Assembly (NCBI GenBank): GCA_023430825.1
Contig: JAEYYL010000003.1
Coordinates: forward strand, 3,791 to 67,790
Direction: 5' to 3'
Length of the DNA: 64,000 bases
Origin: Verrucomicrobiota bacterium
GTDB taxonomy: Bacteria > Verrucomicrobiota > Verrucomicrobiia > Opitutales > Opitutaceae
Part shown: positions 1-64,000 of the stretch, piece by piece
Layout of the letters: the number at the start of each line of letters is the position of its first letter
How positions within the stretch are numbered: the first letter of the stretch is position 1
Program-made: the position numbers and the translations under genes
Notes under the pieces: model-generated
The model's input: the letters and a program-made list of their open reading frames with translations, nothing else
The model's database searches: none
What the model was told of the DNA's origin: nothing

Positions 1-333
1 GTGTTCTCGCTGGACTCGGTGATCACGGCGGTGGGCATGGCGGACGTGCTGTGGGTGATGGTCACGGCGGTGGTGATCGCCATCGGCGTGATGCTGGCGT
101 TTGCGGGCGCGATCAGCGATTTCGTGAACCGGCATCCGACCCTGAAAATGCTGGCGCTGAGTTTCCTGATCCTGATCGGCGTGACGCTGGTCGGCGAGGG
201 CCTGGGGCGGCACATCCCGAAGGGCTACATCTATTTCTCCATGGCTTTCGCGTTTGGGGTCGAGATGTTGAACCTGAAGCTGCGGTCGAAGGACCGGCAG
301 AAACCGGTGGAGCTGCATCAGCCGTATCGGTGA
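1..333 (+). CDS. TerC-family integral membrane protein, C-terminal fragment (5' end outside window)
   Basis: ORF is open from the window edge. Strongly hydrophobic multi-TM sequence with an FSLDSVxA-type motif typical of the TerC family. The gtg at base 1 is probably internal rather than the true start. Confidence 0.6.
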   Translation: MFSLDSVITAVGMADVLWVMVTAVVIAIGVMLAFAGAISDFVNRHPTLKMLALSFLILIGVTLVGEGLGRHIPKGYIYFSMAFAFGVEMLNLKLRSKDRQKPVELHQPYR

Positions 334-382
334 GCCGGATACAGGCGCCGGCGCAGGCGATGCGTCTGGGAGCCATGGAACC

Positions 383-416
383 GAAAAAGAAGCGGGTCCG
401 GAGGAGGACCCGCTTC
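383..416 (-). terminator. Rho-independent terminator downstream of the PEP-CTERM gene
   Basis: Perfect 11-bp stem (389-399 gaagcgggtcc / 406-416 ggacccgcttc) with a 6-nt loop. On the minus strand the stem is followed by TTTTTC (388-383). Confidence 0.75.
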
Positions 417-448
417 GATCGAAAGCGACTTTAAGCTGTTACGCGGCC

Positions 449-1153
449 TCACGCGACCGGGGCGAGGGCCGGAGACGGTCGGAAGCGTCGGTAGGCGACC
501 ACGCCGACCAGCAGCACCGCGCCGAGCAGGGCATAAGTGGACGGCTCCGGGACCGGGGTGAAGTGGACGTTGGCGAAGAGCCCGAATTCCGCGGACGTGC
601 TTTCGGCGATGGAGGAGCCTGTGCCGATGGCGAACGCCGGGTTGGTGAGCTGCACGTCGAAGGAGACCTTGCGGCCGTCGATCGTGAGCGTATTCGATTC
701 CCCGATACTCACGAGAAACTGATCGGGCACGAGGCTGCCGTTGTTTTCCGTGTTATCGATCGCGAACGTAAGGGTGGTGAGCTTGAAGTCCGCGATGCCC
801 TGTTCGGGCAGGTTGAGATAGACGTCCATCGTGGCCCAGGATGCGGTCGTGCCGCCGAGCGTGCGGCCGTTGGCGATCGACAGGGTGCCGAGGTCGATCT
901 GGCTGCCGTCGCCGGCCGGGCCGAACGCCGAACTGGCGTAGGCGAGGGAGGTCTGGGAGTGCGCCGGCTTGGACGGGACGCCCGATTGGAAGAGCGAAGT
1001 GTCGCTGCTGTTGATCACGCTGGTGAAGGCGAGGCCGGGATCGTGGAATTCGCCGCGCGTCGTGCCGGAAAACAACTGCGCTTGAGCGGAAGGCAGGGCG
1101 ATCGCGAGCCCGAGAGCCGAAGCGGAGACGAGGGATTTGATGAGGGTGTGCAT
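449..1153 (-). CDS. PEP-CTERM sorting-domain secreted protein
   Basis: N-terminal signal peptide (ALGLAIALPSAQA). C-terminal VPEPSTYALLGAVLLVGVVAYRRFR gives PEP motif, TM helix and basic tail. Confidence 0.8.
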   Translation of the reverse strand: MHTLIKSLVSASALGLAIALPSAQAQLFSGTTRGEFHDPGLAFTSVINSSDTSLFQSGVPSKPAHSQTSLAYASSAFGPAGDGSQIDLGTLSIANGRTLGGTTASWATMDVYLNLPEQGIADFKLTTLTFAIDNTENNGSLVPDQFLVSIGESNTLTIDGRKVSFDVQLTNPAFAIGTGSSIAESTSAEFGLFANVHFTPVPEPSTYALLGAVLLVGVVAYRRFRPSPALAPVA

Positions 1154-1399
1154 GGTTTTATGGCGCCGTGAGGGCCAGTGGGTGCGACCCGGCGATCGAA
1201 GCAGCGTTGCGGGAAACGAGTCCCAAGCCCGGCTAGTGGAACGCCCTAGGACCGGATTACATTTTCTCCGGGTGGTGCTGGGGCCCCGCTCGGGGTCGAG
1301 AATGGAGCCCGGCTCGCTTTGGCGGGCGCAACTCGTAGTTGCTGCGCAGCTAATGTTTTTCGCCGGGCCGTGGCGCGCGGTCGAATCTCACCGACGGGC

Positions 1400-1768
1400 T
1401 CAGGCGAGCGAGGCCAGCACCCGACGAGGCGCAATCCGCTGGCGGCGCAGCTGGCGATGGAACTTATCGAGGAGGAAATCCAACGAGGACAGCGCGTCGG
1501 CGGTGGACACACTTGCGAGGAGGTCGGGCCCGCCGTGATCGAGTTCGAGCTGGCCGCGCGCGGTGACGGCGGTCGAAGCGGGGAGTTGAAGGTCCTCGGA
1601 GGGCACTTCCCGCGTCAACTCCACGCAAAGCCGGACGATCCGGTCCTCGCCGTGCACCAAGCGAACGAGCTTGTCGAATGCGGCCACCCGGGCGGTTTCG
1701 TCGAGGCCGACGTTGACGTCGCGGAGCACGATTTTTTCAGCCAGCAAAGTGGGAGCGGGGTATGACAT
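1400..1768 (-). CDS. hypothetical protein
   Basis: 122-aa ORF with a more protein-like composition than the overlapping plus-strand ORF. No motif recognised. Confidence 0.35.
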   Translation of the reverse strand: MSYPAPTLLAEKIVLRDVNVGLDETARVAAFDKLVRLVHGEDRIVRLCVELTREVPSEDLQLPASTAVTARGQLELDHGGPDLLASVSTADALSSLDFLLDKFHRQLRRQRIAPRRVLASLA

Positions 1769-1995
1769 GAGCCGATTGACCGCGCAAACGGCGGAAAGTT
1801 GGGTGGAATTTATCGGAACATTCCTACCGAAAGTGACCGAAATCGGCGCGGACTGCGCGATTCAGGCGCAATTCAATCGCTTTAGTCGACTCATCCTGCG
1901 CCCGGCGACGACGAAGGGACGCGGAAAAGGGAGTCGCGGCGCCCCCGCCGCGTCCCCTTCCCACGTGGCCGGGGGCTGGGGCACCGCCGTCTGAA

Positions 1996-4368
1996 TTAAC
2001 GTTTCTTGTTCAGCGCGGCGGTGAACCAATCGTTGTTCACGGCGGGGGCCGGGCGCGGGCCGGACGAAGGCCGTGCGCCCGCAGGCGGGCGTTGGCCGGG
2101 CGAAGTGCGGGACCCGGTCCCGGCATTGCCGGAACTGGAGTTGCGCGGACCGATCTCGGGATTGCTGCGCATCGAGAGCGCGATGCGGTTTCGCACGAGG
2201 TCGACCTCGACGACGGTGACCATCACCTTTTGCTGCGGCTTTACCACGGCGGCGGGTTCCTTGACGAACGTGTCGGCGAGCTGGCTGACATGCACGAGGC
2301 CGTCCTGATGGACGCCGACGTCGACGAACGCGCCGAAGGCGGTGACGTTGGTGACGATGCCGGGCAATTTCATGCCGGGCTTCAGATCCTTCGGTTCGTG
2401 CACGCTGGCATCGAAGGAAAACACCTCGAACTTCTCGCGTGGATCGCGACCGGGTTTCGCGAGTTCGGCCATGATGTCGGTGAGCGTGGGCAGGCCGACG
2501 TCGGCGGTGACGTAATTCTCGAGTTTGATTTTGGCGCGGAGTTTTCCGTCGCGCATCAAGTCGGCGACGGTGGCGCCGAGGTCGGCGGCCATTTGCTCGA
2601 CGAGGGCGTAGCGCTCCGGGTGGACGGCGCTGGCGTCGAGCGGGTGGGCGGCATCGCGGATGCGGAGAAACCCGGCGGCCTGTTCGAAGGCCTTCGGGCC
2701 GAGGCGGGGCACTTCCTTCAGTTCGGCGCGCGATTTGAAGGCGCCCTTTTCGTTGCGGCGCGCGACGATCGCGGCGGCGGTGGTGGCGTTGAGGCCGGAT
2801 ACGTAGCTGAGGAGTTGTTTCGAGGCGGTGTTGAGTTCGACGCCGACGCCGTTGACGGAACTGACGACGGTGTCGTCGAGGGAGCGTTTGAGCGCGAGCT
2901 GGTCGACGTCGTGTTGATACTGGCCGACGCCGATGGATTTCGGGTCGAGTTTCACGAGTTCGGCGAGCGGGTCCATCAGTCTCCGTCCAATGGATACAGC
3001 GCCGCGGACGGTGAGATCGTGATCGGGGAACTCTTCGCGCGCGACCTCGCTGGCGGAGTAGATCGAGGCGCCGGACTCGTTGACCATCACGATGGGAATC
3101 GTGGCGGGCAGGCCGAGCTTGCGGACGAAGGCCTCGGTCTCGCGGCCGGCGGTGCCGTTGCCGATGGCGATGGCCTCGACGTTGAAGAACTTCACGAAGC
3201 CGGAGAGTTTCTCCTTCGCGTCGGCTTCGAGGCGGTCGGGATAAACGACGTCGTTGTGGAGGAGCTTGCCCTGGCGATCGAGGAGGACGGTTTTGCAGCC
3301 GGTGCGGATGCCGGGGTCGATCGCCATGACGGCCTTCTGGCCGAGCGGGGCGGCGAGGAGGAGTTCGCGAAGGTTGTCGGCGAAGACCTTGATGCCGGCC
3401 TCGTCGGCGCGTTTTTTCGACTCGAGGCGCATCTCGGTTTCCATCGCGGGGCAGAGGAGCCGCTTGCACGCGTCGGCGATGGCGAGGCGGACGTGGTCGG
3501 TGGCGGAGGCCGAACCGGGGGCGGGCGGGACGGGCGCGGCGACTCGTGGACCCTTGATGAAGAGGGGTTCGACTTCGGCGGGCGCGATCGTGTCGTCGGG
3601 GAGCGTGATGCGCATCATCAGGAACGATTCCTTTTCGCCGCGGCGCATCGCGAGAATGCGGTGCGAGGGCGCTTTCGCGAGCGGCTCGCTCCATTCGAAG
3701 TAGTCCTTGAATTTTGCGGCTTCCGGGGAGGTGTCCTTGCCGATGAGAACCTTCGAGGAGACGATGGCCTCGCTTTGGTATCGGGCGCGAAGCCGGGCAC
3801 GGGCGTCTTTATCGTCGCTGACGCGTTCGGCGATGATGTCGCGGGCGCCGGCGAGGGCTTCGTCGGTCGACTCGATTTTCGATTTCTGATTCTTGCCGTC
3901 GTCGGCGGTGTATTCACGGCCCACATACGCCTGGGCGGCGGCGAGCGCGTCGGTGGCGGGGTCTTGCGCGAAGAGGAGGTCGGCGAGGGGCTCGAGGCCC
4001 TTTTCCTTCGCGATGGTGGCGCGCGTGCGCTTTTTCGGGCGGAAGGGAAGGTAGATGTCCTCGAGTGCGGTGAGCGTGTCGGCGGCGGCGATGGCTTTTT
4101 CCAGCGCGGGCGTGAGGAGGTTGCGCTCCTTCAGGGAGGCGAGGATCGTGGCGCGGCGTTCGTCGATCGCCTGGAGCTGTTCGAGGCGGTCGCGGATGGC
4201 GAGGACCTGGACTTCGTCGAGTTCGCCGGTGACCTCCTTGCGGTAGCGGGCGATGAAGGGAACCGTGGCGCCCTCGGCGAAGAGCTGCGCGGTGGCGGCG
4301 ACTTGAAAGACTTTGACGTTCAGTTCCTGCGACAGGCGCAGGACGTGGTCCGGATTGGGGAGGGCCAT
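1996..4368 (-). CDS. tex: Tex transcription accessory protein (YqgF/HhH/S1 domains)
   Basis: 790 aa. N-terminus ...VPFIARYRKEVTGELDEVQ... is typical of Tex. S1 domain near the C-terminus (GIVTNVTAFGAFVDVGVHQDGLVHVSQL). Confidence 0.9.
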   Translation of the reverse strand: MALPNPDHVLRLSQELNVKVFQVAATAQLFAEGATVPFIARYRKEVTGELDEVQVLAIRDRLEQLQAIDERRATILASLKERNLLTPALEKAIAAADTLTALEDIYLPFRPKKRTRATIAKEKGLEPLADLLFAQDPATDALAAAQAYVGREYTADDGKNQKSKIESTDEALAGARDIIAERVSDDKDARARLRARYQSEAIVSSKVLIGKDTSPEAAKFKDYFEWSEPLAKAPSHRILAMRRGEKESFLMMRITLPDDTIAPAEVEPLFIKGPRVAAPVPPAPGSASATDHVRLAIADACKRLLCPAMETEMRLESKKRADEAGIKVFADNLRELLLAAPLGQKAVMAIDPGIRTGCKTVLLDRQGKLLHNDVVYPDRLEADAKEKLSGFVKFFNVEAIAIGNGTAGRETEAFVRKLGLPATIPIVMVNESGASIYSASEVAREEFPDHDLTVRGAVSIGRRLMDPLAELVKLDPKSIGVGQYQHDVDQLALKRSLDDTVVSSVNGVGVELNTASKQLLSYVSGLNATTAAAIVARRNEKGAFKSRAELKEVPRLGPKAFEQAAGFLRIRDAAHPLDASAVHPERYALVEQMAADLGATVADLMRDGKLRAKIKLENYVTADVGLPTLTDIMAELAKPGRDPREKFEVFSFDASVHEPKDLKPGMKLPGIVTNVTAFGAFVDVGVHQDGLVHVSQLADTFVKEPAAVVKPQQKVMVTVVEVDLVRNRIALSMRSNPEIGPRNSSSGNAGTGSRTSPGQRPPAGARPSSGPRPAPAVNNDWFTAALNKKR

Positions 4369-4532
4369 GAGAAAAGGAGGGCCGATAGGAAACGCGTGCG
4401 TGCGGCGGGCAAGTTGAAAGCGCGCTAATAGCGCGTTGAAGCGCGACTCGTAAGGGGGGCGGGCGGCTCAAGCCGCGGCGGGTTGTGCCGTTATGCGGGG
4501 CGCCGCGGGCTCATCCCGTCGCATTTTTTCCC

Positions 4533-4895
4533 ATGGCTAAACTCCACGTCCTCTGCCGGCGGCTCGCCGCCGCCTCTCTCATTGTGCTGGGCAGTTCGCT
4601 GCTCCGCGCGCAAAGCGCCGACTTCGACGAGCGGCCGGTGCCGGTCAAGGCCGTCGCGCCCGATTATCCGAAAGAGATGCTCGCGGAAAAGGCTTCGGCG
4701 GTGGTGACGGTGCGGCTCGTGGTCGATGAAAACGGCGATGTTGTGGAGCACTCCGTGCTGAAGTCGACGCGGGCGGAGTTCGAAGGCGCGGCGCTGGCCG
4801 CGGTCGGCAAGTGGAAGTTCAAGCCGGCGCGCAAGAGTGGCGCACCGGTGAGGGCGCTGATCACGCTGCCGATCAAGTTCAACTTCGAAGGGTGA
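4533..4895 (+). CDS. TonB C-terminal-domain protein (periplasmic energy-transducer-like)
   Basis: Signal peptide from the ATG at 4533 (MAKLHVLCRRLAAASLIVLG). TonB_C-like sequence PDYPKEMLAEKASAVVTVRLVVDENGDVV...GKWKFKPARKSGAPV. Confidence 0.7.
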   Translation: MAKLHVLCRRLAAASLIVLGSSLLRAQSADFDERPVPVKAVAPDYPKEMLAEKASAVVTVRLVVDENGDVVEHSVLKSTRAEFEGAALAAVGKWKFKPARKSGAPVRALITLPIKFNFEG

Positions 4896-4981
4896 GCGGC
4901 GGCGCGCGGCGCGTTCGCGCGGCCAGGTTGATTTTTTCAGGCGCGACTGGTGTTTGCCGGTCGCGCCTTTATGCTGGCCGG

Positions 4982-5479
4982 ATGAAACGAGCGATCTTGC
5001 TGGTGGTGGCGGCGATGGGGCTGGGCGCGTGGCTGCGGGCGGAGGATGCGCCGCCGCAAGACGCCGAGGCGCAGGTGGCGGCGATTGTCGCGCGGCCGGA
5101 GGTGACCGTGGTGCATTTCTGGGCGCCGTGGTGCCGCAACTGCAAAACCGAGATGCGGCCGGACGGTTGGGCGAAGTTCGTGCAGGATAATCCGACGGTG
5201 AAGGTCGTGTTCATCAACATCTGGCACGGCGGGATGGACGGCCGTGCGGAACTCGCGGCGGCGCGGCTCGGCGGCCAGGAGAATTTCGTGGCGTTGACCC
5301 ATCCGAACGGGTCGCGCAAGGCGGGCGAAAAAGTCGACCGATTCCTCGGACTGCCGGTGGCATGGGTGCCGACGACCTGGGTGTTTCGCGACAGTCGGAT
5401 GCGCTATGCGCTGAATTACGGCGAAGTGCGTTTCGAGATGTTGCAGCAGATGGTGGACGACGCGGGGCGGAAGTGGTGA
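4982..5479 (+). CDS. thioredoxin-fold (TlpA/ResA-like) thiol-disulfide oxidoreductase
   Basis: Internal ATG at 4982 gives the signal peptide MKRAILLVVAAMGLGAWL. CxxC active site is FWAPWCRNCK. Confidence 0.7.
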   Translation: MKRAILLVVAAMGLGAWLRAEDAPPQDAEAQVAAIVARPEVTVVHFWAPWCRNCKTEMRPDGWAKFVQDNPTVKVVFINIWHGGMDGRAELAAARLGGQENFVALTHPNGSRKAGEKVDRFLGLPVAWVPTTWVFRDSRMRYALNYGEVRFEMLQQMVDDAGRKW

Positions 5480-5658
5480 ACGCGATGCCCTCGATTCGGT
5501 CTCGGGCGGCGTAACGCGACGGGGCAGAGCGGGGCCGGCGGTGGGACGGGGGATGGAAGACGCTGGCAATTTGCGTGACGCAACGGGTTCTGGCTCGCGG
5601 CTGGGGCACAGCGTAGCCATGTTCGGTGCGACTTTCCGGCACCGGCCGTGTTCTGGGC

Positions 5659-6255
5659 ATGAACGATGACACTCCAGTGCAAACCCAAACCACGGGCCTA
5701 ATCACCCCGACCGACTTCACGACGTTCATGCGCAATTATCAGGACATGGTCTTCTCGACGTCGATGCGGCTCGTGGGCAACGAGGCGCAGGCGGAGGACA
5801 TTTCCCAAGAGGTGTTCCTCAAGGCGTATGAACGTTACGACACGCTGCAGGCGAGCCCGACGGCCGGCGGCTGGTTGAAGACGGTGGCCACCAACCTGTC
5901 GCTCAACCACCTGACCCGCTACCGCAATCGCTGGAAGTTCTTCTCGGAATTCCGCCGCGAGGACGATGGCGACTCCGATCAGCCGGACGTGGAGTTCGCC
6001 GCGCCCGACGCATTTTTTTCCGGCGTCGATGCGAGCGAGCGCCGGGCCTGGGTGGAGCAGGCGTTGAACCAACTGCCCGAGCATCAACGCGTGCCGCTCG
6101 TGCTCTATCATTTCGAAGACATGCCCTACGATGACATCGCGAAACGCCTCGGCGTCTCGCTCGCGAAGGTAAAAACGGATATCCTGCGGGCCCGCGCGGC
6201 GCTCGCCCAGATCCTCGCGCGCAGTGGCGCCTCCCACGAAAAATTCACCGCGTAA
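5659..6255 (+). CDS. ECF-type RNA polymerase sigma-70 factor
   Basis: Region 2 (AEDISQEVFLKAY) and region 4 HTH (MPYDDIAKRLGVSLAKVKTDILRARAAL). Start taken at the ATG at 5659. Confidence 0.85.
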   Translation: MNDDTPVQTQTTGLITPTDFTTFMRNYQDMVFSTSMRLVGNEAQAEDISQEVFLKAYERYDTLQASPTAGGWLKTVATNLSLNHLTRYRNRWKFFSEFRREDDGDSDQPDVEFAAPDAFFSGVDASERRAWVEQALNQLPEHQRVPLVLYHFEDMPYDDIAKRLGVSLAKVKTDILRARAALAQILARSGASHEKFTA

Positions 6256-6268
6256 ACTCCCGACCGCC

Positions 6269-6730
6269 ATGAAACGCTCTCCCGAAGAACTCGAAAAATT
6301 CATCCATCAGACCCTGCGCTCGCTGCCGGATCGCCGCGCGCCGCGCTCGCTCGAAGGGCGCGTCCTCGCCGCCATTGCCGCGCGGGCGGAGCTGCCGTGG
6401 TGGAAGCAATCCTACGCGCGCTGGCCGCTCGCGATGCGCTGCGCCTTCCTGTTGGTGTCCGGCGCGATCGCGAAAGCCCTGATCATGGCGACGGTTTGGG
6501 TGATGAGCGGCGCCGAGGGCGCGCAGCTCACGCACACGGTGGCGGCCGAATTCGCCTGGGTGAGCCGCTTGAGCGGGATCGTCGCGAGCCTGGGCGATTT
6601 CTGCGCGCTGCTGCTGCGCAGCATCCCGACGGTTTGGCTTTACGGTGGGCTCGCCGGGTTCGCGCTGGTTTACGCCACGCTTTTCGGGCTCGGTGCCACG
6701 GCCTACCGCACGCTTTACGCGAACCGCTGA
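6269..6730 (+). CDS. putative anti-sigma factor / membrane protein
   Basis: Lies directly downstream of the ECF sigma gene. Has TM helices in its second half. Assigned by position only. Confidence 0.5.
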   Translation: MKRSPEELEKFIHQTLRSLPDRRAPRSLEGRVLAAIAARAELPWWKQSYARWPLAMRCAFLLVSGAIAKALIMATVWVMSGAEGAQLTHTVAAEFAWVSRLSGIVASLGDFCALLLRSIPTVWLYGGLAGFALVYATLFGLGATAYRTLYANR

Positions 6731-6769
6731 TTCCCGGCGGACGCACCTGTTTTTAACCGCTTCACTTCG

Positions 6770-8644
6770 ATGAATACTCCAGCTCGCCCTCTTTTCTTGG
6801 GGCTCGCGATTGCACTCTTCCTGACCCTGACCTTCGCGATGGTGGCGCAAGAGCAGGCGCCCACGGCGGCGGAAGCGCCGGCCGCGTCCGCGGCTCCACT
6901 GCCGCCGGGCGAACTTCGCCGGCTCGATGTGCCGGAACCCGCGGTGGACAATGCCGCGCCGGCGGCGCCATCGATCGAAGCCGCGGCGGCGAGTGAACCG
7001 GAAAAACTCTCGGCAGAGACGCCGGCGCCCGCGCCGGAACCGCGCCGCGACCGTCGTTCGCGTGGTCACGGCCAGAACGAGCGGGTCTCTTTCTGGCACG
7101 ATTCCACGCTGGCCGAAGGCGAGGCGGCGGACGTCGTTGTTTCGATCTTCGGTTCGTCGACCTCCGCCGGCACGGTGCGTGAGGCGGTGGTGTCGGTTTT
7201 CGGCTCGAGCACGTCGAGCGGTCGGGTGGGCGACGCGGTGGTGTCGGTGCTCGGTAGTTCGCGCGTGACGGGCGGCCGGGTGGGCGACGCGGTCGTGTCC
7301 GTGCTGGGCAACACCTATGTCAACGCCCGTGTCGACGGCGAAGTGGTGGCGGTGCTTGGCAATGTCGAACTCGGGCCCGACGCGGAGGTGCACGGCGAAC
7401 TCGTCTGTGTCGGCGGGCGCGTCATCCAAGATCCCGGCGCCCAGGTTTTCGGTCGGATCAACAATGTGGCGTTCGGCGTGAATTTCGGCGGGTTCGATTG
7501 GTTGCATGCGTGGGTGCGGCACTGCCTCGTGCTCGGGCGGCCGCTCGCGTTCGGGCCACATCTGATGTGGGCGTGGTGGATCGCGCTCGGGTTTCTCGCG
7601 TTGTATGTCGTGCTGGCGGCGATCGTCCCGCGCGGGGTCGAGAAGTGCTCGGCAACGCTGCAGGAGCGGCCGGGATACTCCCTGCTGACGGCGCTGTTGA
7701 TCACACTGCTCACGCCGTTGGCGATGGTGGTGCTGGCCGTCACGGTGGTCGGCACGCCGGCATTGATGCTTGCGCTGTTCGCGGCGGGGATTTTCGGCAA
7801 GGTGGTGATGCTCGACTGGATCGGGCGGCGGCTGGCGGGGATTTTTGGCGGCGGACGTGCGATCGCGCCGGCGCTCGCGGTGCTTGTGGGCGGTGTCGTG
7901 GTGCTGCTGCTCTACACGGTGCCGATCGTCGGCTTCGTGCTGATGAAATTGCTGTCGTGGATCGGGCTCGGTGTGGTGGGTTACACGCTGATTCTGGCGA
8001 TGCAGCGGCCCAAAATGGCGGCGGCGGCGGCGGCGAATGCCGCGGTGGCCGGCAACGCCACGATGCCGGAAGCCGTGCCGGGTGTCGTCCCGCCGGTTGT
8101 GGGCGCGGCAAGTATGTCGGCCACGCCCGGAATGGTGTCGCCGGGCTTCAGCGGCGAGGGCGCGGTGCCGGTGCCGCCCGTGTCGCCGCCGCTTCCTCCG
8201 CCGTCTGCGGCCGCGCCGTTACCGCCGCCGCCGGTGGTGCCGCGGCCGGTGGTGTCGGTGGCGACGCTGCCGCGCGCAGGTTTTTGGATTCGCATCGCGG
8301 CATCGCTGCTCGACATGCTGATCGTGGCCCTGGCGTGCAGCCTGATTCCGAATCACTGGCAGCCGAACTTCCTGCTGATTTTTGCGGCGTATTGCTGCGT
8401 GTTGTGGGCGACGAAGGGCACGACGGTCGGCGGCATCATCTGCGGCTTGAAAGTGGTGAGGCTCGATGAGCGGCCGCTCGACTGGCCGACGGCGCTGGTG
8501 CGCGCGCTGGGTGGTTTCCTTTCGCTGGTCGCGGCGGGTATCGGGTTCATCTGGGTGGCGTTCGACGACCAAAAACAGTCGTGGCACGACAAGATTGCAG
8601 GCACGACGATCGTGCATGTGCCGAAAGGCGTGTCGCTCGTCTGA
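6770..8644 (+). CDS. RDD-family membrane protein with N-terminal beta-helix-like repeats and a Pro-rich linker
   Basis: Signal peptide. Repeats of the form VVSxFGSSTSxGxVxxAVVSVxG. Multi-TM core. C-terminal RDD-like region (RAGFWIRIAASLLDMLIV...RLDERPLDW...SWHDKIAGT). Confidence 0.7.
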   Translation: MNTPARPLFLGLAIALFLTLTFAMVAQEQAPTAAEAPAASAAPLPPGELRRLDVPEPAVDNAAPAAPSIEAAAASEPEKLSAETPAPAPEPRRDRRSRGHGQNERVSFWHDSTLAEGEAADVVVSIFGSSTSAGTVREAVVSVFGSSTSSGRVGDAVVSVLGSSRVTGGRVGDAVVSVLGNTYVNARVDGEVVAVLGNVELGPDAEVHGELVCVGGRVIQDPGAQVFGRINNVAFGVNFGGFDWLHAWVRHCLVLGRPLAFGPHLMWAWWIALGFLALYVVLAAIVPRGVEKCSATLQERPGYSLLTALLITLLTPLAMVVLAVTVVGTPALMLALFAAGIFGKVVMLDWIGRRLAGIFGGGRAIAPALAVLVGGVVVLLLYTVPIVGFVLMKLLSWIGLGVVGYTLILAMQRPKMAAAAAANAAVAGNATMPEAVPGVVPPVVGAASMSATPGMVSPGFSGEGAVPVPPVSPPLPPPSAAAPLPPPPVVPRPVVSVATLPRAGFWIRIAASLLDMLIVALACSLIPNHWQPNFLLIFAAYCCVLWATKGTTVGGIICGLKVVRLDERPLDWPTALVRALGGFLSLVAAGIGFIWVAFDDQKQSWHDKIAGTTIVHVPKGVSLV

Positions 8645-8676
8645 GTTGAGCCGAGCCGGGCTCAGGCAGCAGACCT

Positions 8677-8805
8677 CCCGCGAATGACGTGAATGAACGC
8701 GAATTTCAGAGAGGTGGAATCGAATATGGCCGCTGCGAAGCCAGGCCACGGTTTGGCGGAAGAGTTTTTTTATTTGAATTCGCGCCCATTGGCGTGATTC
8801 GCGGG
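8677..8805. repeat. imperfect 29-nt inverted repeat pair flanking a 71-nt spacer, intergenic upstream of purE
   Basis: Arm 8677-8705 is complementary to arm 8777-8805 at 24 of 29 positions (my count). Each arm carries two copies of CGCGAAT/ATTCGCG. Confidence 0.5.
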
Positions 8806-8884
8806 CAACTGAATGCTCCCGGCTTAGGCACGGACGCTTCAGTGCTGCCCGCGCAGAAGCTTTCTGGCTGACAGTTGGGCAGGG

Positions 8885-9394
8885 ATGTCCGATAGGTCGC
8901 GGCCTATGGCCAAGCCACTTGTCGGAATCATCATGGGGAGCACGTCGGATTGGGAGACGATGCAGCACGCCGCCGCGCAGCTCGAAGCGTTGGGCGTGCC
9001 GTTCGAGAAACGGGTGGTCAGTGCGCATCGCACGCCGAAGCTGATGGTGAGCTACGCGGAGAGTGCGGAGCGGCGCGGGTTGAAGGCGATCATTGCGGGA
9101 GCGGGCGGCGCGGCGCATCTGCCGGGGATGACGGCGTCGATGACGACGCTGCCGGTGCTCGGCGTGCCGGTGGAGTCGAAGGCGTTGAAGGGGCTGGATT
9201 CGCTGCTCTCGATCGCGCAGATGCCGGGCGGCGTGCCGGTGGCGACCTTCGCGGTGGGGAAGGCCGGGGCGATCAACGCCGCGCTGTTTGCGGCGTCGCT
9301 GCTGGCGCAGAGCGATGCGAAGACGCGCGCGGCGTGGCGGAAATTTCGCAGCGATCAGACGGCGAAGGTGTTGAAGGCGAAACTGCCGGAGTGA
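8885..9394 (+). CDS. purE: N5-carboxyaminoimidazole ribonucleotide mutase
   Basis: [13 protein letters not shown]...VVSAHRTP...[10 protein letters not shown] motifs. Confidence 0.9.
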
Positions 9395-9468
9395 GCGGGC
9401 GCGGTGCGGTGACGCCGGTGAAAGAGTTTTGACGCGGGGCGGCGCGTCTCCGTTCTGTTTCGTTTCCC

Positions 9469-10611
9469 GTGCACATGATTCTTCCCGGAAAAACGATCGG
9501 CATTCTCGGTGGCGGCCAACTCGGCCGCATGCTCGCGCAGGCGGCGCAGACGCTCGGGTATCGCGTGCATGTGTTCGAGCCGCAGGCGAACTGCCCGGCG
9601 GGCGCGGTGGCGAACCGCGAGGTGAACGCGAGCTACGAGGATCTGAAGGCGCTGAAGGAGTTCGCGCGCGGCGTCGACGTGATCACCTACGAGTTCGAGA
9701 ACATTCCGTCCGAGCCGCTCGCGGCCATCGCGCCGCTGGTGCCGCTGCACCCGCGAGCGGATGTCTTGCATGTGTGCCAGAATCGGCAACGCGAGAAAGC
9801 CTGGCTGCGGGCGCAGGGGATTCCGCATGTGCGTTACGCGGAGGCTTTGGACGGCGACGTGGCGGCGGCGGTGGCGCTGGTCGGCCGGCCGTGCGTGGTG
9901 AAGACGGCGGATTTCGGCTACGACGGGAAAGGGCAGATGCGCATCAGCGACGACGAGGATCTCGCGAAGGCCGCGGCGATTTTTCGCGGGCGGCGCTGCG
10001 TGGTGGAGCGCTGGGTGGATTTTCAGCGCGAGTTGTCGGTGGTGGTGGCGCGTTCGGCGACGGGTGAGACGAAGGCGTTTCCCGTCGCGGAGAACATTCA
10101 CACGCGGCACATCCTGGATTTTTCGATCGTGCCGGCGCGCGTGAGCGCGGCGATCGCGCGCGAAGCGGAGACCCTGGCGGTGACGGTGGCGGAGAAACTC
10201 GGCGTGGTGGGGCTGATCGCGGTCGAGATGTTTCTCGCGAACAACGGCGAGTTGCTGGTCAACGAACTCGCGCCGCGTTCGCACAACTCGGGGCACTGGT
10301 CGATCGACGGCTGTGAAACGAGCCAGTTCGAGCAGCAGGTGCGCGCGGTGTGCGGTGCGCCGCTGGGGCCGGTCGGCGTGCGCGAGCCGACGGTGATGGT
10401 GAACCTCCTCGGCGATGCGTGGAAGTGGCGCGACGGGCAGGTCGTCGGCGAGCCGGATTGGGCGGCGGTGCTCGCGGAGCCGAAGGCGAAACTGCACCTC
10501 TACGGGAAGGCGGAGCCGCGGATGGGGCGCAAGATGGGGCACTTCACGCTGCGCGGAAACGATCTCGATGTCGTGTTGGAAAAAGCGCGCGAGTTGAAGC
10601 TGCGGCTCTGA
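9469..10611 (+). CDS. purK: N5-carboxyaminoimidazole ribonucleotide synthase (ATP-grasp)
   Basis: IGILGGGQLGRML N-terminus. ATP-grasp core. Lies downstream of purE. Confidence 0.9.
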   Translation: MHMILPGKTIGILGGGQLGRMLAQAAQTLGYRVHVFEPQANCPAGAVANREVNASYEDLKALKEFARGVDVITYEFENIPSEPLAAIAPLVPLHPRADVLHVCQNRQREKAWLRAQGIPHVRYAEALDGDVAAAVALVGRPCVVKTADFGYDGKGQMRISDDEDLAKAAAIFRGRRCVVERWVDFQRELSVVVARSATGETKAFPVAENIHTRHILDFSIVPARVSAAIAREAETLAVTVAEKLGVVGLIAVEMFLANNGELLVNELAPRSHNSGHWSIDGCETSQFEQQVRAVCGAPLGPVGVREPTVMVNLLGDAWKWRDGQVVGEPDWAAVLAEPKAKLHLYGKAEPRMGRKMGHFTLRGNDLDVVLEKARELKLRL

Positions 10612-10665
10612 TTCTGCGGAGTGACGTGAGCGGCCGGTCGGCGGCCGCACGGGTTTTCGGGCGGG

Positions 10666-11295
10666 TCAGAGGCCCGATGGCGGTTGCTCGATTTTTTCGC
10701 CGCGTGCGGCGGCGTAGTCGGCGGGTGTGTCGAGGTCGATCGCGAGTTCGGGCAACTCTTCGGAAGCGACGAGGTCGGGGCGCGCTTGGAGGAGCGTGCG
10801 CGCGCCTTCTTCGCCGGTAAGCGCGGCGAGCGCGGAGAAGTGTTCGCGGAGGAACAACGCGGGCGCGGCGTTGCGGCCGTGGTAGCGCGCGGCGGCGATG
10901 CTTTGTCCGCTCGCTTGCTGACGCGCGACGAGTCGCACGATCGTGTCGGCGGTGAACGCGGGTTGATCGCAGAGGGCGATGAGGGCGGCGTCGAGCGAGC
11001 GCGAGAATTGCTGGAGCATCGCGATGCCGGTGCGAATGGACGAGGCCATGCCTTCGGCCCACGCCGGGTTTTCGGCGACGAGCACGGGGAGGCGTGCGAG
11101 GAGCGGGCGGATTTTTTCGGCTTCCGCACCGAGGACGACGACGACGGGCCACGCGGCGGAGGCGAGTGCGGCCTCGACCGTGCGCAGGAGCAGCGGACGG
11201 CCTTCGAGCGGCAGCAATTGCTTGGGCTCGCCCATGCGGGACGAGGCGCCCGCGGCGAGGATGATGCAACCGAAGCGGAAGGGAGCGTGAGGCAC
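10666..11295 (-). CDS. MobA/MocA-like nucleotidyltransferase (molybdenum cofactor cytidylyl/guanylyltransferase family)
   Basis: IILAAGASSRMGEPKQLLPL motif. The upstream Arg-rich part of the track ORF overlaps xdhC and is rejected. GTG start at 11295 is preceded by GAGAGGAAA. Confidence 0.75.
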   Translation of the reverse strand: MPHAPFRFGCIILAAGASSRMGEPKQLLPLEGRPLLLRTVEAALASAAWPVVVVLGAEAEKIRPLLARLPVLVAENPAWAEGMASSIRTGIAMLQQFSRSLDAALIALCDQPAFTADTIVRLVARQQASGQSIAAARYHGRNAAPALFLREHFSALAALTGEEGARTLLQARPDLVASEELPELAIDLDTPADYAAARGEKIEQPPSGL

Positions 11296-11309
11296 GGCGG
11301 AATTTCCTC

Positions 11310-12308
11310 TCAGTCGTGGATCGGGCGCGTGCGCTCCTTGAGCGGACGGGCGTCGCGCGCGGCGAGCGTGGCGCGCATTTCCGCGACGATGCTGAGCGCG
11401 ACTTCCTCGGGTGTTTCGGCGCCGAGATCGAGGCCGACGGGTGCGTGGAGGCGGGCGCGTTGCGCGGGTGTGATGGTGGCACCGTCGGCGGTGAGATCGG
11501 CGAGGATGCGTGCGGCGCGCTTTTTGGGGCCGAGCAGGCCCACGTAGGGAAGATCGCGCACGAGCAGGTCGCGGAGAATCGGCACGTCGTGCACGTAATG
11601 ATGCGTCATCACCACGGCGAGCGCGTCGGACGGGAGTGCGCAACGGGATACGAGTTCGGGCGAAGGCGCGACGACGAGCGCGTCGGCGAGGGGGAAACGC
11701 GCGGGGGTGGTGAAATCGCGCCGCGGATCGGCGACCGTGACGTGCCAGCCGAGTTCTTTGGCGAGTCGCGTGAGCGGTTGGGCATCGTCGCCTGCGCCGA
11801 AGATGGCGAGGCGCACCGGCGGAGGCACGGTGTGGAGAAAAATCCCGCAGGAGGCGGGCAGATCGGCAGCTTCGCTCGCGAGGCGCGTGCCGAGGAGCGA
11901 AGGGTCGGTTGAGCGCCAGACGACGGCGAGCGGGGTGGGGCGGTGCGAGCGGAGATGGGCGGCGAGGGTCGCGACCCAGGCGGGCGAAGGCGGTAGTTTT
12001 TCGATGAATACCTGGACGACGCCGTGGCAGCCGAGGCCGACGCCCCAGACGAGATCGTTTTCCGAGGTGGTGTCGTAGGTGACGAGGTCGGCGATGCCGG
12101 TGGCGGCGACGCGGGTGGCTCGGGCGAGGACATCCTCCTCGAGGCAGCCGCCGCTGATCGAGCCGAGGCGCGTGCCATGGGGCGTCAACAGGAGCCGCGC
12201 ACCGGGGCGTCGGTAGGAAGAGCCCGTCACGGAGACCAAGGTGGCCAGGACGCCAGCGGGTTCCGACGAGGCCGTGATGTGGCGGGCGATGGCGAGGAGT
12301 TCGTTCAC
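11310..12308 (-). CDS. xdhC: XdhC/CoxI-family molybdenum hydroxylase accessory protein
   Basis: GSSYRRPGARLLL N-domain and a Rossmann-like C-domain (LAIFGAGDDAQPL). Confidence 0.85.
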   Translation of the reverse strand: MNELLAIARHITASSEPAGVLATLVSVTGSSYRRPGARLLLTPHGTRLGSISGGCLEEDVLARATRVAATGIADLVTYDTTSENDLVWGVGLGCHGVVQVFIEKLPPSPAWVATLAAHLRSHRPTPLAVVWRSTDPSLLGTRLASEAADLPASCGIFLHTVPPPVRLAIFGAGDDAQPLTRLAKELGWHVTVADPRRDFTTPARFPLADALVVAPSPELVSRCALPSDALAVVMTHHYVHDVPILRDLLVRDLPYVGLLGPKKRAARILADLTADGATITPAQRARLHAPVGLDLGAETPEEVALSIVAEMRATLAARDARPLKERTRPIHD

Positions 12309-12622
12309 GATGCAGAGGCTCGGTTCACTCTCCGTCAGACGAGGTGGGGAGCAAGCGCAGTTGCGTAAGTGGGTTTCGGCGACGACGCGTTTTGCGGTGG
12401 CACCGCCGAGGGGTCAAAGCGGCCGGTTTGTCGTTCACCGCAAATTCGGGGCGTTCGTCGTCATAAAACCGCGTCTTAACCTATTTATTGCTTTTCTTTT
12501 TTTTCCTCCCAATTTGGCGCGAAGTTCAAGCATCTCCGGCGGCGGAGTGAACTTACACAACACAACGCGGCGGTCTGTCCTCCGGGCGGAGCGCCGAACA
12601 CACAACGTAACTGATTACGACT

Positions 12623-15481
12623 ATGAACAAACTCCGCTTGCGGAAGTTCTGTGCAGCGCCGTCGCTCATCGTGGCGACGAGTTTAATTCCGGTGCTTGGG
12701 TTCGCCCAGGCGGCCGATTCGAACGCCGAGGGCGAGCAACCGGTCAAGCTCGAGAAATACGAGGTCACCGGTTCCTACATTCCGTATTCCGCTGATGCGC
12801 CGGCCGTGCCCGTGCGGATCATCAATATCGGAGACATCGAGGCGACGGGGCAGACGACGGATCTGCTCGAAGTCATTCGCAAATCTGTTCCGCAGTTCGT
12901 CGGCAACGGCAACCTCGGCTCGTCCAACTCGAACATCGGCGGCGGCTCCACCAACGGTGGGTCGCAGGTCCAACTGCGCAACGTGGATACGCTGGTGCTG
13001 ATCAACGGTCGACGCGCGGCCTTTGCGCCTGTCTCGGCCATGGGCGGCTTCAATTTCGTCGACGTGAATTCGATCCCGGTCTCGGCGGTCGAGAGCATCG
13101 AGGTGCTGAAGGACGGGGCGTCCGCCCTCTACGGCTCGGATGCGGTGTCCGGCGTGGTGAACATCATTCTCCGGAAGGATTACGAAGGCGCTGAGATCGG
13201 CGGCCGTTACGCCTTCTCGAAGGCCCTCGGCACCGTGTGGGAAGAGCGTTCGGGCCGCACGACGGTCGGCGCGAAGTCGGGCAACACGTCCGTGACGATT
13301 TCGGCGGAATGGGTCCGCAGCGACCCGCTGTTCCAGAACGAGCGAGCGTTCTCCACCGATCAGACCGGCCTGACGAGCAGCTTCGCGGGTGTGGTGAACT
13401 ATCTCGGGGCCGTCAGCGGTAATTTCCTCCTGAAGCCGGGCGCCACGCCGCCCCTGAATACCGACATGACGGGCGCCGAACTGGTGGCCGCCGGAATCTA
13501 CGACCAGCCGACCGTGCCGCTCTCGTCGTTGTTCAACCTTTCGCCGTATGTGACGCTCGCCTTGGGCAACGAGCGCTCGGCGGTCGTCGCCGCGGTGAGC
13601 CACAAGCTCTCGGACAATGTCGAGCTGTTTGGCGACATGCTTTATTCGCGGACGAGCACCTTCTACCAGCTGGCGGCGCAGCCGATCGTGGGCATGCCGA
13701 TTTTCGCCAACGACGTTGATAACTTCGGTGTGCTGCCTTTCGCCTACACGCTGCCGGAGCAGTTTCAGAATCCGTTCGACGACTACGTCCTCGTCCGCAA
13801 CCGCTTCGTCAGCAATCCCCGCAAATATTTCAGCGATAACGATTCGCTGCGTGGCGTGCTGGGCGCGCGGGGCGAGTTCGGCGCTTACACCTGGGAGGTC
13901 GGCGCGAACTTCAACGAAGTCAACCAGCTCTATCGCAACGAAAACGTGATCAACCGCGTGAACCTGGCGAACGCGATCGACAACAATCTCGTCAACCTCT
14001 TCCTGCGTGAACAGGATCCGACGAAGCTCGCGCAGGCGAATATCTTCGGCACGGCGTATTCGAAGAACAAGAGCACGCTGATCAGCTTCGATGCGCGCCT
14101 GACGGGTGAGTTCGCGAACGCGCTGCCGGCTGGCCCGATCAAGTTCGCGGTCGGCGCCGAGACCCGCCGCGAGACGCTCTCGGGCAACCCCGATTCGGGC
14201 AGCTTCACCGTCGCCGATCCAGCCAGCCCGTTGTTCGGCTCCCCGTCGCTTTGGGACGGTGCGACGACCAGTGACCGGTTCAACGTGGACCGCTCGGTGG
14301 ATTCATTTTTTGCCGAGTTCCGGGTTCCGATCGTATCCGCCGGCCAATCGGTGCGCGGTCTGCACACCCTCGACCTCGACGTCGCGGCGCGGAAGGACAT
14401 TTACAGCGATACGGAAGATCCGCTGGTGCCGAAGTTCACGCTGCGCTGGTTCCCGATCGACGATCAGTTCGCGGTGCGGGCGGCGTATTCCCGCTCGTTC
14501 TCGGCGGCGGACCTTTACAGCTTGTTCGGGCCCGACGGCGTGGGCTTCACCGAGGCGCCGATCGGCGTCGAATTTGTCGATGGCCGCGTGATGGACGAGA
14601 ACGTCGACCAAGGCTTTCTCCGCATTGTGTCGAACCCGAACCTGAAACCGGAGAAGGCGAAGAACTACAACGTCGGCATCGTTTACTCGCCCCGCGGCAT
14701 CAAGGGCCTGAACGTCGAGTTGAACTACTTCCTCATCGAACAGGACCAGATCGCCGGGTCGGAGAGCGATCTGGAAATTCTGCAGGATGTGGAGACGAAT
14801 GGCGCTTCCTCCGAGTTCGCCGACCGCGTCCGGATTAATAGCTTCAATGGTTCGGCGATCACCGCCCCCGGCCAGATCAGTGCGGCCTTCGATCTCGCGG
14901 GAGGTTCGATGACGCGCGTGTTCGTGACGAACTACGCCGAGAACTTTGTCTCGGCGAAGCAGGACGGGGTCGACCTCACCGTCGACTACGTCTTCGACGT
15001 GCCGAACATCGGCAAGTTCGACATCGGTCTCGATGCGCTGTGGTTCAACAGCATGTCGGTGGAAGACGACGAGTATGTCGGCACCACCAACGGCCGTTCC
15101 TCGCTCAACGGCGGCACGATCCCGCGCTGGCGCGGAACGCTTCGCACCGAGCTCACGCGCGGCAATCTCCTGGTCGGCACCGCCATCGAGCATATCCCGA
15201 GCATGACCGACACGGGTGCGTCCGAGACTCAGACGGACGTTGCCCGCGACCGGCACGTCGAAGCCTACACGAGCGTCGACTTTTACCTGCAGTATAACTT
15301 CCGCGGTCGCGCCGGCTTCACGCGTTATCTGGACGGTCTCTCGGTTCGCGCCGCCGTCCTCAACGCGTTCGACGAACACGTCCCGATGGCCGCTTCGTCG
15401 TGGAGCGATGCCAACGCCGACACGGCGACCTATGGCCCCTGGGGCCGCACGTTCGTCGTGAGTGCTTCGTATAAGTTCTAA
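12623..15481 (+). CDS. TonB-dependent outer-membrane receptor
   Basis: Signal peptide. Plug domain (IEVLKDGASALYGSDAVSGVVNIIL). Long beta-barrel ending in an aromatic residue (...ASYKF). Confidence 0.9.
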   Translation: MNKLRLRKFCAAPSLIVATSLIPVLGFAQAADSNAEGEQPVKLEKYEVTGSYIPYSADAPAVPVRIINIGDIEATGQTTDLLEVIRKSVPQFVGNGNLGSSNSNIGGGSTNGGSQVQLRNVDTLVLINGRRAAFAPVSAMGGFNFVDVNSIPVSAVESIEVLKDGASALYGSDAVSGVVNIILRKDYEGAEIGGRYAFSKALGTVWEERSGRTTVGAKSGNTSVTISAEWVRSDPLFQNERAFSTDQTGLTSSFAGVVNYLGAVSGNFLLKPGATPPLNTDMTGAELVAAGIYDQPTVPLSSLFNLSPYVTLALGNERSAVVAAVSHKLSDNVELFGDMLYSRTSTFYQLAAQPIVGMPIFANDVDNFGVLPFAYTLPEQFQNPFDDYVLVRNRFVSNPRKYFSDNDSLRGVLGARGEFGAYTWEVGANFNEVNQLYRNENVINRVNLANAIDNNLVNLFLREQDPTKLAQANIFGTAYSKNKSTLISFDARLTGEFANALPAGPIKFAVGAETRRETLSGNPDSGSFTVADPASPLFGSPSLWDGATTSDRFNVDRSVDSFFAEFRVPIVSAGQSVRGLHTLDLDVAARKDIYSDTEDPLVPKFTLRWFPIDDQFAVRAAYSRSFSAADLYSLFGPDGVGFTEAPIGVEFVDGRVMDENVDQGFLRIVSNPNLKPEKAKNYNVGIVYSPRGIKGLNVELNYFLIEQDQIAGSESDLEILQDVETNGASSEFADRVRINSFNGSAITAPGQISAAFDLAGGSMTRVFVTNYAENFVSAKQDGVDLTVDYVFDVPNIGKFDIGLDALWFNSMSVEDDEYVGTTNGRSSLNGGTIPRWRGTLRTELTRGNLLVGTAIEHIPSMTDTGASETQTDVARDRHVEAYTSVDFYLQYNFRGRAGFTRYLDGLSVRAAVLNAFDEHVPMAASSWSDANADTATYGPWGRTFVVSASYKF

Positions 15482-15513
15482 ACGATGGCGACCATCGCGA
15501 TCTGATTTGAGCC

Positions 15514-15550
15514 AAGAGGCCGGGAGTATTCCACTCCCGGCCTCTTTTTT
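15514..15550 (+). terminator. Rho-independent terminator after the TonB-dependent receptor
   Basis: Perfect 14-bp stem (aagaggccgggagt / actcccggcctctt) with a 5-nt loop, followed by a T-run. Confidence 0.85.
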
Positions 15551-15570
15551 GCCGAAAAATTTTCCGCCAT

Positions 15571-17556
15571 ATGAAAGTCCACCGCTTCCTTCTCCTCGGC
15601 CTGTTCGCCGCCATTGCGCCCGCGTTCGCGGCTTCGCCCGCTCCGCTGCCCATCGAGGTGTTTTTTCGCACGAGCGAAATCAGCCAGCCGCGCCTGTCCC
15701 GCGATGGCTCCCGCATCGTGTTTCTGGTCCGCAACGACCCCGCCCGACTCTCCATCGCCGTTTACGATGTGCAGAAGAAACAGGGGTCGCTCGTGTTCGT
15801 GCCCAACGATTACAACGTCGATTTCGCTTTCTGGAAGGGTGACCGCATCGTGTTCGGCGGCGACGTCGGCGGGAACGAATCCTACGCGCTGCGATCGATC
15901 GCCGCCGACGGTTCCGATCTCCGCGACCTCAGCGAATCCTGGCAAAAATACCGCCGCAACACCGGTCCGATCGGCGGCAATGTGTTTTCCACGCTACCGG
16001 CGGAGGAGGATCACATCCTCATCGCCGGCTACGGCGTGCGGCGCAACAGTCGCGGAGAATTGGAAGCGTCGGGGGAGTTCGGTTTCTACCGACTGAATGT
16101 GCAGACGCGCCGGCGCGACTGGGTGGAAACGTGGAACGAGCGCGCGGTGAACTATTTCGTGGACGATGTGTCCGGCCGGATCTTCGGGCGATCGCTGCAG
16201 GCGGGCAACGAGGAGGTGTTCGAGATCAAGGATCTCAAGGGGGACTACCAAACGGTCGGCCGTTATCCGGGATCGGGTGCGCCGGCGGATTTCACCGGGC
16301 TCCTGCCCGGCGAGAAGCACGCGCTGATGAGGGTGCGCAGCGTCGAGGAGCACGATCGTGGCGCGATCTACGCCTTCGATCGCGCGACCCTGAAACGGGG
16401 GCAACTCCTGTATGAGCCGCCAGCGGGCGAGATCGTCGGGGTGAAGCGTCGCGCGACCGGCCAGATCGTCGGCATCACTTACGAAACGGAGAAGACGGCG
16501 ACCGATTGGTTCGATCCTGCGTGGGGCAAGCTTCACGCGAGCCTGGCGCAAACCTTTCCGGGGAAGCTGGTGGATATCGTGCATTCCACGCTCGACGAGC
16601 GGTTGCACATCGTGGCGGTGCACAGCGACCGCGATCCCGGCACCTATTACCTTTTCGATTCGGTGAAACCGGCGATCACGCCGATTGGCCGGGTGAATCC
16701 GTTGATCGACGAAACGAAGATGGCGGAGCGTGCGCCGATCAAGTATCCGGCCCGCGACGGACTGGAGATTCACGGTTACCTCACGCGACTGGGCGATCCG
16801 GCGAAAAAACGGCCGCTGATCGTTCTGCCGCACGGCGGCCCCTTCGGTATCCGTGACTCGTGGGGATTCGACCCGGAGGCGCAGTTTCTCGCGAGCCGGG
16901 GTTACGCGGTGCTGCAGGTCAACTATCGCGGGTCCGGCGGATACGGCGCACGGTTTCAAGCCGCCGGAAAACACGAATGGGGCCGCAAAATGCAGGACGA
17001 CCTGACCGACGCCGTGCGCTGGGCCATCGACCGCGGTATCACTGATTCGGATACGGTTGGAATCTATGGCGCGAGCTATGGCGGTTACGCGGCGCTGGCC
17101 GGATTGGTGTTCACCCCCGAACTCTATCGCTGCGGCATCAACTACGTGGGCGTGTCCGACCTCGGGATCCTGGTGCGGCCGAACGAAGGGAAAGGGCGGT
17201 TCTTCGACCTGTTCACGCGGGAGTGGATCGGAAGCGACGCGGCGGATTTGCGCGAGCGTTCACCCGTCAACCACGTCGCCAACATTCGCGTGCCCAGCCT
17301 CCACGCTTACGGCGAAAACGATCCGCGGGTCGACATCGGCCACTGGAAGCTGCTCGAGCCCGAGCTGAAGAAGCACAACAAACCCTACGTCTATCTGCGC
17401 GAGCGCGACGAAGGCCACGGTTTCGAAAACGAACGCAGCCGCATCCGTTTCTACGAGGAGATGGAAAAGTTCCTGGCGCAGCATTTGCCCGCCGCGGGCA
17501 ATGTGGCGCTCGGCGAGCTGAAGACGATCGAGCTGCCGGCCAGAGAAAACAGGTGA
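15571..17556 (+). CDS. S9-family serine peptidase (prolyl oligopeptidase/dipeptidyl peptidase type)
   Basis: Signal peptide. Beta-propeller-like N-terminal half. Catalytic GASYGGY nucleophile elbow and a C-terminal D...H (ERDEGHGF). Confidence 0.85.
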   Translation: MKVHRFLLLGLFAAIAPAFAASPAPLPIEVFFRTSEISQPRLSRDGSRIVFLVRNDPARLSIAVYDVQKKQGSLVFVPNDYNVDFAFWKGDRIVFGGDVGGNESYALRSIAADGSDLRDLSESWQKYRRNTGPIGGNVFSTLPAEEDHILIAGYGVRRNSRGELEASGEFGFYRLNVQTRRRDWVETWNERAVNYFVDDVSGRIFGRSLQAGNEEVFEIKDLKGDYQTVGRYPGSGAPADFTGLLPGEKHALMRVRSVEEHDRGAIYAFDRATLKRGQLLYEPPAGEIVGVKRRATGQIVGITYETEKTATDWFDPAWGKLHASLAQTFPGKLVDIVHSTLDERLHIVAVHSDRDPGTYYLFDSVKPAITPIGRVNPLIDETKMAERAPIKYPARDGLEIHGYLTRLGDPAKKRPLIVLPHGGPFGIRDSWGFDPEAQFLASRGYAVLQVNYRGSGGYGARFQAAGKHEWGRKMQDDLTDAVRWAIDRGITDSDTVGIYGASYGGYAALAGLVFTPELYRCGINYVGVSDLGILVRPNEGKGRFFDLFTREWIGSDAADLRERSPVNHVANIRVPSLHAYGENDPRVDIGHWKLLEPELKKHNKPYVYLRERDEGHGFENERSRIRFYEEMEKFLAQHLPAAGNVALGELKTIELPARENR

Positions 17557-17581
17557 GCGGGTCGGGATGGCGCGCCGGGGT

Positions 17582-19411
17582 TCAACGACGCCCCTGCGCT
17601 CCCGTTTTCGGCGACAGCACAATGGCGCGATGACGGGCGGGCTGGTCCAGACGGGGCCAGCCTGATCGGGGAGCGGGGACGCCGAGCGTGCACCAGCGCT
17701 GGAGTCCGCGCGCAGGATGGGAGCGGTTTCGCCCGACCAAGGAAACGGCGCCAACTTTGACCTGGCCGACACCGCGGACGAACAAGCGCAACTGCGGCGG
17801 GCGCGCTAAATTTCCGTCCCAGCTGACGGGCGCGGCGTGCTCGCGGACCAGGTCGCACCGCCGACGGGCGGCGCGCGTCTGGAACTCGATCGTGTGGCAC
17901 GCCTGCAGCGTGTTCCACGAGCCGTCCGCTTGTTGTTGCTCGATGCCGACGAGTTGGACCGCGGGAGCGAAGTTCCACACGCGATAGCAGAGCTGCCACT
18001 CGCCGCCGAAAACCGGTTCGCCGCGTTTCCACGCGCGCAGCCGATCGGCGTCGCGACGGACGATGAGTTCGTTCGGCCCCGCGAGCTTTGGATCGCGAGT
18101 GCGTCGCCACATCGTGCGCGCGGCGCGCAGGGCGGCCTGCGTCGACGGCGAGGCGTCGGCCGACGCTCTTGCGAACACGTCGCGCTGCGCCAGATAGTGA
18201 CGGAACTCCACGCTCGCGCGCAGCGCCGTTGGCAGCTTCAGCCGGGCGGCAGTGTTCACGAGCTTTGCGAAATGACGCTCCTCCCGGCGATAAGGGCCTA
18301 GCGGTTCACGGCGGGAAACGGAGTCCCAGCGCTCGTTGATCGGCCAGCGCGGGTAACCGCCAAATGGATACCGATCGCACGCAAGGGCGACACGCGCGGC
18401 GGCGCGACCTTTCGATCGGCCGAACGCACGTTCGAAACCTCGCGCCAGCATCTCGCGCGGATCGTCGATCGTTGGTTCCATCCAGAGCGTGGCGGCGGCC
18501 GCGTCGACCGCGACGGTGAGTTCCAGCGCGAGCCGATTCGGCTCCCAGCCGCTGACCAGAAATCCTTCCGCGCCGATACGCTGCGCGTGCCGCCACCAGG
18601 CGACGATGTTGTTCATTCGATCCGTGAAGTGGGGCAGCGGCTCGTAGCGAAACGCGCCGTTCATCGGGCAACCGTAGAGCTTGATCCCGCGCGCGCGCAG
18701 CGGCGTGGCGATGTCGACCTCGGCGAAGTTGAAGAGCTCGACGCGCGGCAGCCGGTCGAAGGCGTGATAATACCACTCGTAGGCGGTGAGTCCGCGCGGC
18801 AGCAGCGGGATCGCCTCGGGTAAAAAATAAAACATGTCGGCCCAGAGCCCCATGTGCAGCCCGAGCGAGTTCGTGAGCGCGTGCAGGCGTTTCACGTAAC
18901 GTGCGAAGTGCGCGGCGAGCCCGATCTTCGCCACTTCACGCCGGCTCAGCGGGTGCTTGCCGAGGTGGAATGATTCGTCGAGCCCAACATGGACTTTCCC
19001 CGCGGTGCAAAACGGCGCCATGTCGCGCAACAATTTCTCCGCCACTTCGAGCGTGCGCGGATGGAGTGGGCAGATCTGTCCGCGCTCCAGCGGCGAACCG
19101 TCGGCGGCGCGGAGTTCGTTGAGATCGCGCAGCTCGGGAACCTTGATGAGGTATTGCGTGTGGCCGAGGAGATTGACGATGGGGACGACCTTGATCCCCG
19201 CGCGCGTCGCGGCATCGACCAGCCGCGCGAACTGCTTGTAAGTGTAGGCGTCGCGACGCGCGACTCCGGGCAGGCTCGGGTATTCGACGGCGTCTTCGAG
19301 GTGGAGGTGAACCTCATGATAACCCCATTCGGCGTAGCGCGGGAGTTGCGCGATGAGCCAGTCGAGGCGTTCGACCTGGCGCGCGAGGTCCCATTGAAAC
19401 GAGCGAATCAT
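17582..19411 (-). CDS. glycoside hydrolase family-20-like protein (putative hexosaminidase fold)
   Basis: TIM-barrel-like pattern HLHLED...IVNLLGHT...VHVGLDES. ATG at 19411 is preferred because the longer track ORF runs into the tal terminator hairpins. Confidence 0.55.
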   Translation of the reverse strand: MIRSFQWDLARQVERLDWLIAQLPRYAEWGYHEVHLHLEDAVEYPSLPGVARRDAYTYKQFARLVDAATRAGIKVVPIVNLLGHTQYLIKVPELRDLNELRAADGSPLERGQICPLHPRTLEVAEKLLRDMAPFCTAGKVHVGLDESFHLGKHPLSRREVAKIGLAAHFARYVKRLHALTNSLGLHMGLWADMFYFLPEAIPLLPRGLTAYEWYYHAFDRLPRVELFNFAEVDIATPLRARGIKLYGCPMNGAFRYEPLPHFTDRMNNIVAWWRHAQRIGAEGFLVSGWEPNRLALELTVAVDAAAATLWMEPTIDDPREMLARGFERAFGRSKGRAAARVALACDRYPFGGYPRWPINERWDSVSRREPLGPYRREERHFAKLVNTAARLKLPTALRASVEFRHYLAQRDVFARASADASPSTQAALRAARTMWRRTRDPKLAGPNELIVRRDADRLRAWKRGEPVFGGEWQLCYRVWNFAPAVQLVGIEQQQADGSWNTLQACHTIEFQTRAARRRCDLVREHAAPVSWDGNLARPPQLRLFVRGVGQVKVGAVSLVGRNRSHPARGLQRWCTLGVPAPRSGWPRLDQPARHRAIVLSPKTGAQGRR

Positions 19412-19451
19412 GTGCGACCAGAGATGACGGTCGCACGCGCGCGGCGCAAGT

Positions 19452-19510
19452 AGGGCGGGTTTCAACCCGCCCTGTGCTGCTTCAAAGAGCGGGCTGAAGC
19501 CCGCCCTACT
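19452..19510 (-). terminator. two tandem GC-rich stem-loops downstream of tal
   Basis: Hairpin 19452-19473 (agggcgggt-ttca-acccgccct) and hairpin 19487-19506 (core gcgggc-tgaa-gcccgc). On the minus strand the first is followed by TTTG. Confidence 0.6.
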
Positions 19511-19514
19511 TTTT

Positions 19515-20462
19515 TCAACCGCGCTTCTTCTTGATCAGCTCCTCGAGCTTGATCACGTCGGCGGCGAACTGGCGGATGCCTTCGGAAAGTTTCTCCGTCG
19601 CCATCTGGTCCTCGTTCAGCTCCCAGCGGAATTTTTTCTCGTCGAGGCTCACGCGCTCCACCTGTTCGTTCGCCGCGGCAGCGGGATCGAGTTTGCGCGT
19701 GACGGTGTCGGTCGACGCGGCGAGTTCGCCGAGCAATTGCGGCGAGATGGTGAGCAGATCGCAGCCCGCGAGTTCGAGCACCTCACCTTTGCTGCGGAAG
19801 CTCGCGCCCATGACTTCCGTCTTGTAGCCGAATTTTTTGTAGTAGGTGTAAATCTGCGCGACGGATTTCACGCCCGGATCGTCGGCGGGCGCGTAGTCGC
19901 GGCCCGTGCTCTTTTTATACCAGTCGAGGATGCGTCCGACGAACGGCGAGATGAGCTGCACCTTCGCGTCGGCGCACGCGACTGCCTGGGCGAACGAGAA
20001 GAGGAGCGTGAGGTTGCAGTTGATTTTTTCGCGTTGGAGCTGTTCGGCGGCCTGGATGCCCTCCCAGGTGGAGGCGAGCTTGATGAGCACGCGTTCGCGC
20101 GGGATGCCGGCCTTCTCGTAAAGCGAGATGATCTCGTGCGCCTTCGCGATGCTGCCGTCGCGGTCGAACGAGAGCCGCGCGTCGACTTCGGTCGAGACGC
20201 GGCCCGGCACGATCTTGAGGATCTCGCGGCCGAACAACACGAGCAACAGATCGATCACCGTGCCGACGGATGCACTCGAGCCGGCGTCCTTGACCGCTTG
20301 ATCGACCAAATGGCCGTAGGCGGACATGCCGGCGGCCTTGAGGATCAGGCTCGGGTTGGTCGTCGCGTCCTGCGGCTTGAATTCCTTGATGGTGGAGAAA
20401 TCGCCGGTGTCGGCGACGACCTTGGTGAACTGTTTCAGTTGCTCGAGTTGGGTGATGGGCAT
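19515..20462 (-). CDS. tal: transaldolase
   Basis: [22 protein letters not shown]...[10 protein letters not shown]...[13 protein letters not shown]. Internal ATG at 20462 avoids overlap with cca and gives a typical length. Confidence 0.9.
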
Positions 20463-20478
20463 GGTGGGAAAAGTATCG

Positions 20479-21894
20479 TCACCGTAAATCGCCTGAAGTG
20501 CGTTGCAAATGCGACCGCAACCATTCGAGACCGCCGGCTTCGTCGGCGAATACGCCGTCGAGCTGGGCTTCGAAAGCGGCATCGAGCACGGGCTTGAATT
20601 TGGGACCGGGTTGGTGGCCGAGGGCGACGAGGTGGCGGCCTTGAATCAGCGGACGCGGCGCGGCGTGTTCGAGAGCGAGTTCCGCGGCCTTGGCCCGCAG
20701 CTCCGCGATCAGCTCGAGCGTGCGCGGCGATTGCAGAGGCGGGCGGCCGAAGGAGTCGGCGATCATCACCAGCGCGAGATCGTCGATCGTCGCGGGTGCG
20801 AGCTTGCGCGCGAGCCGGCGCACCTGCGAATCGGTGTAGTGTTCGCCGCTGTTGTGATGATGCACCAGGTGATGGACCACGAGTTGGCAGACGGGCGAGT
20901 CGAGTTCGAGTGGTGCGCCGATCCGCCGGAGAAACGTCTGCGATGGCGGCCCACCGGCCGACTCATGGCCGGGGCTGAGCCAGCGCATCGCGCCGCGTTT
21001 CTCGCCGCGCACGGTCGTCGCGGGTTTGCCGAAATCGTGCGCAAGCACCGCGAGCATCAACAGGCGCCGGCGCGGCGCGGCGCTCGTCCGCCATTCGTCG
21101 AGTCGCGCGAGCGCATCGACGCAATGCTGCGTGTGCGTGAACACGTCGCCTTCCGGATGCCACTCCGGTTCCTGCGGCGTGCCGCGCAGCACGGCGATTT
21201 CCGGGAAATGGCGCAGCCAACCGGTCGCTTCGAGCACGGCGAGCCCGCGCGAGGGCGTCTGCGCTTTCGTGGCCCATTTTTCCCATTCGCCCCAGACGCG
21301 TTCCACCGGCAACTCGGTAAACGTGTCCGCGATGCTGCGCGCGAGTGCGGCCGTTTCGGGGGCGAGCGTGAGATCGAAACGCGCGGCGAGTTGAAACGCG
21401 CGCAGCACCCGCAGCGGATCTTCGACGAAGGCGGCGCTGGTGTGGCGCAGCACGCGCGCTTCGAGATCGCGGCGGCCGCCGTGCGGATCGACGATCTCGC
21501 CGGTGAACGGGTCTTGCGCGATCGCGTTGATGGTGAAATCGCGGCGGGCGGCCGCATCGGCGTCGCTGAGCGTCGGGTCCGGCGCGACGGCGAACCCGCG
21601 GTGGCCGGCGCCGGTTTTCGATTCGCGGCGCGGCAGGCTGAAATCGTATTCGGCGCCGCTGGCCGCGCTGCGGACCTTGATCACGCCGAAGCTGCGACCG
21701 ACGACATCGGTGGCGCCAAATGGCGCGAGCGCGCGATGCAGCGATTCGAAATCCGCGCCGGCGACCTCGACATCGAAATCCTTCGGTTCGAAGCCGAGCA
21801 ATTGGTCGCGCACACCGCCGCCCACGAGCCGCGGTCGTCCGATGCGCCGGACGGCTTCGAGCATCGCGCGGAGGTCGGCGGGCAGCGAAGTCAC
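20479..21894 (-). CDS. cca: CCA-adding tRNA nucleotidyltransferase / poly(A) polymerase family with HD domain
   Basis: [10 protein letters not shown]...DFDVEV nucleotidyltransferase motif and HD (LAHDFGK). GTG start at 21894 overlaps the upstream stop as GTGA. The Arg-rich 5' extension of the track ORF is rejected. Confidence 0.8.
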
Positions 21895-22325
21895 GGCTGC
21901 GAAGATTTTTTCACCGCTGCGACGATCAGCAGGACCCAACCGGCGATCAACGCGACGCCGCCGAGAGGAGTTACCGGCCCGAGCCAGCGTGGCCCGCCGA
22001 GGGCGAGGGCGTAGATCGAGCCAGAAAAAATGAGTGTGCCTGCGATCCAGCAACGCGCGGCCCAGCGAAGGTGGCCGCGTGTGGCGATGGACGGCGGTTT
22101 GAGCCATGCGGCCAGTGCGACGAGGGCGACGGCGTGCAGCAAATGGTATTGCACCGCGGTCGCCCAGGCTTGGGTGGCGCCGCGTTCGGCGAGCAGTGCG
22201 CGCAGTCCGTGCGCGCCGAATGCGCCGAGTGCCACGCCGGTCGCGCCGAGGAGGCCGGCGGCCAGCAGAATCGTTGCGGGAACTGCGCGGGCATCCTGGA
22301 CTTCGGTGGGCGGCGGAAGAGTCAT
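21891..22325 (-). CDS. DUF423 (YgdD-like) small membrane protein
   Basis: Four hydrophobic helices with GAFGAHGL and H..HA motifs. Start taken at the ATG at 22325. Confidence 0.75.
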   Translation of the reverse strand: MTLPPPTEVQDARAVPATILLAAGLLGATGVALGAFGAHGLRALLAERGATQAWATAVQYHLLHAVALVALAAWLKPPSIATRGHLRWAARCWIAGTLIFSGSIYALALGGPRWLGPVTPLGGVALIAGWVLLIVAAVKKSSQP

Positions 22326-22485
22326 CCGGGCAGGCTTGCAGAGGTGGGTCGCGAAACAAGCTCGCGCTGGGTGGAACGACCGTTCCAAGCGCCAAACGCT
22401 GGCGGGCCGGGCGTCGCTGCCGCGGTTTGACGACCGCGTTGGGAGGAAGAATTCGCGCGCAGCGGCTTTCCTCTGAAAACAGGGG

Positions 22486-22513
22486 TTGACAGCATTCCGC
22501 GAAGCCCTAGCTG
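22486..22513 (+). promoter_or_regulatory. possible sigma-70-like promoter of rplM-rpsI
   Basis: TTGACA at 22486-22491, a 16-nt spacer, then TAGCTG at 22508-22513. The -10 element is weak. Confidence 0.3.
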
Positions 22514-22528
22514 TTGGCCTCTTTTCCC

Positions 22529-22957
22529 ATGAAAACCTTCCTCGCCAAAAAGGAGACGGTGCAACCGAAGTGGTATCTCATCGATGCCGCGGGCGTTCCG
22601 CTCGGTCGTCTCGCTGTGAAAGCCGCCAACATGATCCGCGGCCGGCACAAGGCGTCTTACACCCCGAGCGTCGACAACGGCGATTTCGTCGTCGTGATCA
22701 ATGCCGAGAAGGTGGTCCTCACCGGCAAGAAGGAAGAGCAGAACGAGTATATGTTCTTCTCGGGTTTCGTGGGCGGCGAGAGCTACCGCAACATGAAGCA
22801 GATGCGGGAGAAGAATCCGGCTTTCATCATCGAGCATGCCGTCAAGGGAATGCTGCCGAAGAACCGGATCGCCGCGACGATGTTGAAGAAGCTGCGGGTG
22901 TTTGCCGGCGAGCAGCACACGCACGAAGCGAACAGCCCGACCAAAATTTCCGTCTGA
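22529..22957 (+). CDS. rplM: 50S ribosomal protein L13
   Basis: MKTFLAKKETVQPKWYLIDA...GRLA...IRGKHK-type sequence. Confidence 0.95.
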   Translation: MKTFLAKKETVQPKWYLIDAAGVPLGRLAVKAANMIRGRHKASYTPSVDNGDFVVVINAEKVVLTGKKEEQNEYMFFSGFVGGESYRNMKQMREKNPAFIIEHAVKGMLPKNRIAATMLKKLRVFAGEQHTHEANSPTKISV

Positions 22958-22967
22958 TTAGAAGTCC

Positions 22968-23369
22968 ATGAGCACTGTCGCCACCAACGTTTTCCTCGGC
23001 ACCGGTCGTCGCAAGACCTCCACCGCCCGCGTTCGCATCACTGAAGGCAGCGGCAAGCTGCTCTGCAACGGTCGCGAATTCGAGAATTACTTCTCGCACG
23101 AGAATTTCGCCAAGCAGGCCTATGCGCCGCTCCTCACGGTCGAGTTGAAGGACAAGATCGACGTGACGGTGAACGTCTCGGGTGGCGGCGTCGCTGGCCA
23201 GGCCGGTGCGGTGGCCCACGGCATCGCGCGCGCGCTCCAGAAGATGAACGGCGAGCTCCGTCCGGCGCTCAAGAAGGCCGGCCACATCAAGCGCGATCCC
23301 CGCGCGAAGGAACGCAAAAAGCCCGGCCAGCCCGGCGCGCGCAAGCGGTTCCAGTTCTCGAAGCGCTAA
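22968..23369 (+). CDS. rpsI: 30S ribosomal protein S9
   Basis: [12 protein letters not shown]... and the C-terminal ...[17 protein letters not shown]. Confidence 0.95.
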
Positions 23370-23393
23370 GCTTCGGCGAACCTCGTTACTTTC

Positions 23394-23426
23394 AGCCGCC
23401 CGCGCCTCGTGCCGGGCGGCTTTTTT
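23394..23426 (+). terminator. Rho-independent terminator after rpsI
   Basis: Stem gccgcccg / cgggcggc with a 10-nt loop, followed by TTTTTTT. Confidence 0.8.
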
Positions 23427-23536
23427 TGTTCTTTCGCGCGAGCGACACACGTCGGCCGCGCTTTGGCGCGCCATTGATTCGCGGCGGTGCGAAAACCGCC
23501 TCGATTAACGTTCCCGCAACTCCCAAGTTTCCTCCC

Positions 23537-24562
23537 ATGAAAGTCGGCATCGTTGGTGCGTCCGGTTATTCCGGCGAAGTTCTGGTCAAGTTGCTGCTCG
23601 GTCATCCGAACGTGACGCTCTCGGTCGTCACCTCGCGTTCGAATGCCGGCAAGCCGCTCGCATCGGTCATTCCCTCCGTGCGCGGCGCCGACCGGGGGCT
23701 CACGTTCACCGACTCCGATCCGGCGGCGCTCGCGGCGGGCGACATCGACCTGTTTTTCCTCGCGCTGCCGCACGGCGCCGCGGCGACCTATGCGAAAGCG
23801 CTCGTGCCTGCGGGCAAACGCGTGATCGATCTTAGCGCGGACTTCCGGATCGCGGATCTCGCAACCTACCAGAAATACTACGGCGAACACCACGCGCCGG
23901 AGCTGCTGGCGGGAGCGCGTTTCGTTTTGCCGGAACTGACGCCGCCGGCGTGGAAAACCGAGGCGAAACTGATCGCGGCGCCGGGCTGCTATCCGACGAG
24001 CATTCTCGTGCCGCTGGTGCCGTTGCTAAAGGCGGGCGTCGTTTCGCGCGAGCACATCGTGGTCAATTCCTACAGCGGCGTGAGCGGGGCCGGAAAAAAA
24101 GTCGACGAGATGTATCTGTTCGTCGAACGCGCCGAGAGCATCAAGGCCTACGGGCTCGTCAAACACCGGCATCTGGCGGAAGTGGAGGAGCAGCTCGCGG
24201 TCCACACGGGCGCGAAGACAATCCTCCAGTTCAACCCCCACCTCGCGCCGATGCGGCGCGGCATCGCGACGACGATCACCGTGCCGGCGGCGGCGGGCGC
24301 GACGATCGAGACGCTCTACGCGGCGTGGCGCGGCGTGTATGCGAACCGGCCGTTTGTCCAAGTTCTGCCGAGCGGCGAAACCCCCGACACCGCGCACACC
24401 GTGGGCACGAACCGCGTGGACATGTCGGCCGTGCACGATCCGCGCACGAACAATTTCGTGATCACCGCCGTCGAGGATAATCTCGTGAAAGGCGCGAGCG
24501 GCCAGGCGGTGCAGATCATGAATCTCTGGTGCGGCTACGAGGAAACAGCGGGATTGATCTGA
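23537..24562 (+). CDS. argC: N-acetyl-gamma-glutamyl-phosphate reductase
   Basis: MKVGIVGASGYSGEVL N-terminus. Active-site PGCYPTS. Confidence 0.9.
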   Translation: MKVGIVGASGYSGEVLVKLLLGHPNVTLSVVTSRSNAGKPLASVIPSVRGADRGLTFTDSDPAALAAGDIDLFFLALPHGAAATYAKALVPAGKRVIDLSADFRIADLATYQKYYGEHHAPELLAGARFVLPELTPPAWKTEAKLIAAPGCYPTSILVPLVPLLKAGVVSREHIVVNSYSGVSGAGKKVDEMYLFVERAESIKAYGLVKHRHLAEVEEQLAVHTGAKTILQFNPHLAPMRRGIATTITVPAAAGATIETLYAAWRGVYANRPFVQVLPSGETPDTAHTVGTNRVDMSAVHDPRTNNFVITAVEDNLVKGASGQAVQIMNLWCGYEETAGLI

Positions 24563-24615
24563 AGGCGGCGCGACGCGGCGGGGCGGGCGTCACCGCGCGC
24601 CCCTGCGTGCGGCGG

Positions 24616-26265
24616 CTATTCGAGACCGGCGACCGGGAAGTCGGCGGGGTGTTCGACGCTGAATTTCAACGGGAGCTCGCGCTTTTCGCCCGGTTTCAAT
24701 TCGAGCGTCCATTTGAGCGTGCCGCCCGCATCCGGTTTCATGTGGCGTTCGTCGGGGGCGAGTTGCTTCACGACGATCCGTTCGTGGCGTGAGACCGGGA
24801 GCTGATCGTGCACGACGACGGTTTCGACCGTGGGCTTGTTGTTCTGGACGCTGATCGTGACGTCGTAGGTGATGCGCTTGCTCTTCGTGACCAGGCCTGT
24901 GTCCTCGGTGAAGCGCTGGTTGAGCTTGCGTGTCACGGCGATGGCTTCGTCGGCGCCGAGGGCGAGATCGAATTTTTCACCGGGCATGACGGTGCGGAGT
25001 GAGCTGGTGGCGACGAAGGTGTCGTCGAGAAACACGTTCATCGCGCCGGCGAGCAGCGGAAAGTCGGAGGCGTGGGTCACCGCCGCGGAGAGAAAAGCAC
25101 CGGGGAGCAGTTTCGGCGTGCTGCGGTAGCTGAGTGCGGCCGGTAATCGAAGGGTGGTCACACTCACCTTGTGCGGGGTGTTGTTCGAGGGGATGTCGGT
25201 TTTCGTCGCGATCCGGAAAGTGGCGGAGGTGGCCTGGGCTTCGAGCGTGGCGACGGCGGTGGCCATGTCGCGCGGAGGGGCTCGTTCGGCGGCGAGGGCA
25301 GCGGCTGCGGGCTGCGGCCGGACATTTTTGTTCCGCGTGATCTCGAAGGCCGACAGCACGATCGTTTCCTCGGGCGCCGGTTGGTCTTGCTGCACGATCC
25401 ACGGCGAAAGCTCCGGCGCGGCGCCGCCGAGCGAGGGGCGGGCGGTGGAGAGCGTGAGATCGATGTCGTCCCAGTCCTCGCCGGTGTTCTGGCGCACGAC
25501 GCCGAAGTAGCCGAGTTGCACGGCGCGTTCGCCGCTGAGCACGCGGGCATCGTAACTCGGCGACCAACTCGCGGCCGGCACGGTGTAGCGGAGCGTCAAC
25601 GCAAGTTCGCCGGGGCTCGCGGCGGCGAGGCGGACGGTCACCGTCTTGTAGCTTCGGCCGGCTGCGCCGCGTAGTTCCGCGAGCTGTTGTTCGAGTGCGG
25701 TGCGTTTGGCCTGCAGAGCTTCGCGCTGCTCGTCGAGCGTGCGCGTTTCGCTCGCGATCTGGCCGAACTGCTCCTCGGTGAAAGCGAGCAGCTTCAGCCA
25801 GACGTCGGGCGGGGTGAGGGCACCGGCGGCGTCCTTGGCCGGAGTCGTCGTGGAATTCTGGATGCGTTGCAGGTAGTCGCGCTGTTGTTGTAGGACGCCG
25901 GTGCGATCGTTCAGCGCCCGTTCTTCGCGACGGACGGTGCGGAGTTCGTCTTCGAGGGATTTTACGCGCTCGTTGGGGGTGAAGTCGACGAACGTGTCGC
26001 GGGCCGCCACATCGAGCAGCGTGGTATCGGCCGAGCCCTGCCCGGCGACCTGCAACGATTCGGCGAGGAGCAGGGAGGGAAGGCGGTCGAACGTGACCTC
26101 GACCTGACCGGGAGCGTCGATCGCGACGGTGGCGGCGCGGGTGACGACGGCGCGGTCGGCGTAAACGGTGACGGCGGTGATGCGCGAATCGGCGGGGAGC
26201 GATGCGGCGGCGGCAGTGACGGCGGAAAAAAGCAGGGCGAGACAAAGCCGGAAAGGAGAGTTCAT
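24616..26265 (-). CDS. DUF4140/DUF4139-family (mucoidy-inhibitor MuiA-like) secreted protein
   Basis: Signal peptide from the ATG at 26265. N-terminal VTVYADRAVVTR...FDRLPSLLLAESLQV pattern, a coiled-coil middle and a beta-rich C-terminus. Confidence 0.65.
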   Translation of the reverse strand: MNSPFRLCLALLFSAVTAAAASLPADSRITAVTVYADRAVVTRAATVAIDAPGQVEVTFDRLPSLLLAESLQVAGQGSADTTLLDVAARDTFVDFTPNERVKSLEDELRTVRREERALNDRTGVLQQQRDYLQRIQNSTTTPAKDAAGALTPPDVWLKLLAFTEEQFGQIASETRTLDEQREALQAKRTALEQQLAELRGAAGRSYKTVTVRLAAASPGELALTLRYTVPAASWSPSYDARVLSGERAVQLGYFGVVRQNTGEDWDDIDLTLSTARPSLGGAAPELSPWIVQQDQPAPEETIVLSAFEITRNKNVRPQPAAAALAAERAPPRDMATAVATLEAQATSATFRIATKTDIPSNNTPHKVSVTTLRLPAALSYRSTPKLLPGAFLSAAVTHASDFPLLAGAMNVFLDDTFVATSSLRTVMPGEKFDLALGADEAIAVTRKLNQRFTEDTGLVTKSKRITYDVTISVQNNKPTVETVVVHDQLPVSRHERIVVKQLAPDERHMKPDAGGTLKWTLELKPGEKRELPLKFSVEHPADFPVAGLE

Positions 26266-26573
26266 GGCAGGAGGAAGAGAGACTGCATAAAACGTCCAAC
26301 GGTCCAACGGCGGAAATCTTAGGCGCGCCAGGAGGGTGGTCCGCCAGGTTCCGTGGGAGCGCGATTTTCCCGGAACTTCGCGAATCGGCGTGGACACTAA
26401 CTCCGCCCGTGACGTGCCCCCTTCCTGAAATTCGGCCAGCGCGCAGGCAGAGGCTTGCCACAAGCCGAGCAGGAGGCTTGTCATGAACCCCCTTTTCACG
26501 GAGAAACGCTGAAATTTTGCCGTCGGCGGACCTCTTTCCGTTGCCCGGACCTCTTCACCCTCAGAACCCTGTC

Positions 26574-29500
26574 ATGTTCATTGTTCCTGCTTTCCGCTTC
26601 GTGCTGCGCTTGATCGGCGTCGCCCTCGTCGCCTCCCTCACGCCGGCTCTCCTGGCCCAAAGCAGTTCCGCCGCGATCGACGGCTTCGATCCCAATGTGG
26701 ACGGCAACGTTTACGCGCTCGTGGTGCAGCCCGATGGGAAGGTCGTCATCGCCGGTAACTTCACGAGTGTGCGCCCGAACGGCCTCGGCACGGGCGTCGC
26801 CCGCACCAACATCGCTCGCCTGCTGCCCAACGGCCACAACGACGACAGCTTCTCGGCGACGGTCGGCGGCCAGATCAACGCCATCTCGCGCCAGGCCGAC
26901 GGGAAACTCGTGATCGGCGGCCGGTTCACCAGCGTGAACGGCGTGCCCCGCAACCGCGTGGCGCGGCTCAATGCCGACGGCTCGCTCGATGCCACGTTCG
27001 ACCCGAACGTCGGCGGCGGTTTCACTCCGGAGGTCAATGCGGTGCTCGTTCAACCCGATGGTCGCGTGCTGGTCGGCGGCGGGTTCACCACGGTGCAGCC
27101 GAACGGCGCGGCGACCGCGACGACGCGCAACCGCATCGCGCGCTTCCATGCCGACGGCTCGCTCGACACGGGTTTCAATCCCAACGCGAACAGTTTCGTG
27201 CTGTCGCTCGCGGTGCAGGCGGATGGCCGCATTCTCATCGGTGGCGGATTCACGTCCTTGCAGCCGAATGGCGCATCGGCCGCGACGGTCCGTCACCGCA
27301 TCGCGCGGCTGAATGTCGATGGCACGCTCGACGCGTCCTTCGATCCGAAGGCGAACAACGCGGTGACCGCGATCGAGCCCTTGCCCAACGGCCAGATTCT
27401 GATCGGCGGGTCTTTCACGACGCTGCATCCCAACGGGGCGGAGACGGCGGCGACGAGGGCCACCCGCATCGCGCGGCTGAACAGCGACGGCACGACCGAT
27501 GCCGATTTCAACGGCTATGCCGACGGCCAGGTTTACACGATGAAGGTGCAGGCCAACGGTCAGATTCTGGTGGGCGGTTCGTTTTCCGCGGCCGGCGATG
27601 GGTCTCGGGCGTATTTCGCGCGCCTGCAAGCGACCGGCACCATGGACTTCAGCTACAGTCCGGGGCCGAATTTCAACGTCTATGCGATCGGTCTCCAGTC
27701 CGACGGTTCGGCGGTGATCGGCGGCGGCTTCATCGCGCTGGCGACGCGCGGTGGCACGGCGATGGTGCGGAATCACGTCGCGCGGGTGTTGTCGACGGGG
27801 GTGCTCGATGCGAATTTCAATCCGGACGCCAATGGCCGGCTGCGCACGATGGCCACGCTGTCGGACGGACGGATTCTCGTCGTCGGTGCCTTCAACTCGA
27901 TCGGCGGCGTCACGCGTTACGGAATCGCGCGGCTCGAGGCGAACGGCGCGCTCGATCCCACCTTCAATGCGGATATCGACGGAGGACAGGTGTCGGTCAT
28001 CCTCGAACAGAGCGACAAGAAGATCCTGCTCGGCGGCGCGTTCACCCGGGTAAACGGCGCCGCGCGCACCAATTTCGCCCGCCTGAACGCGGACGGCACC
28101 CTGGACGGTGACTTCAATGTCGCTTTCGACAGCACCGTAAACGCGATCGTGCAGCGGGCCGACGGGAAGCTGCTGGTCGGCGGCGCCTTTTCGAGTCTGC
28201 TCGCTCACGGCGCCACCACCGCCACGGCTCGGTCCTATATCGCTTTGTTGGATACGAATGGCACCCACGACACCGGCTTCCTGCCGTCCACGGATGCGGC
28301 CGTCAGGGCCATTGCCCTACAGGGCGACGGCAAGATCATTCTCGGCGGCAGCTTCATGCGGGCGTCGGGGCATCAGGTGAACGCCATCTTCGACCGGATC
28401 GGCCTCGTGCGGCTCAACACCAACGGGACGATCGACGAAGGCTTCAATCCCGCGGTCATCACCGGTGGGTCCAGCGTCGGCAGCGTGTTTGCGATCGCCG
28501 TTCAGGCGGACAACAAGATCGTGGTCGGCGGCGATTTCGACGAAGTGCTGCCGAGTAACGGCACGACCCGCGCAGCCCGGGCGAATCTGGTGCGTTTCAA
28601 CAACGACGGCACGCTCGACACCGATTTCGATCCCAACCCGAACGACCAGGTTTTCTCCATCGCGCAACAGGCCGACGCCAAACTCCTGATCGGCGGGCGG
28701 TTCACCACGCTCCAGCCCGACAAGACCGGCGACGTGCATACGCGCAATTTCGTCGCGCGCCTGCAAGACAACGGAGATGTGGACGCGGCCTTCAACCTCG
28801 ACCTCGACGTCATCCCCGGCAACCAGGTCGTGAAAGTTCTGCCGACCAGCGGCGGCCAGGTTCTCGTCGGCGGCGCCTTCAGCACGCTCAACACGTCCAA
28901 CGCCGCGACGCTCGTGCGGCGCGACCGGCTCGTGCGGGTGAACAACGACGGCACGGTCGACTCGGCGTTCAACGCCGGACTCGCCTCGGCCACGGGCGCG
29001 CCGATTCAGGCGCTGTCGGTCCAGTCCGATGGCCGTCTGATCGCGGCGGGCAGCTTCACGGGTTTCGGCGGCACCGCGGCGACGAATCTCGCGCGTTTCA
29101 ATCTCGATAGCTCGCCGGACGTTTCCTTCACCCCCGCCGTCGACGGCCCCGTCTATGCGGTCGCCCAGCAGTTGACCAAGGGCGAATCCGTGCTCACCCC
29201 GCGCAGCGGTTTCGCGGTGCTCGAGAACAACGGTCTGCTGCGGCCGGGCTTCGCCGTTCCCGCCGACGTCGGGCTGCCCACCATCTACACCATCGTCGTC
29301 CAGTCGGACGGGAAGCTCCTGATCGGCGGCACCGGCTTCACGGTTCCGGGCGGCGGCACCAGCCTGGTGCGGCTGAATCGGGATGGCTCCCTCGACACCA
29401 CTTTCAAGCCGCAGACGAAGGGCGACGTTTATGTGATCGTGCCGCTCGCCGACGGCAAATTCCTCGTCGGCGGCGCGTTCAACAAGGTCGGCGATGTCGA

Positions 29501-32500
29501 CCGCTACCATCTCGCCCGGCTCAACACCGACGGTTCGCTCGACACGGCCTTCACCGTTAATCTCAGCGCCTCGGGCGCGGTCTTCACGATCGCGCTGCAA
29601 GCTGACGGACGCATCCTGCTCGGTGGTTCCTTCACCTCGATTCAGGCTTCGCCGACCGCCACCACGGTCACGCGCGCGTATGCGGCGCGGATCGCTGCCG
29701 ATGGGACGGTGGACGCGGCGTTCGATCCGGCCTTCAACGCCGCCGTCGACCGGATCATCATCCGCGCGGATGGAAAAATCCTCGCGTTGGGCAGTTTCTC
29801 CACGGTGCGGCCGAATGGCGCCAGCACAGCGACCAATCGCGCGTTCGCGGCGCAGTTCAACGCCGACGGGTCGTTCGACAGCAGCTTCGACCTGAAGCTC
29901 AACAGCACGGCCAACGAGGCCGTCGTCGAGGCGAACGGCAACATCGTGCTCGGCGGCTATTTCACCCGCATCCTGGATCAGTCGCGCAACTTCCTGGCGC
30001 GTATCACGCCCAACAATACGCTGGAGCCGTTCAACCCGAATGCCAACGGCCCGGTCACCAGCCTCGCCCGGCAGCCGGACGGGAAGATCCTCGTGTCCGG
30101 TCTTTTCAGCGCCCTGCAACCCAACGGCACGATCTATGATCCGGCGCTCGCCGTTCCGCGCAACCGGGCCGTCCGGCTCGAGGTCGACGGCACGGTCGAT
30201 CCCACCTTCAACCCGAATTTCAACGGCGACGTCACCGGACTCGTCCTCGGGACGGACTACATTGCCGCGTTCGGTGCGTTCAACGCCCTGCAACCAACCG
30301 GCGGGCTCTTGGTCGGCGGTGCCTTCGGGGCCGTCAACGGCGTCGCCGTCCGCAATCTCGCGCTCTTCGGTCGCGATGGCTCGATCAGCGCCACCTTCCT
30401 GCCGAATCCGAACGGCACCGTTTACGCCGTCCTGCCGCTGACGAACGGCCAGACCGTGATCGCCGGGGCGTTCACCGCGGTGACCGAGACGGAGCGCAAT
30501 CGCGTGGCCCGCTTCACCGCCGGCGACGAACTCGATCCGACCTTCAATCCCAACGTCGACGGCGATGTTTACGCCCTGGCGCTGCAAGCTGATGGGAAGC
30601 TCCTCATCGGCGGCAGCTTCACGAGCGTAGGGGGCACCGGCCGCACGAACCTCGCCCGGCTGAACGCCGACGGTTCGCTCGACGGATCGTTCGCTCCCGG
30701 GCTTGCCGGCGCGGTCCATAATATCCTCGTGCAACGCGATGGACGCGTGCTGATCACCCAGGAAATCTCCGACGGCAGCAATGCCCTGCTTCGGTTGAAT
30801 GCCGACGGCACGACCGACGGCAGCTTCAACGCGGCGAACAACGGCACCGTGCGCGCCATCGCGCTGCAGGTCAGCGGGCACATCTTCGCCGGCGGTAATT
30901 TCACCGCGATCGGTGGCGGCTCGCGCGCCAATCTCGCGCGATTGAACGCCGACGGTTCGCTCGATCCATCGTTCACCGCGGCTCCGAACGGCCCGGTTAC
31001 GGCGTTGTCGATCCAGCCCGATGGCAAGCTGATCCTCGGCGGCGAATTCAACGCCGTCGATGACGTGCCTCGCTTCGGCATCGCGCGTGTTGGCACCTCC
31101 AGCGTCGCGTCGGAAACGATCACGGTCGATGCGACCCGCACCGCCATCACTTGGGTTCGTGGCGCCAGCGCCGCGGAGATTAGCGGCGCAGTGTTCGAAA
31201 GCTCGAGCGATTACTTCACCTGGACGGTGCTCGGCACCGGTTCGCGCGTCGGGGCCACCGGCAACTGGCAGCTTTCGAACATCACCCTGCCGACGACGAC
31301 GCGTTTCTATGTGCGCGCGCGGGGTGTCGTGCCAGGCGCTCCTCGTGGTTCGTCCGGCGCCGTCACGGTGCAGACGCAGTTCTACGCGAGCAGCGTGGCG
31401 TCCACTCCGCCGCCGGCCGTCACCAGCCCGAGCATCGTCGGCGCCACCGTTGGTTCCAGCTTCCACTACGCGATCGAAGCGGACGGCCAGCCTGCCACCT
31501 ATTATGTCAGCAGCCTTCCGCCGGGACTCGTTTACGATCCGGTCACCGGAGTGATTTCAGGCACGCCGACGCAGGCGGGCGTTTATACCTTCATGGTCTA
31601 TGCCGGCAACGTCGGAGGCCAGGGTGGCCAGCCGCTGTCGATCTACATCGCGGCTTCGGCGGCGAATCCCCCCGGGAACGGCAAGTTGATCAACATTTCC
31701 GTCAACGCGCAGGTGACCTCCACCGAACCCATCATCGCCGGTTTCGTGATCGCCGGGCCGCTACCGCAAACGGTGTTGCTGCGCGCGGTCGGTCCGACCC
31801 TCGCCCCGGTCGGCGTTGCCAACCCGCTCGCGGAACCGCACCTCCGGCTTTACAATGCCTCCAACCAGGTCGTCGCCGAAAACGCCGGCTGGGCCGATAG
31901 CCCCACGCTCGCGGCGACGTTCGCCCGGGTCGGTGCCACGCCTCTTCTCGAGGGCAGCAAGGACGCCGCGATGCTGGTGACGCTCGCTCCCGGCCCCTAC
32001 ACGATGCATGTGTCGTCCGCGACCGGTGCGAGTGGCACGGCGGTGGCCGAGGCCTACGATGCGAGCGAGGACGCGTCGCGAACCTGGCCGCGCCTCGTCA
32101 ACATCTCCGGTCGCAGCCTGATCGACGACAACAACACGACCGCGACCGGCGGCTTCGTGATCGTCGGCAGTAGCACGCCACGCCGCGTCTTGATTCGCGG
32201 CGTCGGCCCGGCGATGGCCGGCGCCGTGACGAACGCGTTGGCCGATCCTACGCTCAAGCTCTATCGTGTGACGAGCGGCATGCCGGTTGTCATCGCGAGC
32301 AACGACAACTGGGGCACGCCGGTGACGGTTGACGCCCAGCATCCGCCCGCGACAGCGGCCGAGTTGACGGCGGCGGCGGCGACTGTGGGCACGGGCGCTT
32401 TCGGCGCCGGCAGCGCGGACGCGGCGATCATCGCCACGCTTCCGCCAGGTCTCTACACCGCCGAGGTCGGTCGCTCGGGCAGCGCGAGCGGCAGCACGGT

Positions 32501-32531
32501 CGTCGAGATTTACGAACTCGACGTGCCTTGA
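26574..32531 (+). CDS. giant secreted delta-60-repeat protein with Ig-like and duplicated C-terminal domains
   Basis: Signal peptide from the ATG at 26574. Dozens of ~50-aa repeats (RLNxDGSLDxxFNPxxxGxVxAxxxQxDGKxLxGGxFTxV). An He_PIG-like segment (PPGLVYDPVTGVISGTPTQAGVYTF). Two related ~130-aa terminal domains. Confidence 0.8.
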   Translation: MFIVPAFRFVLRLIGVALVASLTPALLAQSSSAAIDGFDPNVDGNVYALVVQPDGKVVIAGNFTSVRPNGLGTGVARTNIARLLPNGHNDDSFSATVGGQINAISRQADGKLVIGGRFTSVNGVPRNRVARLNADGSLDATFDPNVGGGFTPEVNAVLVQPDGRVLVGGGFTTVQPNGAATATTRNRIARFHADGSLDTGFNPNANSFVLSLAVQADGRILIGGGFTSLQPNGASAATVRHRIARLNVDGTLDASFDPKANNAVTAIEPLPNGQILIGGSFTTLHPNGAETAATRATRIARLNSDGTTDADFNGYADGQVYTMKVQANGQILVGGSFSAAGDGSRAYFARLQATGTMDFSYSPGPNFNVYAIGLQSDGSAVIGGGFIALATRGGTAMVRNHVARVLSTGVLDANFNPDANGRLRTMATLSDGRILVVGAFNSIGGVTRYGIARLEANGALDPTFNADIDGGQVSVILEQSDKKILLGGAFTRVNGAARTNFARLNADGTLDGDFNVAFDSTVNAIVQRADGKLLVGGAFSSLLAHGATTATARSYIALLDTNGTHDTGFLPSTDAAVRAIALQGDGKIILGGSFMRASGHQVNAIFDRIGLVRLNTNGTIDEGFNPAVITGGSSVGSVFAIAVQADNKIVVGGDFDEVLPSNGTTRAARANLVRFNNDGTLDTDFDPNPNDQVFSIAQQADAKLLIGGRFTTLQPDKTGDVHTRNFVARLQDNGDVDAAFNLDLDVIPGNQVVKVLPTSGGQVLVGGAFSTLNTSNAATLVRRDRLVRVNNDGTVDSAFNAGLASATGAPIQALSVQSDGRLIAAGSFTGFGGTAATNLARFNLDSSPDVSFTPAVDGPVYAVAQQLTKGESVLTPRSGFAVLENNGLLRPGFAVPADVGLPTIYTIVVQSDGKLLIGGTGFTVPGGGTSLVRLNRDGSLDTTFKPQTKGDVYVIVPLADGKFLVGGAFNKVGDVDRYHLARLNTDGSLDTAFTVNLSASGAVFTIALQADGRILLGGSFTSIQASPTATTVTRAYAARIAADGTVDAAFDPAFNAAVDRIIIRADGKILALGSFSTVRPNGASTATNRAFAAQFNADGSFDSSFDLKLNSTANEAVVEANGNIVLGGYFTRILDQSRNFLARITPNNTLEPFNPNANGPVTSLARQPDGKILVSGLFSALQPNGTIYDPALAVPRNRAVRLEVDGTVDPTFNPNFNGDVTGLVLGTDYIAAFGAFNALQPTGGLLVGGAFGAVNGVAVRNLALFGRDGSISATFLPNPNGTVYAVLPLTNGQTVIAGAFTAVTETERNRVARFTAGDELDPTFNPNVDGDVYALALQADGKLLIGGSFTSVGGTGRTNLARLNADGSLDGSFAPGLAGAVHNILVQRDGRVLITQEISDGSNALLRLNADGTTDGSFNAANNGTVRAIALQVSGHIFAGGNFTAIGGGSRANLARLNADGSLDPSFTAAPNGPVTALSIQPDGKLILGGEFNAVDDVPRFGIARVGTSSVASETITVDATRTAITWVRGASAAEISGAVFESSSDYFTWTVLGTGSRVGATGNWQLSNITLPTTTRFYVRARGVVPGAPRGSSGAVTVQTQFYASSVASTPPPAVTSPSIVGATVGSSFHYAIEADGQPATYYVSSLPPGLVYDPVTGVISGTPTQAGVYTFMVYAGNVGGQGGQPLSIYIAASAANPPGNGKLINISVNAQVTSTEPIIAGFVIAGPLPQTVLLRAVGPTLAPVGVANPLAEPHLRLYNASNQVVAENAGWADSPTLAATFARVGATPLLEGSKDAAMLVTLAPGPYTMHVSSATGASGTAVAEAYDASEDASRTWPRLVNISGRSLIDDNNTTATGGFVIVGSSTPRRVLIRGVGPAMAGAVTNALADPTLKLYRVTSGMPVVIASNDNWGTPVTVDAQHPPATAAELTAAAATVGTGAFGAGSADAAIIATLPPGLYTAEVGRSGSASGSTVVEIYELDVP
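26673..31090 (+). repeat. in-frame coding tandem repeats (delta-60 modules) inside the giant ORF
   Basis: Recurrent protein-level motif and recurrent nucleotide strings such as cgcgcggctgaa(c/t)gccgacggc... These are coding repeats, not a CRISPR array. Confidence 0.7.
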
Positions 32532-32538
32532 GTGACGA

Positions 32539-32560
32539 GGGCCGGCGTTTTTGCCGGCCC
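32539..32560 (+). terminator. stem-loop after the giant ORF
   Basis: gggccggc-gttttt-gccggccc immediately after the stop codon. There is no long T-run. Confidence 0.5.
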
Positions 32561-32848
32561 TTCGTTCAGTGCTAGAGCAGCTCACATAGAGTCGTAGCCG
32601 GTTGTAGGAGCCAGCTCGCAGGCGATGTCGATCGTTCGCACACCGAATCGCCTGCAAGCAGGCTCCTGCCTCCCATCCGGCAGTGACTATAGCTTTCGTG
32701 AAAACGCGCTAGCTAACCGCAGGTGTCCGTGCCGCCTGCTTGGTTTGCGTAGGTGGCGCGCTTGTCGCCACGTTGCGCGCGAGCGCGCCACGGACGATCG
32801 CGCAGCCAGGCGCGGACGCCTGCCGCGACGCATCGCGACGCGTCCGCG

Positions 32849-34369
32849 TCACCAGTCGTCGGACCGAAAAGGCGCCGCCGGGAGCCCGGCGCCGTTGTAG
32901 AGATTGGCCACCGGCGCGTTGAACCACGCATAGCGCACCGCCACCGGCTCCTTCACTTTCGGCGAGGAAACGACGAGCGTGTTGCGCTCGATCCGCGCGG
33001 TGGCGGGATGAAATATCCTGTCGGCGCCGGCGATTTCGAGCGATTGCACCGGCCGGCCGTGCGCGACGAGGCCGCCATCGGCGTGCGAGAACTCCACGCG
33101 CATCGCCGGTCCTTCGCGTGATGCTTTTTCGAATACAGGCCCGACGTGGTCGCCAGCGATCCCATACACCTGCGCCTTCGCGATGGCCGCGAGCCGCCGC
33201 GCGACCTCGAGCTTCCGCTTCGGATGGATGTCGTCCGGATCGCCGAGATCGATCGCCACGGCCATGCCGGTCGCCGGGAGCGCGAGCGCTTTGGTCTGCG
33301 CTTCGCGCAGTCGCGCCCATTTGCGCCCACCAGCCTCGTCGCTCGCATAGTTCGGGAGCTGCACGAAATAAAACGGCAGCGGCTCGGCGGCGGCGGGACG
33401 CCAGTTCGCGCGCCACGCGCGGATCATTGCGGGAAACAGTTCCGCGTATTCGGCGGCGCGGTCGGTGTTCGATTCGCCCTGATACCACAACACGCCGCGC
33501 AGCGCTGCCGGCTGCAGCGGCGCGATCATGGCGTTGAAGAGGCTGCCCGGGCGTTCGGGCGAATCGGGCGTGGCCGGTGGCGGGGGCCACGGCACGGCGT
33601 TTTTGGCGCCCGCGGCTTTCGCCTGTTCCTCCGCTTTCTGCCAGGCGGCCATCTCCGCTGGATAACGCGCGACGCGCTCGGGCGTCCACTCGCGCAGCGC
33701 GTCCTGCCAGCGGGTTTCGATCGCCGCGTCGAGCGACGTCGCCCGGCGTGCGGTGTCGCTCATCCACGCTTCGATCGGCGTGCCGCCCCACGAGCTGTTC
33801 ACGATGCCGACCGGAACGCCGGTTTTGCGGTGAATTTCGCGGGCGAAGAAATAACCGATGGCCGAGAACTCGCCGACGGTGGCGGGAGTCGCCGGTTGCC
33901 AGCCGCTCGTGCGGGCGGTGTAGGCGGGCGGGGCGGCGACGGCGCGTTCGATCTTCAAATGGCGCACGAGCGGCAGGTCGATCGCCGCGAGTTTCCGTTC
34001 GTCTTCGTGCGCCTGCGCCACCGGCCACTCCATGTTCGACTGGCCGGACACGAGCCAGAGTTCGCCGACTACGACGTCGCGCACGGTCACAGTTTCCTTC
34101 CCCGCGACGATGAGATCGGCCGGCTCGCTGCTCGCAGCGAGAGCGTTCAGGTGAACGATCCAGCGACCGCTCGCGTCCGCGGTGGTCCTCACGGTCTGTT
34201 CGCGAAACGTCACGGCGATCTTCTCGCGCGGTGCGGACCGGCCCCACACGGGCAGCGGCTGGTCGCACTGCAGCACGGCATGATCGCTGAAGAGCGGGGC
34301 GAGGGTGATTTCGGAGAAGGCGGCGACGGGAACCAGCATGAGCAGCGACAGCGGCAGGCGGAAATTCAT
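32849..34369 (-). CDS. sialate O-acetylesterase-like (SGNH/SASA) carbohydrate esterase
   Basis: Signal peptide from the ATG at 34369. LWLVSGQSNMEWP catalytic serine motif. The C-terminal half matches the SASA family pattern. Confidence 0.8.
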   Translation of the reverse strand: MNFRLPLSLLMLVPVAAFSEITLAPLFSDHAVLQCDQPLPVWGRSAPREKIAVTFREQTVRTTADASGRWIVHLNALAASSEPADLIVAGKETVTVRDVVVGELWLVSGQSNMEWPVAQAHEDERKLAAIDLPLVRHLKIERAVAAPPAYTARTSGWQPATPATVGEFSAIGYFFAREIHRKTGVPVGIVNSSWGGTPIEAWMSDTARRATSLDAAIETRWQDALREWTPERVARYPAEMAAWQKAEEQAKAAGAKNAVPWPPPPATPDSPERPGSLFNAMIAPLQPAALRGVLWYQGESNTDRAAEYAELFPAMIRAWRANWRPAAAEPLPFYFVQLPNYASDEAGGRKWARLREAQTKALALPATGMAVAIDLGDPDDIHPKRKLEVARRLAAIAKAQVYGIAGDHVGPVFEKASREGPAMRVEFSHADGGLVAHGRPVQSLEIAGADRIFHPATARIERNTLVVSSPKVKEPVAVRYAWFNAPVANLYNGAGLPAAPFRSDDW

Positions 34370-34454
34370 GGGGTGCCCCGCGACGATTGCGCGCGCGGTG
34401 GGATTTTCCAGTGTGAAGTCGCGCGCTGGCACGCCGCTATCGCGGAGGAGTGGG

Positions 34455-35990
34455 TTACGACGCACCCTCGGCGTCCAGTGGCTCGGCCGTGGCCGTTTCT
34501 TCGCCTTCCCCGAGGGCGGAGCGGTTGAGAAAGCGATGCAGTTCCTCCGCCATCCGTGCGCCGAAGCCCTCGACCTCGGCGATCTCCTCCACGCTCGCCG
34601 CGCGCAGCCGGTCGATGCTGCCAAAATGCGCGAGCAGCGCCGCGCGCCGCACCGGACCGAGGCCGGCGAAATCCTCCAGCACGCTCTCGCGAATCTTTTT
34701 CGAACGCAGCACGGCGTTGTAGGTGTTGGCGAAGCGGTGCGCTTCGTCGCGCACGCGCTGGAGGAGGTTCAGGCCCGGATGTGTCAGCGGCAGATTGAGC
34801 GGCGCGCGTTCGTCGGGGAAGAACACGGTCTCGTGTTTCTTCGCGAGGCCGATGATCGGGGGCGGCATCGCATCGAGTCCGACGAACGCCTTCAGCGCGG
34901 CGCCGATCTGCCCGCGGCCGCCGTCGATCACGACGAGGTCGGGAAATAGTTTTCCCTCCTCGGCGAGTCGGCGGTAGCGGCGACCGACGACTTCCTCCAT
35001 CGCGCGAAAGTCGTCGTTGCCGATGAAGCTCTTGATCTGGAAACGCCGGTAGTTGTTTTTGTCGGGCCGGCCGTTGGCGAAGTGAACCATCGAGGCGACG
35101 ACGAACGTGCCGGAGATGTGCGAGATGTCGAAGCACTCGATCGTGCGCGGCGGGCCGCCGAGCGAGAGCGCTTCGCCGAGCGTGCGCAACGCTTCCTCGT
35201 CGGCGGCGGGGCGCGTGGGATCGAGGCGCTCGAAGCGGCGCGTTTTGCGCAGCGTTTCCTCGAGCGCGAACACGATGTCGCGCAGCTCCGCGGCTTTTTC
35301 GAAATGCTGGCCGGCGGCCGCCTGCATCATCTCGGCGCGGAGCGTCTCGAGCCACTCGCGCGACTTGCCTTCGAGAAACGCCGCGGCGTCGTCGACGCGC
35401 CGGCGATAGGCTTCCGTCGTGACGGTAGTGAGGCCGCCGTAGATTTCCTGGCGCACGTCGTCGTAGAGCCGCCACGTGCCATCGGGCAGTTTTTCGGGCG
35501 TGCCGTCGCCGAGCAGGATGCCGAACTGGCGGCGCATCTGCGCGAGCGTTTTGCGGAGCAGCCCGCTGTGGGCGAAGGGGCCGAAGTAGCGCGAACGGTC
35601 GTCCTTCTTGATGCGGGTGAGCCGGAAGCGCGGGAGCTCCTCATGTGGATCGACGCGGACGAGGAGAAAGCGTTTATCGTCAGTGAAGTCGGTGTTGTAG
35701 CGCGGGCGCCACTGCTTGATCAGCTTGCCCTCGAGCAACAGTGCCTCCGGCTCGGACTTCACCTCGATCGTCTCGAAATCGCTGATGAGCGGGATGAGCG
35801 CGCGGATTTTGGGCTGCATGACGAGCCGCGCGCGGCCTTGTTGAAAATAGGATGAAACACGCTTCTTCAGGCTGCGCGCCTTGCCGACGTAAATGATTCG
35901 GCCGAGCCGGTCTTTCATCAGATACACGCCCGGCTTGTCCGGCAGATGCCGGACCTTCTCCTTGAGATTTCCCGGGTCGCTCGCTGGCAT
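34455..35990 (-). CDS. uvrC: excinuclease ABC subunit C
   Basis: GIY-YIG motif (GVYLMKDRLGRIIYVGKA), UVR-like helix, endonuclease domain and C-terminal HhH. Confidence 0.9.
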   Translation of the reverse strand: MPASDPGNLKEKVRHLPDKPGVYLMKDRLGRIIYVGKARSLKKRVSSYFQQGRARLVMQPKIRALIPLISDFETIEVKSEPEALLLEGKLIKQWRPRYNTDFTDDKRFLLVRVDPHEELPRFRLTRIKKDDRSRYFGPFAHSGLLRKTLAQMRRQFGILLGDGTPEKLPDGTWRLYDDVRQEIYGGLTTVTTEAYRRRVDDAAAFLEGKSREWLETLRAEMMQAAAGQHFEKAAELRDIVFALEETLRKTRRFERLDPTRPAADEEALRTLGEALSLGGPPRTIECFDISHISGTFVVASMVHFANGRPDKNNYRRFQIKSFIGNDDFRAMEEVVGRRYRRLAEEGKLFPDLVVIDGGRGQIGAALKAFVGLDAMPPPIIGLAKKHETVFFPDERAPLNLPLTHPGLNLLQRVRDEAHRFANTYNAVLRSKKIRESVLEDFAGLGPVRRAALLAHFGSIDRLRAASVEEIAEVEGFGARMAEELHRFLNRSALGEGEETATAEPLDAEGAS

Positions 35991-36026
35991 TTTGTTAGAT
36001 TCCGCCTAATCTCGGACCTCGCAAGT

Positions 36027-37358
36027 ATGGTTTCATCCGTTCACGCCGGGCAGCCCTCCAAGCCGATCAGACAGGTTCATTACGAACTGCTGACCATGGG
36101 CGACGAACTTCTGCTGGGCCTCACGACGAACAGCCATCTGGCGTTTATCGGGCAGCAGCTCGGCCGGCGCGGGGTGATTTTGGACCGAAATGTCACGGTG
36201 ACGGATGAGGCCGACGCGATCGCGCGGCAGTTTCGCGAGAGCTGGCCGCGCTCGGATGTGGTGATCACGACCGGTGGCCTCGGGCCGACGTGCGACGATC
36301 GCACGCGTGACGTGCTCGCCGCAGTGCTCGGGCAGAAACTGGTGTTCGATCCGGCGATCGAGCAGGCGATCGCGGAGCGCTTCGCGGCCTTTGGCCGGAA
36401 GATGACGGCGAACAATCTCAAGCAGGCGTATCGTTTCGAGCACGGCGAGGTGTTGCCCAATCCGCACGGCACGGCGCCGGGTCTCTGGGTCGAGCAGGAA
36501 GGCCGCATCCTGTGCATGCTGCCCGGGCCGACCAACGAGCTGCAGCCAATGTTCATCGACCATGTCCTGCCGCGGCTCGCACAGCGCGGGCTGTTGCTCG
36601 ATCGCGAGGCGTATGTGCAGATTCGCACCGCCGGCATCGGAGAATCCGCGCTCGAGATGAGGCTGCAGCCGATCTTCGACCGCTACGGCGAGGCGCTGAA
36701 TGTGGCGTTCTGTGCGCATCAGGGGATGGTCGACTGCCGGGTGAGTTCGGCGAATGGCTCGCTCACCTTGGCGCAACTCGACGTCGCGGCGCGCGAGTGT
36801 GGGCGGCTGCTCGGCGAGGATCTGACGTGTTACGGACACGATTCGCTGGCGAAGATTGCGAGCGATCTGTTGCGCACCCAAGAGAAGCGGCTTGCCGTGG
36901 CGGAGACGGGCACGGGCGGGATGCTGGCGAACGCTTTCAGCGAGATTTCCAGCGCGTGCAAATTTTTCGCCGGCGGGGTCGTGTGCTGCAACAACGACGC
37001 GCGGATGCAGCTCCTCGACGTGCCCGAATGCCTGTTACTGCAGCATGGCGCGGTGAGCGCCGAGTGCGCCGTGGCGATGGCGACCGGTGCGGCAGAAACG
37101 CTGGGCGCTGACTACGCGCTGGCGGTGACGGGTTTTGGCGGCGAGGCGACGGGCGCGGGCGGGAATCCCGTCGGCACCATCTACCTCGCGCTGCACGCGC
37201 CACATGGCGTGTGGTCGAAGAAGCTGAGTTACCCGGGACCGCGGGCGACGGTGAAGATTCGCGCGGTGAATGCCGCGCTCGACTGGCTGCGCCGCGAATT
37301 GCTGCGCGTGGCGAGCGGCGCGGTGACGCCGGTGCGACGCAGCGGAGTGATGCAGTAG
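36027..37358 (+). CDS. cinA: CinA-family competence/damage-inducible protein (MoCF-binding domain plus nicotinamide-nucleotide amidase domain)
   Basis: MGDELLLG...TTGGLGPTCDD N-domain. C-terminal ...TGTGGMLA... PncC-like domain. Confidence 0.85.
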   Translation: MVSSVHAGQPSKPIRQVHYELLTMGDELLLGLTTNSHLAFIGQQLGRRGVILDRNVTVTDEADAIARQFRESWPRSDVVITTGGLGPTCDDRTRDVLAAVLGQKLVFDPAIEQAIAERFAAFGRKMTANNLKQAYRFEHGEVLPNPHGTAPGLWVEQEGRILCMLPGPTNELQPMFIDHVLPRLAQRGLLLDREAYVQIRTAGIGESALEMRLQPIFDRYGEALNVAFCAHQGMVDCRVSSANGSLTLAQLDVAARECGRLLGEDLTCYGHDSLAKIASDLLRTQEKRLAVAETGTGGMLANAFSEISSACKFFAGGVVCCNNDARMQLLDVPECLLLQHGAVSAECAVAMATGAAETLGADYALAVTGFGGEATGAGGNPVGTIYLALHAPHGVWSKKLSYPGPRATVKIRAVNAALDWLRRELLRVASGAVTPVRRSGVMQ

Positions 37359-37670
37359 CGCAGACGGCGGCGGAATTTTTTTGGTTCGTCGCCAGTCAGA
37401 AAACCTTGGAGCCGCGGCGCCCTCGCCGCGTTTGGAGAGCGAACCGCGGAGGGGAAGGCGACTACATCTGCATCCTGCGACGCGCCCTCTCCCGGCACTG
37501 AGGTAGTCCGGGAGTGAAAACAGCTCGTCCACGGAGAACGCGACATACCCGAAAATTGAGCCCGAGTCGTCTCGGCCGGTTGGGGAACGGAAGGTGATCA
37601 AGCCCGACGGGGCGTGGGCGCCACCTTCTATGGCATGAGCTCGTATCGGCTGAGGTTGTTGCCGTTACCG

Positions 37671-38207
37671 TTACCGCAACCATGCGTGAACGATTGCGCC
37701 GTGTGCGCCGGTCAGCGGATCGCCTTCGGGCAGCGGCACGCGGGCGATGCGATCGTCCGCGGCGGGGCGTTCGCCGGAGCGGCCGCGCAGGAGATCGGCG
37801 TCCTGGCCGTTTGGATACCCGCCGACGACGTGAAAATCCTCGCTGGCACCGAGATTCTGATGCGCGGTGCCCGCCGGCAGCACGATCATATCGCCGGCTT
37901 CGACCACGAGCGTGGCGCCGACGCTGCCCCCGAGGCGCAGCGACGCGCGTCCGCGATAAACGCCGAGCACTTCGTGCGCGGTGCTGTGATAATGCGGAAA
38001 TTCGTAGATCCCGTAGCGCCATGCGGCGCGCCAGTGGTGTTTCGGCCAGGTTTTTTCGAACCACGTGGCGAGGGTGGCCGCGTCGCGCGCCGCCTCGCCG
38101 GCTGCACCGGCGACGTTTCTATAGACGAGAACCGGCAGGCGGGGATTGTTCGGAATTGCTCCGGCGTCGCCGAAGCGAAACGTGAGCAGCTCGAGCGCGT
38201 CGGCCAT
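37671..38207 (-). CDS. cupin-domain protein
   Basis: HYHSTAHEVLGVYRG...GDMIVLPAGTAH two-motif cupin signature. Confidence 0.7.
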   Translation of the reverse strand: MADALELLTFRFGDAGAIPNNPRLPVLVYRNVAGAAGEAARDAATLATWFEKTWPKHHWRAAWRYGIYEFPHYHSTAHEVLGVYRGRASLRLGGSVGATLVVEAGDMIVLPAGTAHQNLGASEDFHVVGGYPNGQDADLLRGRSGERPAADDRIARVPLPEGDPLTGAHGAIVHAWLR

Positions 38208-38300
38208 GCGTCGAACGGTGGGAGGCGCGAACGATTTCGCAACCGCCTCCGGGCCGGGCGGGGCGCCGTGTGGGTCAGCGGGGCACCGCGAGGGCGCCGC

Positions 38301-39209
38301 TCAGCCCAGCAAATTTTTCAGTGCGGCCAGATATTTCTCCTGCGTGCGCGCGATGACTTCGGCGGGAAGGCGCGGGGCCGGCGGTTTCTGGTCCCAGTTG
38401 ATGGCGACGAGGTGATCGCGCACGAATTGTTTGTCGAAACTCGGCGGCGACTGGTTGGGCGCGTAGCTTTCGGCCGGCCAGTAGCGCGAGGAGTCGGGCG
38501 TGAGCACTTCGTCGATGAGGAAGAGATTGCCGGCGGCGTCGGTGCCGAATTCGAACTTGGTGTCGGCGAGGATCATGCCGGCGCGTTTTGCGCGTTCGTG
38601 GCCGAAGCGGTAGAGCGCGAGGCTGGTGGCTTTGACCTTTTCGTAGAGGTCGGCCCCGATCGCGGCGGCGCCTTGCGCGTCGTCGATCGGTTCGTCGTGC
38701 TGGCCCTTGGGCGCCTTGGTCGTCGGCGTGAAAATGGGTTCGGGCAGACGGTCGGCCTGGCGGAGGCCAGCGGGAAGACGGATGCCGCAAACCGCGCCGG
38801 TTTTCTGGTAGGAACTCCAGCCGCTGCCGATGAGATAGCCGCGGGCGACGCACTCGATAGTGAGGGGCTTGAGTTTGCGGACGACCATGCTGCGAAGCTG
38901 GAGATCGCGGGAGAGTTTGTATTTTTCGGCGAGGAGGCGGGCTTGATCAGGGAGGAGGTGGTTTTGGATCAGGCCGCTGGTTTGGGCGAACCACCAGTTG
39001 CTGATCTGGGTGAGGATCGCCCCTTTGCCGGGGATGCCGTCAGGGAGGATGACGTCGAAAGCGGACAGTCGGTCGGTGGCGACGAGCAGGAGAGCGTCGC
39101 CGAGATCGAAGATTTCGCGGACCTTGCCAGAGGCGAGGCGAGGGAAGGGAAGATCGACGGACGTGACAGCGTGGGAGGGCAATTCGGCGGCGATGTCGGC
39201 AAAAGTCAT
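38301..39209 (-). CDS. purC: phosphoribosylaminoimidazole-succinocarboxamide (SAICAR) synthase
   Basis: SGKVREIFD..., LIDEVLTPDSSRYW. ATG at 39209. The track's 5' extension would run into the tRNA. Confidence 0.9.
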   Translation of the reverse strand: MTFADIAAELPSHAVTSVDLPFPRLASGKVREIFDLGDALLLVATDRLSAFDVILPDGIPGKGAILTQISNWWFAQTSGLIQNHLLPDQARLLAEKYKLSRDLQLRSMVVRKLKPLTIECVARGYLIGSGWSSYQKTGAVCGIRLPAGLRQADRLPEPIFTPTTKAPKGQHDEPIDDAQGAAAIGADLYEKVKATSLALYRFGHERAKRAGMILADTKFEFGTDAAGNLFLIDEVLTPDSSRYWPAESYAPNQSPPSFDKQFVRDHLVAINWDQKPPAPRLPAEVIARTQEKYLAALKNLLG

Positions 39210-39351
39210 CGAGTGGGGATTGCAGCGAAAGGGCGGCGATGGCCAAACCAATTTGGAGGGAGAGTAGGGAAAGGGAGTGCGGCGAAGATTAGGCGGAAAT
39301 TTGGCCTTGCGCAGGGAGGGTGGCCCCGTAGCGTCCGCGACTCCGTGGTTG

Positions 39352-39429
39352 GTCCCCATCGTCTAGCCCGGTCTAGGACACTACCCTTTCACGGTAAGAA
39401 CCGGGGTTCGAATCCCCGTGGGGACGCCA
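39352..39429 (+). tRNA. tRNA-Glu (anticodon UUC), CCA encoded
   Basis: GTCCCCA acceptor pairs with TGGGGAC. Anticodon loop CTTTCAC. T-arm CGGGGTTCGAATCCCCG. Close resemblance to canonical bacterial tRNA-Glu. One C-A mismatch at the top of the anticodon stem. Confidence 0.9.
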
Positions 39430-39618
39430 ACTCAACAAGTTGCGCAAGCAGCTGAAATCACAGGAGATGCGCCGGATTCCGGTTCATCTCCTGTTTCGTA
39501 TCCGGGTGACGGAGCATACAAGTTCTATGCTCCGCCCGAGGAAGAAAAATCGTCCGCCGCAGAAAAAACGTCGGCTGACCTTAGACTGGCTCTTCCGGAT
39601 TTCCCAGAGGACGGGAAC

Positions 39619-40974
39619 GTGGCCAAGCTTCGTTCCAGTCCGGCAGCAATCAAATCCGTCCAAAATCGGTCGGGTTCGTGGAGCTATCGCGTGACCGTCA
39701 CGATCGCAGGACGTCAGAGGAAGAAGGTTTTTCAGTCGGAGGAAGAAGCGCTGGAGTTGCAGGAAACGTGGGAGAACGAACGCGTGCATGGCGCGGCTGC
39801 CGCACGCCCCAAAATGACGTCGCTGGAGAAAGCTCAGCTGAAAGACGCTGAGGCCGCTGCGCTCGTGCTCAAACCAACCGGGTTTTCGCTGCTGGAGGCC
39901 GCGCAATATGTGGCCGGACTGGATCGGCTTCGTTTGCAGGATGCCCAAAAGGCACTTCGGCTGGTGGAGGGGGAGCCGTTCAGCATCACCGACGCGGTCA
40001 AATTCGCGATGGCGCACAACCTTCAAACGACAGACTTCTCCAACACCGTTTACAGCGAGGGGCTCAAGGCGTATCTTGAGGATAGGAAAAACCACATTTC
40101 GAAAGCCCATTATCAGCGCGCATCCCAGCGCGGTCGGAGCTTTGGCGAATTCATCGGGCCGATGGTTATTCGTGACATTCCAGGGACAACAAAGGCCCTT
40201 GAGTGGGTGAAGTCGCGAGCAATGCCCGATGGCATTCTGACCTCCAAAGCGACTTGGAATAAACTCGTGACCGACCTTGCCACCATTTTCGGCTTTTTCG
40301 TGAAGAAGAAGTGGTGCTCCACAAATCCATTTTCAGATATCTCGCGCTACTCGAAAAAATCCATCGGCTCCCGGCAGCGCTTGCGACTGGAGGTTGGGGA
40401 TTGTGCCGCGCTTCTCGCGTTCCTTGAAGAGAAGCACCCGAAATGGTGCTGCTACTTTGTTCTCACCCTGCTTCTGGGGGTGCGCCCTGACATGAGGACG
40501 GGCGAGATCCGGAAGCTGGCGGACTGCATCGCCCGCGACGGTGTGGCGCCTTACTACTCGAACGGATCCATCCACCTTTCCGCGGAGATTACGAAGGAGC
40601 AGGAACCCCGTGAGGTGAAGGTGCCCGCTAACGTCGCCGCATGGCTCGAAAAGTATCCACTGACGCCGGAGAATATCTGTCCAGGGGACTACAAGGACGA
40701 CGATCTTCGCGCGATTCGAAAGCTGTTCCGCATCCCGCATGACGGACTCCGGCACACCGCCATCAGCGCTTTCATGGCAATGCCGGGCAACAGCTACGAC
40801 AAAGCGGCCGACCAGTTCGGAAATTCGGAGCCGATCATCAAGAAGCACTATCTGCGCCGGATGTCGCCCGAAGAGGGGCAGCAGTTCCACGCCATCATGC
40901 CGAAACGGGTCTTGAAATCCTCGCCTGAGTGCGAACACACGACCGCAGCCGAGCCGGCACTACATGCTTCGTAG
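39619..40974 (+). CDS. int: tyrosine-type site-specific integrase
   Basis: C-terminal catalytic region ...HDGLRHTAISAF... and ...IIKKHYLR. AP2/Arm-like N-domain (SGSWSYRVTVTIAGRQRKKVFQSEEEA). The track ORF starts inside the tRNA (39418). GTG at 39619 with GAGGA 7 nt upstream is my preferred start, but this is uncertain. Confidence 0.85.
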   Translation: MAKLRSSPAAIKSVQNRSGSWSYRVTVTIAGRQRKKVFQSEEEALELQETWENERVHGAAAARPKMTSLEKAQLKDAEAAALVLKPTGFSLLEAAQYVAGLDRLRLQDAQKALRLVEGEPFSITDAVKFAMAHNLQTTDFSNTVYSEGLKAYLEDRKNHISKAHYQRASQRGRSFGEFIGPMVIRDIPGTTKALEWVKSRAMPDGILTSKATWNKLVTDLATIFGFFVKKKWCSTNPFSDISRYSKKSIGSRQRLRLEVGDCAALLAFLEEKHPKWCCYFVLTLLLGVRPDMRTGEIRKLADCIARDGVAPYYSNGSIHLSAEITKEQEPREVKVPANVAAWLEKYPLTPENICPGDYKDDDLRAIRKLFRIPHDGLRHTAISAFMAMPGNSYDKAADQFGNSEPIIKKHYLRRMSPEEGQQFHAIMPKRVLKSSPECEHTTAAEPALHAS

Positions 40975-41061
40975 AAGTGCGAGGGTGGCGCGTGAAAGAG
41001 AGATGTCGACGGCCGTGTCGCTCGACGTTACTTTCGGCAATGTAACCTCAGACTTCCAGCT

Positions 41062-41271
41062 ATGCCGAAATCCAAATCGAAAGAGTTCGCCGCGAAACGT
41101 AAGTTCAACCTGCGCCGCGACGCGACCGTCGCCACCGGACAGAGAAAGATCGAGGAGGTGTTTGGCCTCCCAGAGGGTTCTGTGAACCTGCACCTACCGA
41201 ACGGTCGCCGGGCTCGCGGCGACAAGAGTATTGACGCGCTGCTCGCCGACTGGAATCCGAACGGACGGTAG
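41062..41271 (+). CDS. small basic hypothetical protein (69 aa)
   Basis: ATG-initiated ORF. Lys/Arg-rich N-terminus. No family recognised. Confidence 0.4.
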   Translation: MPKSKSKEFAAKRKFNLRRDATVATGQRKIEEVFGLPEGSVNLHLPNGRRARGDKSIDALLADWNPNGR

Positions 41272-41320
41272 CAGCCGGCAAGCGGAAGGTGGGCTCGGCA
41301 ACCTGAGGATCGTGCCACCC

Positions 41321-42310
41321 ATGAGCACCCGATCATACGACGACTGGACTCAGTTTGTCTGGGCTCTGGAAGCGATCATCAAAAAGCACGGAATCGATAT
41401 CGCGCCTCATTCGGCGTGCGAAACGGCCGCTCTCTCGTTGATCGAAATGAATGAAGTTCGTGAGGGCCGAACCTGTCACGATCCGCGAACTGATCACCGT
41501 GAGCTTTGGAGCCGCGCACTGAGTTTTGGCGACCTGGCTGAGAAGATCGTGTTGGCGAGAAATCGACCGGGTTTCGAGCGACTGATTCCTCACCTCAAGC
41601 TGTTGGCAGGGGCTTCAGACCTATCGCAGTTCTCGGTTACCAACCGGGAGAATCAGGACAATAACAAGGCGTTCGAACTGTACGTCGGGACGATGGCGCT
41701 TCAGGTGTTGGACGATTGCGAGTTCGACCATCCTGAGGTTTCAGAAGGGGACAACCCGGACATCATTGGCAGCTTCGCCGGGCATCGGTGGGCAATCGCA
41801 TGCAAGGCCATGCACACCCGAAATCCGAAGACGTTTGCGGACCGCGTGGCTGAAGGAGTTGAGCAGATTCAGCGCAGCGGCGCTGAACGCGGATTTGTGA
41901 TGGTGAATATGAAGAATACCGTCGACCACCGTAGGTACTGGCCGGCGATGCGTGATCCCGATTCAGGGGAGTTCGTGTATTGTGCGTTTCCCTCGCTCGA
42001 CAGCGCCCGCGCACGAATTGTCGCAGAATACGAGAGCTTCCACCGTGATCTCGCGGAGCAATTTGGAGGCATCGAGAACTTCTTCCGCAGTATATTTGTT
42101 GGGAAGAAAGCCTCGCCGCACGTCCTTCTCGTTTATTCAACGGTGACCGGCTATGAGACCGGCGTCGGCCCCGCGTTCACCATGCTCCGCACAATGTATG
42201 GTATCTACGGGCCGCCTGATGCGGAGACCGAGCACTTAGTCGAGTCCCTCAACAACGCGCTGCACAACGCAGCTGATTCTCCCGTGGTCCGCGCCCAAGA
42301 AATCAAGTGA
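41321..42310 (+). CDS. hypothetical protein (329 aa)
   Basis: ATG at 41321 with GAGGA upstream. Globular composition. There is a weak, degenerate PD-(D/E)xK-like pattern (FELY...NPDII...AIACK). Confidence 0.55.
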   Translation: MSTRSYDDWTQFVWALEAIIKKHGIDIAPHSACETAALSLIEMNEVREGRTCHDPRTDHRELWSRALSFGDLAEKIVLARNRPGFERLIPHLKLLAGASDLSQFSVTNRENQDNNKAFELYVGTMALQVLDDCEFDHPEVSEGDNPDIIGSFAGHRWAIACKAMHTRNPKTFADRVAEGVEQIQRSGAERGFVMVNMKNTVDHRRYWPAMRDPDSGEFVYCAFPSLDSARARIVAEYESFHRDLAEQFGGIENFFRSIFVGKKASPHVLLVYSTVTGYETGVGPAFTMLRTMYGIYGPPDAETEHLVESLNNALHNAADSPVVRAQEIK

Positions 42311-42564
42311 CCTTACGAAGCACTCCGATTGGGAACAGAGGTGTCACGCTGTCCTGTGCCGACCAACGCTTGCGGAGGCTTTGACCGCAGCTGCGTGGAC
42401 GGCGTCACCGTCAGTCTGGCACCATCGGAGCGCCGATGACCCAGAACCCCAGCCCGCATGTCGACATCCGCACAGTCCAGCAGCTCCTCAGCCCCTCGGA
42501 TGAGCCGGAACCTTCATCCTAAAATCCGCGGCTGATCGAGAACCTGATTCGGGAGGGCGATCAG

Positions 42565-43632
42565 GTGGTGCTGGCGGGCGCGCCGAAATCCGGGAAATCC
42601 TTCTTTGCCTTCCAACTCGCGATGGCGGTGGCTCAGGGGCGGAATCATCAGGGTGACCGCTGGTTTCTGCTGCCCGACTTTACGCTACCCGAACAGGCCA
42701 AACGGAACGTGCTGTTCTTCTCGCTCGAAATGGGCGCCGGCGTCGTGCGGTCGCGCTTACGGCCCTGGAAAGGTGTGTCGTCTGGGGCCGACGTGAACAT
42801 CGAGACGATGGAGCAGCTGAAGTTCGTGTTCAATGTTGGCGGGCGATCTACACTCGATCTCGGCGACTCCAGAGGGGACGTGTACGGAGCTGTCCGAGAT
42901 CTCATCAAACACGAGAAGCCGCACCTCGTTGTGTTCGACACCTTCGTTCGGGTTCACGGCCTGGATGAGAACGACAACGTGCGGATGGCGGCTCTCATGC
43001 AGAATCTGCTGAATCTGTGCGAAATTCCCGATGAGCAGCGTCCTGGCCGCACCCGCCGAATCGCGCATCTGATCGTTCACCACCTGCGCAAACCGGGCAA
43101 AGAGACTTACTGGAACAGCAGCGTTATCGACGCAGTACGTGGAGCCGGCTCCATCATCGGTGCGGCGGATCTGATCCTCGGGATGGCCGTCGACCGAAAC
43201 GAGCGGCGCAAGCTGGAGTTCTGCTGCCGGCACCTCCCGCAAATGGACGATATCGAACTCGAATCGTGCGAGGTGCCCCCGCGGACCGGCACTGAGCGGC
43301 GATCGGGACGGGACTCGATGCTTCTTTTCTCAAAGGCACCAGAGAAGCCCAAATTTGAACAACCAGTAGCTCGTAAACTTCGTGCGCCGACTCAGCGTGC
43401 CGTCGACGCGGTTAAGCAGATACTCGAAACGACGTTTCAAGGCGCCGAGGTGGGCACCAAGGTCACGGTTCGGGAAGCTCTTGAACTGCTGCCCCCTGAC
43501 GTCGATGTGAACGGCGGGACGCTCTGTGATCACGGCAAGGCGGTGCGTGCGAACGGATGGGTATACCGTGGGAAAAAGGGCAGCAAGGCGCAGGCCCAGT
43601 GTTGGTGGGAGAGAAAATCCTCAGACTCCTAA
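42565..43632 (+). CDS. AAA_25/RepA-like RecA-fold ATPase, apparently 5'-interrupted
   Basis: Walker A GAPKSGKS is only 4 residues after the track start. Walker B LVVFD. The same frame upstream (ATG 42436 with GGAG SD) encodes the expected N-terminus but is broken by TAA at 42520-42522. Confidence 0.7.
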   Translation: MVLAGAPKSGKSFFAFQLAMAVAQGRNHQGDRWFLLPDFTLPEQAKRNVLFFSLEMGAGVVRSRLRPWKGVSSGADVNIETMEQLKFVFNVGGRSTLDLGDSRGDVYGAVRDLIKHEKPHLVVFDTFVRVHGLDENDNVRMAALMQNLLNLCEIPDEQRPGRTRRIAHLIVHHLRKPGKETYWNSSVIDAVRGAGSIIGAADLILGMAVDRNERRKLEFCCRHLPQMDDIELESCEVPPRTGTERRSGRDSMLLFSKAPEKPKFEQPVARKLRAPTQRAVDAVKQILETTFQGAEVGTKVTVREALELLPPDVDVNGGTLCDHGKAVRANGWVYRGKKGSKAQAQCWWERKSSDS

Positions 43633-44152
43633 GGATAATTCTCTCTCAACACGGCGTGGGGGCTTGCAGCCGCCCACGTCTGACCGTGGTCAACCAGGTC
43701 TCAAAGATCGATCTTCTCGCGATCAATTTGCTCGAAGGAATCCGTCGCGAACCGACGGGACCTGATTTGGCTGGGCAAAATTGCCGCCAAACCCTCCGGA
43801 CCTGCCGCGAAACCCGGCAGATTTCTGCTCAATCACGCAAACCCAACTCCGGGCCATCGGATTGGGATTTGCGTGATCGAGAAGGAATGTGTCGGTAAGC
43901 GGCAGCCCCTCCACATCAGACCGCAAACCCGCAGGGTGGCGGATCACCAGGCTCAGTCCGAAATGTCCTCGTGGGCCACTTCGTGACCCAGTCGGACGGC
44001 TAAACTCCCCTCTGGCGAGTGGAGGTTTTCGATCCCGGAGCATGCGCATGCTCCGTTTCAAACCTCAGAACGGTGAACGTTCACATGCCGCCCGATCGCG
44101 GCAGCGCAATCCGGCACTCCGGGCTTACATGCCCGTGATTACGCGATCTAAA

Positions 44153-44644
44153 ATGGATATACGCCTCAATAACCCCGCTGAAACGGCGGCGTTCTACCTC
44201 GGTCTGGCAATCAACCATTTCGTCTCGACCGCCGACCATGTCGGAATCGCATCGATCATGGCGGAAGGTAACGACCAGCCCTTCGTTATCATCCCGGTCA
44301 ACAAGACGAGCGCCGTCGACCAGGAAAACGTCCGACGGCTTCGCGATCGACTGCTGTGGATGAAACCGCTGTTGCTCCGCAACGGCATCCAAGTCTCCCT
44401 CGATGATAAGCCCGTCACGACGAGCGGAGACTTTGAAACGTACCGACTGACCGTACCGGTCAAGGTCAACGATATGCTTCTGCTCGCTGGGGCCGTAGCC
44501 GCCGCCGGCGAGCCGACGGGCTGGGGAACGTGCAAACGTGACGTCGATCGTCTGCTCGCGCTGAATCCCAAGCTGCGAGAGCAGTTTCAAGCATTCCGCA
44601 AAGACGTCGCGCCGCACCTGACGTTCGCCGGCCCGAGGAACTGA
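44153..44644 (+). CDS. hypothetical protein
   Basis: The protein-like part of ORF 43889-44644 starts at ATG 44129 or 44153. It ends 2 nt before the DUF5131 gene. Confidence 0.45.
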   Translation: MDIRLNNPAETAAFYLGLAINHFVSTADHVGIASIMAEGNDQPFVIIPVNKTSAVDQENVRRLRDRLLWMKPLLLRNGIQVSLDDKPVTTSGDFETYRLTVPVKVNDMLLLAGAVAAAGEPTGWGTCKRDVDRLLALNPKLREQFQAFRKDVAPHLTFAGPRN

Positions 44645-44646
44645 TC

Positions 44647-45375
44647 ATGGAAAATTCATCGATTCCGTGGACGGATCACACGTTCAATCCTTGGATCGGG
44701 TGCGCCCGCGTGTCCCCCGGCTGTGAGCATTGTTACGCTGAAACCTTAATGGAAACCCGCTACAAACGGGTGTCTTGGGGGCCGGGCGGAACGCGGGTAA
44801 AGACGTCTCCCGCGAACTGGAAGAAGCCCCGGCAATGGAACGCGAGGGCTGACGCGCTCGGCATTCGGTATCGAGTATTCTGCGCGTCGCTTGCCGACGT
44901 GTTCGAATCCCGTCCGGAACTCGTTCCGTGGCGGGACGAATTGCACCAGCTCATTCGAGATACTCCCAACCTCGATTGGCTCGTGCTCACGAAGCGGCCG
45001 GAGATCGCGGCGGATTATTACCAGCGCAACGGCATTCCTCGAAACGTCTGGGCTGGCGCGACCGTTGAGGATCACGACCGCGCCGAACAGCGCATCCCCG
45101 TGTTGCGGACGATTCCGGCAAGGGTTCGCTTCGTCAGCGCCGAACCCCTCCTCGCTGACCTTGGTAAGCTTGATCTCACCGGGATTGGCTGGGTCATCGT
45201 CGGTGGTGAAAGTGGTCCGGGCTTTCGGACCATGGCCCCCGAATGGGCCCGTCGCATCCGCGATCAATGTGAACGGAAGAACGTTCCGTTCTTCTTCAAA
45301 CAATGGTCGGCGCCTGCCGCGGGCAGCCGGGGTCATGAACTTGATGGCGTGGTTCACCACGCCTTTCCGGTGTAG
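44647..45375 (+). CDS. DUF5131 (phage Gp37/Gp68 family) three-Cys-motif protein
   Basis: N-terminus IPWTDHTFNPWIGCARVSPGCEHCYAE is the family signature. C-terminus ...GGESGPG...FFFKQW. Confidence 0.8.
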   Translation: MENSSIPWTDHTFNPWIGCARVSPGCEHCYAETLMETRYKRVSWGPGGTRVKTSPANWKKPRQWNARADALGIRYRVFCASLADVFESRPELVPWRDELHQLIRDTPNLDWLVLTKRPEIAADYYQRNGIPRNVWAGATVEDHDRAEQRIPVLRTIPARVRFVSAEPLLADLGKLDLTGIGWVIVGGESGPGFRTMAPEWARRIRDQCERKNVPFFFKQWSAPAAGSRGHELDGVVHHAFPV

Positions 45376-45390
45376 CCGGATCACATGGAG

Positions 45391-45428
45391 CAGGGCAGCC
45401 GGGTCCCACCGGCTGCCCTGTCTTTTTT
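45391..45428 (+). terminator. Rho-independent terminator after the DUF5131 gene
   Basis: Perfect 12-bp stem cagggcagccgg / ccggctgccctg with a 6-nt loop, then TCTTTTTT. Confidence 0.85.
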
Positions 45429-45516
45429 GAAAAAAGTTCGTGCGGCCTCTTGCGCGAATTGCGGTGCGTTCCAAACGGGAACCAGACCCGAAACCGCACA
45501 GTATAACGATAACCTC

Positions 45517-46455
45517 ATGAAAACCCGAGCAAATCCACCCGCTGTTCAAGAGGACGGCGCTCAAGATCAAACGACCACAGGGACCGGCCTCCCGGAGGCA
45601 CCCTCCATCGTGAGCCTTGAGGACGCAGAAAACCAGCTCCGCGCTGTTGCAGCACGATACAACCAATCCGGCGATGAGCAGTTCGCCGTATTGAAGATGA
45701 TCTGCTTCTTAATTTTCAGCCTCAAACAGCTCTTCGAGAAAACGCCTCGCAAGCTCCGCCCGCGTGACGCTCGCACTTGGGCGAAATACGCGCCGGCTGT
45801 GGCGAAGCGGTGCGGTCTGCGTTTCAAATCGGACCGGATGGCGGACCATTATGTCCGCCTCCATTCCGATATGAAGGCGGCCGGCGTGGATGAAATTCAG
45901 AAACGCGTTTCTGACGGATCGTATCGCGAGGCGCGCAAAGCGGCAAACGACCTGCTCAACAAAACCGGGAAGAAGCTTGGCGGACCCTCCTCGTGCGCAC
46001 TGCTCCAACAGGCAGCGCGGCTCATCAGTAAAGCCATGGAGGAAGCGTCGGGAGAGGGTCATCTTCGCTCGTTGGCATCTGCTCACAAAACCGTGAGCAA
46101 TGCGTCCCGCGCCGATCGCCTGCGAAGCAAGGATGTCGTGCCGGAGTTGGGCACATTTGGTCTCCCGGACGTTGTGCGGCACCGGATCAACTTCGCCGTC
46201 CGAGCCGCTTCTGGTGATCCCGTCGCCGCCGGCGTGCACGCGCTGGAACAGTCGCTTTTCGATGGGACACACGAAAAAGGCGCCATTGCTTTGCCTGCCT
46301 GGTCGAAGCCGGCGGACGTCAATCTTCCGCCCACACCGGATGGTGCAGCAAAGTGGCTGGAGAGCTGGCTGGTTCTGCGGAGTGCGCTGATCGCGGCACT
46401 GATTCGGAAGTTCGACGGTTCGCCGAAGCCGGGTGCCACCGAAGCGACGGGCTAA
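45517..46455 (+). CDS. hypothetical protein (312 aa)
   Basis: ATG at 45517 lies downstream of the terminator. The track start at 45385 would span that terminator. No motif recognised. Confidence 0.5.
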   Translation: MKTRANPPAVQEDGAQDQTTTGTGLPEAPSIVSLEDAENQLRAVAARYNQSGDEQFAVLKMICFLIFSLKQLFEKTPRKLRPRDARTWAKYAPAVAKRCGLRFKSDRMADHYVRLHSDMKAAGVDEIQKRVSDGSYREARKAANDLLNKTGKKLGGPSSCALLQQAARLISKAMEEASGEGHLRSLASAHKTVSNASRADRLRSKDVVPELGTFGLPDVVRHRINFAVRAASGDPVAAGVHALEQSLFDGTHEKGAIALPAWSKPADVNLPPTPDGAAKWLESWLVLRSALIAALIRKFDGSPKPGATEATG

Positions 46456-46464
46456 TCGAGGTAA

Positions 46465-46490
46465 GCGGTCGTCCGTAAGCGGACGACCGC
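46465..46490. terminator. bidirectional stem-loop between convergent genes
   Basis: Perfect 11-bp stem gcggtcgtccg / cggacgaccgc with a 4-nt loop. Confidence 0.6.
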
Positions 46491-46494
46491 CTAC

Positions 46495-47637
46495 TCATGA
46501 TTCGTCATGCGCTTTCTTTTGCTCCTCGGTCAGTCGATCATGATGAAGCTCCCGCAGAGCCGAAAATGCGGCGAGCATCTCGTGCGTTTCATCCGACGGG
46601 TGAGCATCAGCCATCTGCTTCAGGCCTTCCGATGCGACAAGGAGGTCGTCTTCGACACGCAGCCACTCTTCCAATTCCTCAGGGATGAGCGGCGTTGAAC
46701 TCCAAGCATGGATCGTTCGTGTGACCGCCTGCACAACCGCCCGCACGTCCTTTTCATTCTCACGCTGGTGAAAACGTTTCCACCAATCCTTCACCAACGC
46801 TCGGTGCAGTAGGTCCGCATCATACCGTTTGGGTCCGCGCTTGTAGAGCACGGTTATCGTCCTGATCTCGTTTTTCCGACGGCGCCGGCGCGGGAACAAA
46901 GGGTGTTGGCCGCCCCAGGGTTGGCGCGCTGCCGGACGCCGCGGTGCAGAGCGGCGAGAACCACTCGTCTTGACCTTCCATCGGTAGCTTCGAAATGCCT
47001 TCAGAAGATCCGCAATCTCCGGCTCACGATCCTCGGAAACGCGCTCCAACAGCATCTCCACCAAGTGCGCGTTGCCGAGCTTACGACGCTCCTCGGCCCT
47101 ATTCTCCGACATCGTGGTCATCTGATCGTAGCCGGAAAGCGCCCTCTCTTCATTGATCTCGCCCTCGACCCGGTCAGCGACCGCGACCATGACGCGCCGC
47201 GGGTTCGAACGATTCGGCAAGTAGCTCTTCAGCGCCATGCCAGTCGGCCCATCATTGAGCAGCAAGATGTGGAGATCTTGCAGCCCATGACAGCCGATCA
47301 ATGCAACACGAGCGCGCATCTGCCTCACGATTTCGCGCCCCATTTGAAGCATCTCTTGTTGATCTCGAAACGCACGCCTTGCGCCGTGTCTGTCCACGGG
47401 ATGAGCGGTGATTTCCCAAGCCGCATGAAGCAATTTCGGGCCCCGCCCACGCGGGCGCGTGAACAGCTCACGCGCCCGCTGAACAAACTCCTCTCCCTCG
47501 TGAACTCCGACCCACTCGACGCGCACCTTCAACTCCTTGGCTTCGTGCTCCCCGTCGGCATCGGTGATATAATCCCGACGGGGAACGACGCGGTGCATAG
47601 GAACGTAATCGATTTCAGAGCGCATCGTGTGCACCAC
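46495..47637 (-). CDS. hypothetical protein, possibly a divergent MobA/VirD2-type relaxase
   Basis: 380-aa ORF. LIGCHGLQDLHILLLN resembles relaxase motif III (HxDxxxxHxHxxxN) with the last His replaced. It is preceded by an RHH-like gene. Confidence 0.5.
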   Translation of the reverse strand: MVHTMRSEIDYVPMHRVVPRRDYITDADGEHEAKELKVRVEWVGVHEGEEFVQRARELFTRPRGRGPKLLHAAWEITAHPVDRHGARRAFRDQQEMLQMGREIVRQMRARVALIGCHGLQDLHILLLNDGPTGMALKSYLPNRSNPRRVMVAVADRVEGEINEERALSGYDQMTTMSENRAEERRKLGNAHLVEMLLERVSEDREPEIADLLKAFRSYRWKVKTSGSRRSAPRRPAARQPWGGQHPLFPRRRRRKNEIRTITVLYKRGPKRYDADLLHRALVKDWWKRFHQRENEKDVRAVVQAVTRTIHAWSSTPLIPEELEEWLRVEDDLLVASEGLKQMADAHPSDETHEMLAAFSALRELHHDRLTEEQKKAHDES

Positions 47638-48235
47638 CGCAGCCGAGGCGTTTCAGGACGCGCTGAGTTGTTTCATAGCCTTTCAGGCGCTTTTTCAGGT
47701 TCGCGAGTTTCTGTTGGTCCGCCTTTTCGTCTTCGACCTGTTTCCTGAGCCACTTGATATTTTCGCTGGTGAAATCGTGGCATTCGCACATCGCCTTGAA
47801 TTCCTCGGGGTCGAAGAACGTTTCTTTCGCCAAGTTCTGCGATGCGACCCACAGCGTGACGCAGCCCTCGCGGATTGCCTCAATCTGCTTCGCCTGCTGG
47901 TTGGCGTTCACCCGATAAAACGTGCCAGCTGCCTCGTTGAGCAGATTAAAAACCTTCACGAGGACCTTCTCGACTTGAGCGAAAGCGATGCCGGCTTCAG
48001 GCCCGTTCTGCGGCTGGACCAGCACCCACGCAATCTTCAGCCCAGCAGCCGTTGCGACCAGCCGCTCCAGCACCTCGCGAGCGCTGATGTTCAGCTTTTG
48101 TGCGATGGCGACGATGCGCATCCGCAGTTGGACGGAAGGGCGAACGGTGATGGTTTTGAACGGCAACTTCGCGAGTTTCTGATCGATGATATCGGTGAGC
48201 GCGTCGCTCCCGATCGGTTGGATTTCATCTGACAT
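47615..48235 (-). CDS. hypothetical protein with RHH-like (MobC-type) segment
   Basis: KTITVRPSVQLRMRIVAIAQKLNISAREVLERLV fits a beta-strand/helix/helix RHH pattern. It overlaps the downstream gene by 23 nt. Confidence 0.5.
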   Translation of the reverse strand: MSDEIQPIGSDALTDIIDQKLAKLPFKTITVRPSVQLRMRIVAIAQKLNISAREVLERLVATAAGLKIAWVLVQPQNGPEAGIAFAQVEKVLVKVFNLLNEAAGTFYRVNANQQAKQIEAIREGCVTLWVASQNLAKETFFDPEEFKAMCECHDFTSENIKWLRKQVEDEKADQQKLANLKKRLKGYETTQRVLKRLGCGGAHDAL

Positions 48236-48669
48236 GGTGATTTTGTTTTAGGTTAGCTCTACTCAAGCTGCCCTAATTCCTCTTCAGTGCGTCTCGCGCC
48301 GAAGTTCAGGGCAGATCGCCGCTGCCGATTCCGTCGTGCCGTTTCCGGCTCTTCAGCTCCGTCAGGGTCGATTCCCTCTCCTTGTATTTCCGGAAGCCCC
48401 CTCCAAGGCCCTCGCAGATCTTTTCTGGTATTTTTGCTGAGGGCCGCATGGCGCTACGCCGTCGCGGTGATTGAACCGGCAAACAGGTTGGGTCGATGCC
48501 CCCTCAGCCGGCGGTCGCCCATCTTGACCCCTGGTCCTCAACGCCGATCACCTCACGCACGCAACCGTCCTGAATGTCACGGCGCAATCACCTTGCCGAT
48601 TGCGTTCGGCCCGCCAAGCACTTCCAGATATTTCTTGACGTTTCAAGAAACATACCGGCATCTAGAGAA

Positions 48670-51267
48670 ATGCTGGCTCACATTCTTTCTCCACGCCCCG
48701 AAGTCACTTCCGGCCGCATTCAAGGTGTCATTGATCCCGACCGTATCACAGATCCTAAGGGGAAGTCCCTAGAGGCGAAACCAACCGAATTTGTGCGCGC
48801 CACCTTCGTGTCCAACGATGTGCGCCGGCTCGTTAAAACTCTCCAGACGCGCCTCCATTCTTCCGAGTCGGAGGTTGGCACCGTTCTATTCGAGGGCCCC
48901 AAAGGGCAGGGTAAAAGCCACCTCATCACCCTCGGCTACCATCTCGTGAAGAACAACGCCGAGCTGGTCGGTTGGCTCACGGAGCAAAAGCTCGAACTCA
49001 CCATCCCGGGCAACGTCGTTGTCCTTCTTCGCAAATTTACCGACTTTCCCTTCGACACCCTCTGGCAGGTCATCGGCGATGCTATCGGAGCGAACTTCAC
49101 CGGCTCGCGCCCGCCGAGCATCGAAGCGTTCCGGGCCGCGCTCGCCGGCCGAAAACTCGTCCTCCTGTTCGACGAACTGGAAAGCGGCATCCGCGCCATC
49201 GGCAGCGACAGCCAGCGACAGGACAACATCAACTTCCTTCAGATGATCTCCGAGGAGTCCATGCGCGCCGACTCCAACGTTGTTCTCATCGCCTCCGTTT
49301 ACGACGGCAACATCGAGCCCGGGCTTACCCTCAAGCGCGTCAAGCCGACCGAGATCAGATTCACCGACAACCGGGATCGGCTTCACATCCTCTTCCACCG
49401 ACTCTTCGAAAAGTCTCCGTTGGCGGCGAACCCCGAAATCGACAACATCGTCAAGAGTCACGCCAACACGTGGCAGCGCTTCGGGGTCCCTGCCAACGCC
49501 GACTATGTCGAGCGTCTGCGCGAGAGTTTCCCATTCTCTCCCGAGCTAATCGACGTCGTCACCCAGCGCATTCCCCAGAGCCGGGGTGGTTTTCAGGGGA
49601 CTCGTGGCGCACTGGCATTTCTCGCCGCCCTCGTCCGTCTGCGCGGCCAGCAGACCAATCTGCTCACGCTTTCTGACGTCGCCATCACTGACGCGGACAT
49701 CCGCACGTGGCTCGCGGACCTTGAGCCTTCGCAGAACCTCATCTCCTGCGCAGATGCGAACCTCCGGGACCTGGCCAAACTCCCTGCTGCCGAGCGCATC
49801 ACGTCGGCCACCTTGATCGCCAGCCTCGCGCCGTCTCGAACACTGGGCATCTCCGAAGATGAACTGGCTCGTCAAGTCCTCGACCCCGCCGGGGATTACA
49901 ACCAGTTCAAACAGACTCTCGATGGCTTCACCAAATTTGCTTCGTTCTTTCACCGACGTGACCAACACGTCTACTTCGACACTCGCGAAAACGCGCACGC
50001 CAAGGTCGAGCTTCGGAGCATCTCGGTTAAAGACAGTGAGGCGTGGGATCGGATCGCGCAGTGGTGGCGCGCTGATGTTTTCGGCGACTCCGATGCCATC
50101 ATCCTTGGCGAGATCGATCTCGCCCGCAATCGGCTCGATGGTCTGCACGCGGATGGCCTTCGGTTCGTGATCTCACCTCGTCGCCTAAATGTTCGTGACC
50201 GGCACGATCTCTATTTCGGGCTGAAGCGCCGCAACACGGTCGTCCTCCTCGAACCCCGCGCAGACAAGGAAAACCTTCGCACCAACCCTGACATCCTCGC
50301 GTGGGCTCGTAAGGCCATCGCTGCTGAGGCTCTTGCAACCGCTACGATCGGTGACGCCGAGAAGGTCCGCGAGTTCTCCAAAATAGCTTCCGACCAGAAG
50401 ACCGCGGTCATCGAGGCGATCAAGAAGGTGAACTATGCCTACGTGCAGGTTCACCGCACAGGAGCAACTCCCGAGCAAGGCGATTACACGCTGGAGCCGG
50501 TCCAGCCTCTCGCGAAGCAAACCGTCCTTACGCACTTAGCGCGTAGTCTCTTCCCCGCTACCTACATTGCCGAACACATGCAGGGCCGATACTCCGAGCT
50601 GCTCGGCCGGAAGGTGGCCGCCGTGGAGGCAGAGTATCGCAATACCCTCAGCTTCCCCGTTCTCGTTTACCCGACCACCTTCATCGAGGCCGTCGACAGC
50701 CTCGTTGTGGACGGCGTCTTCAACCTCGCACATCCTGCCGGGACACAGCACGCCGGGGAAAACGTCATGCTTCGTGAAGCCGAGCTGATGGAGTCCACCT
50801 TTGCCGCGCCGTCGGCGCGCCCCGCCGCAGCTCCGGTGAACAGGCCAGCAGATCCGAGCCCCGTCGGAGGTTTTGGTCAGCCGCCGGCTACCACGACGGG
50901 AAGAGGAGGTGGTGTCTCCGCGGCGGTGGATGTGCTCCCCTTCACCGGCACAGCCCAGACTCTCACCACTGGGTTCTGCGATTCCCGGCAGGCACTTCGT
51001 CAGGAGGTAGCCGCCAAGCTTGATCAAGCCGAAGACCAGATTGTGGTTCGTGTCCGCATCGGAATCACCTTCGATGCCCGCACATCTGACATGTCCACGC
51101 TCCCTTCTTTCCTGCGTGGTTCGCTCACCGGAACGGGATTGTTCAGCGGTGAGGTCACGTTCGAGTTTCCTGGCTCGTTCAACAAGGCCGCTGTGGAAGC
51201 CATGATGGAACGTCTCCCGGATTTCGCGCCCGGCTCAGCCAAAGTGACGCTGACGCTCGCATCCTGA
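48670..51267 (+). CDS. DUF499/BrxC(PglY)-like P-loop ATPase
   Basis: 865 aa from the ATG at 48670. Walker A is FEGPKGQGKSH about 110 aa in. Walker B-like is LVLLFDELE. Long helical C-terminal region. First gene of the operon. Confidence 0.8.
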   Translation: MLAHILSPRPEVTSGRIQGVIDPDRITDPKGKSLEAKPTEFVRATFVSNDVRRLVKTLQTRLHSSESEVGTVLFEGPKGQGKSHLITLGYHLVKNNAELVGWLTEQKLELTIPGNVVVLLRKFTDFPFDTLWQVIGDAIGANFTGSRPPSIEAFRAALAGRKLVLLFDELESGIRAIGSDSQRQDNINFLQMISEESMRADSNVVLIASVYDGNIEPGLTLKRVKPTEIRFTDNRDRLHILFHRLFEKSPLAANPEIDNIVKSHANTWQRFGVPANADYVERLRESFPFSPELIDVVTQRIPQSRGGFQGTRGALAFLAALVRLRGQQTNLLTLSDVAITDADIRTWLADLEPSQNLISCADANLRDLAKLPAAERITSATLIASLAPSRTLGISEDELARQVLDPAGDYNQFKQTLDGFTKFASFFHRRDQHVYFDTRENAHAKVELRSISVKDSEAWDRIAQWWRADVFGDSDAIILGEIDLARNRLDGLHADGLRFVISPRRLNVRDRHDLYFGLKRRNTVVLLEPRADKENLRTNPDILAWARKAIAAEALATATIGDAEKVREFSKIASDQKTAVIEAIKKVNYAYVQVHRTGATPEQGDYTLEPVQPLAKQTVLTHLARSLFPATYIAEHMQGRYSELLGRKVAAVEAEYRNTLSFPVLVYPTTFIEAVDSLVVDGVFNLAHPAGTQHAGENVMLREAELMESTFAAPSARPAAAPVNRPADPSPVGGFGQPPATTTGRGGGVSAAVDVLPFTGTAQTLTTGFCDSRQALRQEVAAKLDQAEDQIVVRVRIGITFDARTSDMSTLPSFLRGSLTGTGLFSGEVTFEFPGSFNKAAVEAMMERLPDFAPGSAKVTLTLAS

Positions 51268-51275
51268 TCTCCGCC

Positions 51276-52283
51276 ATGTCCGCCCTCGTCGATTTTCCTC
51301 CTGGATTGCTTCTTGTCGGCGGCTCACGTGTGCCCGGTATCGCCGAGTGGCTGATGCAATCCGTGTGGTCCCCAGAGCGCTTCGCCTCGCTCCCTCGCGA
51401 GGAATACCTGCGCCTCGGGGAGGACTCGGTTTGCCGAGCCGAGGAGGCGATCTCCACAGGCGCTTCCCGTGTTTGGGATGAGCTGGTTGCAGCTTCTGCT
51501 CACGCTCTGACCCCTCGCGGGTATCTCGGCCTGGACTCGCCGCCCTCTTCAGCCCAGCCCGTCAGCCGCGCGGTCATCGTGTTTGATGGCCTGTCTCTCC
51601 GTGAGCTTCCTCTCCTCCTTTCGCTGGCGGCAAAAACGGGCTTTCGGGTGGACGACGCACGGGCTATGGCGACCTGCCTGCCGACTGAAACGATCGACTT
51701 CGTTTCCCAGCGCGTTCTCGGTGCGGATGCGGCCTACGGGACGGGACCGAGTCAGCTGCCAGGCCACGGTGCGCTCACGTCGCGTGGCGTTTTTGCCGCA
51801 TACCTCGATAGTCTAAACCCGCGAGTGTCGCTCCCGAGCGGCAAGTCGCTGCTTCTGTGGTCCACCTATCCGGATCGACTCTTCAAGGACGACGAAGCGC
51901 GATTCGATACCCAGCTCTTCCCCCAGTTTTGCGAGCATGTCTCCACCCTGTGGAAATACACGGTGCAGGCCGTGCCAGCAGGCGTGCCCATCGTTCTCAC
52001 CAGTGACCACGGTTATATTTTTTTCGGTGGCACAGCGGAGAGTTCACGCGAATCCACCGCGACCGAACAACTCCATCAACAACGCCACCAAGTCTTCGAA
52101 GACCAAGCGCCGTATCCGGCGCCACACCCTGATCTCCAGCGACTGCCCGAGCGACGCCTCGCCCTGCTGCGTGGCCGCCTCAAGACCCGCCCCAGGGGCG
52201 GCAGTGGCCGCAAGCTTTACCAGCACGGCGGCCTTTCCCTCATGGAGTCCCTCGTCCCGTGGGTTCTCCTCAACCGCAACTAA
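51276..52283 (+). CDS. PglZ-domain (alkaline-phosphatase superfamily) protein, short form
   Basis: AVIVFDGLSLRELP, CLPTETIDF, VLTSDHGYIF and YQHGGLSLMESLVPW signatures. Only 335 aa. Confidence 0.8.
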   Translation: MSALVDFPPGLLLVGGSRVPGIAEWLMQSVWSPERFASLPREEYLRLGEDSVCRAEEAISTGASRVWDELVAASAHALTPRGYLGLDSPPSSAQPVSRAVIVFDGLSLRELPLLLSLAAKTGFRVDDARAMATCLPTETIDFVSQRVLGADAAYGTGPSQLPGHGALTSRGVFAAYLDSLNPRVSLPSGKSLLLWSTYPDRLFKDDEARFDTQLFPQFCEHVSTLWKYTVQAVPAGVPIVLTSDHGYIFFGGTAESSRESTATEQLHQQRHQVFEDQAPYPAPHPDLQRLPERRLALLRGRLKTRPRGGSGRKLYQHGGLSLMESLVPWVLLNRN

Positions 52284-52295
52284 TCTCTCTCCACC

Positions 52296-52529
52296 ATGAG
52301 CAAAATCAAAGTCGGCACCCAGATCGAAGAGGAGATCTACCAGCAATTGAAGTTGGTCGCTGCCCGCGAACGCCGCCCCGTGGGCGAACTCGTCCAGGAT
52401 GCCGTCACCTTTTATCTCCGTCGCCAGCGTAAATCCGGCCTCGCTCGGCTACTCGAACGTGGCCCGACCTTCGCCGTGAGCGAAGCCGATCACCGCGAAA
52501 TCATGGAAGCGGATTTTTACGACCAGTGA
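52296..52529 (+). CDS. CopG/RHH-type antitoxin-like protein
   Basis: 77 aa. KVGTQIEEEIYQQLKLVAARERRPVGELVQDAVTFYL fits an RHH fold. Lies directly upstream of the PIN gene. Confidence 0.65.
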   Translation: MSKIKVGTQIEEEIYQQLKLVAARERRPVGELVQDAVTFYLRRQRKSGLARLLERGPTFAVSEADHREIMEADFYDQ

Positions 52530-52545
52530 GCGCAACCCGGACGAC

Positions 52546-53049
52546 ATGACTCTCGACGAAATCCGCAACCGCACCCGCGTCCTCATCGACGCCAACGTGC
52601 TCATCTATGGCATCCGCCGCTCTTCGCTCCAATGTCGGGCGCTCCTTGCACGCTGCGATTCCGGCGCCTTGGAGGGCATCATCACAACGACCATCCTCGC
52701 TGAGTTCAGCCACCGCCGGATGGTCGAGGAAGCGAAGTTCAAGGGTCTGGTCGGCTCTAATCCTGCCCGCGCTTTATCTGAGAATCGTAGTCTGCTGCGG
52801 TCGCTTTCCGCCTACGCAGACGAGGTGCGCGATCTTCTCGGCGGAGGTCTTCTGGTCGAGCAGGTAATGCCCGAAGACTTTCACCTAGCACTTGAGTTTC
52901 AGCAGAAGTTCGCGCTGCTCACGAACGACTCCCTCAACCTCGCGGTCGCCCGTCGGCTAGGCGTCAGCGAACTTGCGACCGCCGACAAGGGTTTCGATTC
53001 CGCCCAGGGATTCATCGTCTACAAGCCGAACGATATCGCCCTTCTATGA
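52546..53049 (+). CDS. PIN-domain (VapC-like) ribonuclease
   Basis: VLIDANVLIY (Asp1), AEF (Glu), LLTNDSLNLA (Asp3), ATADKGF (Asp4). Confidence 0.75.
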   Translation: MTLDEIRNRTRVLIDANVLIYGIRRSSLQCRALLARCDSGALEGIITTTILAEFSHRRMVEEAKFKGLVGSNPARALSENRSLLRSLSAYADEVRDLLGGGLLVEQVMPEDFHLALEFQQKFALLTNDSLNLAVARRLGVSELATADKGFDSAQGFIVYKPNDIALL

Positions 53050-54047
53050 ACGTGATCGCCACCACCTCAGAAGCCTTGCTGCAAGAGACCGCCTCGCTGG
53101 ATCTCAAGCGTAGCTTCAATCCGGCCAGCAATGGGGAGTGGTGCGAACTCTTGAAGGACCTAGTGGCTATGGCTAACTCGGGCGGGGGGCGTATCATCAT
53201 CGGCCTCAGTGACGACGGCACACCATCGGGCATCTGTTCGCGGAATTGCCGGTCGATCGACCCTGCGGTTTTTGTAGACAAGATTCACTCGTATACGGGG
53301 GTGCATTTCGCCGGAGTTTCGACACGCTCTGAATCGCAGGCTGGAGTCGAAGTGACTGTTTTTGTCGTCGAAGACGCGCCTGTCCCTCTCGTTTTCGACA
53401 AGGCCGGCAACTACCAGCCGACCGAGGGCAAGCAGCGCAACGCGTTCAATCAAGGCACACTCTACGTTCGGCACGGCGCCAAGAGTGAGCCTGCTACCTC
53501 TGCCGACATTCGGGAGATCCTCGATCGCCATCTGAAGCGCGCACGCGAGGCACTCCTCGTAAACCTTCGCCAAGTAGTTGAAGCCCCGGCCGGGTCGGTT
53601 GTGTCAATCGCTCCTCGGGCCGTCTCAACGAACGACTTTTCCGCTCACCCGGTCCGGCTCGTTGAAGATCCCGCCGCTGCACCGGCCGCAATGCTCGATC
53701 CCAACATCACGCATCCGCACCGGCAGAAGGAAGTGATCGCAAAGGTCAACGAGCGGCTAGCCGGCAAAACGCATGTAACCTCCGCGGATGTTCTGGCGAT
53801 TCGCCGTATCCACCGACTGGAGGCTAACCGTTCTCTCTGCTATCAGCCGAGGTTCGGCTCCTGCCAGTATAGCGACCTTTTCGTCGAGTGGATCATCAGC
53901 CACATTCAAGCGGACCCGAATTTCCTTCGGGATGTGAAGCATCGCTTCCACGAACTGACCGTGGCGCATAATGCCGCCACCCGTCGGCGTCGCCGCTCCA
54001 CTCGGATGAGCACCTACGGTCAGCCGAGTTCCGCTTTTTCGTCATGA
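53046..54047 (+). CDS. AlbA_2/Schlafen-like (divergent AAA) domain protein
   Basis: ETASLDLKRSF...LLKDLVAMANSGGGRIIIGLSDDG...GTLYVRHGAKSEPA pattern. ATGA overlaps at both ends. Confidence 0.65.
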   Translation: MNVIATTSEALLQETASLDLKRSFNPASNGEWCELLKDLVAMANSGGGRIIIGLSDDGTPSGICSRNCRSIDPAVFVDKIHSYTGVHFAGVSTRSESQAGVEVTVFVVEDAPVPLVFDKAGNYQPTEGKQRNAFNQGTLYVRHGAKSEPATSADIREILDRHLKRAREALLVNLRQVVEAPAGSVVSIAPRAVSTNDFSAHPVRLVEDPAAAPAAMLDPNITHPHRQKEVIAKVNERLAGKTHVTSADVLAIRRIHRLEANRSLCYQPRFGSCQYSDLFVEWIISHIQADPNFLRDVKHRFHELTVAHNAATRRRRRSTRMSTYGQPSSAFSS

Positions 54048-54601
54048 ACCAGTCCTATCCAGCTCGCACTCTGCTCGGAGCCTTGTCCGGCCTCCAAATC
54101 GCCCCTGTCCGTCGCAAAATCTTCGTCAGCTACCACCACGCGCATGACCAAGGGTATTACAACGAACTGTCCCGTGTGCTGCACGATCAGATGGACGTGG
54201 TCTTCGACAACTCGCTCGATCGCCGTATCGACAGCGACAACACGGAATACGTGATCCAACGCATCCGCGATAATTTCATCTCTGGCACATCCTGCACGAT
54301 CGTCCTTTGCGGACCGGAGACCTACCAGCGAAAATACGTGGATTGGGAAATCAAGGCCACGCTGGATAAGGGCCACGGTTTGATCGGCCTGCACCTGCCC
54401 ACAGCGGTTCGCGGGGATCAGGGCGGCATCCTTGTCGCGAGCCGTCTGTATCAAAACATCCAATCCGGTTACGCCCTCTGGAAATCGTGGAACGACCTTG
54501 CGGCAAACCCGCGGCTCATGGCCACGTGGATTGAAGATGCGGTTGCTCGTGACCAGAGCAAGATCGTCAACCCACACGAGATCAAATCCCGCAACGGGTA
54601 A
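54044..54601 (+). CDS. ThsB-like TIR domain protein (DUF1863/MTH538-type)
   Basis: KIFVSYHHAHDQGYY..., ISGTSCTIVLCGPETYQRKYVDWEIKATL... matches the TIR-like ThsB pattern, including the conserved Glu in WEI. Confidence 0.75.
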   Translation: MNQSYPARTLLGALSGLQIAPVRRKIFVSYHHAHDQGYYNELSRVLHDQMDVVFDNSLDRRIDSDNTEYVIQRIRDNFISGTSCTIVLCGPETYQRKYVDWEIKATLDKGHGLIGLHLPTAVRGDQGGILVASRLYQNIQSGYALWKSWNDLAANPRLMATWIEDAVARDQSKIVNPHEIKSRNG

Positions 54602-54608
54602 CTTTACC

Positions 54609-55169
54609 ATGGCCACGATCAAAGAAGGGAATTTCTCCATCAATCTCGGCCTGGTAAAGCTCGATGGGCGTCTCACCGACGATGACCGCCAATGCGCTTG
54701 GGAACTCTACGCTGAGATCATCACGCGGGTCGCTGTCGTCGGGAAGTGGAGCGATAAAGAGGCCACCAGTTTCGAAGGCGAGATCTACGCTGAAAGCTTC
54801 ACCTCGCTGCACCGGTTCTTCCAAGAAGCGCGGGGCATCATGCGAAAATTCCCCGTGGGGCGCATCGACAAGCCGACCAAGGACCACTTGGGAGTCATGA
54901 TCCAGCGGATTCTAACCGATGCGCTCCGGCCTTTTTTGGAGAAGTGGCAAGGCAACTACAGGTCGTGGTGGGAACTTCAGATGAATTCGCCGCGTAATCC
55001 GTTCGATGTGCAGGCCGAATTCAAGGACTTGAAAGGACTTCTGGAAGACTGGTCAGCCATCCGCCGCATCATGCGCCGCGCCGCTCACGAAATCTGCGAG
55101 GCCTACCAGCTCGAACCCGTCATCCAGCCACCATCTCAACCGGCGGAGCCCGCCCGCAGAGTCATTTAA
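54609..55169 (+). CDS. hypothetical helical protein (186 aa)
   Basis: ATG lies 7 nt after the TIR gene stop. The gene ends 5 nt before the methyltransferase. No family recognised. Confidence 0.55.
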   Translation: MATIKEGNFSINLGLVKLDGRLTDDDRQCAWELYAEIITRVAVVGKWSDKEATSFEGEIYAESFTSLHRFFQEARGIMRKFPVGRIDKPTKDHLGVMIQRILTDALRPFLEKWQGNYRSWWELQMNSPRNPFDVQAEFKDLKGLLEDWSAIRRIMRRAAHEICEAYQLEPVIQPPSQPAEPARRVI

Positions 55170-55174
55170 TCGCT

Positions 55175-58100
55175 ATGTCCAAACGCGCCATCGAAGAGTC
55201 TTTCCCTATTGTTGAGATCAACCGCCTGGTTGTTCCCGAGCGCAATGGGTTCAAGCCCATCTATCAGATGCACAAATCCTTCGCGCCCCGCGCTTCCTGC
55301 GTTTTCCGGGCTATTCTCTTGGGCGCGCTCAAGCCTGCCGGCACCAACATTATTGAAGAGTTCTACAAGGACCATACTAACGACCCCGACACGAAAGACA
55401 AGGTAGTCCTAGATACCTTCATGGGTGGCGGCACGACCATCGTCGAAGCGGTCCGCATGGGTATTCGTCCTATTGGTATCGAGCTTAACCCTGTTCCGTG
55501 GTTTGTAGTAAAAATGGCCCTTGCCCCGGCAGATGTGGAGGCCTTCGACGCTAGCGTAAAACGACTTGAAGAACGTCCGGTCGCGTGGTCTGGCAAATCG
55601 CTCACTGACACGCTTGCCGAACTTTATGAGACCGAGGCCCCAGTATATCTGGACAACGAGACAAACCAGGCTGTGAAGCCAAAAGCCCACGCAATTCACA
55701 CGTATTGGGTAAAATCGGCCATCTGCACGAGCCCGACATGCCGCAAGCAGGTTCCGCTCTTCAAAAACTACATCGTCGCGAACAAGACACCGACTATCCG
55801 TTACCACGCTGACTGCACCTGTCCACGTTGTCAGAAAACATTCGACTGGGAGTTGGAGCCTGCCGCTCTTGTTTCAGATCCCGCGCAGATGGTGCATGCC
55901 AGCGCCTACTCGGCCGGCGTAAGTCGTAGCACTGTCCGATGGACGTATGCCCACCCCGAAGGAGGTATCTACGTGGCGCAGGGGGACGCAAAAGGCGGGC
56001 AATCCACTGTCCGTCACGGGCGCGTTCCAACTGCGCACGTTTGTTGCCCCCATTGCTACGAAACGGTTAAACCGCGGCTTTCGACCACCAAGCCAAAGCG
56101 GAAGAAAATTCCCCTGAGTGTATTGCACTGTCCGAACACTGATGAAGTCTTTCAGTGGCGCGGAGAGCTGCCGCCAGGCATTACGGTCTCCTCGCCCCTT
56201 GGGGGCAATTTTGAACCACATCGCGGAAATGTTCCTGAAAACGGTGAGTTTCTTTGTCCGCACTGCGGCCAAAGAGACGAAAACATACGTTCAGTCCGTG
56301 CGCTACCCGAGAATGAACGGTTCCCCCTGAGTGCTTATGCGGCCCAATCTTACTGGGCAGCTGGTGATCCGAGAGAAGATGACGACGATAATGTAGAGGG
56401 TGATTTGTTCGTGACCATCAGCCCAGATAGGGTCGGCGCAGTATGCAGCAAGACAGACAATTTAGTTTGGAAGAATAAGGGTAAGTTCTTTCACTCCATA
56501 TCGCCCAAGCAATTAGCGAGTTATCAGTCAATTAAAGCGACTTGGGCAAGGAACCAAGACAGTCTTCCACATCCACGATCAGCCATCCCGCCTGGACAGG
56601 AAACAAAGCGCCTACACGAACACCATTATCGTGGTTTTAAGGACATGTTTTTGGATCGGCAGCTGTTGGCTTTGAGCACTCTGCTACACGCAATCGCCCA
56701 AGAGGAAAACGAGGCATGCCGCAACTTATTGCTCTTGGTTTTCTCGGGAACCGTAGAGCGCAATAATCTTTTCTGCCGGTATTTCAACGACCGAAACACA
56801 ATACAGGGGAATTTCGACCGTCACGATTACGCGCCAAAAATTGATCCGGCTGAGAATTGCGTTTGGGGGCCAAGTGAAGTCCGCGGCAGTTTCCACAATA
56901 TGCTCGGACGCGTAAAGGAGGGCCTGGAATTTAGAAGAAAGGTTTATGACCGCGACATTAACCGCCTTGGCGCAAAAGATAATTTGATTCTTTCCGGTGA
57001 ATCGATCGAGCCGGGGCGAGAAACTCTCCATAATGGCGACTCCCGCGAAGAGATTCGGAAGCTAGAGGACCTAGCTGATGCAGTCATTACAGATCCACCA
57101 TACGCTGGCAACGTAAACTACAGCGAGCTATACGATTTCTTCTATGTCTGGCTTCGCCTAGTCCTAAAGAACACTTACCACTCTTTTCAGCCAGAATATA
57201 CGCCCAAGACTACGGAGATTGTGGAAAACAAATCACGGGGCTTATCCAATGACGATTTTCGCGTCGGCCTCAAGACGGTGTTCGAGCGAGCCCACGACAA
57301 ATTAAAGGAAGACGGCGTGATGGCATTCACCTACCATCACTCAGGCAATCAACAATGGGTGGATTTGTGTGACGCCGTGTGTCTGGCAGGCTTTGTTATC
57401 GAGGCCGTCTATCCAGTTCATGCCGAAAAAGAATCGTCCCTAAACCTTCAAAACAACGAAGGCATCTCTTACGACCTAATCCACGTTTGCCGCAAGCGCC
57501 CCGCCGATCTTGGTCGGCGCAAGCGCACGTGGCAGGGCATACGGCAGGACATTCGCAAGAGAGCAGCTGAAGAAATCAAAGTTATCGAGAGCGGTCGTTA
57601 CGGTCGTGAACCTCTTGCCCCGTCAGATGTGCGCATGATCCTGATCGGGAAGTGCCTGGAGCTTTATTCGAAGCACTACGGCATCGTTATCGACGGTGAG
57701 GCTAATGTTCTACCCATGAAACGAGCGCTCGAAGACATTGACGAGATGGTGCAACAGCTCATCACCAAAGAAAATCCGCTTCCTAATGAGTTGGAGAACG
57801 TGGATGTAGTTTCCCGCGTATGGCTACGGGCTTTGTGCAACATTCGCGAGGTGTCGATTGATTCTGTCCGTAAGCTCACCCAGGGCATTTTTGAGCTTAG
57901 CGATCTGACCGACTACGATCCGCCTCTCGTAAGAAAAGGCCGTGTGAAAGGTGGCCGCACTTACACGGTTCTATCCCCTACCGAGCGACTTGATGCCCTT
58001 CACAAGAAGTTGAGCAATATAGACAACACCCTTAGCCAAATGGAGTTCATTCAAATTGAAGACAACTCCCTGTCCGCCATGGGACCTAATCTGATCGACG

Positions 58101-58303
58101 TGCTTCATTACTTACTTGCGCATGCAGAAACCGGTGAGCGACTCGATCTCATAGTTGAAAGATTTCGTGCGCACCGGCCACAAGTTCGGGCCGCGCTAGA
58201 GTTCATTAAAATCAAAGACCCCAATCGGTGGGCAAGATCCTGCGACCGATTGCTGCCTTTCTACACCGACATGCTGAGCAGCATGTTGGGCGCTCGAATC
58301 TAA
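55175..58303 (+). CDS. DUF1156-type Zn-ribbon DNA methyltransferase (PglXI-like, N6/N4 class)
   Basis: N-terminus AIEESFPIVEINRL...YQMHKSFAPR. Cys clusters CTSPTC...CPRC and CPHC...CPHCG. Catalytic VITDPPYAGNVNY. 1042 aa. Confidence 0.85.
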   Translation: MSKRAIEESFPIVEINRLVVPERNGFKPIYQMHKSFAPRASCVFRAILLGALKPAGTNIIEEFYKDHTNDPDTKDKVVLDTFMGGGTTIVEAVRMGIRPIGIELNPVPWFVVKMALAPADVEAFDASVKRLEERPVAWSGKSLTDTLAELYETEAPVYLDNETNQAVKPKAHAIHTYWVKSAICTSPTCRKQVPLFKNYIVANKTPTIRYHADCTCPRCQKTFDWELEPAALVSDPAQMVHASAYSAGVSRSTVRWTYAHPEGGIYVAQGDAKGGQSTVRHGRVPTAHVCCPHCYETVKPRLSTTKPKRKKIPLSVLHCPNTDEVFQWRGELPPGITVSSPLGGNFEPHRGNVPENGEFLCPHCGQRDENIRSVRALPENERFPLSAYAAQSYWAAGDPREDDDDNVEGDLFVTISPDRVGAVCSKTDNLVWKNKGKFFHSISPKQLASYQSIKATWARNQDSLPHPRSAIPPGQETKRLHEHHYRGFKDMFLDRQLLALSTLLHAIAQEENEACRNLLLLVFSGTVERNNLFCRYFNDRNTIQGNFDRHDYAPKIDPAENCVWGPSEVRGSFHNMLGRVKEGLEFRRKVYDRDINRLGAKDNLILSGESIEPGRETLHNGDSREEIRKLEDLADAVITDPPYAGNVNYSELYDFFYVWLRLVLKNTYHSFQPEYTPKTTEIVENKSRGLSNDDFRVGLKTVFERAHDKLKEDGVMAFTYHHSGNQQWVDLCDAVCLAGFVIEAVYPVHAEKESSLNLQNNEGISYDLIHVCRKRPADLGRRKRTWQGIRQDIRKRAAEEIKVIESGRYGREPLAPSDVRMILIGKCLELYSKHYGIVIDGEANVLPMKRALEDIDEMVQQLITKENPLPNELENVDVVSRVWLRALCNIREVSIDSVRKLTQGIFELSDLTDYDPPLVRKGRVKGGRTYTVLSPTERLDALHKKLSNIDNTLSQMEFIQIEDNSLSAMGPNLIDVLHYLLAHAETGERLDLIVERFRAHRPQVRAALEFIKIKDPNRWARSCDRLLPFYTDMLSSMLGARI

Positions 58304-58317
58304 CCGCTCCACTCACC

Positions 58318-58923
58318 ATGTCCGGCCGCAACCGCTACCTTGATGTCAGGTCACAATACGCAAATCTCCGCGAGTCCTTCGACAAACGCGCGGGCTTGGA
58401 GATTGCCACAGCTTCCCGCAAACCGTCTGAGCCGTGTATTTTCCTGTCCCATCGGAGCACCGACAAGGCCGCAGTGCGCAAGATCGGTGAGTATATCATG
58501 AGCAAAGGCATCGACGTTTATCTCGACGCCGATGACCCCAACCTCCAACGCGCCGATCTCGCGAACGATCACAAGGCCATCACCGCAGCCATAGAGCTGG
58601 GAATCGCCAATTCTACGGACCTTCTGGCCTACTTGACCGCGAACACCAAGGAATCGCCTTGGGTCCCCTACGAAATCGGCTTCGCCAAGCGTAACGGCAA
58701 TTACCTAGCGGCCATGAAAGCCAAGGACCTGACACGGCTTCCGAGTTACCTGGAGATCGTTCGTCAGATCAACGGCATTGCGGAGTTGAACACCTATCTC
58801 CGCGATGTGCTCAGCAGGCAGCAGGTCATCTACGGCAGCGCAAACTACACCCGCAACGCCTTGGTCGAGCAGCTGAAGCAGGCCTACCAAGGTATCGAAT
58901 TGAGCGCTTACCTAGACTACTAA
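58318..58923 (+). CDS. TIR-domain protein
   Basis: CIFLSHRSTDKAAVRKIGEYIMSKGIDVYLDADD and SPWVPYEIGFA (candidate catalytic Glu). 201 aa from the ATG at 58318. Confidence 0.7.
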   Translation: MSGRNRYLDVRSQYANLRESFDKRAGLEIATASRKPSEPCIFLSHRSTDKAAVRKIGEYIMSKGIDVYLDADDPNLQRADLANDHKAITAAIELGIANSTDLLAYLTANTKESPWVPYEIGFAKRNGNYLAAMKAKDLTRLPSYLEIVRQINGIAELNTYLRDVLSRQQVIYGSANYTRNALVEQLKQAYQGIELSAYLDY

Positions 58924-58932
58924 CTTTCCATC

Positions 58933-59388
58933 ATGTCTGGCTACCTCGTCCTCCCCCGCACCGCGCTCGATCTCCATGGCGGCACCATGCCCGCCGCGCC
59001 GGAGCAGATCGGCTTCCTCGATTTTCTCAGGGAGATCGAGCAGGACCCGTTCCCTTTCGCGCCACGTGCCCGGCTCTGCATCACTGGACTGGACGAGTTG
59101 CTTATTTCGCAGGACTGCACCCACCAGCGCATCACGCCTGCGGCTTCCGCCCTCCTGCTCGATTACCGTCGTCGTCTCAAGCGCGCCGCATCTGAGGTCA
59201 ACCACCTCGCAGATATCCAGGTCCCTGTCGCATATCCGCTCCGCCTCGGCGGTGAAAAGGACCTCGGCGCCCACCATACGAAACACGACTTCGTGCCACT
59301 CTGGCAACTCTTTGGAAAGAATCCGAGTTCGCGAGAGGTCATCACCGGCAAGGTGTTTGGCTACCATTTCGCGGAGACCCTTTCGTGA
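58933..59388 (+). CDS. hypothetical protein (151 aa), translationally coupled to the helicase
   Basis: Its stop overlaps the helicase GTG start (GTGA). No motif recognised. Its position matches where small accessory proteins sit in DUF1156/DUF499 loci. Confidence 0.55.
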   Translation: MSGYLVLPRTALDLHGGTMPAAPEQIGFLDFLREIEQDPFPFAPRARLCITGLDELLISQDCTHQRITPAASALLLDYRRRLKRAASEVNHLADIQVPVAYPLRLGGEKDLGAHHTKHDFVPLWQLFGKNPSSREVITGKVFGYHFAETLS

Positions 59389-62216
59389 GCACAGCCGGAC
59401 CTGAAACAACCGATCTACGGGTCGGCGACCGTGTCCGCATTGCGGGACGTTACGCACACGGCGTCGGCGAAGTCCTCCGCGTGCAACAGACCGGCGGTCT
59501 CGTCATCGCGGATGTCGTATTTGACGGGCAAGGAGGCCGGCGACTTGAGACGCTTCCCGTCAGCCGGCTCGAAAAAGCGTCGTCGCCTTGGGATCGCCTG
59601 CGCGCCGGTCACTACGACGATCCGCGTGACTTTTTGCTTCGTCAGCTCGCGTGGCAGTTCGCTCTGGGCAACTCCGGCGGGGAGCTTTCGAACGCCAAGA
59701 CGGCGTTGCTGCCACACCAGATTCTTCTCACCCACGATCTGGTGAAGATGCAGCGCCGTCGCGTGCTCGTCGCCGACGATGTCGGCTTGGGCAAGACGAT
59801 CGAAACAGGCATGGCCATTCGCGAACTCATCACCCGAGGAGAGGCGCGACGTGTGCTCATCATCACGCCAGCCGGTCTGGTGAAGAACTGGCAGCGCGAG
59901 CTGCGCGATTGCTTCCGCATCGAGTTCGAGATTCTCGGCACGGATTTCCATGATTACGCACCGACTTCCTGGGAAAATCATCACCGCGTTATCGCGTCGA
60001 TCGATACTCTCAAGCGCCCGCAGCGCACCGAGCGCCTGCTCGCCGCGCCCAAGTGGGACCTCATCGTTTTCGACGAAGCCCACCATCTTACACGTCTTCG
60101 CTACGGCTCGAAGGTTCAGGCCACGCTCAATTACAAGCTGGCTGACGCGCTGCGTGGACACACCCGCGACCTCCTCTTCCTTTCAGCCACGCCACATCAA
60201 GGTGACGCCTATCAGTTCTGGTCCCTGATTCACCTGCTGGACGATCAGCTCTTCGACTCACCCGAGGCGATGGACGCGCATCGTGGCCTTCTCAACCGCG
60301 TCATCATCCGCCGCACCAAACGGGAGGTCACCGATGGCGACGGCAAACCACTCTTCGTTCGCCGCCAAGTCACGACCGAGCGCTTCGAGCCCGCCCTCAG
60401 AGAACAGCGCTTCTACGAGAAGCTCACGAACTACTTGAAAGACGGCTACAATGCCGCGGGGGTTGGACCCAACGGACAGACCTCGCGCCCGTCCCGCGAC
60501 CAACGCGCCATCGGCTTCGTGATGGTCGCATTCCAGAAGATGATGTCGTCGAGTCCTCGCGCCATCCGTCAGGCGCTTCGCCGGCGTCTCCTAGTGTTGC
60601 TTGTTCGCCAGCAGATTGAGGTCGAGATGCGCCGGAAGTCATCCCCGTCGCCCGAGCTGTCCGACCGCTACCTGCGGTTGCAGGACGAAATGCGCGGCCT
60701 CGCGAAGGAGATCTACGCGCTCGCGCCGTCTCCCTCCACTGACGCGCAGGCCGACACCTGCATCGCGCAAGTCAGGGAGCGCACGCTCAAGAAGCTGATC
60801 GAGTCCGAGGACGACACCAACTGGTCCTTGGAATCCGACGAGGAGGGCGACGAAGGCATCTACGGTGATGCGGAAATTCCTGACGAAACCGCCAAGGTCC
60901 GGGAGTTGCTCCGGATCGTGCCTGAGGGGGTGGACCGCAAGTTCGAGCGGCTCGAAATGATCATTGGCAAGCTTCGTGCCGAAAACTCGGGGGAGCGATT
61001 CGTGATCTTCACTCAATACCGGGAGACAATGGAGTTTCTCAAGGCCGAGCTGGCTCGCATCGTCGGCCCCGAGCGTGTCGTCTCAATCCAAGGCGGGCCG
61101 CTCGAAGACAAAATCGCAGCCGCGGAGAAATTCTGGGCGGAAGACGGCGCACGCATCCTCATCTCAACCTCAGCGGGCGGTGAAGGTATCAACCTCCAGA
61201 TCGCACGGGTGCTGTTCAATTACGACCTGCCATGGAATCCGATGGCGGTCGAGCAGCGCATCGGCCGCATTCACCGCTTTGGACAGAAGGAGGTCTCGCA
61301 AGTCTACAACCTCGTGGCCAAAGACACGGTCGAGGAGAATATCTATACGCTGCTGTGGGAGAAGCTGGACCAGATCGCGAAAGCCATCGGCAAGACCGAT
61401 CCAGAAACTGGCGAGCCTTTAGAAGATTTCCGCAGCGACATCCTCGGCTTCCTCGGTTCATCACCCAACTACCAACAGCTTTTCAAGCAAGCGCTGATCG
61501 ACCGCGACTACAACCGCACCAGCAGAGAACTCGATCGCATGATGCAGACCGCCCAAAAAGCACGGTCCGCTTTGCAGGACCTGTCTCAGGACCTTACCAG
61601 TTTCAATCTTGAGCAATACCGCCGGATCTCAGGCCAGTTCCACTTGAAGCAACTCGGGGAATGGTGCCGGGAAGCGGTGGTTCGTCTCGGTGGAAGCGCA
61701 GTCCCCGCGGGCGAGTTTTGGCAGATTATCACGCCGGAGCCGCTCAAGAACTTTCCCAACGTAGGCGCCCGGTATGACAACGTCACGTTCGACCGTGCCC
61801 TCGCGACGCGCAAGAAGGGGTCCGAACTCTTTGGGATCGGCCACCCTTTCGTGGACGCTTTGATTCTACACTTACAAAATCCGCCTTTTGGTGCCGAAGT
61901 CGCCTGCCTCGCCGGTGCAGTGGATAACGCAAGGGTGGAAGCCCGTTATCGAGTAACATGGGATCGAGCTGAGAAGGGTGCGTTCAGCGGCGTCGTCATT
62001 GTTAGCTTGAACGGCACGGCCAGGGTGGAGGAATTGAGCCGCGACCCTGGTCGGTTCAATTCTCCGGCTCCGGACACTTGCTCCACGATCGAACCCGATG
62101 CAGAGGCCCGAGCTGAAGAGACGCTTAACCTCTGGATCTCTTCCCGCCGCACTGAATTCGCCGATGGAACCATTCCACGATGGGAACTACTCGGTGTATC
62201 CGTGCACGGGTATTAG
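59385..62216 (+). CDS. SNF2/RAD54-family helicase (BrxHII-like)
   Basis: Motif I DDVGLGKT, motif II DEAHHL, motif III SATP, GGEGINLQ, and motif VI QRIGRIHRFGQ. 943 aa. Confidence 0.9.
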   Translation: MSTAGPETTDLRVGDRVRIAGRYAHGVGEVLRVQQTGGLVIADVVFDGQGGRRLETLPVSRLEKASSPWDRLRAGHYDDPRDFLLRQLAWQFALGNSGGELSNAKTALLPHQILLTHDLVKMQRRRVLVADDVGLGKTIETGMAIRELITRGEARRVLIITPAGLVKNWQRELRDCFRIEFEILGTDFHDYAPTSWENHHRVIASIDTLKRPQRTERLLAAPKWDLIVFDEAHHLTRLRYGSKVQATLNYKLADALRGHTRDLLFLSATPHQGDAYQFWSLIHLLDDQLFDSPEAMDAHRGLLNRVIIRRTKREVTDGDGKPLFVRRQVTTERFEPALREQRFYEKLTNYLKDGYNAAGVGPNGQTSRPSRDQRAIGFVMVAFQKMMSSSPRAIRQALRRRLLVLLVRQQIEVEMRRKSSPSPELSDRYLRLQDEMRGLAKEIYALAPSPSTDAQADTCIAQVRERTLKKLIESEDDTNWSLESDEEGDEGIYGDAEIPDETAKVRELLRIVPEGVDRKFERLEMIIGKLRAENSGERFVIFTQYRETMEFLKAELARIVGPERVVSIQGGPLEDKIAAAEKFWAEDGARILISTSAGGEGINLQIARVLFNYDLPWNPMAVEQRIGRIHRFGQKEVSQVYNLVAKDTVEENIYTLLWEKLDQIAKAIGKTDPETGEPLEDFRSDILGFLGSSPNYQQLFKQALIDRDYNRTSRELDRMMQTAQKARSALQDLSQDLTSFNLEQYRRISGQFHLKQLGEWCREAVVRLGGSAVPAGEFWQIITPEPLKNFPNVGARYDNVTFDRALATRKKGSELFGIGHPFVDALILHLQNPPFGAEVACLAGAVDNARVEARYRVTWDRAEKGAFSGVVIVSLNGTARVEELSRDPGRFNSPAPDTCSTIEPDAEARAEETLNLWISSRRTEFADGTIPRWELLGVSVHGY

Positions 62217-62255
62217 GACGCGTCCCAAAGCTAGCTGCCCATCGAGCAAGCATTC

Positions 62256-62281
62256 GAGCGGCTCAGCGGAGCTGAGCGCTC
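62256..62281. terminator. stem-loop between the convergent helicase gene and the 62314-62601 gene
   Basis: gagcg(g)ctcagc-gga-gctgagcgctc, with one bulge. Confidence 0.45.
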
Positions 62282-62313
62282 ACATATCGACGGAGAAGGT
62301 TGTCTGCGATCAG

Positions 62314-62601
62314 CTATTGGTCAGCAACATTGAAGCGGGCGAACGCAGGTCCTCTTTTGTCGTTCAGGGCCACAACGTCGTAACCAAACTCGGTATCTAG
62401 GAGGATGGCCCAGGAGATTTCGTGTTTATAGCCACAATCTGCTGCCGGACACGGTAATCCAGGCACATGGCCTTCGATTCCGCAGTTGGGGCAGTTTTGG
62501 GAGGGGAGGCGCTCGTTGAACTGGTCGATAAACTCCAACGCCTTCTTCTTTTGGCAACGGAAGGCAGACTCCAGATAGGATTCGGACTCTTGATCGTTCA
62601 T
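62314..62601 (-). CDS. small Zn-ribbon-like hypothetical protein
   Basis: 95 aa. Contains CPNCG...CPAADCG. Lies downstream of the HTH gene on the same strand. Confidence 0.45.
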   Translation of the reverse strand: MNDQESESYLESAFRCQKKKALEFIDQFNERLPSQNCPNCGIEGHVPGLPCPAADCGYKHEISWAILLDTEFGYDVVALNDKRGPAFARFNVADQ

Positions 62602-62613
62602 CGGTTCATCGGC

Positions 62614-62901
62614 TCAGCGCTTGGACACGGTCACGGCGAATCCAGGCGCACTCGCAGCAGCGACGTCGGAAAGGAACGCGGTCATCAACTTCAGGGCCCA
62701 AGATTTCGGGAGTATAGCGACGACGCGCCCAATTTGCTCGGGCGTGGCAGGGCGATGTCCGTTCAGCAGCCTCGAAATCACGGCGAGATCGAGCCCGGAC
62801 TTCTCTGCAAGTTGCGCAGGTGAATCGGCGAATAATTCCGACACCAGTTGGTGAGCGGACTCTCGGGTTCGTGGAGTTCTGATCTTCTCTCGACGTGGCA
62901 T
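62614..62901 (-). CDS. XRE/Cro-like helix-turn-helix regulator
   Basis: PAQLAEKSGLDLAVISRLLNGHRPATPEQ is a classic HTH_XRE pattern. Confidence 0.6.
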   Translation of the reverse strand: MPRREKIRTPRTRESAHQLVSELFADSPAQLAEKSGLDLAVISRLLNGHRPATPEQIGRVVAILPKSWALKLMTAFLSDVAAASAPGFAVTVSKR

Positions 62902-62920
62902 GCGGACGGCTTGATTCTAA

Positions 62921-62958
62921 CTTGCCAGTTTGTCAATCTCACTTGACAAACTGGCAAG
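62921..62958. promoter_or_regulatory. perfect 16-bp inverted repeat (putative operator overlapping divergent -35 boxes)
   Basis: cttgccagtttgtcaa (62921-62936), spacer tctcac, ttgacaaactggcaag (62943-62958). Each arm contains TTGACA reading outward. It lies between the divergent HTH gene and the 63017 gene. Confidence 0.6.
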
Positions 62959-63016
62959 TTCGCTGATTTGGTTGGCTCAGCTCGTGATCCCAATCACGCA
63001 AAAACTACCTACTACT

Positions 63017-63559
63017 ATGACCGTCACCGAGCTTCTCACTCGTAACCCGACAACAATCATCTCGGTCGCACCAGACCGAAAGGGTTCTTTCAATTTCCCG
63101 CAGGGAATTGGGACTGACGACCCTTTCCTAGACGGTGTTCAGCTTCATGCCGGGCTCCGCCTGCTGCGCTACAATCGTCCCCATCTTTCGCCGCGCTACG
63201 AACGCCTTTGGCCTGCGCTCACCGCGATTCGAGCGGCCGTTACGATGTTCGGTGGCGAACGGATCGTTCCTGAAGTCCTCGTCACCCGCGCTGGGCTTTC
63301 GGGACGCGTAGACCTTCGCGCCGATGGCCCGCAGGGTATCGGGCACGTCGAAGTCAAAGTTGTCGGCCGTCTGCCTGACGCTCCACGCCAGCGCGATCTG
63401 CGCCAAATGTCGCTCTACCTCTCGATGGCCAAAGGCCGTTCACCATCGTGGTGCGCCATAATTTACCTGAACATGGCTGACGGCCAGGCGCGCTACTTCC
63501 TTTTCTCTGATGCGATCGCGACGCTGACAGAGTCGGCGGCTTCTATGGGCCGCAACTAA
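63017..63559 (+). CDS. hypothetical protein with PD-(D/E)xK nuclease-like motif
   Basis: GRVDLRADGPQGIGHVEVKVVG fits a D...ExK pattern in beta-strand context. Start taken at the ATG at 63017. Confidence 0.4.
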   Translation: MTVTELLTRNPTTIISVAPDRKGSFNFPQGIGTDDPFLDGVQLHAGLRLLRYNRPHLSPRYERLWPALTAIRAAVTMFGGERIVPEVLVTRAGLSGRVDLRADGPQGIGHVEVKVVGRLPDAPRQRDLRQMSLYLSMAKGRSPSWCAIIYLNMADGQARYFLFSDAIATLTESAASMGRN

Positions 63560-63566
63560 ACCTGCC

Positions 63567-63938
63567 GTGTCCTGGAATTCGGGAAATATCGAAGCGCAGT
63601 CCACCGACTTCGCAAAGTCTGTTGGTAAGGGGCTGCGGAAAGCTGCGAAGGCGGCCCGCGATGAAGCGCGTCGCCACGGCACCATGCTTTATGGCGCCGT
63701 GAACGGCCGCGTCGTCGCTCGTTCTCCTTGGGAAGGCGCGATCGTCGGGTGGGTGGTGTTCAATCCCGAAACCCACATGTATGCAGGTGGATTGATCGAG
63801 GGCTCGAAGGCCACATGGCGTGGCCGCCGCATCCGTGACGTGAAAGAGAACATTCGTGATACTGCCCGGCGGCTGCATTCCAAGAAGCCGAGCATCTACT
63901 GGTTCGTCCAGCTGGTGCCCACTGATCCGAGTTCGTAA
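63567..63938 (+). CDS. hypothetical protein
   Basis: GTG-initiated 123-aa ORF. No motif recognised and the start is uncertain. Confidence 0.3.
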   Translation: MSWNSGNIEAQSTDFAKSVGKGLRKAAKAARDEARRHGTMLYGAVNGRVVARSPWEGAIVGWVVFNPETHMYAGGLIEGSKATWRGRRIRDVKENIRDTARRLHSKKPSIYWFVQLVPTDPSS

Positions 63939-64000
63939 CGAACCCGCAAATTCATGGACTACCTGACGCGCCGGTCTGTCGCGCAGCAATACGGCGCCCG

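Follow-up and report, generated by a model that had tools for sequence, protein, structure and literature searches.

A probable Type-3 BREX-Related operon with embedded defence genes in a Verrucomicrobiota genome

Eleven consecutive genes of a Verrucomicrobiota bacterium (Opitutaceae; contig JAEYYL010000003.1) combine an ATPase, a PglZ protein, a methyltransferase, and a helicase with genes for PIN, AlbA_2, and TIR proteins. They lie within a stretch of 64,000 nucleotides, which is referred to as the window. The original prediction, made from the sequence without database searches, held that this locus departed from the canonical layout of type 3 BREX (Goldfarb et al. 2015) and might be a distinct hybrid defence system, in which BREX-like modification is wired to abortive-infection-type effectors. 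The question is which system the operon represents and whether the additional genes are a functional part of it. Our analysis points with good confidence to a Type-3 'BREX-Related' (BR) system, a DUF499-centred, PglZ-bearing relative of Hma and type 3 BREX, with extra defence genes embedded and situated on a genomic island adjoining a tRNA-Glu gene, the three parts being judged jointly.

Operon layout and related loci

The ORF listing agreed with the predicted 11 coupled reading frames on one strand, 5-16 nt apart or overlapping by 4 nt (Table 1); from O1 to O11, the spacing is 8, 12, 16, -4, -4, 7, 5, 14, 9, and -4 nt. The O1 frame is open from 48574, and the start at 48670 was chosen because the homologues are approximately 865 aa long and because of the gene call in a related locus (L001). 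O7 and O9 start at internal ATG codons of the ORFs 54432-55169 and 58228-58923, respectively. A consensus scan for terminators gave weak sites only (16, versus 16.0 expected from shuffles), and the hairpin 3' of the helicase stop codon folded no better than shuffled sequences (z = -0.72). The tRNA-Glu gene is located at 39352-39429, where the GC content falls from 0.66 to 0.59.

Table 1. Genes O1 to O11 and the upstream palindrome, with positions in the window.
Feature	Positions	Strand	Length	Assignment	Basis or remark
Palindrome	48632-48649	+		Perfect TTCTTGA-N4-TCAAGAA	Approximately 20 nt upstream of O1 start; candidate operator/promoter element
O1	48670-51267	+	865 aa	DUF499-type (HmaC/BrxC-like) AAA+ ATPase	Profile matches, Walker motifs
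O2	51276-52283	+	335 aa	Standalone PglZ-domain protein (alkaline-phosphatase superfamily)	Profile, conserved residues, structure
O3	52296-52529	+	77 aa	Ribbon-helix-helix (RHH)-like protein	N-terminal pattern; putative antitoxin/repressor partner of PIN protein
O4	52546-53049	+	167 aa	PIN-domain (VapC-like) nuclease	Pfam PIN 7e-8, full domain covered
O5	53046-54047	+	333 aa	AlbA_2 (Schlafen-like) N-terminal and EC042_2821 restriction-endonuclease-like C-terminal domain	Variable embedded cargo
O6	54044-54601	+	185 aa	ThsB-type TIR protein	Variable embedded cargo; first gene of TIR module
O7 (u7)	54609-55169	+	186 aa	Uncharacterised, strongly conserved family	Constant partner of ThsB-type TIR
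O8	55175-58303	+	1042 aa	DUF1156-type, predicted N6-adenine DNA methyltransferase (HmaB/PglXI-like)	Profiles, motifs
O9	58318-58923	+	201 aa	Second TIR protein (TIR_2/ThsB-like)	Variable embedded cargo
O10	58933-59388	+	151 aa	DUF8076 protein	Family membership; always directly upstream of helicase
O11	59385-62216	+	943 aa	Swi2/Snf2 helicase, BrxHII/RapA-like architecture	Profiles, helicase motifs

For comparison, 89 loci (approximately 85 of them distinct) were fetched from the best 80 relatives of the window PglZ; they belong to Verrucomicrobiota, Ignavibacteriota, Nitrospirota, Desulfobacterota, Planctomycetota, and other phyla. The order ATPase-PglZ-(RHH-PIN)-methyltransferase-DUF8076-helicase is conserved among the distinct loci. 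On an independent metagenome contig (L001), the 11-gene layout is identical, with 95% identity of PglZ and 77-99% protein identity to the window ORFs, and L010 shares all but one of the 11 genes. The ATPase and PglZ were found in 86 and 88 of the 89 loci, respectively; the counts for the methyltransferase (67), O10 (61, adjoining the helicase), and the helicase (57) are lower because contig ends limit them.

Core components

By homology and structure, O1, O2, O8, O10, and O11 constitute the core, and the calls of an ATPase, a PglZ, a DUF1156 methyltransferase, and an Snf2 helicase were borne out by profiles, conserved motifs, and the PglZ structure. O1 matched PADLOC HmaC (2.3e-12), PADLOC DUF499 (9.5e-9), and NCBIfam DUF499_antiphage (1.1e-12), and its Walker A (GPKGQGKS) and Walker B (FDELE) motifs are intact, with Walker residues invariant in 29 homologues. 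The match to Pfam DUF499 (1.3e-3) was under the Pfam cut-off, this model was matched by 6 of the 29 homologues (3e-7 at best), and a search of the O1 profile against the PDB found no relative. The matches of O1 to the DUF499 models are weak, far under the curated cut-offs of Pfam and NCBIfam, and this was counted against the Type-3 BR reading.

The PglZ protein O2 has 119 homologues of approximately 328-335 aa, many already annotated as PF08665, among which D104, T139, D244, H245, H317, and E324 are invariant. Its profile matched a BREX PglZ (9nv3_C, 2.7e-5) and also PorX, and the best Foldseek matches of its AF2 model (pLDDT 91.6) were again PorX (E 4.5e-12, TMq approximately 0.6) and a BREX PglZ (9zn5_B, TMq 0.60). 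It aligns only to the C-terminal part of BREX PglZ models of 675-890 positions, at 13-18 bits where the NCBIfam cut-offs are 200-400. The early remark that PglZ is about half the usual size holds, the protein being a standalone domain of 335 aa. O2 is presumed to be a metal-dependent phosphodiesterase/nuclease effector.

The methyltransferase O8 carries FxGxG at residues 82-86 and DPPY at 640-643, and the insert separating these motifs holds two Cys4 clusters; F82-T87, D640-Y643, C184/C189/C216/C219, and C291/C294/C319/C361 are invariant in the homologue alignment. It matched PADLOC HmaB (6.6e-32), PglXI (3.7e-20), and DUF1156_MTase (2.9e-19), NCBIfam DUF1156_antiphage (1.3e-25), and Pfam N6_N4_Mtase (3.2e-11), while Pfam DUF1156 was matched by 25 of 26 homologues. 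The DPPY motif suggests adenine specificity. For O11, matches to PADLOC HmaA (2.4e-104) and BrxHI|II (2.2e-101), NCBIfam DrmD (2.2e-100) and RapA (3.5e-66), and Pfam SNF2-rel_dom and Helicase_C were accompanied by the conserved motifs GLGKT, DEAHH, TPHQG, and QRIGRxHRxGQ. Since the HmaA match spans model positions 104-647 of 1176, the nuclease part of that model is unmatched, and no nuclease domain was matched among the PADLOC, NCBIfam, and Pfam profiles.

Judged by family membership, O10 is the component named 'iSTAND' in Type-3 BR, a BrxB/BrxF-like inactive STAND NTPase. An alignment-based search returned 473 proteins, those listed carrying PF26277, and the iSTAND sequence from the supplement of Rakesh & Krishnan (Nucleic Acids Res 2026, PMC12839542) falls in this family, matching the homologues from L086 and L088. 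Nothing significant was found when the AF2 model of O10 (pLDDT 92.7) was compared with the PDB by Foldseek (best E 0.48, P-loop proteins mixed with xylanases); the iSTAND fold was hence not reproduced in this search, which was likewise counted against the Type-3 BR reading.

The RHH-PIN pair and the embedded genes

As seen in 34 homologues, O3 has the conserved pattern MKxKIGTxLE...LK..AARE.R.I.D.IQDAL..YL at its N-terminus and an acidic tail at its C-terminus, a pattern from which an RHH fold is predicted; its matches to RH3_dom (8.5e-4) and NCBIfam slr0373 (8.7e-6) were weak and under the cut-off. The gene occurs in 47 of the 89 loci, invariably directly upstream of the PIN gene, and PIN was found in 46. 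In O4, the PIN protein already named in the original prediction, the acidic residues D15, E53, D111, D128, and D147 are kept in 45-47 of 48 homologues. The pair is present in 38 of the 65 complete loci, and its identity to the window proteins tracks PglZ identity (Spearman 0.87 for RHH and 0.86 for PIN, compared to 0.76-0.86 for the recognised core genes); it therefore belongs to a subclade. O3 and O4 resemble VapBC, as a putative RHH antitoxin/repressor and its PIN nuclease, and are co-inherited with the core in a large subclade. As in VapBC type II toxin-antitoxin pairs, a PIN protein with acidic catalytic residues is preceded by a small RHH-like protein that has an acidic C-terminal tail, and the two genes are 16 nt apart. 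Unlike such pairs, they are the third and fourth genes inside a defence operon with which they co-diverge across phyla, and the candidate operator stands upstream of the first gene instead of the pair.

This candidate operator is the palindrome upstream of O1, a single match in the window versus 0.05 expected by chance. Among 76 related loci, 15 have it, with up to two mismatches, approximately 10-70 nt before the ATPase gene; the distant Nitrospirota loci L085 and L087 are among these. All palindrome-bearing loci of known status have the RHH-PIN pair. The pair would most likely serve as a backup toxin or stabilising module, and O3 may also bind the palindrome and repress the operon.

Seven genes had been regarded as extra. 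One of them, O10, proved to be the core iSTAND, two are the conserved RHH-PIN pair, and the remaining four are variable cargo, for which the predicted AlbA_2 and two TIR proteins were confirmed by profiles. O5 matched Pfam SLFN_AlbA_2 (6.4e-12), EC042_2821 (1.8e-6), and the PADLOC candidate PDC-S19 (1.4e-9), and has homologues at varying positions in only 6 of the 89 loci. O6, also present in 6 BR loci of the 89, matched Pfam ThsB_TIR (2.5e-24), PADLOC PDC-M50B (1.1e-14), and ThsB (8.2e-14), and contains the motif YVDWEI, whose glutamate we take to be the usual TIR catalytic position. O9 (Pfam TIR_2 6.5e-10, ThsB_TIR 4.5e-7, PADLOC ThsB 6.1e-14) was found in 4 of 89.

For O7, no relative was found in Pfam, NCBIfam, PADLOC, or PDB sequences. 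Its family comprises 314 representative clusters in 1.84 billion proteins, with the invariant motifs DDDRQCAWEL, FPVG, and RPFLE.W. It occurs in 4 of the 89 related loci. In a set of 40 metagenome loci, a TIR gene stands immediately before it in most cases in which the contig includes the upstream DNA. In some proteins it is fused behind a receiver-like domain, the domain matches being weak and under the Pfam cut-off. O9-like TIR proteins adjoin this TIR-u7 pair in non-BR loci as well (e.g., L094, L104, L120-L123), and O9 is probably the third gene of the module. The module was seen without BR genes within 6 kb, for example between housekeeping genes (L104) and beside an Eco57I-type restriction-modification gene (L120). 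O6, O7, and O9 are a set of two TIR proteins and an unknown helical protein, split by the methylase O8. Thoeris loci typically hold several ThsB genes, and O6 and O9 are ThsB-type TIR proteins; however, no ThsA of the SIR2/SLOG or Macro type was detected at the locus with Pfam, NCBIfam, or PADLOC, and the constant TIR partner is the uncharacterised helical protein of 175-186 aa.

The cargo occupies two hot spots. That between PglZ/PIN and the methyltransferase is filled in 30 of 65 complete loci, and that between the methyltransferase and DUF8076 in 12 of 58; unrelated genes stand at the same positions in other loci. Many loci from several phyla are free of cargo (e.g., L012, L017, L036, L043, L044, L048, and L088).

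Relation to known systems and alternative readings

Type-3 BR is defined by a DUF499 ATPase, a methyltransferase, a standalone PglZ, iSTAND, and a BrxHII-like helicase that lacks a nuclease, and is reported in 569 taxa (PMC12839542). All five components are present here, DUF8076 as a separate gene and the helicase (approximately 940 aa) without nuclease fusion, and O8 falls in the described methyltransferase subset with two 4C zinc fingers. The supposedly distinct hybrid system has, in its five-gene core, already been published as Type-3 BR, which is a PglZ-bearing branch of the Hma/DUF499 systems. The paper describes Type-3 BR neighbourhoods as lacking conserved standalone nucleases beside the core, whereas RHH and PIN stand between PglZ and methyltransferase in the window and in over half of the complete loci; either our sample is biased or the published description is incomplete. 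The main text does not mention TIR proteins, of which the locus has two; some overlap with the published neighbourhoods may exist. In the literature searched, experimental tests were found for Type-1-like Hma (HmaA with nuclease) only, and none for Type-3 BR.

Hma consists of the HmaA helicase, HmaB methylase, and HmaC ATPase (Payne et al. NAR 2021), which are the best PADLOC matches of O11, O8, and O1, respectively. Defence genes embedded at internal hot spots are a further shared trait: insertions have been reported for Hma loci at frequencies of 62.7% and 66.5%, and the published auxiliary effectors of Hma/BREX/BR operons include PIN, Schlafen, and REase. In the HmaA studied experimentally by Liu et al. 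2024, a PD-(D/E)XK nuclease at the C-terminus is essential for defence, whereas O11 matches the helicase part only, and standalone PglZ and DUF8076 are present instead. Furthermore, six genes separate the HmaC-like from the HmaB-like gene; a PADLOC-based Hma search in the literature allowed three, so the locus might go uncalled by PADLOC.

Reading the operon as ordinary type 3 BREX (BrxF-BrxC-PglXI-BrxHII-PglZ-BrxA), with its genes reordered and its BrxA and BrxF overlooked, is hardly credible. The ATPase, the methyltransferase with its PglXI match, the helicase with its BrxHI|II match, and the PglZ catalytic domain are homologous, and O10 is proposed to be BrxB/BrxF-like. However, BrxA had no match in Pfam, NCBIfam, or PADLOC, the PglZ is a standalone catalytic domain with scores far below the cut-offs, and ATPase and methyltransferase score higher on HmaC/HmaB and the DUF499/DUF1156 'antiphage' models than on BREX models, which places them in the DUF499/DUF1156 branch instead of BrxC/PglXI proper. 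As the order is kept in dozens of loci, it is not a rearrangement, and the type 3 reading is largely refuted. The original prediction was right in excluding canonical type 3 BREX, and its DUF499, PglZ, and DUF1156 assignments were all supported; it recognised neither BrxA nor BrxF, which stands for BrxA only, O10 being the BrxB/BrxF counterpart in a layout that is Type-3 BR. The presumed logic of type 3 BREX, methylation-based self-marking and exclusion of unmodified DNA, would be the same here.

It is very unlikely that the locus is a decaying remnant, with defence pseudogenes lined up like an operon on an old island. Degraded relatives do exist: L003 lacks most of the methyltransferase, and methyltransferase or helicase ORFs are fragmented in L004, L007, and L054, where assembly errors could be the cause. 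Against this, all 11 window ORFs are full length relative to homologues, the Walker A/B, PglZ metal-site, PIN acidic, DPPY/FxGxG, and Snf2 motifs are intact, and the same ORFs are retained in L001.

More weight, though still little, is given to a single integrated hybrid in which BREX-like sensing or modification is wired to the two TIR proteins, PIN, and AlbA_2, for instance with effectors that fire once the BR core senses foreign DNA or a phage anti-BREX protein inhibits it. The tight translational coupling of cargo and core would also be expected of such a system and counts against the cargo reading; the recurrence of the layout in L001 and L010, the co-divergence of RHH and PIN with the core, an additional TIR inside or next to the operon in all BR loci with the T1-u7 pair (L001, L004, L010, L019, and L117), and a published model of 'backup effectors' reinforcing BREX/BR systems point the same way. 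However, O5, O6, O7, and O9 are restricted to 4-6 of 89 loci, many loci carry no cargo, others have unrelated genes at the same two positions, and the TIR-u7-TIR module exists apart from BR genes. In Hma/BREX operons, moreover, autonomous and individually active systems are as a rule embedded on the same strand (96.7% of embedded independent defence genes). The proposed wiring of effectors to modification is hence not supported, and most extra genes are embedded cargo, an already published habit of these operons.

For a Type-3 BR system with embedded genes, homology suggests that the operon would methylate and restrict DNA and protect against phages. In a mechanism modelled on BREX and Hma, host DNA would be marked by the methyltransferase, probably with the ATPase, at a motif read by the Zn-ribbon-containing insert of the methyltransferase; the ATPase/helicase machinery would engage unmarked incoming DNA, which the metal-dependent PglZ would then restrict, with O10 as a possible regulator or sensor of PglZ. 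O5 and the O6-O7-O9 set would be independent cargo in the insertion hot spots, co-transcribed with the host system and probably acting autonomously. Two minor features of the locus are new, namely the RHH-PIN subtype, which is conserved and has a palindrome ahead of its ATPase gene, and the two-TIR module split by the methylase.

Operon layout and genomic setting

The ORF listing of the window contained eleven consecutive plus-strand ORFs, here called O1 to O11 in order. With the most plausible starts, the junctions from O1 to O11 measured 8, 12, 16, −4, −4, 7, 5, 14, 9, and −4 nt, and both the gene string and the spacings of the original prediction were reproduced with the same values. For O1, the chosen start is supported by the length of its homologues (approximately 865 aa) and by how the gene was called in the related locus L001. 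Scans for terminator and promoter consensus sequences gave no signal above shuffled controls, and the hairpin just 3′ of the helicase stop folded no better than shuffles.

The operon sits in a lower-GC block that begins at a tRNA-Glu gene, and it is therefore most likely located on a genomic island. When an integrase was sought beside the tRNA gene, a 518-aa ORF and its neighbours were without Pfam or NCBIfam match, and no integrase was recognised. The island-like stretch also holds AAA_25/RepA-like and DUF5131 genes. The helicase gene is followed directly by two small converging ORFs, each of 95 aa and one of them with an HTH_3 domain, and L001 carries an HTH_31 gene at the equivalent place; these ORFs may serve as a regulator or form a toxin-antitoxin-like pair associated with the locus.

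Coordinates of features in the window and, where named, in related loci, with the number of surveyed loci (of 89) holding each operon gene; the counts for MTase, O10, and helicase are held down mainly by contig ends
Feature	Position (nt)	Strand	Loci	Remark
tRNA-Glu, anticodon TTC	39352-39429			exactly at GC drop from ~0.66 to ~0.59
518-aa ORF	39418-40974			
Island-like stretch	39.4-64 kb			adjoins tRNA-Glu
AAA_25/RepA-like and DUF5131 genes	42.5-45.4 kb			
Palindrome TTCTTGA-N4-TCAAGAA	48632-48649			perfect; ~20 nt before O1 start
Operon O1 to O11	48670-62216	+		first ORF from 48574/48670
O1, ATPase	start 48670	+	86	
O2, PglZ		+	88	335 aa
O3, RHH		+	47	77 aa
O4, PIN		+	46	
O5, AlbA_2		+	6	
O6, TIR	54044-55169 (with O7)	+	6	
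O7	start 54609	+	4	
O8, MTase	55175-58303	+	67	
O9, second TIR	58318-58923	+	4	
O10, DUF8076/iSTAND	58933-59388	+	61	
O11, Snf2 helicase		+	57	943 aa
Two 95-aa ORFs	62314-62901	−		
Palindrome in L010	6048-6065			
Palindrome in L026	7380-7397			
Palindrome in L085	7285-7302			
Palindrome in L087	380-397			

Core genes and class assignment

The DUF499-centred systems were renamed 'BREX-Related' (BR) by Rakesh and Krishnan (NAR, January 2026; PMC12839542), who distinguished three types and reported Type-3 BR in 569 taxa. Its core comprises a DUF499 ATPase, a methyltransferase (MTase), which in a subset carries two 4C zinc fingers, and a nuclease-free BrxHII-like helicase, together with a near-universal standalone PglZ and, in 82% of taxa, an iSTAND gene (PMC12839542). 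For comparison with the window, 89 loci, approximately 85 of them distinct, were gathered through seven PglZ-homologue look-ups and a scan limited to one genome per species, and they were searched with iterated HMMs of the eleven proteins. They belong to Verrucomicrobiota, Ignavibacteriota, Bacteroidota, Nitrospirota, Desulfobacterota, Planctomycetota, Latescibacterota, and others, and the closest are Verrucomicrobiota, especially Opitutaceae/Opitutales MAGs. The gene order in the surveyed loci was always ATPase-PglZ-(RHH-PIN)-MTase-O10-helicase. Extra DNA was found in the interval before the MTase in 30 of 65 loci and between the MTase and O10 in 12 of 58; many loci are cargo-free, and others carry unrelated genes at these same two intervals.

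The P-loop ATPase O1 was matched best by HmaC (2.3e-12) and the NCBIfam model DUF499_antiphage (1.1e-12), with DUF499 at 9.5e-9; these matches are weak and lie below the curated equivalog cut-offs. Its Walker A and Walker B motifs were invariant across 29 homologues, which agrees with the DUF499-type AAA+ with active Walker motifs of Type-3 BR. A search of PDB sequences with the O1 family profile retrieved no relative (best E 0.12). For O8, the PADLOC and NCBIfam profiles gave HmaB (6.6e-32), DUF1156_antiphage (1.3e-25), and PglXI (3.7e-20). Pfam DUF1156 was matched by 25 of 26 aligned homologues, with the window protein itself not reaching E 0.01, and the O8 N-terminus is nearly invariant with that of the matching homologues. 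The stretch from FxGxG to DPPY contains two conserved Cys4 clusters, and O8 has the make-up of a DUF1156 N6-MTase with a Zn-finger TRD insert as described for Type-3 BR. The helicase O11 was matched by HmaA (2.4e-104), BrxH (2.2e-101), RapA (3.5e-66), and also DrmD, and its Snf2 motifs are conserved. It covers positions 104-647 of the 1176 in the HmaA model, leaving the nuclease part unmatched, and no nuclease family was detected in O11 by profile searches, as in a BrxHII-like Swi2/Snf2 helicase without nuclease fusion.

O2 alone gave only marginal PglZ profile matches. Its 119 homologues are nearly all 325-340 aa long, several of them already annotated with PF08665, and an alignment of 30 showed D104, S107, R109, E110, T139, D244, H245, H317, and E324 to be invariant, which is the metal and nucleophile set of the alkaline-phosphatase type. 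The O2 family profile found the BREX PglZ 9nv3_C among PDB sequences at 2.7e-5, and also PorX. With the AlphaFold model (pLDDT 91.6), the best Foldseek matches were the PorX PglZ domain (E 4.5e-12, TM ~0.6) and the BREX PglZ 9zn5_B (TM 0.60), both ranking above other alkaline-phosphatase-superfamily enzymes. On the strength of invariant residues, profile match, and modelled structure, O2 is a standalone PglZ domain that reaches about half the length of BREX PglZ, in keeping with the original prediction, and it has the metal-coordinating active site expected of the Type-3 BR component.

By itself, O10 had no direct profile match in a Pfam scan. A search with the alignment of its homologues from related loci yielded 473 proteins, with Pfam DUF8076 on every one of those listed. 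The iSTAND sequence in the supplement of PMC12839542 (MKGYEIFEQK...IGFLDFLREL...VQIVCKG...FNLSS) also belongs to the DUF8076 family and matches the homologues in the related loci L086 and L088. O10, whose gene immediately precedes that of the helicase in 61 loci, thus represents the separate iSTAND gene, and because its family is that of the published iSTAND, the proposed BrxB/BrxF counterpart, which the original prediction had not recognised, is present. The O10 model was confident (pLDDT 92.7); a Foldseek search of the PDB including the BrxC-BrxB entry 9zn5 gave a best E of 0.48, and among the weak matches, clamp loaders, p97, and adenylate kinase stand side by side with xylanases. Since the model has no significant structural neighbour in the PDB that would independently support an eroded STAND/P-loop fold like that of BrxB/BrxF, even with 9zn5 in the library, the published STAND assignment of DUF8076 rests on weak similarity.

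Canonical type 3 BREX, with BrxC, PglXI, and BrxHII all homologous to the ATPase, MTase, and helicase of the operon, was rejected for three features, namely a missing BrxA, a PglZ consisting of the catalytic domain only, and scores far below the cut-offs of the BREX NCBIfam models. At E ≤ 0.01, no BrxA model of Pfam, NCBIfam, or PADLOC was matched by any of the eleven proteins (for O10, of Pfam). Type 3 BREX has a full-length multidomain PglZ, whereas O2 aligns with the C-terminal catalytic part of such models (e.g., positions 616-722 of 890) and reaches 13-18 bits compared with NCBIfam cut-offs of 200-400. The ATPase and MTase score higher on Hma, DUF499, and DUF1156 models than on BREX models, and the helicase scores equally on both. 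The Hma system of PADLOC (helicase-methylase-ATPase), defined in 2021, provides the best PADLOC models for O11 (HmaA), O8 (HmaB), and O1 (HmaC), all on one strand. Six genes separate the HmaC-like and HmaB-like genes here, while the search by Payne et al. (2024) allowed three, and the HmaA tested by Liu et al. (2024) depends on its C-terminal nuclease, a PD-(D/E)XK domain whose counterpart is unmatched in O11.

The interspersed genes likewise follow a reported habit. Payne et al. (2024) described embedded genes in 62.7% of Hma loci, many of them active defence systems, with strand agreement in 96.7% of cases, and Liu et al. (2024) found insertions in 66.5% of hma loci. Rakesh and Krishnan class nucleases found inside BREX/BR loci, PIN, Schlafen, and REase among them, as 'auxiliary and backup effectors', and TIR does not appear in the main text of that work (PMC12839542). 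Judged by its sequence, the locus is a member of an already described type, Type-3 BR, with already described embedding of defence genes. Of the original prediction, the BREX relationship and the non-canonical composition (no BrxA, half-sized PglZ) hold, and the proposal of a new hybrid system falls, because the core architecture has been in print since January 2026 and the embedding habit was described between 2021 and 2024. The residual new points are a conserved RHH+PIN subtype with an upstream palindrome and a split module of two TIRs and an uncharacterised partner family. The operon, compact, intact, and apparently transcribed as one unit, is also suitable for cloning as an example of Type-3 BR, a system type not known to have been tested experimentally.

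Beyond gene content, conserved catalytic residues, gene order, and the distinction of core from variable genes, a mechanism can be proposed from knowledge of BREX and Hma. O8, probably with O1, would methylate host DNA at a motif read by the Zn-ribbon insert, unmodified DNA would be engaged by O1 and O11, and O2 would serve as restriction effector under regulation by O10.

The identity of the MTase was decoupled from that of the remaining operon when the window was compared with three related loci: PglZ and MTase identities were 95% and 77% for L001, 84% and 52% for L010, and 74% and 79% for L012. GC content is lowest at the MTase as well (0.51-0.56 at 54-58 kb), and both observations suggest that the MTase, or its specificity region, was swapped by recombination. 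In further loci (L003/L014, L004, L007, L054), the MTase or helicase is truncated or fragmented; L003 retains a 293-aa MTase remnant beside ATPase, PglZ, RHH, PIN, DUF8076, and helicase. These cases reflect either decay of the modification arm or assembly error.

The RHH-PIN pair and the upstream palindrome

O3 gave weak RH3/slr0373 matches, and its homologues show an N-terminal strand-helix-helix pattern typical of RHH proteins and an acidic C-terminal tail. The gene invariably precedes the PIN gene. O4 carries a PIN domain (Pfam 7e-8) with D15, E53, D111, D128, and D147 conserved among PIN homologues. VapBC pairs combine a PIN toxin with conserved acidic residues and a small DNA-binding antitoxin encoded upstream, and O3 and O4 are arranged in a VapBC-like way. 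Among the 65 non-duplicate loci with PglZ and MTase both on the contig, 38 carry RHH+PIN. Relative to the window proteins, RHH and PIN identities follow PglZ identity (Spearman 0.87 and 0.86) as well as those of the recognised core genes do (0.76-0.86), and by this measure the pair is inherited together with the system and was not inserted repeatedly. According to PMC12839542, Type-3 BR neighbourhoods lack conserved standalone nucleases. The prevalence of RHH+PIN appears to depart from this description, in a sample that consists of the best 80 relatives of the window PglZ and is possibly biased.

The perfect palindrome ahead of O1 is the sole match in the window, compared with 0.05 expected by chance. 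Of 76 related loci, 15 show it again with up to two mismatches, approximately 10-70 nt ahead of the ATPase gene, and L085 and L087 from the distant Nitrospirota are among these. Wherever the status of a matching locus is known, RHH+PIN is present, a correlation that is partly confounded by phylogeny. We infer that the palindrome is a candidate operator, possibly that of O3. RHH+PIN may be a functional, regulatory component of a distinct Type-3 BR subtype, in which the RHH protein would bind the palindrome and control the entire operon, and the PIN nuclease would be set free as a backup effector once the system is shut off or inhibited. In the mechanism proposed above, O3/O4 would act as backup toxin, operon regulator, or both. 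Co-inheritance in more than half of the sampled loci together with a conserved 5′ palindrome seemingly goes beyond the published description and provides a testable model for the regulation or backup of such operons.

Embedded cargo and the two-TIR module

O5 combines AlbA_2/Schlafen-like and EC042_2821 REase-like domains and corresponds to the PADLOC candidate PDC-S19; its homologues occupy varying positions in the BR loci that carry them. O6 is a ThsB-type TIR protein (ThsB_TIR 2.5e-24), and O9 is a second TIR protein (TIR_2 6.5e-10, ThsB 6.1e-14). O7, a protein of 186 aa, had no match in Pfam, NCBIfam, or PADLOC, and neither its family profile against PDB sequences nor a Pfam scan of the family members returned anything. 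The family comprises 314 representative clusters with invariant DDDRQCAWEL, FPVG, and RPFLE.W motifs, and in some proteins a receiver-like domain, matched weakly and below threshold, precedes it in a fusion.

Scanning metagenomes with O7 yielded 40 loci. Where upstream DNA is on the contig, most of them have an O6-like ThsB TIR immediately ahead of the O7 homologue, and in many an O9-like TIR stands right before or after this pair. Because the same genes are contiguous in BR-free loci, O6, O7, and O9 seem to form a single autonomous module in which O7 is accompanied by two TIRs. For the suggestion that the TIR and AlbA_2 genes are wired to the modification core, no evidence was obtained, and the TIR module occurs in loci free of BR genes. 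O5 and the O6-O7-O9 set would rather act autonomously while being co-expressed with the core.

Thoeris requires one or more ThsB TIR proteins, represented here by O6 and O9, but its ThsA effector (SIR2/SLOG or Macro/TM) was not found among the operon proteins with Pfam, NCBIfam, or PADLOC. The O7 family is a conserved partner of ThsB-type TIRs and could be a new TIR-signal effector; O6-O7-O9 may form a new Thoeris-like system in which two ThsB-type TIRs signal to a novel, unannotated helical O7 effector and whose genes are here unusually split around the MTase gene. This reading, together with that of RHH+PIN as a regulatory component of a subtype, seems to us rather unlikely. A literature search on BREX/PglZ/TIR embedding and PDC-M50 returned no description of the O5/O6/O7/O9 cargo combination.

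The MTase gene separates the parts of the O6-O7-O9 module in the window as well as in L001, L004, L010, and L092. Several O7 loci have no BR gene within 6 kb, and the contiguous three-gene form without BR genes was seen in L094, L104, and L120-L123. In L104, it lies between glutathione peroxidase and radical-SAM genes, and in L120, beside an Eco57I-type methylase, DUF3644, and DUF6650.

Follow-up and report, generated by a model that had tools for sequence, protein, structure and literature searches.

The question raised by this locus is whether five genes lying between the PglZ and methyltransferase genes of a BREX-related operon make up one defence system or several. The locus was found in a window of 64,000 nt (the whole stretch of DNA that was analysed) from a Verrucomicrobiota bacterium. 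An initial annotation had treated the five genes, at 52296-55169, as a tight cassette within a BREX-like core and as a candidate new TIR-based module. The analysis described below makes it probable that this PglZ-methylase interval of a DUF499-centred BREX-related operon holds three independent modules, namely an RHH-PIN pair, a Schlafen RNase and a type VI-like Thoeris system. The 11 genes concerned are the following:

48670..51267, plus strand: DUF499/HmaC-like AAA+ ATPase, first gene of the operon (PADLOC HmaC 2e-12 and DUF499 9.5e-9; NCBIfam DUF499_antiphage 1e-12)
51276..52283, plus strand: stand-alone short PglZ, alkaline-phosphatase-like, 335 aa (weak C-terminal PglZ matches in PADLOC and NCBIfam)
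52296..52529, plus strand: RHH (ribbon-helix-helix) protein, 77 aa, partner of the PIN protein (sub-threshold RHH families, residues 3-47)
52546..53049, plus strand: PIN-domain VapC-like RNase, 167 aa (PF01850, E=7e-8)
53046..54047, plus strand: autonomous prokaryotic Schlafen-type RNase, 333 aa (SLFN_AlbA_2 PF04326, E=6e-12; EC042_2821 PF18740, E=2e-6)
54044..54601, plus strand: TIR185, ThsB-type TIR protein (ThsB-1), 185 aa (ThsB_TIR PF08937, E=2.5e-24)
54609..55169, plus strand: X186, ThsG-like soluble four-helix protein, 186 aa (homology to an E. coli type VI effector)
55175..58303, plus strand: DUF1156/HmaB/PglXI-like N6-adenine DNA methyltransferase (PF01555; PADLOC HmaB 6.6e-32 and PglXI 3.7e-20; NCBIfam DUF1156_antiphage 1e-25)
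58318..58923, plus strand: TIR2 (ThsB-2), 3' of the methylase in a second variable slot (TIR_2 8e-10; ThsB_TIR 7e-7)
58933..59388, plus strand: 151-aa core protein of no assigned family, kept between the methylase and helicase genes in most of the related loci
59385..62216, plus strand: SNF2 helicase, HmaA/BrxHII/DrmD-like, last gene of the operon (PF00176 and PF00271; PADLOC HmaA 2e-104 and BrxH 2e-101)

The gene layout was established directly. All five open reading frames of the interval are on the plus strand, and the coordinates, overlaps and gaps given for them in the initial annotation proved exact when read from the sequence. The PIN stop codon overlaps the AlbA_2 start codon at 53046-53049 and the AlbA_2 stop codon overlaps the TIR start codon at 54044-54047, in both cases as ATGA; the TIR stop codon TAA (54599-54601) is followed after 7 nt by the X186 ATG at 54609, and the X186 stop codon TAA (55167-55169) after 5 nt by the methylase ATG at 55175. 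Identical gene calls were obtained for the locus in two independent public assemblies (L125 and L126). The domain identities proposed earlier were confirmed (PF01850, PF04326 and PF08937), the RHH assignment being sub-threshold (best E=8.5e-4) with a readable strand-helix-helix pattern. The five genes are indeed tightly packed, but the spacing is at most 16 nt between all 11 genes from 48670 to 62216, and tight packing is a property of the whole run and not peculiar to the five. Co-expression of the cargo with the core is plausible from this spacing, which does not prove it, because promoters may sit within upstream genes and a sigma-70 promoter and terminator scan, in which no predicted terminator rose above chance, gave no discrimination.

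The core itself was compared with known families. The ATPase open reading frame has a maximal start at 48574, whereas the gene callers place the start at 48670 (865 aa in L125), and the gene is kept in the same position in about 70 related loci. Its NCBIfam DUF499_antiphage match is far below the model cutoff, and the DUF1156_antiphage match of the methylase is also below cutoff. The PglZ motifs DGLSLRE, TSDHGY and HGG.S..E are invariant in alignment A4, and the protein fits the description of the stand-alone PglZ in Type-3 BREX-related (BR) systems (PMC12839542). The 151-aa protein gave no match in Pfam and NCBIfam searches; it is a candidate iSTAND-like component, judging solely from the operon description in PMC12839542. 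For the flanking open reading frames beyond 48.6-62.2 kb, no homologues were found in related loci. We concluded that the operon has the Type-3 BREX-related layout (DUF499-like ATPase, stand-alone PglZ, methylase, 151-aa protein and SNF2 helicase). With DUF499 at its centre and a PglZ that is short and stands alone, the core is an Hma-like system; it is related to BREX, as the initial annotation had it, but it is not canonical BREX.

The next point is whether the five embedded genes belong together. In one explanation they form an integrated new TIR signalling system, with the AlbA_2/Schlafen or the PIN protein as receiver and effector. The close spacing with its ATGA overlaps, an operon without a ThsA-type gene and the frequent use of RNases as effectors all fit this explanation, and RHH-PIN, TIR, X186 and AlbA also occur together in the related locus L058. 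However, across 116 related loci mapped by tblastn (36 genome and 80 metagenome loci) the five genes are not found as a constant set. The PIN-to-methylase gap is empty in L048/85, L052/53, L063, L080 and L098/99; it holds TIR and X186 in L001, L003, L043, L079 and L084, and also in the contig-cut loci L047, L069 and L090; and in L045, L050 and L082, as apparently in the contig-cut L077, AlbA is the only cargo. Seven loci (L001, L003, L043, L047, L079, L084 and L090) keep RHH-PIN-TIR-X186 without AlbA, more than 20 have TIR and X186 but no PIN or AlbA gene, and L058 carries the two cargos in reverse order (TIR-X186-AlbA, against AlbA-TIR-X186 in the window). Other cargo of this gap in relatives comprises DUF3800, ORF6N/PDC-S05 and two paired genes of unknown kind encoding about 154 and 525 aa. 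The content differs even among very close relatives such as L046, L045 and L048, at 74-89% PglZ identity. The gap and the second one after the methylase are thus cargo slots whose content turns over fast between close relatives. A single five-gene system is largely refuted by these co-occurrence data, and we regard it as highly improbable.

Unlike the slot cargo, the RHH-PIN pair is positionally stable. The RHH gene is invariably immediately 5' of the PIN gene in related loci, frequently overlapping it, and in the clade whose PglZ identity is 50% or more the tblastn maps place the pair directly 3' of PglZ in virtually all loci; it is absent from a more distant clade of the same operon. The acidic PIN residues D15, E53, D128 and D147 are mostly conserved (alignment A7). 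We concluded that RHH-PIN is a VapBC-like pair, now a fixed accessory of one operon clade. This fixed synteny is consistent with the earlier suggestion that the RHH protein may not be a classical antitoxin, and the pair may serve as a back-up RNase or in regulation.

The 333-aa protein had been proposed for a search for ligand pockets. Its AlbA_2 domain is N-terminal and its EC042_2821-like domain C-terminal, and the Ex4DxK motif (E14-x4-D19-x-K21) is intact and conserved in 82 homologues. Foldseek searches with its AF2 model (pLDDT 88) matched the SAMD9 tRNase and SLFN5/11/12/13/14, and no SLOG, Macro or CARF fold or pocket was found in the model. The modelled fold and the catalytic motif thus indicate a Schlafen-fold RNase and not a ligand sensor, a result which also counts against the single five-gene system. 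By analogy with the Schlafen family, the C-terminal domain would be the sensor and, once activated, the protein would cleave tRNA or rRNA with its N-terminal Ex4DxK nuclease. Elsewhere, homologues are solitary in unrelated contexts, adjoining transposases; the gene is missing from several of the closest relatives, and its presence is independent of the TIR pair. It is lineage-specific cargo.

Scans of the operon genes and most flanking open reading frames (39-64 kb) revealed no ThsA of the SIR2-SLOG or Macro type, in agreement with the initial annotation, which had therefore looked for the receiver or effector elsewhere in the cassette. That expectation holds: of the three candidates named there, the AlbA_2 protein, the PIN nuclease and the helical protein, the evidence points to the last, X186. 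A TIR protein with a ThsG-type effector is not new: it is type VI Thoeris, described and validated in a preprint of December 2025 (Yirmiya et al., bioRxiv 10.64898/2025.12.03.692087). In that work ThsG occurs with or without membrane helices and is predicted to form a hexamer, the signal is 2'cADPR, and 2'cADPR added externally causes growth arrest of cells that carry the system.

A second TIR gene, TIR2, lies at 58318-58923, outside the coordinates of the initial annotation. The alignment places the catalytic Glu of TIR185 (E102, in DWEIKAT), which does not vary, opposite the YEI Glu of B. cereus ThsB, and among solved structures ThsB 6LHY and 9B7D come closest; TIR2 also has the catalytic Glu, in VPYEIGF. 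For typing, both were compared with eight TIR domains copied from Table S1, which are part of that table. Among these eight, the best matches of TIR185 are validated type VI TIRs (9e-22 and 9e-14), and TIR2 has 48% identity (2e-38) to the validated Bacillus type VI TIR. The two TIRs of the window match the two clusters into which the TIRs of validated type VI systems fall. Among the related loci mapped, TIR2 occupies the post-methylase slot only in the window, L001 and L046, and its homologues adjoin X186 homologues in L002, L017, L025, L027 and L034. TIR185 is predicted to sense infection and synthesise the signal in a type VI-like Thoeris module, of which TIR2 is probably a part.

Domain searches gave no family match for X186, and its AF2 model (pLDDT 84.6), the fold check proposed earlier, had no match in PDB or BFVD. 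The protein has 454 homologues, with very strong conservation, and 711 cluster representatives. A TIR open reading frame lies within 3 kb of X186 in 29 of the 36 genome loci; among the remainder, one has a frameshifted TIR and two are cut by contig edges. Ten X186 loci have at least two TIR genes, as is often the case in Thoeris loci. The TIR and X186 pair occurs in many phyla, and in most cases BREX-type, PIN and AlbA genes are lacking within 10 kb of it. X186 itself is without membrane helices; membrane-anchored relatives were found with the A2 profile in a library of 1.8 billion proteins (E about 1e-12 or lower among the matches listed).

An HMM of distant X186 relatives matched the E. coli type VI effector (L041 1770-2501) with 52-54 bits (E=3e-18 with three candidate effectors searched), the L. 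plantarum equivalent with 46 bits and the Priestia equivalent with 34.5 bits, against at most 8 bits for decoys. The 243-aa E. coli gene was taken to be the validated effector on the grounds of its adjacency and its membrane helices. A direct hhalign comparison of A2 with this effector gave a weak match in the same motif block (E=1.3e-3, probability 19%), and the strong link is transitive, via the distant relatives. An Aureispira plasmid carries four TIR genes, among them one near each of the type VI TIR kinds; the X186-family gene that comes after them is membrane-anchored and scored 193 bits with the distant-relative HMM and 40 bits with the A2 HMM. The type VI preprint names DUF6650 (PF20355) as the ThsG family, but hmmscan with E up to 10 did not detect this family in X186, 71 relatives or the E. 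coli effector itself; the basis for the link to "DUF6650" is therefore homology to the E. coli effector gene and not the Pfam model. Sequence homology thus places X186 in the same superfamily as the E. coli ThsG, and X186 is predicted to be the receiver and effector of the TIR signal.

A different division of labour is conceivable, in which X186 is a phage sensor or a restrainer or activator of the TIR, and the TIR is the effector through NAD+ depletion, the two forming an abortive-infection pair. NADase effectors are common among bacterial TIR proteins, and in X186, a small soluble protein made of helices, no enzymatic or pore domain can be recognised and no fold match was obtained. Some X186 loci also hold additional candidate receivers, SLOG LD_cluster2 and Nmad2 genes, and X186 may thus not be the sole receiver, or any receiver. 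On the other hand, X186 is homologous to the type VI effector gene, and external 2'cADPR arrests carriers of a validated system; many relatives have N-terminal membrane helices, a trait typical of effectors; and the extreme conservation of Arg, His and Trp fits a ligand pocket. Furthermore, X186 is the constant element of loci that differ in the number and type of TIRs, as in Thoeris, where several sensors serve one effector. We therefore consider this division of labour unlikely and retain X186 as the predicted effector.

In the proposed Thoeris mechanism, the ThsB-type TIR would sense infection and convert NAD+ to a cyclic ADP-ribose isomer; in the validated type VI systems this isomer is 2'cADPR. 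The ThsG-like X186 would bind the signal as an oligomer, leading to growth arrest, and TIR2, beyond the methylase, would most likely supply the same effector as a second sensor.

The cargo might also be functionally tied to the BREX-related core, sharing its transcript and serving as a back-up that fires if a phage disables the methylation-based core. The short gaps throughout the 11 genes, with predicted terminators not above chance, are compatible with such cross-talk, and the identity of TIR and X186 follows that of the core in the closest relatives L043, L001 and L047. Type VI-like Thoeris accompanies the operon in three arrangements, in the PIN-to-methylase gap, in the post-methylase gap and downstream of the helicase (L017, L058, L079), but this recurrence is not made of independent events because the loci are phylogenetically related. 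Embedded nucleases are read as back-up effectors in a published catalogue, whereas the variable slots of L046, L045 and L048 and the finding of each cargo type alone elsewhere argue against coupling. We give such coupling a low, though not negligible, probability; it is compatible with three independent modules, and both can hold.

Compared with known systems, RHH-PIN shares with VapBC type II toxin-antitoxin modules a small RHH protein immediately 5' of a PIN RNase with acidic catalytic residues, and an overlap of the two genes that is common in relatives. Unlike mobile VapBC addiction modules, it is fixed in position within one defence operon clade; its RHH call is only sub-threshold, and the pair is missing from the operon's more distant clade. 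With the prokaryotic Schlafens (pSlfn; Taboada et al., bioRxiv 10.1101/2025.07.24.666596) the 333-aa protein shares the N-terminal AlbA_2/Schlafen fold, the Ex4(E/D)xK catalytic motif, the single-gene combination of nuclease and variable C-terminal domain, and defence contexts. Its C-terminal domain is EC042_2821 REase-like and helical, in contrast to the histidine-kinase, HTH, Ig-like and DUF262 domains of the common or tested pSlfn classes.

The core shares with the Type-3 BREX-related 'Hma' systems (NAR 2026, PMC12839542) the DUF499-like ATPase, the DUF1156/PglXI-like methylase, the stand-alone PglZ, a BrxHII-like SNF2 helicase without nuclease and a small extra conserved gene, possibly iSTAND; the ATPase and methylase HMM matches of the window are far below the cutoffs of the curated models. 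Embedded PIN and Schlafen RNases of BREX and BR loci have already been catalogued, as back-up effectors. However, Type-3 BR neighbourhoods are described as having no conserved stand-alone nucleases, whereas RHH-PIN is conserved across one clade here, and neither the TIR/Thoeris cargo nor the fast-turnover PIN-to-methylase slot is mentioned in that work.

With type I/II Thoeris (ThsA, SIR2-SLOG or Macro-TM, plus ThsB) the locus shares a ThsB-type TIR as presumed sensor and signal synthase and several ThsB genes, but the operon has no SIR2, SLOG or Macro protein and the partner is the ThsG-like helical protein. Type VI Thoeris has in common with it a ThsB-type TIR with catalytic Glu beside a small helical effector resembling no known fold, the effector superfamily with its membrane-helix and soluble forms, and multi-TIR loci. 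In contrast to the type VI systems of the preprint, X186 represents a divergent soluble clade whose phyla include Verrucomicrobiota, Desulfobacterota, Armatimonadota, Planctomycetota and Nitrospinota, none of them among those named there for type VI, and the module lies inside another defence operon, with the methylase gene between TIR2 and the effector.

The five genes between the short PglZ gene and the methylase gene, which the initial annotation had described as one cassette, are arranged in the window as follows:

52296-52529, + strand: ORF for the RHH protein (77 aa)
52546-53049, + strand: ORF for the PIN protein (167 aa)
53046-54047, + strand: ORF for the AlbA_2/Schlafen-like protein (333 aa; AlbA)
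54044-54601, + strand: ORF for the ThsB-type TIR protein (185 aa; TIR185)
54609-55169, + strand: ORF for the 186-aa protein (X186)

Reading of the sequence recovered these five ORFs, their overlaps and their gaps exactly as they had been described: the start and stop codons overlap as ATGA at 53046-53049 (PIN and AlbA) and 54044-54047 (AlbA and TIR185), 7 nt lie ahead of the X186 gene, and 5 nt separate it from the methylase ATG at 55175. The gene calls are identical in two independent public assemblies of the locus. The domain identities proposed for three of the products were also supported by Pfam, namely PIN (PF01850, 7e-8), SLFN_AlbA_2 (6e-12) and ThsB_TIR (PF08937, 2.5e-24). The C-terminus of the 333-aa protein matched the EC042_2821 REase-like domain in Pfam (2e-6), the RHH protein gave sub-threshold Pfam family matches only, and X186 was without any Pfam match. 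The whole array of 11 genes at about 48670-62216 is tightly packed, the biggest gap being 16 nt, and tight packing is a trait of this full array, not a peculiarity of the five genes. The array also includes the gene of a second TIR protein (TIR2, 58318-58923), sited between the methylase gene and the gene of a 151-aa protein and omitted from the coordinates of the initial annotation. A scan for promoters and terminators gave nothing above the shuffled controls and was uninformative; all genes of the array would be carried on one shared transcript.

The 11 window proteins were mapped onto 36 genome loci with an X186 homologue and 80 metagenome loci with a short PglZ homologue. This co-occurrence check showed that the five genes are not conserved together across the mapped loci, and they do not form a five-gene cassette. 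The gap between the PIN and methylase genes was empty in L048/85, L052/53, L063, L080 and L098/99. It contained TIR and X186 genes in L001, L003, L043, L079 and L084, and also in L047, L069 and L090, whose contigs end within the slot. The AlbA gene was found there alone in L045, L050 and L082, as well as in L077, whose contig ends within this gene, and in L058 the order was TIR-X186-AlbA, the reverse of that in the window. Other cargo consisted of DUF3800 (L046), ORF6N/PDC-S05 (L065) and a recurrent pair of ~154-169 and 523-588 aa present in eight loci (L054, L055, L056, L068, L071, L073, L075 and L091; the L054 copy is located at 11724-12188 and 12185-13756). This ~154/525-aa pair had no Pfam, PADLOC or PDB-sequence match, and we considered it a candidate for an uncharacterised defence pair. 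Since the content of the slot differs among close relatives (74-89% PglZ identity), its turnover is fast; a search for repeats flanking the cargo gave only short matches at chance level. In L059 (7397-11932) and L060 (8960-13495), the helicase gene follows the PIN gene after ~1.2 kb, with no methylase match between them.

In the gap after the methylase gene, TIR2 is confined to the window, L001 and L046. The locus L046 (89% PglZ identity) carries its DUF3800 gene at 2287-3168 in the first slot and keeps TIR2 at 6451-6972 (91% identity), without TIR185 or X186. It shows recent replacement of cargo, and its TIR2 is apparently an orphan ThsB. A third position was observed just downstream of the helicase gene, where related operons have extra TIR2-like, TIR185-like or X186-like genes:

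20467-20728 of L058, minus strand: type VI-like gene in the third position
10731-11285 of L079, minus strand: type VI-like gene in the third position
8912-10504 of L017: type VI-like gene in the third position

The RHH-PIN pair behaved differently from the cargo in the first slot. Nearly all loci of the clade that shares 50% or more PglZ identity have the pair immediately after PglZ. In the 36-42% clade it is missing from many loci, and PglZ there adjoins the methylase gene (e.g. L097, L104, L110 and L114). Its fixed position in one clade therefore argues for a fixed accessory and not a hitch-hiking addiction module. PIN proteins are RNases restrained by RHH partners, and the acidic residues D15, E53, D128 and D147 of the PIN protein are largely conserved. 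The proposal that this protein might receive a TIR signal was not borne out.

X186 had 454 homologues of 172-190 aa with ~55% identity, and searching 1.8 billion representatives with a profile yielded 711 X186-family clusters at 50% identity. The conservation of the protein is unusually strong, as seen in the blocks DDRQCAWELY, IMRKFPVG, HLG and RPFLEKW and in the many Arg, His and Trp positions that do not vary, R40, R75, H93, R107 and R152 among them. In a jackhmmer census seeded with eight TIR proteins, a TIR ORF was located at most 3 kb from X186 in 29 of the 36 genome loci, mostly on the X186 strand and 4-13 nt ahead of it; among the remaining loci, one has a frameshifted TIR gene and two are cut at a contig edge. 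Two or three TIR genes are present in 10 X186 loci, and the majority of the X186 genome loci are without a BREX-type, PIN or AlbA gene. What stays constant in these loci is X186, and the TIR genes vary in number and type. The AF2 model of X186 (pLDDT 84.6) consists of four long helices preceded by an N-terminal hairpin, a fold for which Foldseek found nothing below E=0.4 in PDB and BFVD; PDB sequences searched by profile gave no match either. A faint likeness to HEPN, at rank 45, was set aside for lack of the Rx4-6H motif and of a conserved Arg.

Distant relatives of X186 have N-terminal membrane helices, and some carry tandem repeats or a REC-like N-terminal domain; the membrane-anchored forms include proteins in which the domain occurs in 2-4 tandem copies. 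Unusual proteins of this family, either REC-like fusions or tandem membrane-anchored copies, are P0133, P0134, P0136, P0218, P0231 and P0269. The REC-like N-terminal fusions P0133, P0134 and P0136 gave weak Response_reg matches only. The single TIR-X186 fusion, P0233 (162 aa), was not used as Rosetta-stone evidence, since it is seemingly a deletion chimera. Other arrangements of X186 were TIR-Nmad2-X186 and X186 with SLOG (LD_cluster2), observed in L005, L007 and L019 and in L026, L028, L029, L035 and L036; three of the five loci with SLOG also carry a TIR protein of 413-556 aa. An annotated multi-TIR locus on the Aureispira sp. CCB-E plasmid NZ_CP133672 (L127, 1815-6976) contains a nucleoside 2-deoxyribosyltransferase-like gene as well as four TIR genes, each of another kind, which are followed by a membrane-anchored X186-family gene. 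These TIR genes include one near each type VI TIR kind, and the X186-family gene is annotated as hypothetical only.

Type VI Thoeris, which pairs a TIR protein with ThsG and uses 2'cADPR as its signal, has been validated for defence in E. coli and B. subtilis, and its effector is predicted to be a homo-hexamer with basic pockets (Yirmiya et al., Sorek laboratory, December 2025, bioRxiv 10.64898/2025.12.03.692087). The E. coli system is located in a P2-like prophage of the E. coli A14 chromosome (L041), where the TIR matches the validated ACN001 TIR of Table S1 of that preprint. The sole adjacent non-phage gene, at 1770-2501, encodes a 243-aa membrane-helix protein, and its stop codon overlaps the TIR start. 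This gene, taken to be the effector gene, is annotated as "hypothetical protein", and the preprint labels it "DUF6650 and TM" (bioRxiv 10.64898/2025.12.03.692087). A plasmid hit for the same TIR (L037) was a truncated copy without the effector, and the chromosomal locus was used instead. The distant relatives of X186 were used to build an HMM, which was scored against 4243 ORFs with the following results.

Scores of the distant-relative HMM
X186 family members: 120-153 bits
E. coli 243-aa gene beside the type VI TIR: 52-54 bits
L. plantarum plasmid equivalent: 46 bits
Priestia plasmid equivalent: 34.5 bits
TIR genes: up to 19.7 bits
True decoys among the 4243 ORFs: at most 8 bits

The matches of TIR genes at 12-20 bits occur because the chimera P0233 is in the alignment of this HMM. 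A comparison by hhalign of the X186 alignment (A2) with the E. coli effector aligned the same motif block, with E=1.3e-3. X186 thus appears homologous to ThsG, the strong link being a transitive one. The Pfam model DUF6650 (PF20355) was absent by hmmscan at E up to 10 from X186, from the 71-member alignment of its relatives and from the E. coli effector; since it misses this effector too, the test says little on the membership of X186, whose basis is homology to the effector gene, independent of the Pfam model.

The two TIR proteins were typed against eight TIR domains from Table S1 of the preprint, a small sample of that table. Among these eight, TIR185 best matched a Gammaproteobacteria type VI TIR (9e-22), followed by a second validated type VI TIR (9e-14), and TIR2 best matched the TIR of the validated Bacillus type VI system (48% identity, 2e-38). 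E102 of TIR185 is invariant and aligns with the catalytic Glu of B. cereus ThsB, and the catalytic Glu of TIR2 lies in VPYEIGF. As the initial annotation had noted, ThsA is absent: no type I/II ThsA (SIR2-SLOG or Macro) was detected among the 11 operon genes and most of the flanking ORFs at 39-64 kb. From these comparisons, TIR185 and X186 are predicted to form a type VI-like Thoeris module in which the effector is soluble and ThsG-like, X186 would represent a divergent soluble clade of ThsG, and TIR2 is probably part of the same module. The helical 186-aa protein was one of the candidates offered in the initial annotation, and rightly so. The TIR-based module is not of the new kind that had been supposed, since type VI Thoeris is described in the preprint (bioRxiv 10.64898/2025.12.03.692087).

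The 333-aa protein had 368 homologues, mostly of 305-335 aa and with the same architecture. Its E14-x4-D19-x-K21 corresponds to the Schlafen motif Ex4(E/D)xK, with no variation at E14 and K21 and conservation of 90% or more at D19. Schlafen nucleases cleave tRNA. A Foldseek search with the AF2 model (pLDDT 88) returned the SAMD9 tRNase and the nuclease domains of SLFN13/14/12/5/11 at a probability of 0.9-1.0. No SLOG, Macro or CARF fold was seen in the model, and the suggestion that this protein is the signal receiver gives way to a Schlafen nuclease fold with its motif. Homologues elsewhere stand alone beside transposases and a group II intron. Prokaryotic Schlafens (pSlfn) have recently been shown to be single-gene anti-phage tRNases (bioRxiv 10.1101/2025.07.24.666596), and Schlafen and PIN RNases embedded in BREX/BR loci have already been catalogued (PMC12839542). 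The 333-aa protein is most readily classified as a putative pSlfn with an EC042_2821-like C-terminal domain.

The core operon into which these genes are inserted is not canonical BREX. Its components are as follows:

ATPase: DUF499/HmaC-type matches (Pfam DUF499, E=1.3e-3; NCBIfam, 46.8 bits with the cutoff at 1200; PADLOC HmaC, 2e-12)
PglZ: short stand-alone protein of 335 aa, with conserved metal-site motifs DGLSLRE, TSDHGY and HGG
Methylase: DUF1156/HmaB/PglXI-type matches (NCBIfam DUF1156_antiphage, 89.7 bits with the cutoff at 1000; PADLOC HmaB, 6.6e-32)
58933-59388: 151-aa protein between TIR2 and the helicase, conserved in most related operons
Helicase: HmaA/BrxH/DrmD-type matches (PADLOC HmaA, 2e-104; BrxH, 2e-101), with no nuclease domain detected

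Because the ATPase and the methylase score far under the cutoffs of the curated models, the window operon is a distant relative of the systems that these models describe. The Type-3 BR layout comprises a DUF499 ATPase, a methylase, a BrxHII-like helicase without a nuclease, a stand-alone PglZ and usually an iSTAND protein (NAR 2026, PMC12839542). By its gene content the window operon may be considered a Type-3 BR variant carrying a fixed RHH-PIN pair. The 151-aa protein, which had no family match and no PDB sequence match, may be the iSTAND component, for which it is the sole candidate. None of the ORFs flanking 48.6-62.2 kb is conserved in the related loci. The G+C content changes from ~0.66 to ~0.58 at ~39 kb of the window, and the operon therefore sits in an island. 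The genes upstream, at about 39000-48600, include those of an AAA_25 (RepA-like) ATPase (42565-43632) and a DUF5131 phage-type protein (44647-45375). The fall in G+C together with these two genes points to an integrated mobile element as the carrier of the defence operon.

ThsB proteins sense infection and make a cADPR isomer from NAD+, and ThsG-type proteins respond to 2'cADPR. The window TIRs would accordingly be expected to make 2'cADPR, TIR2 would feed the same effector as TIR185, and X186 would oligomerise and then arrest growth. Functional coupling of the cargo to the BREX-related core is compatible with this main explanation, and we consider it rather unlikely. A more elaborate scheme seems to us quite improbable: the PIN-methylase and post-methylase gaps would be a dedicated cargo site, the conserved RHH-PIN pair would regulate or process the common transcript, soluble effectors of the ThsG-like type would act via operon partners such as the PIN RNase or the PglZ nuclease, and the split Thoeris module and the methylation core would be one two-layer system, not neighbours. 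In the reading that we favour, a BREX-related operon both hosts and splits a type VI-like Thoeris module, whose genes occupy cargo slots of fast turnover, an arrangement not described in the cited papers. What appeared to be a new TIR system is thereby given a concrete assignment, the 186-aa protein being a putative ThsG-like, effector-type partner in a Thoeris class described in late 2025. The ThsG-like family would be far larger and taxonomically wider than reported, with 711 clusters in many phyla and soluble, membrane-anchored, repeated and fused forms that are missed by the named Pfam model. Its compact soluble members provide material for asking how membrane-less ThsG effectors halt growth. 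The cargo slot is a source for mining new defence genes, such as the ~154/525-aa pair, and the operon is a test bed for the functional coupling of embedded modules to BREX-type cores.

Compared with known systems, the window operon resembles Type-3 BR in gene layout, including the stand-alone PglZ and the BrxHII-like helicase without a nuclease fusion. The 333-aa protein has the Schlafen/AlbA_2 fold and the Ex4(E/D)xK motif in common with pSlfn. As in VapBC, the RHH gene lies straight upstream of a PIN gene whose product has four acidic residues, with RHH matches that are sub-threshold; unlike VapBC as an autonomous mobile addiction module, the pair stays in place behind PglZ across the whole of one operon clade. 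Type I/II Thoeris has ThsA next to ThsB, whereas the window operon is without such a gene. As in type VI Thoeris, the window has ThsB-type TIR proteins with the catalytic Glu that are kin to validated type VI TIRs, and the constant X186 with its variable TIRs matches the Thoeris pattern of one effector served by several sensors.
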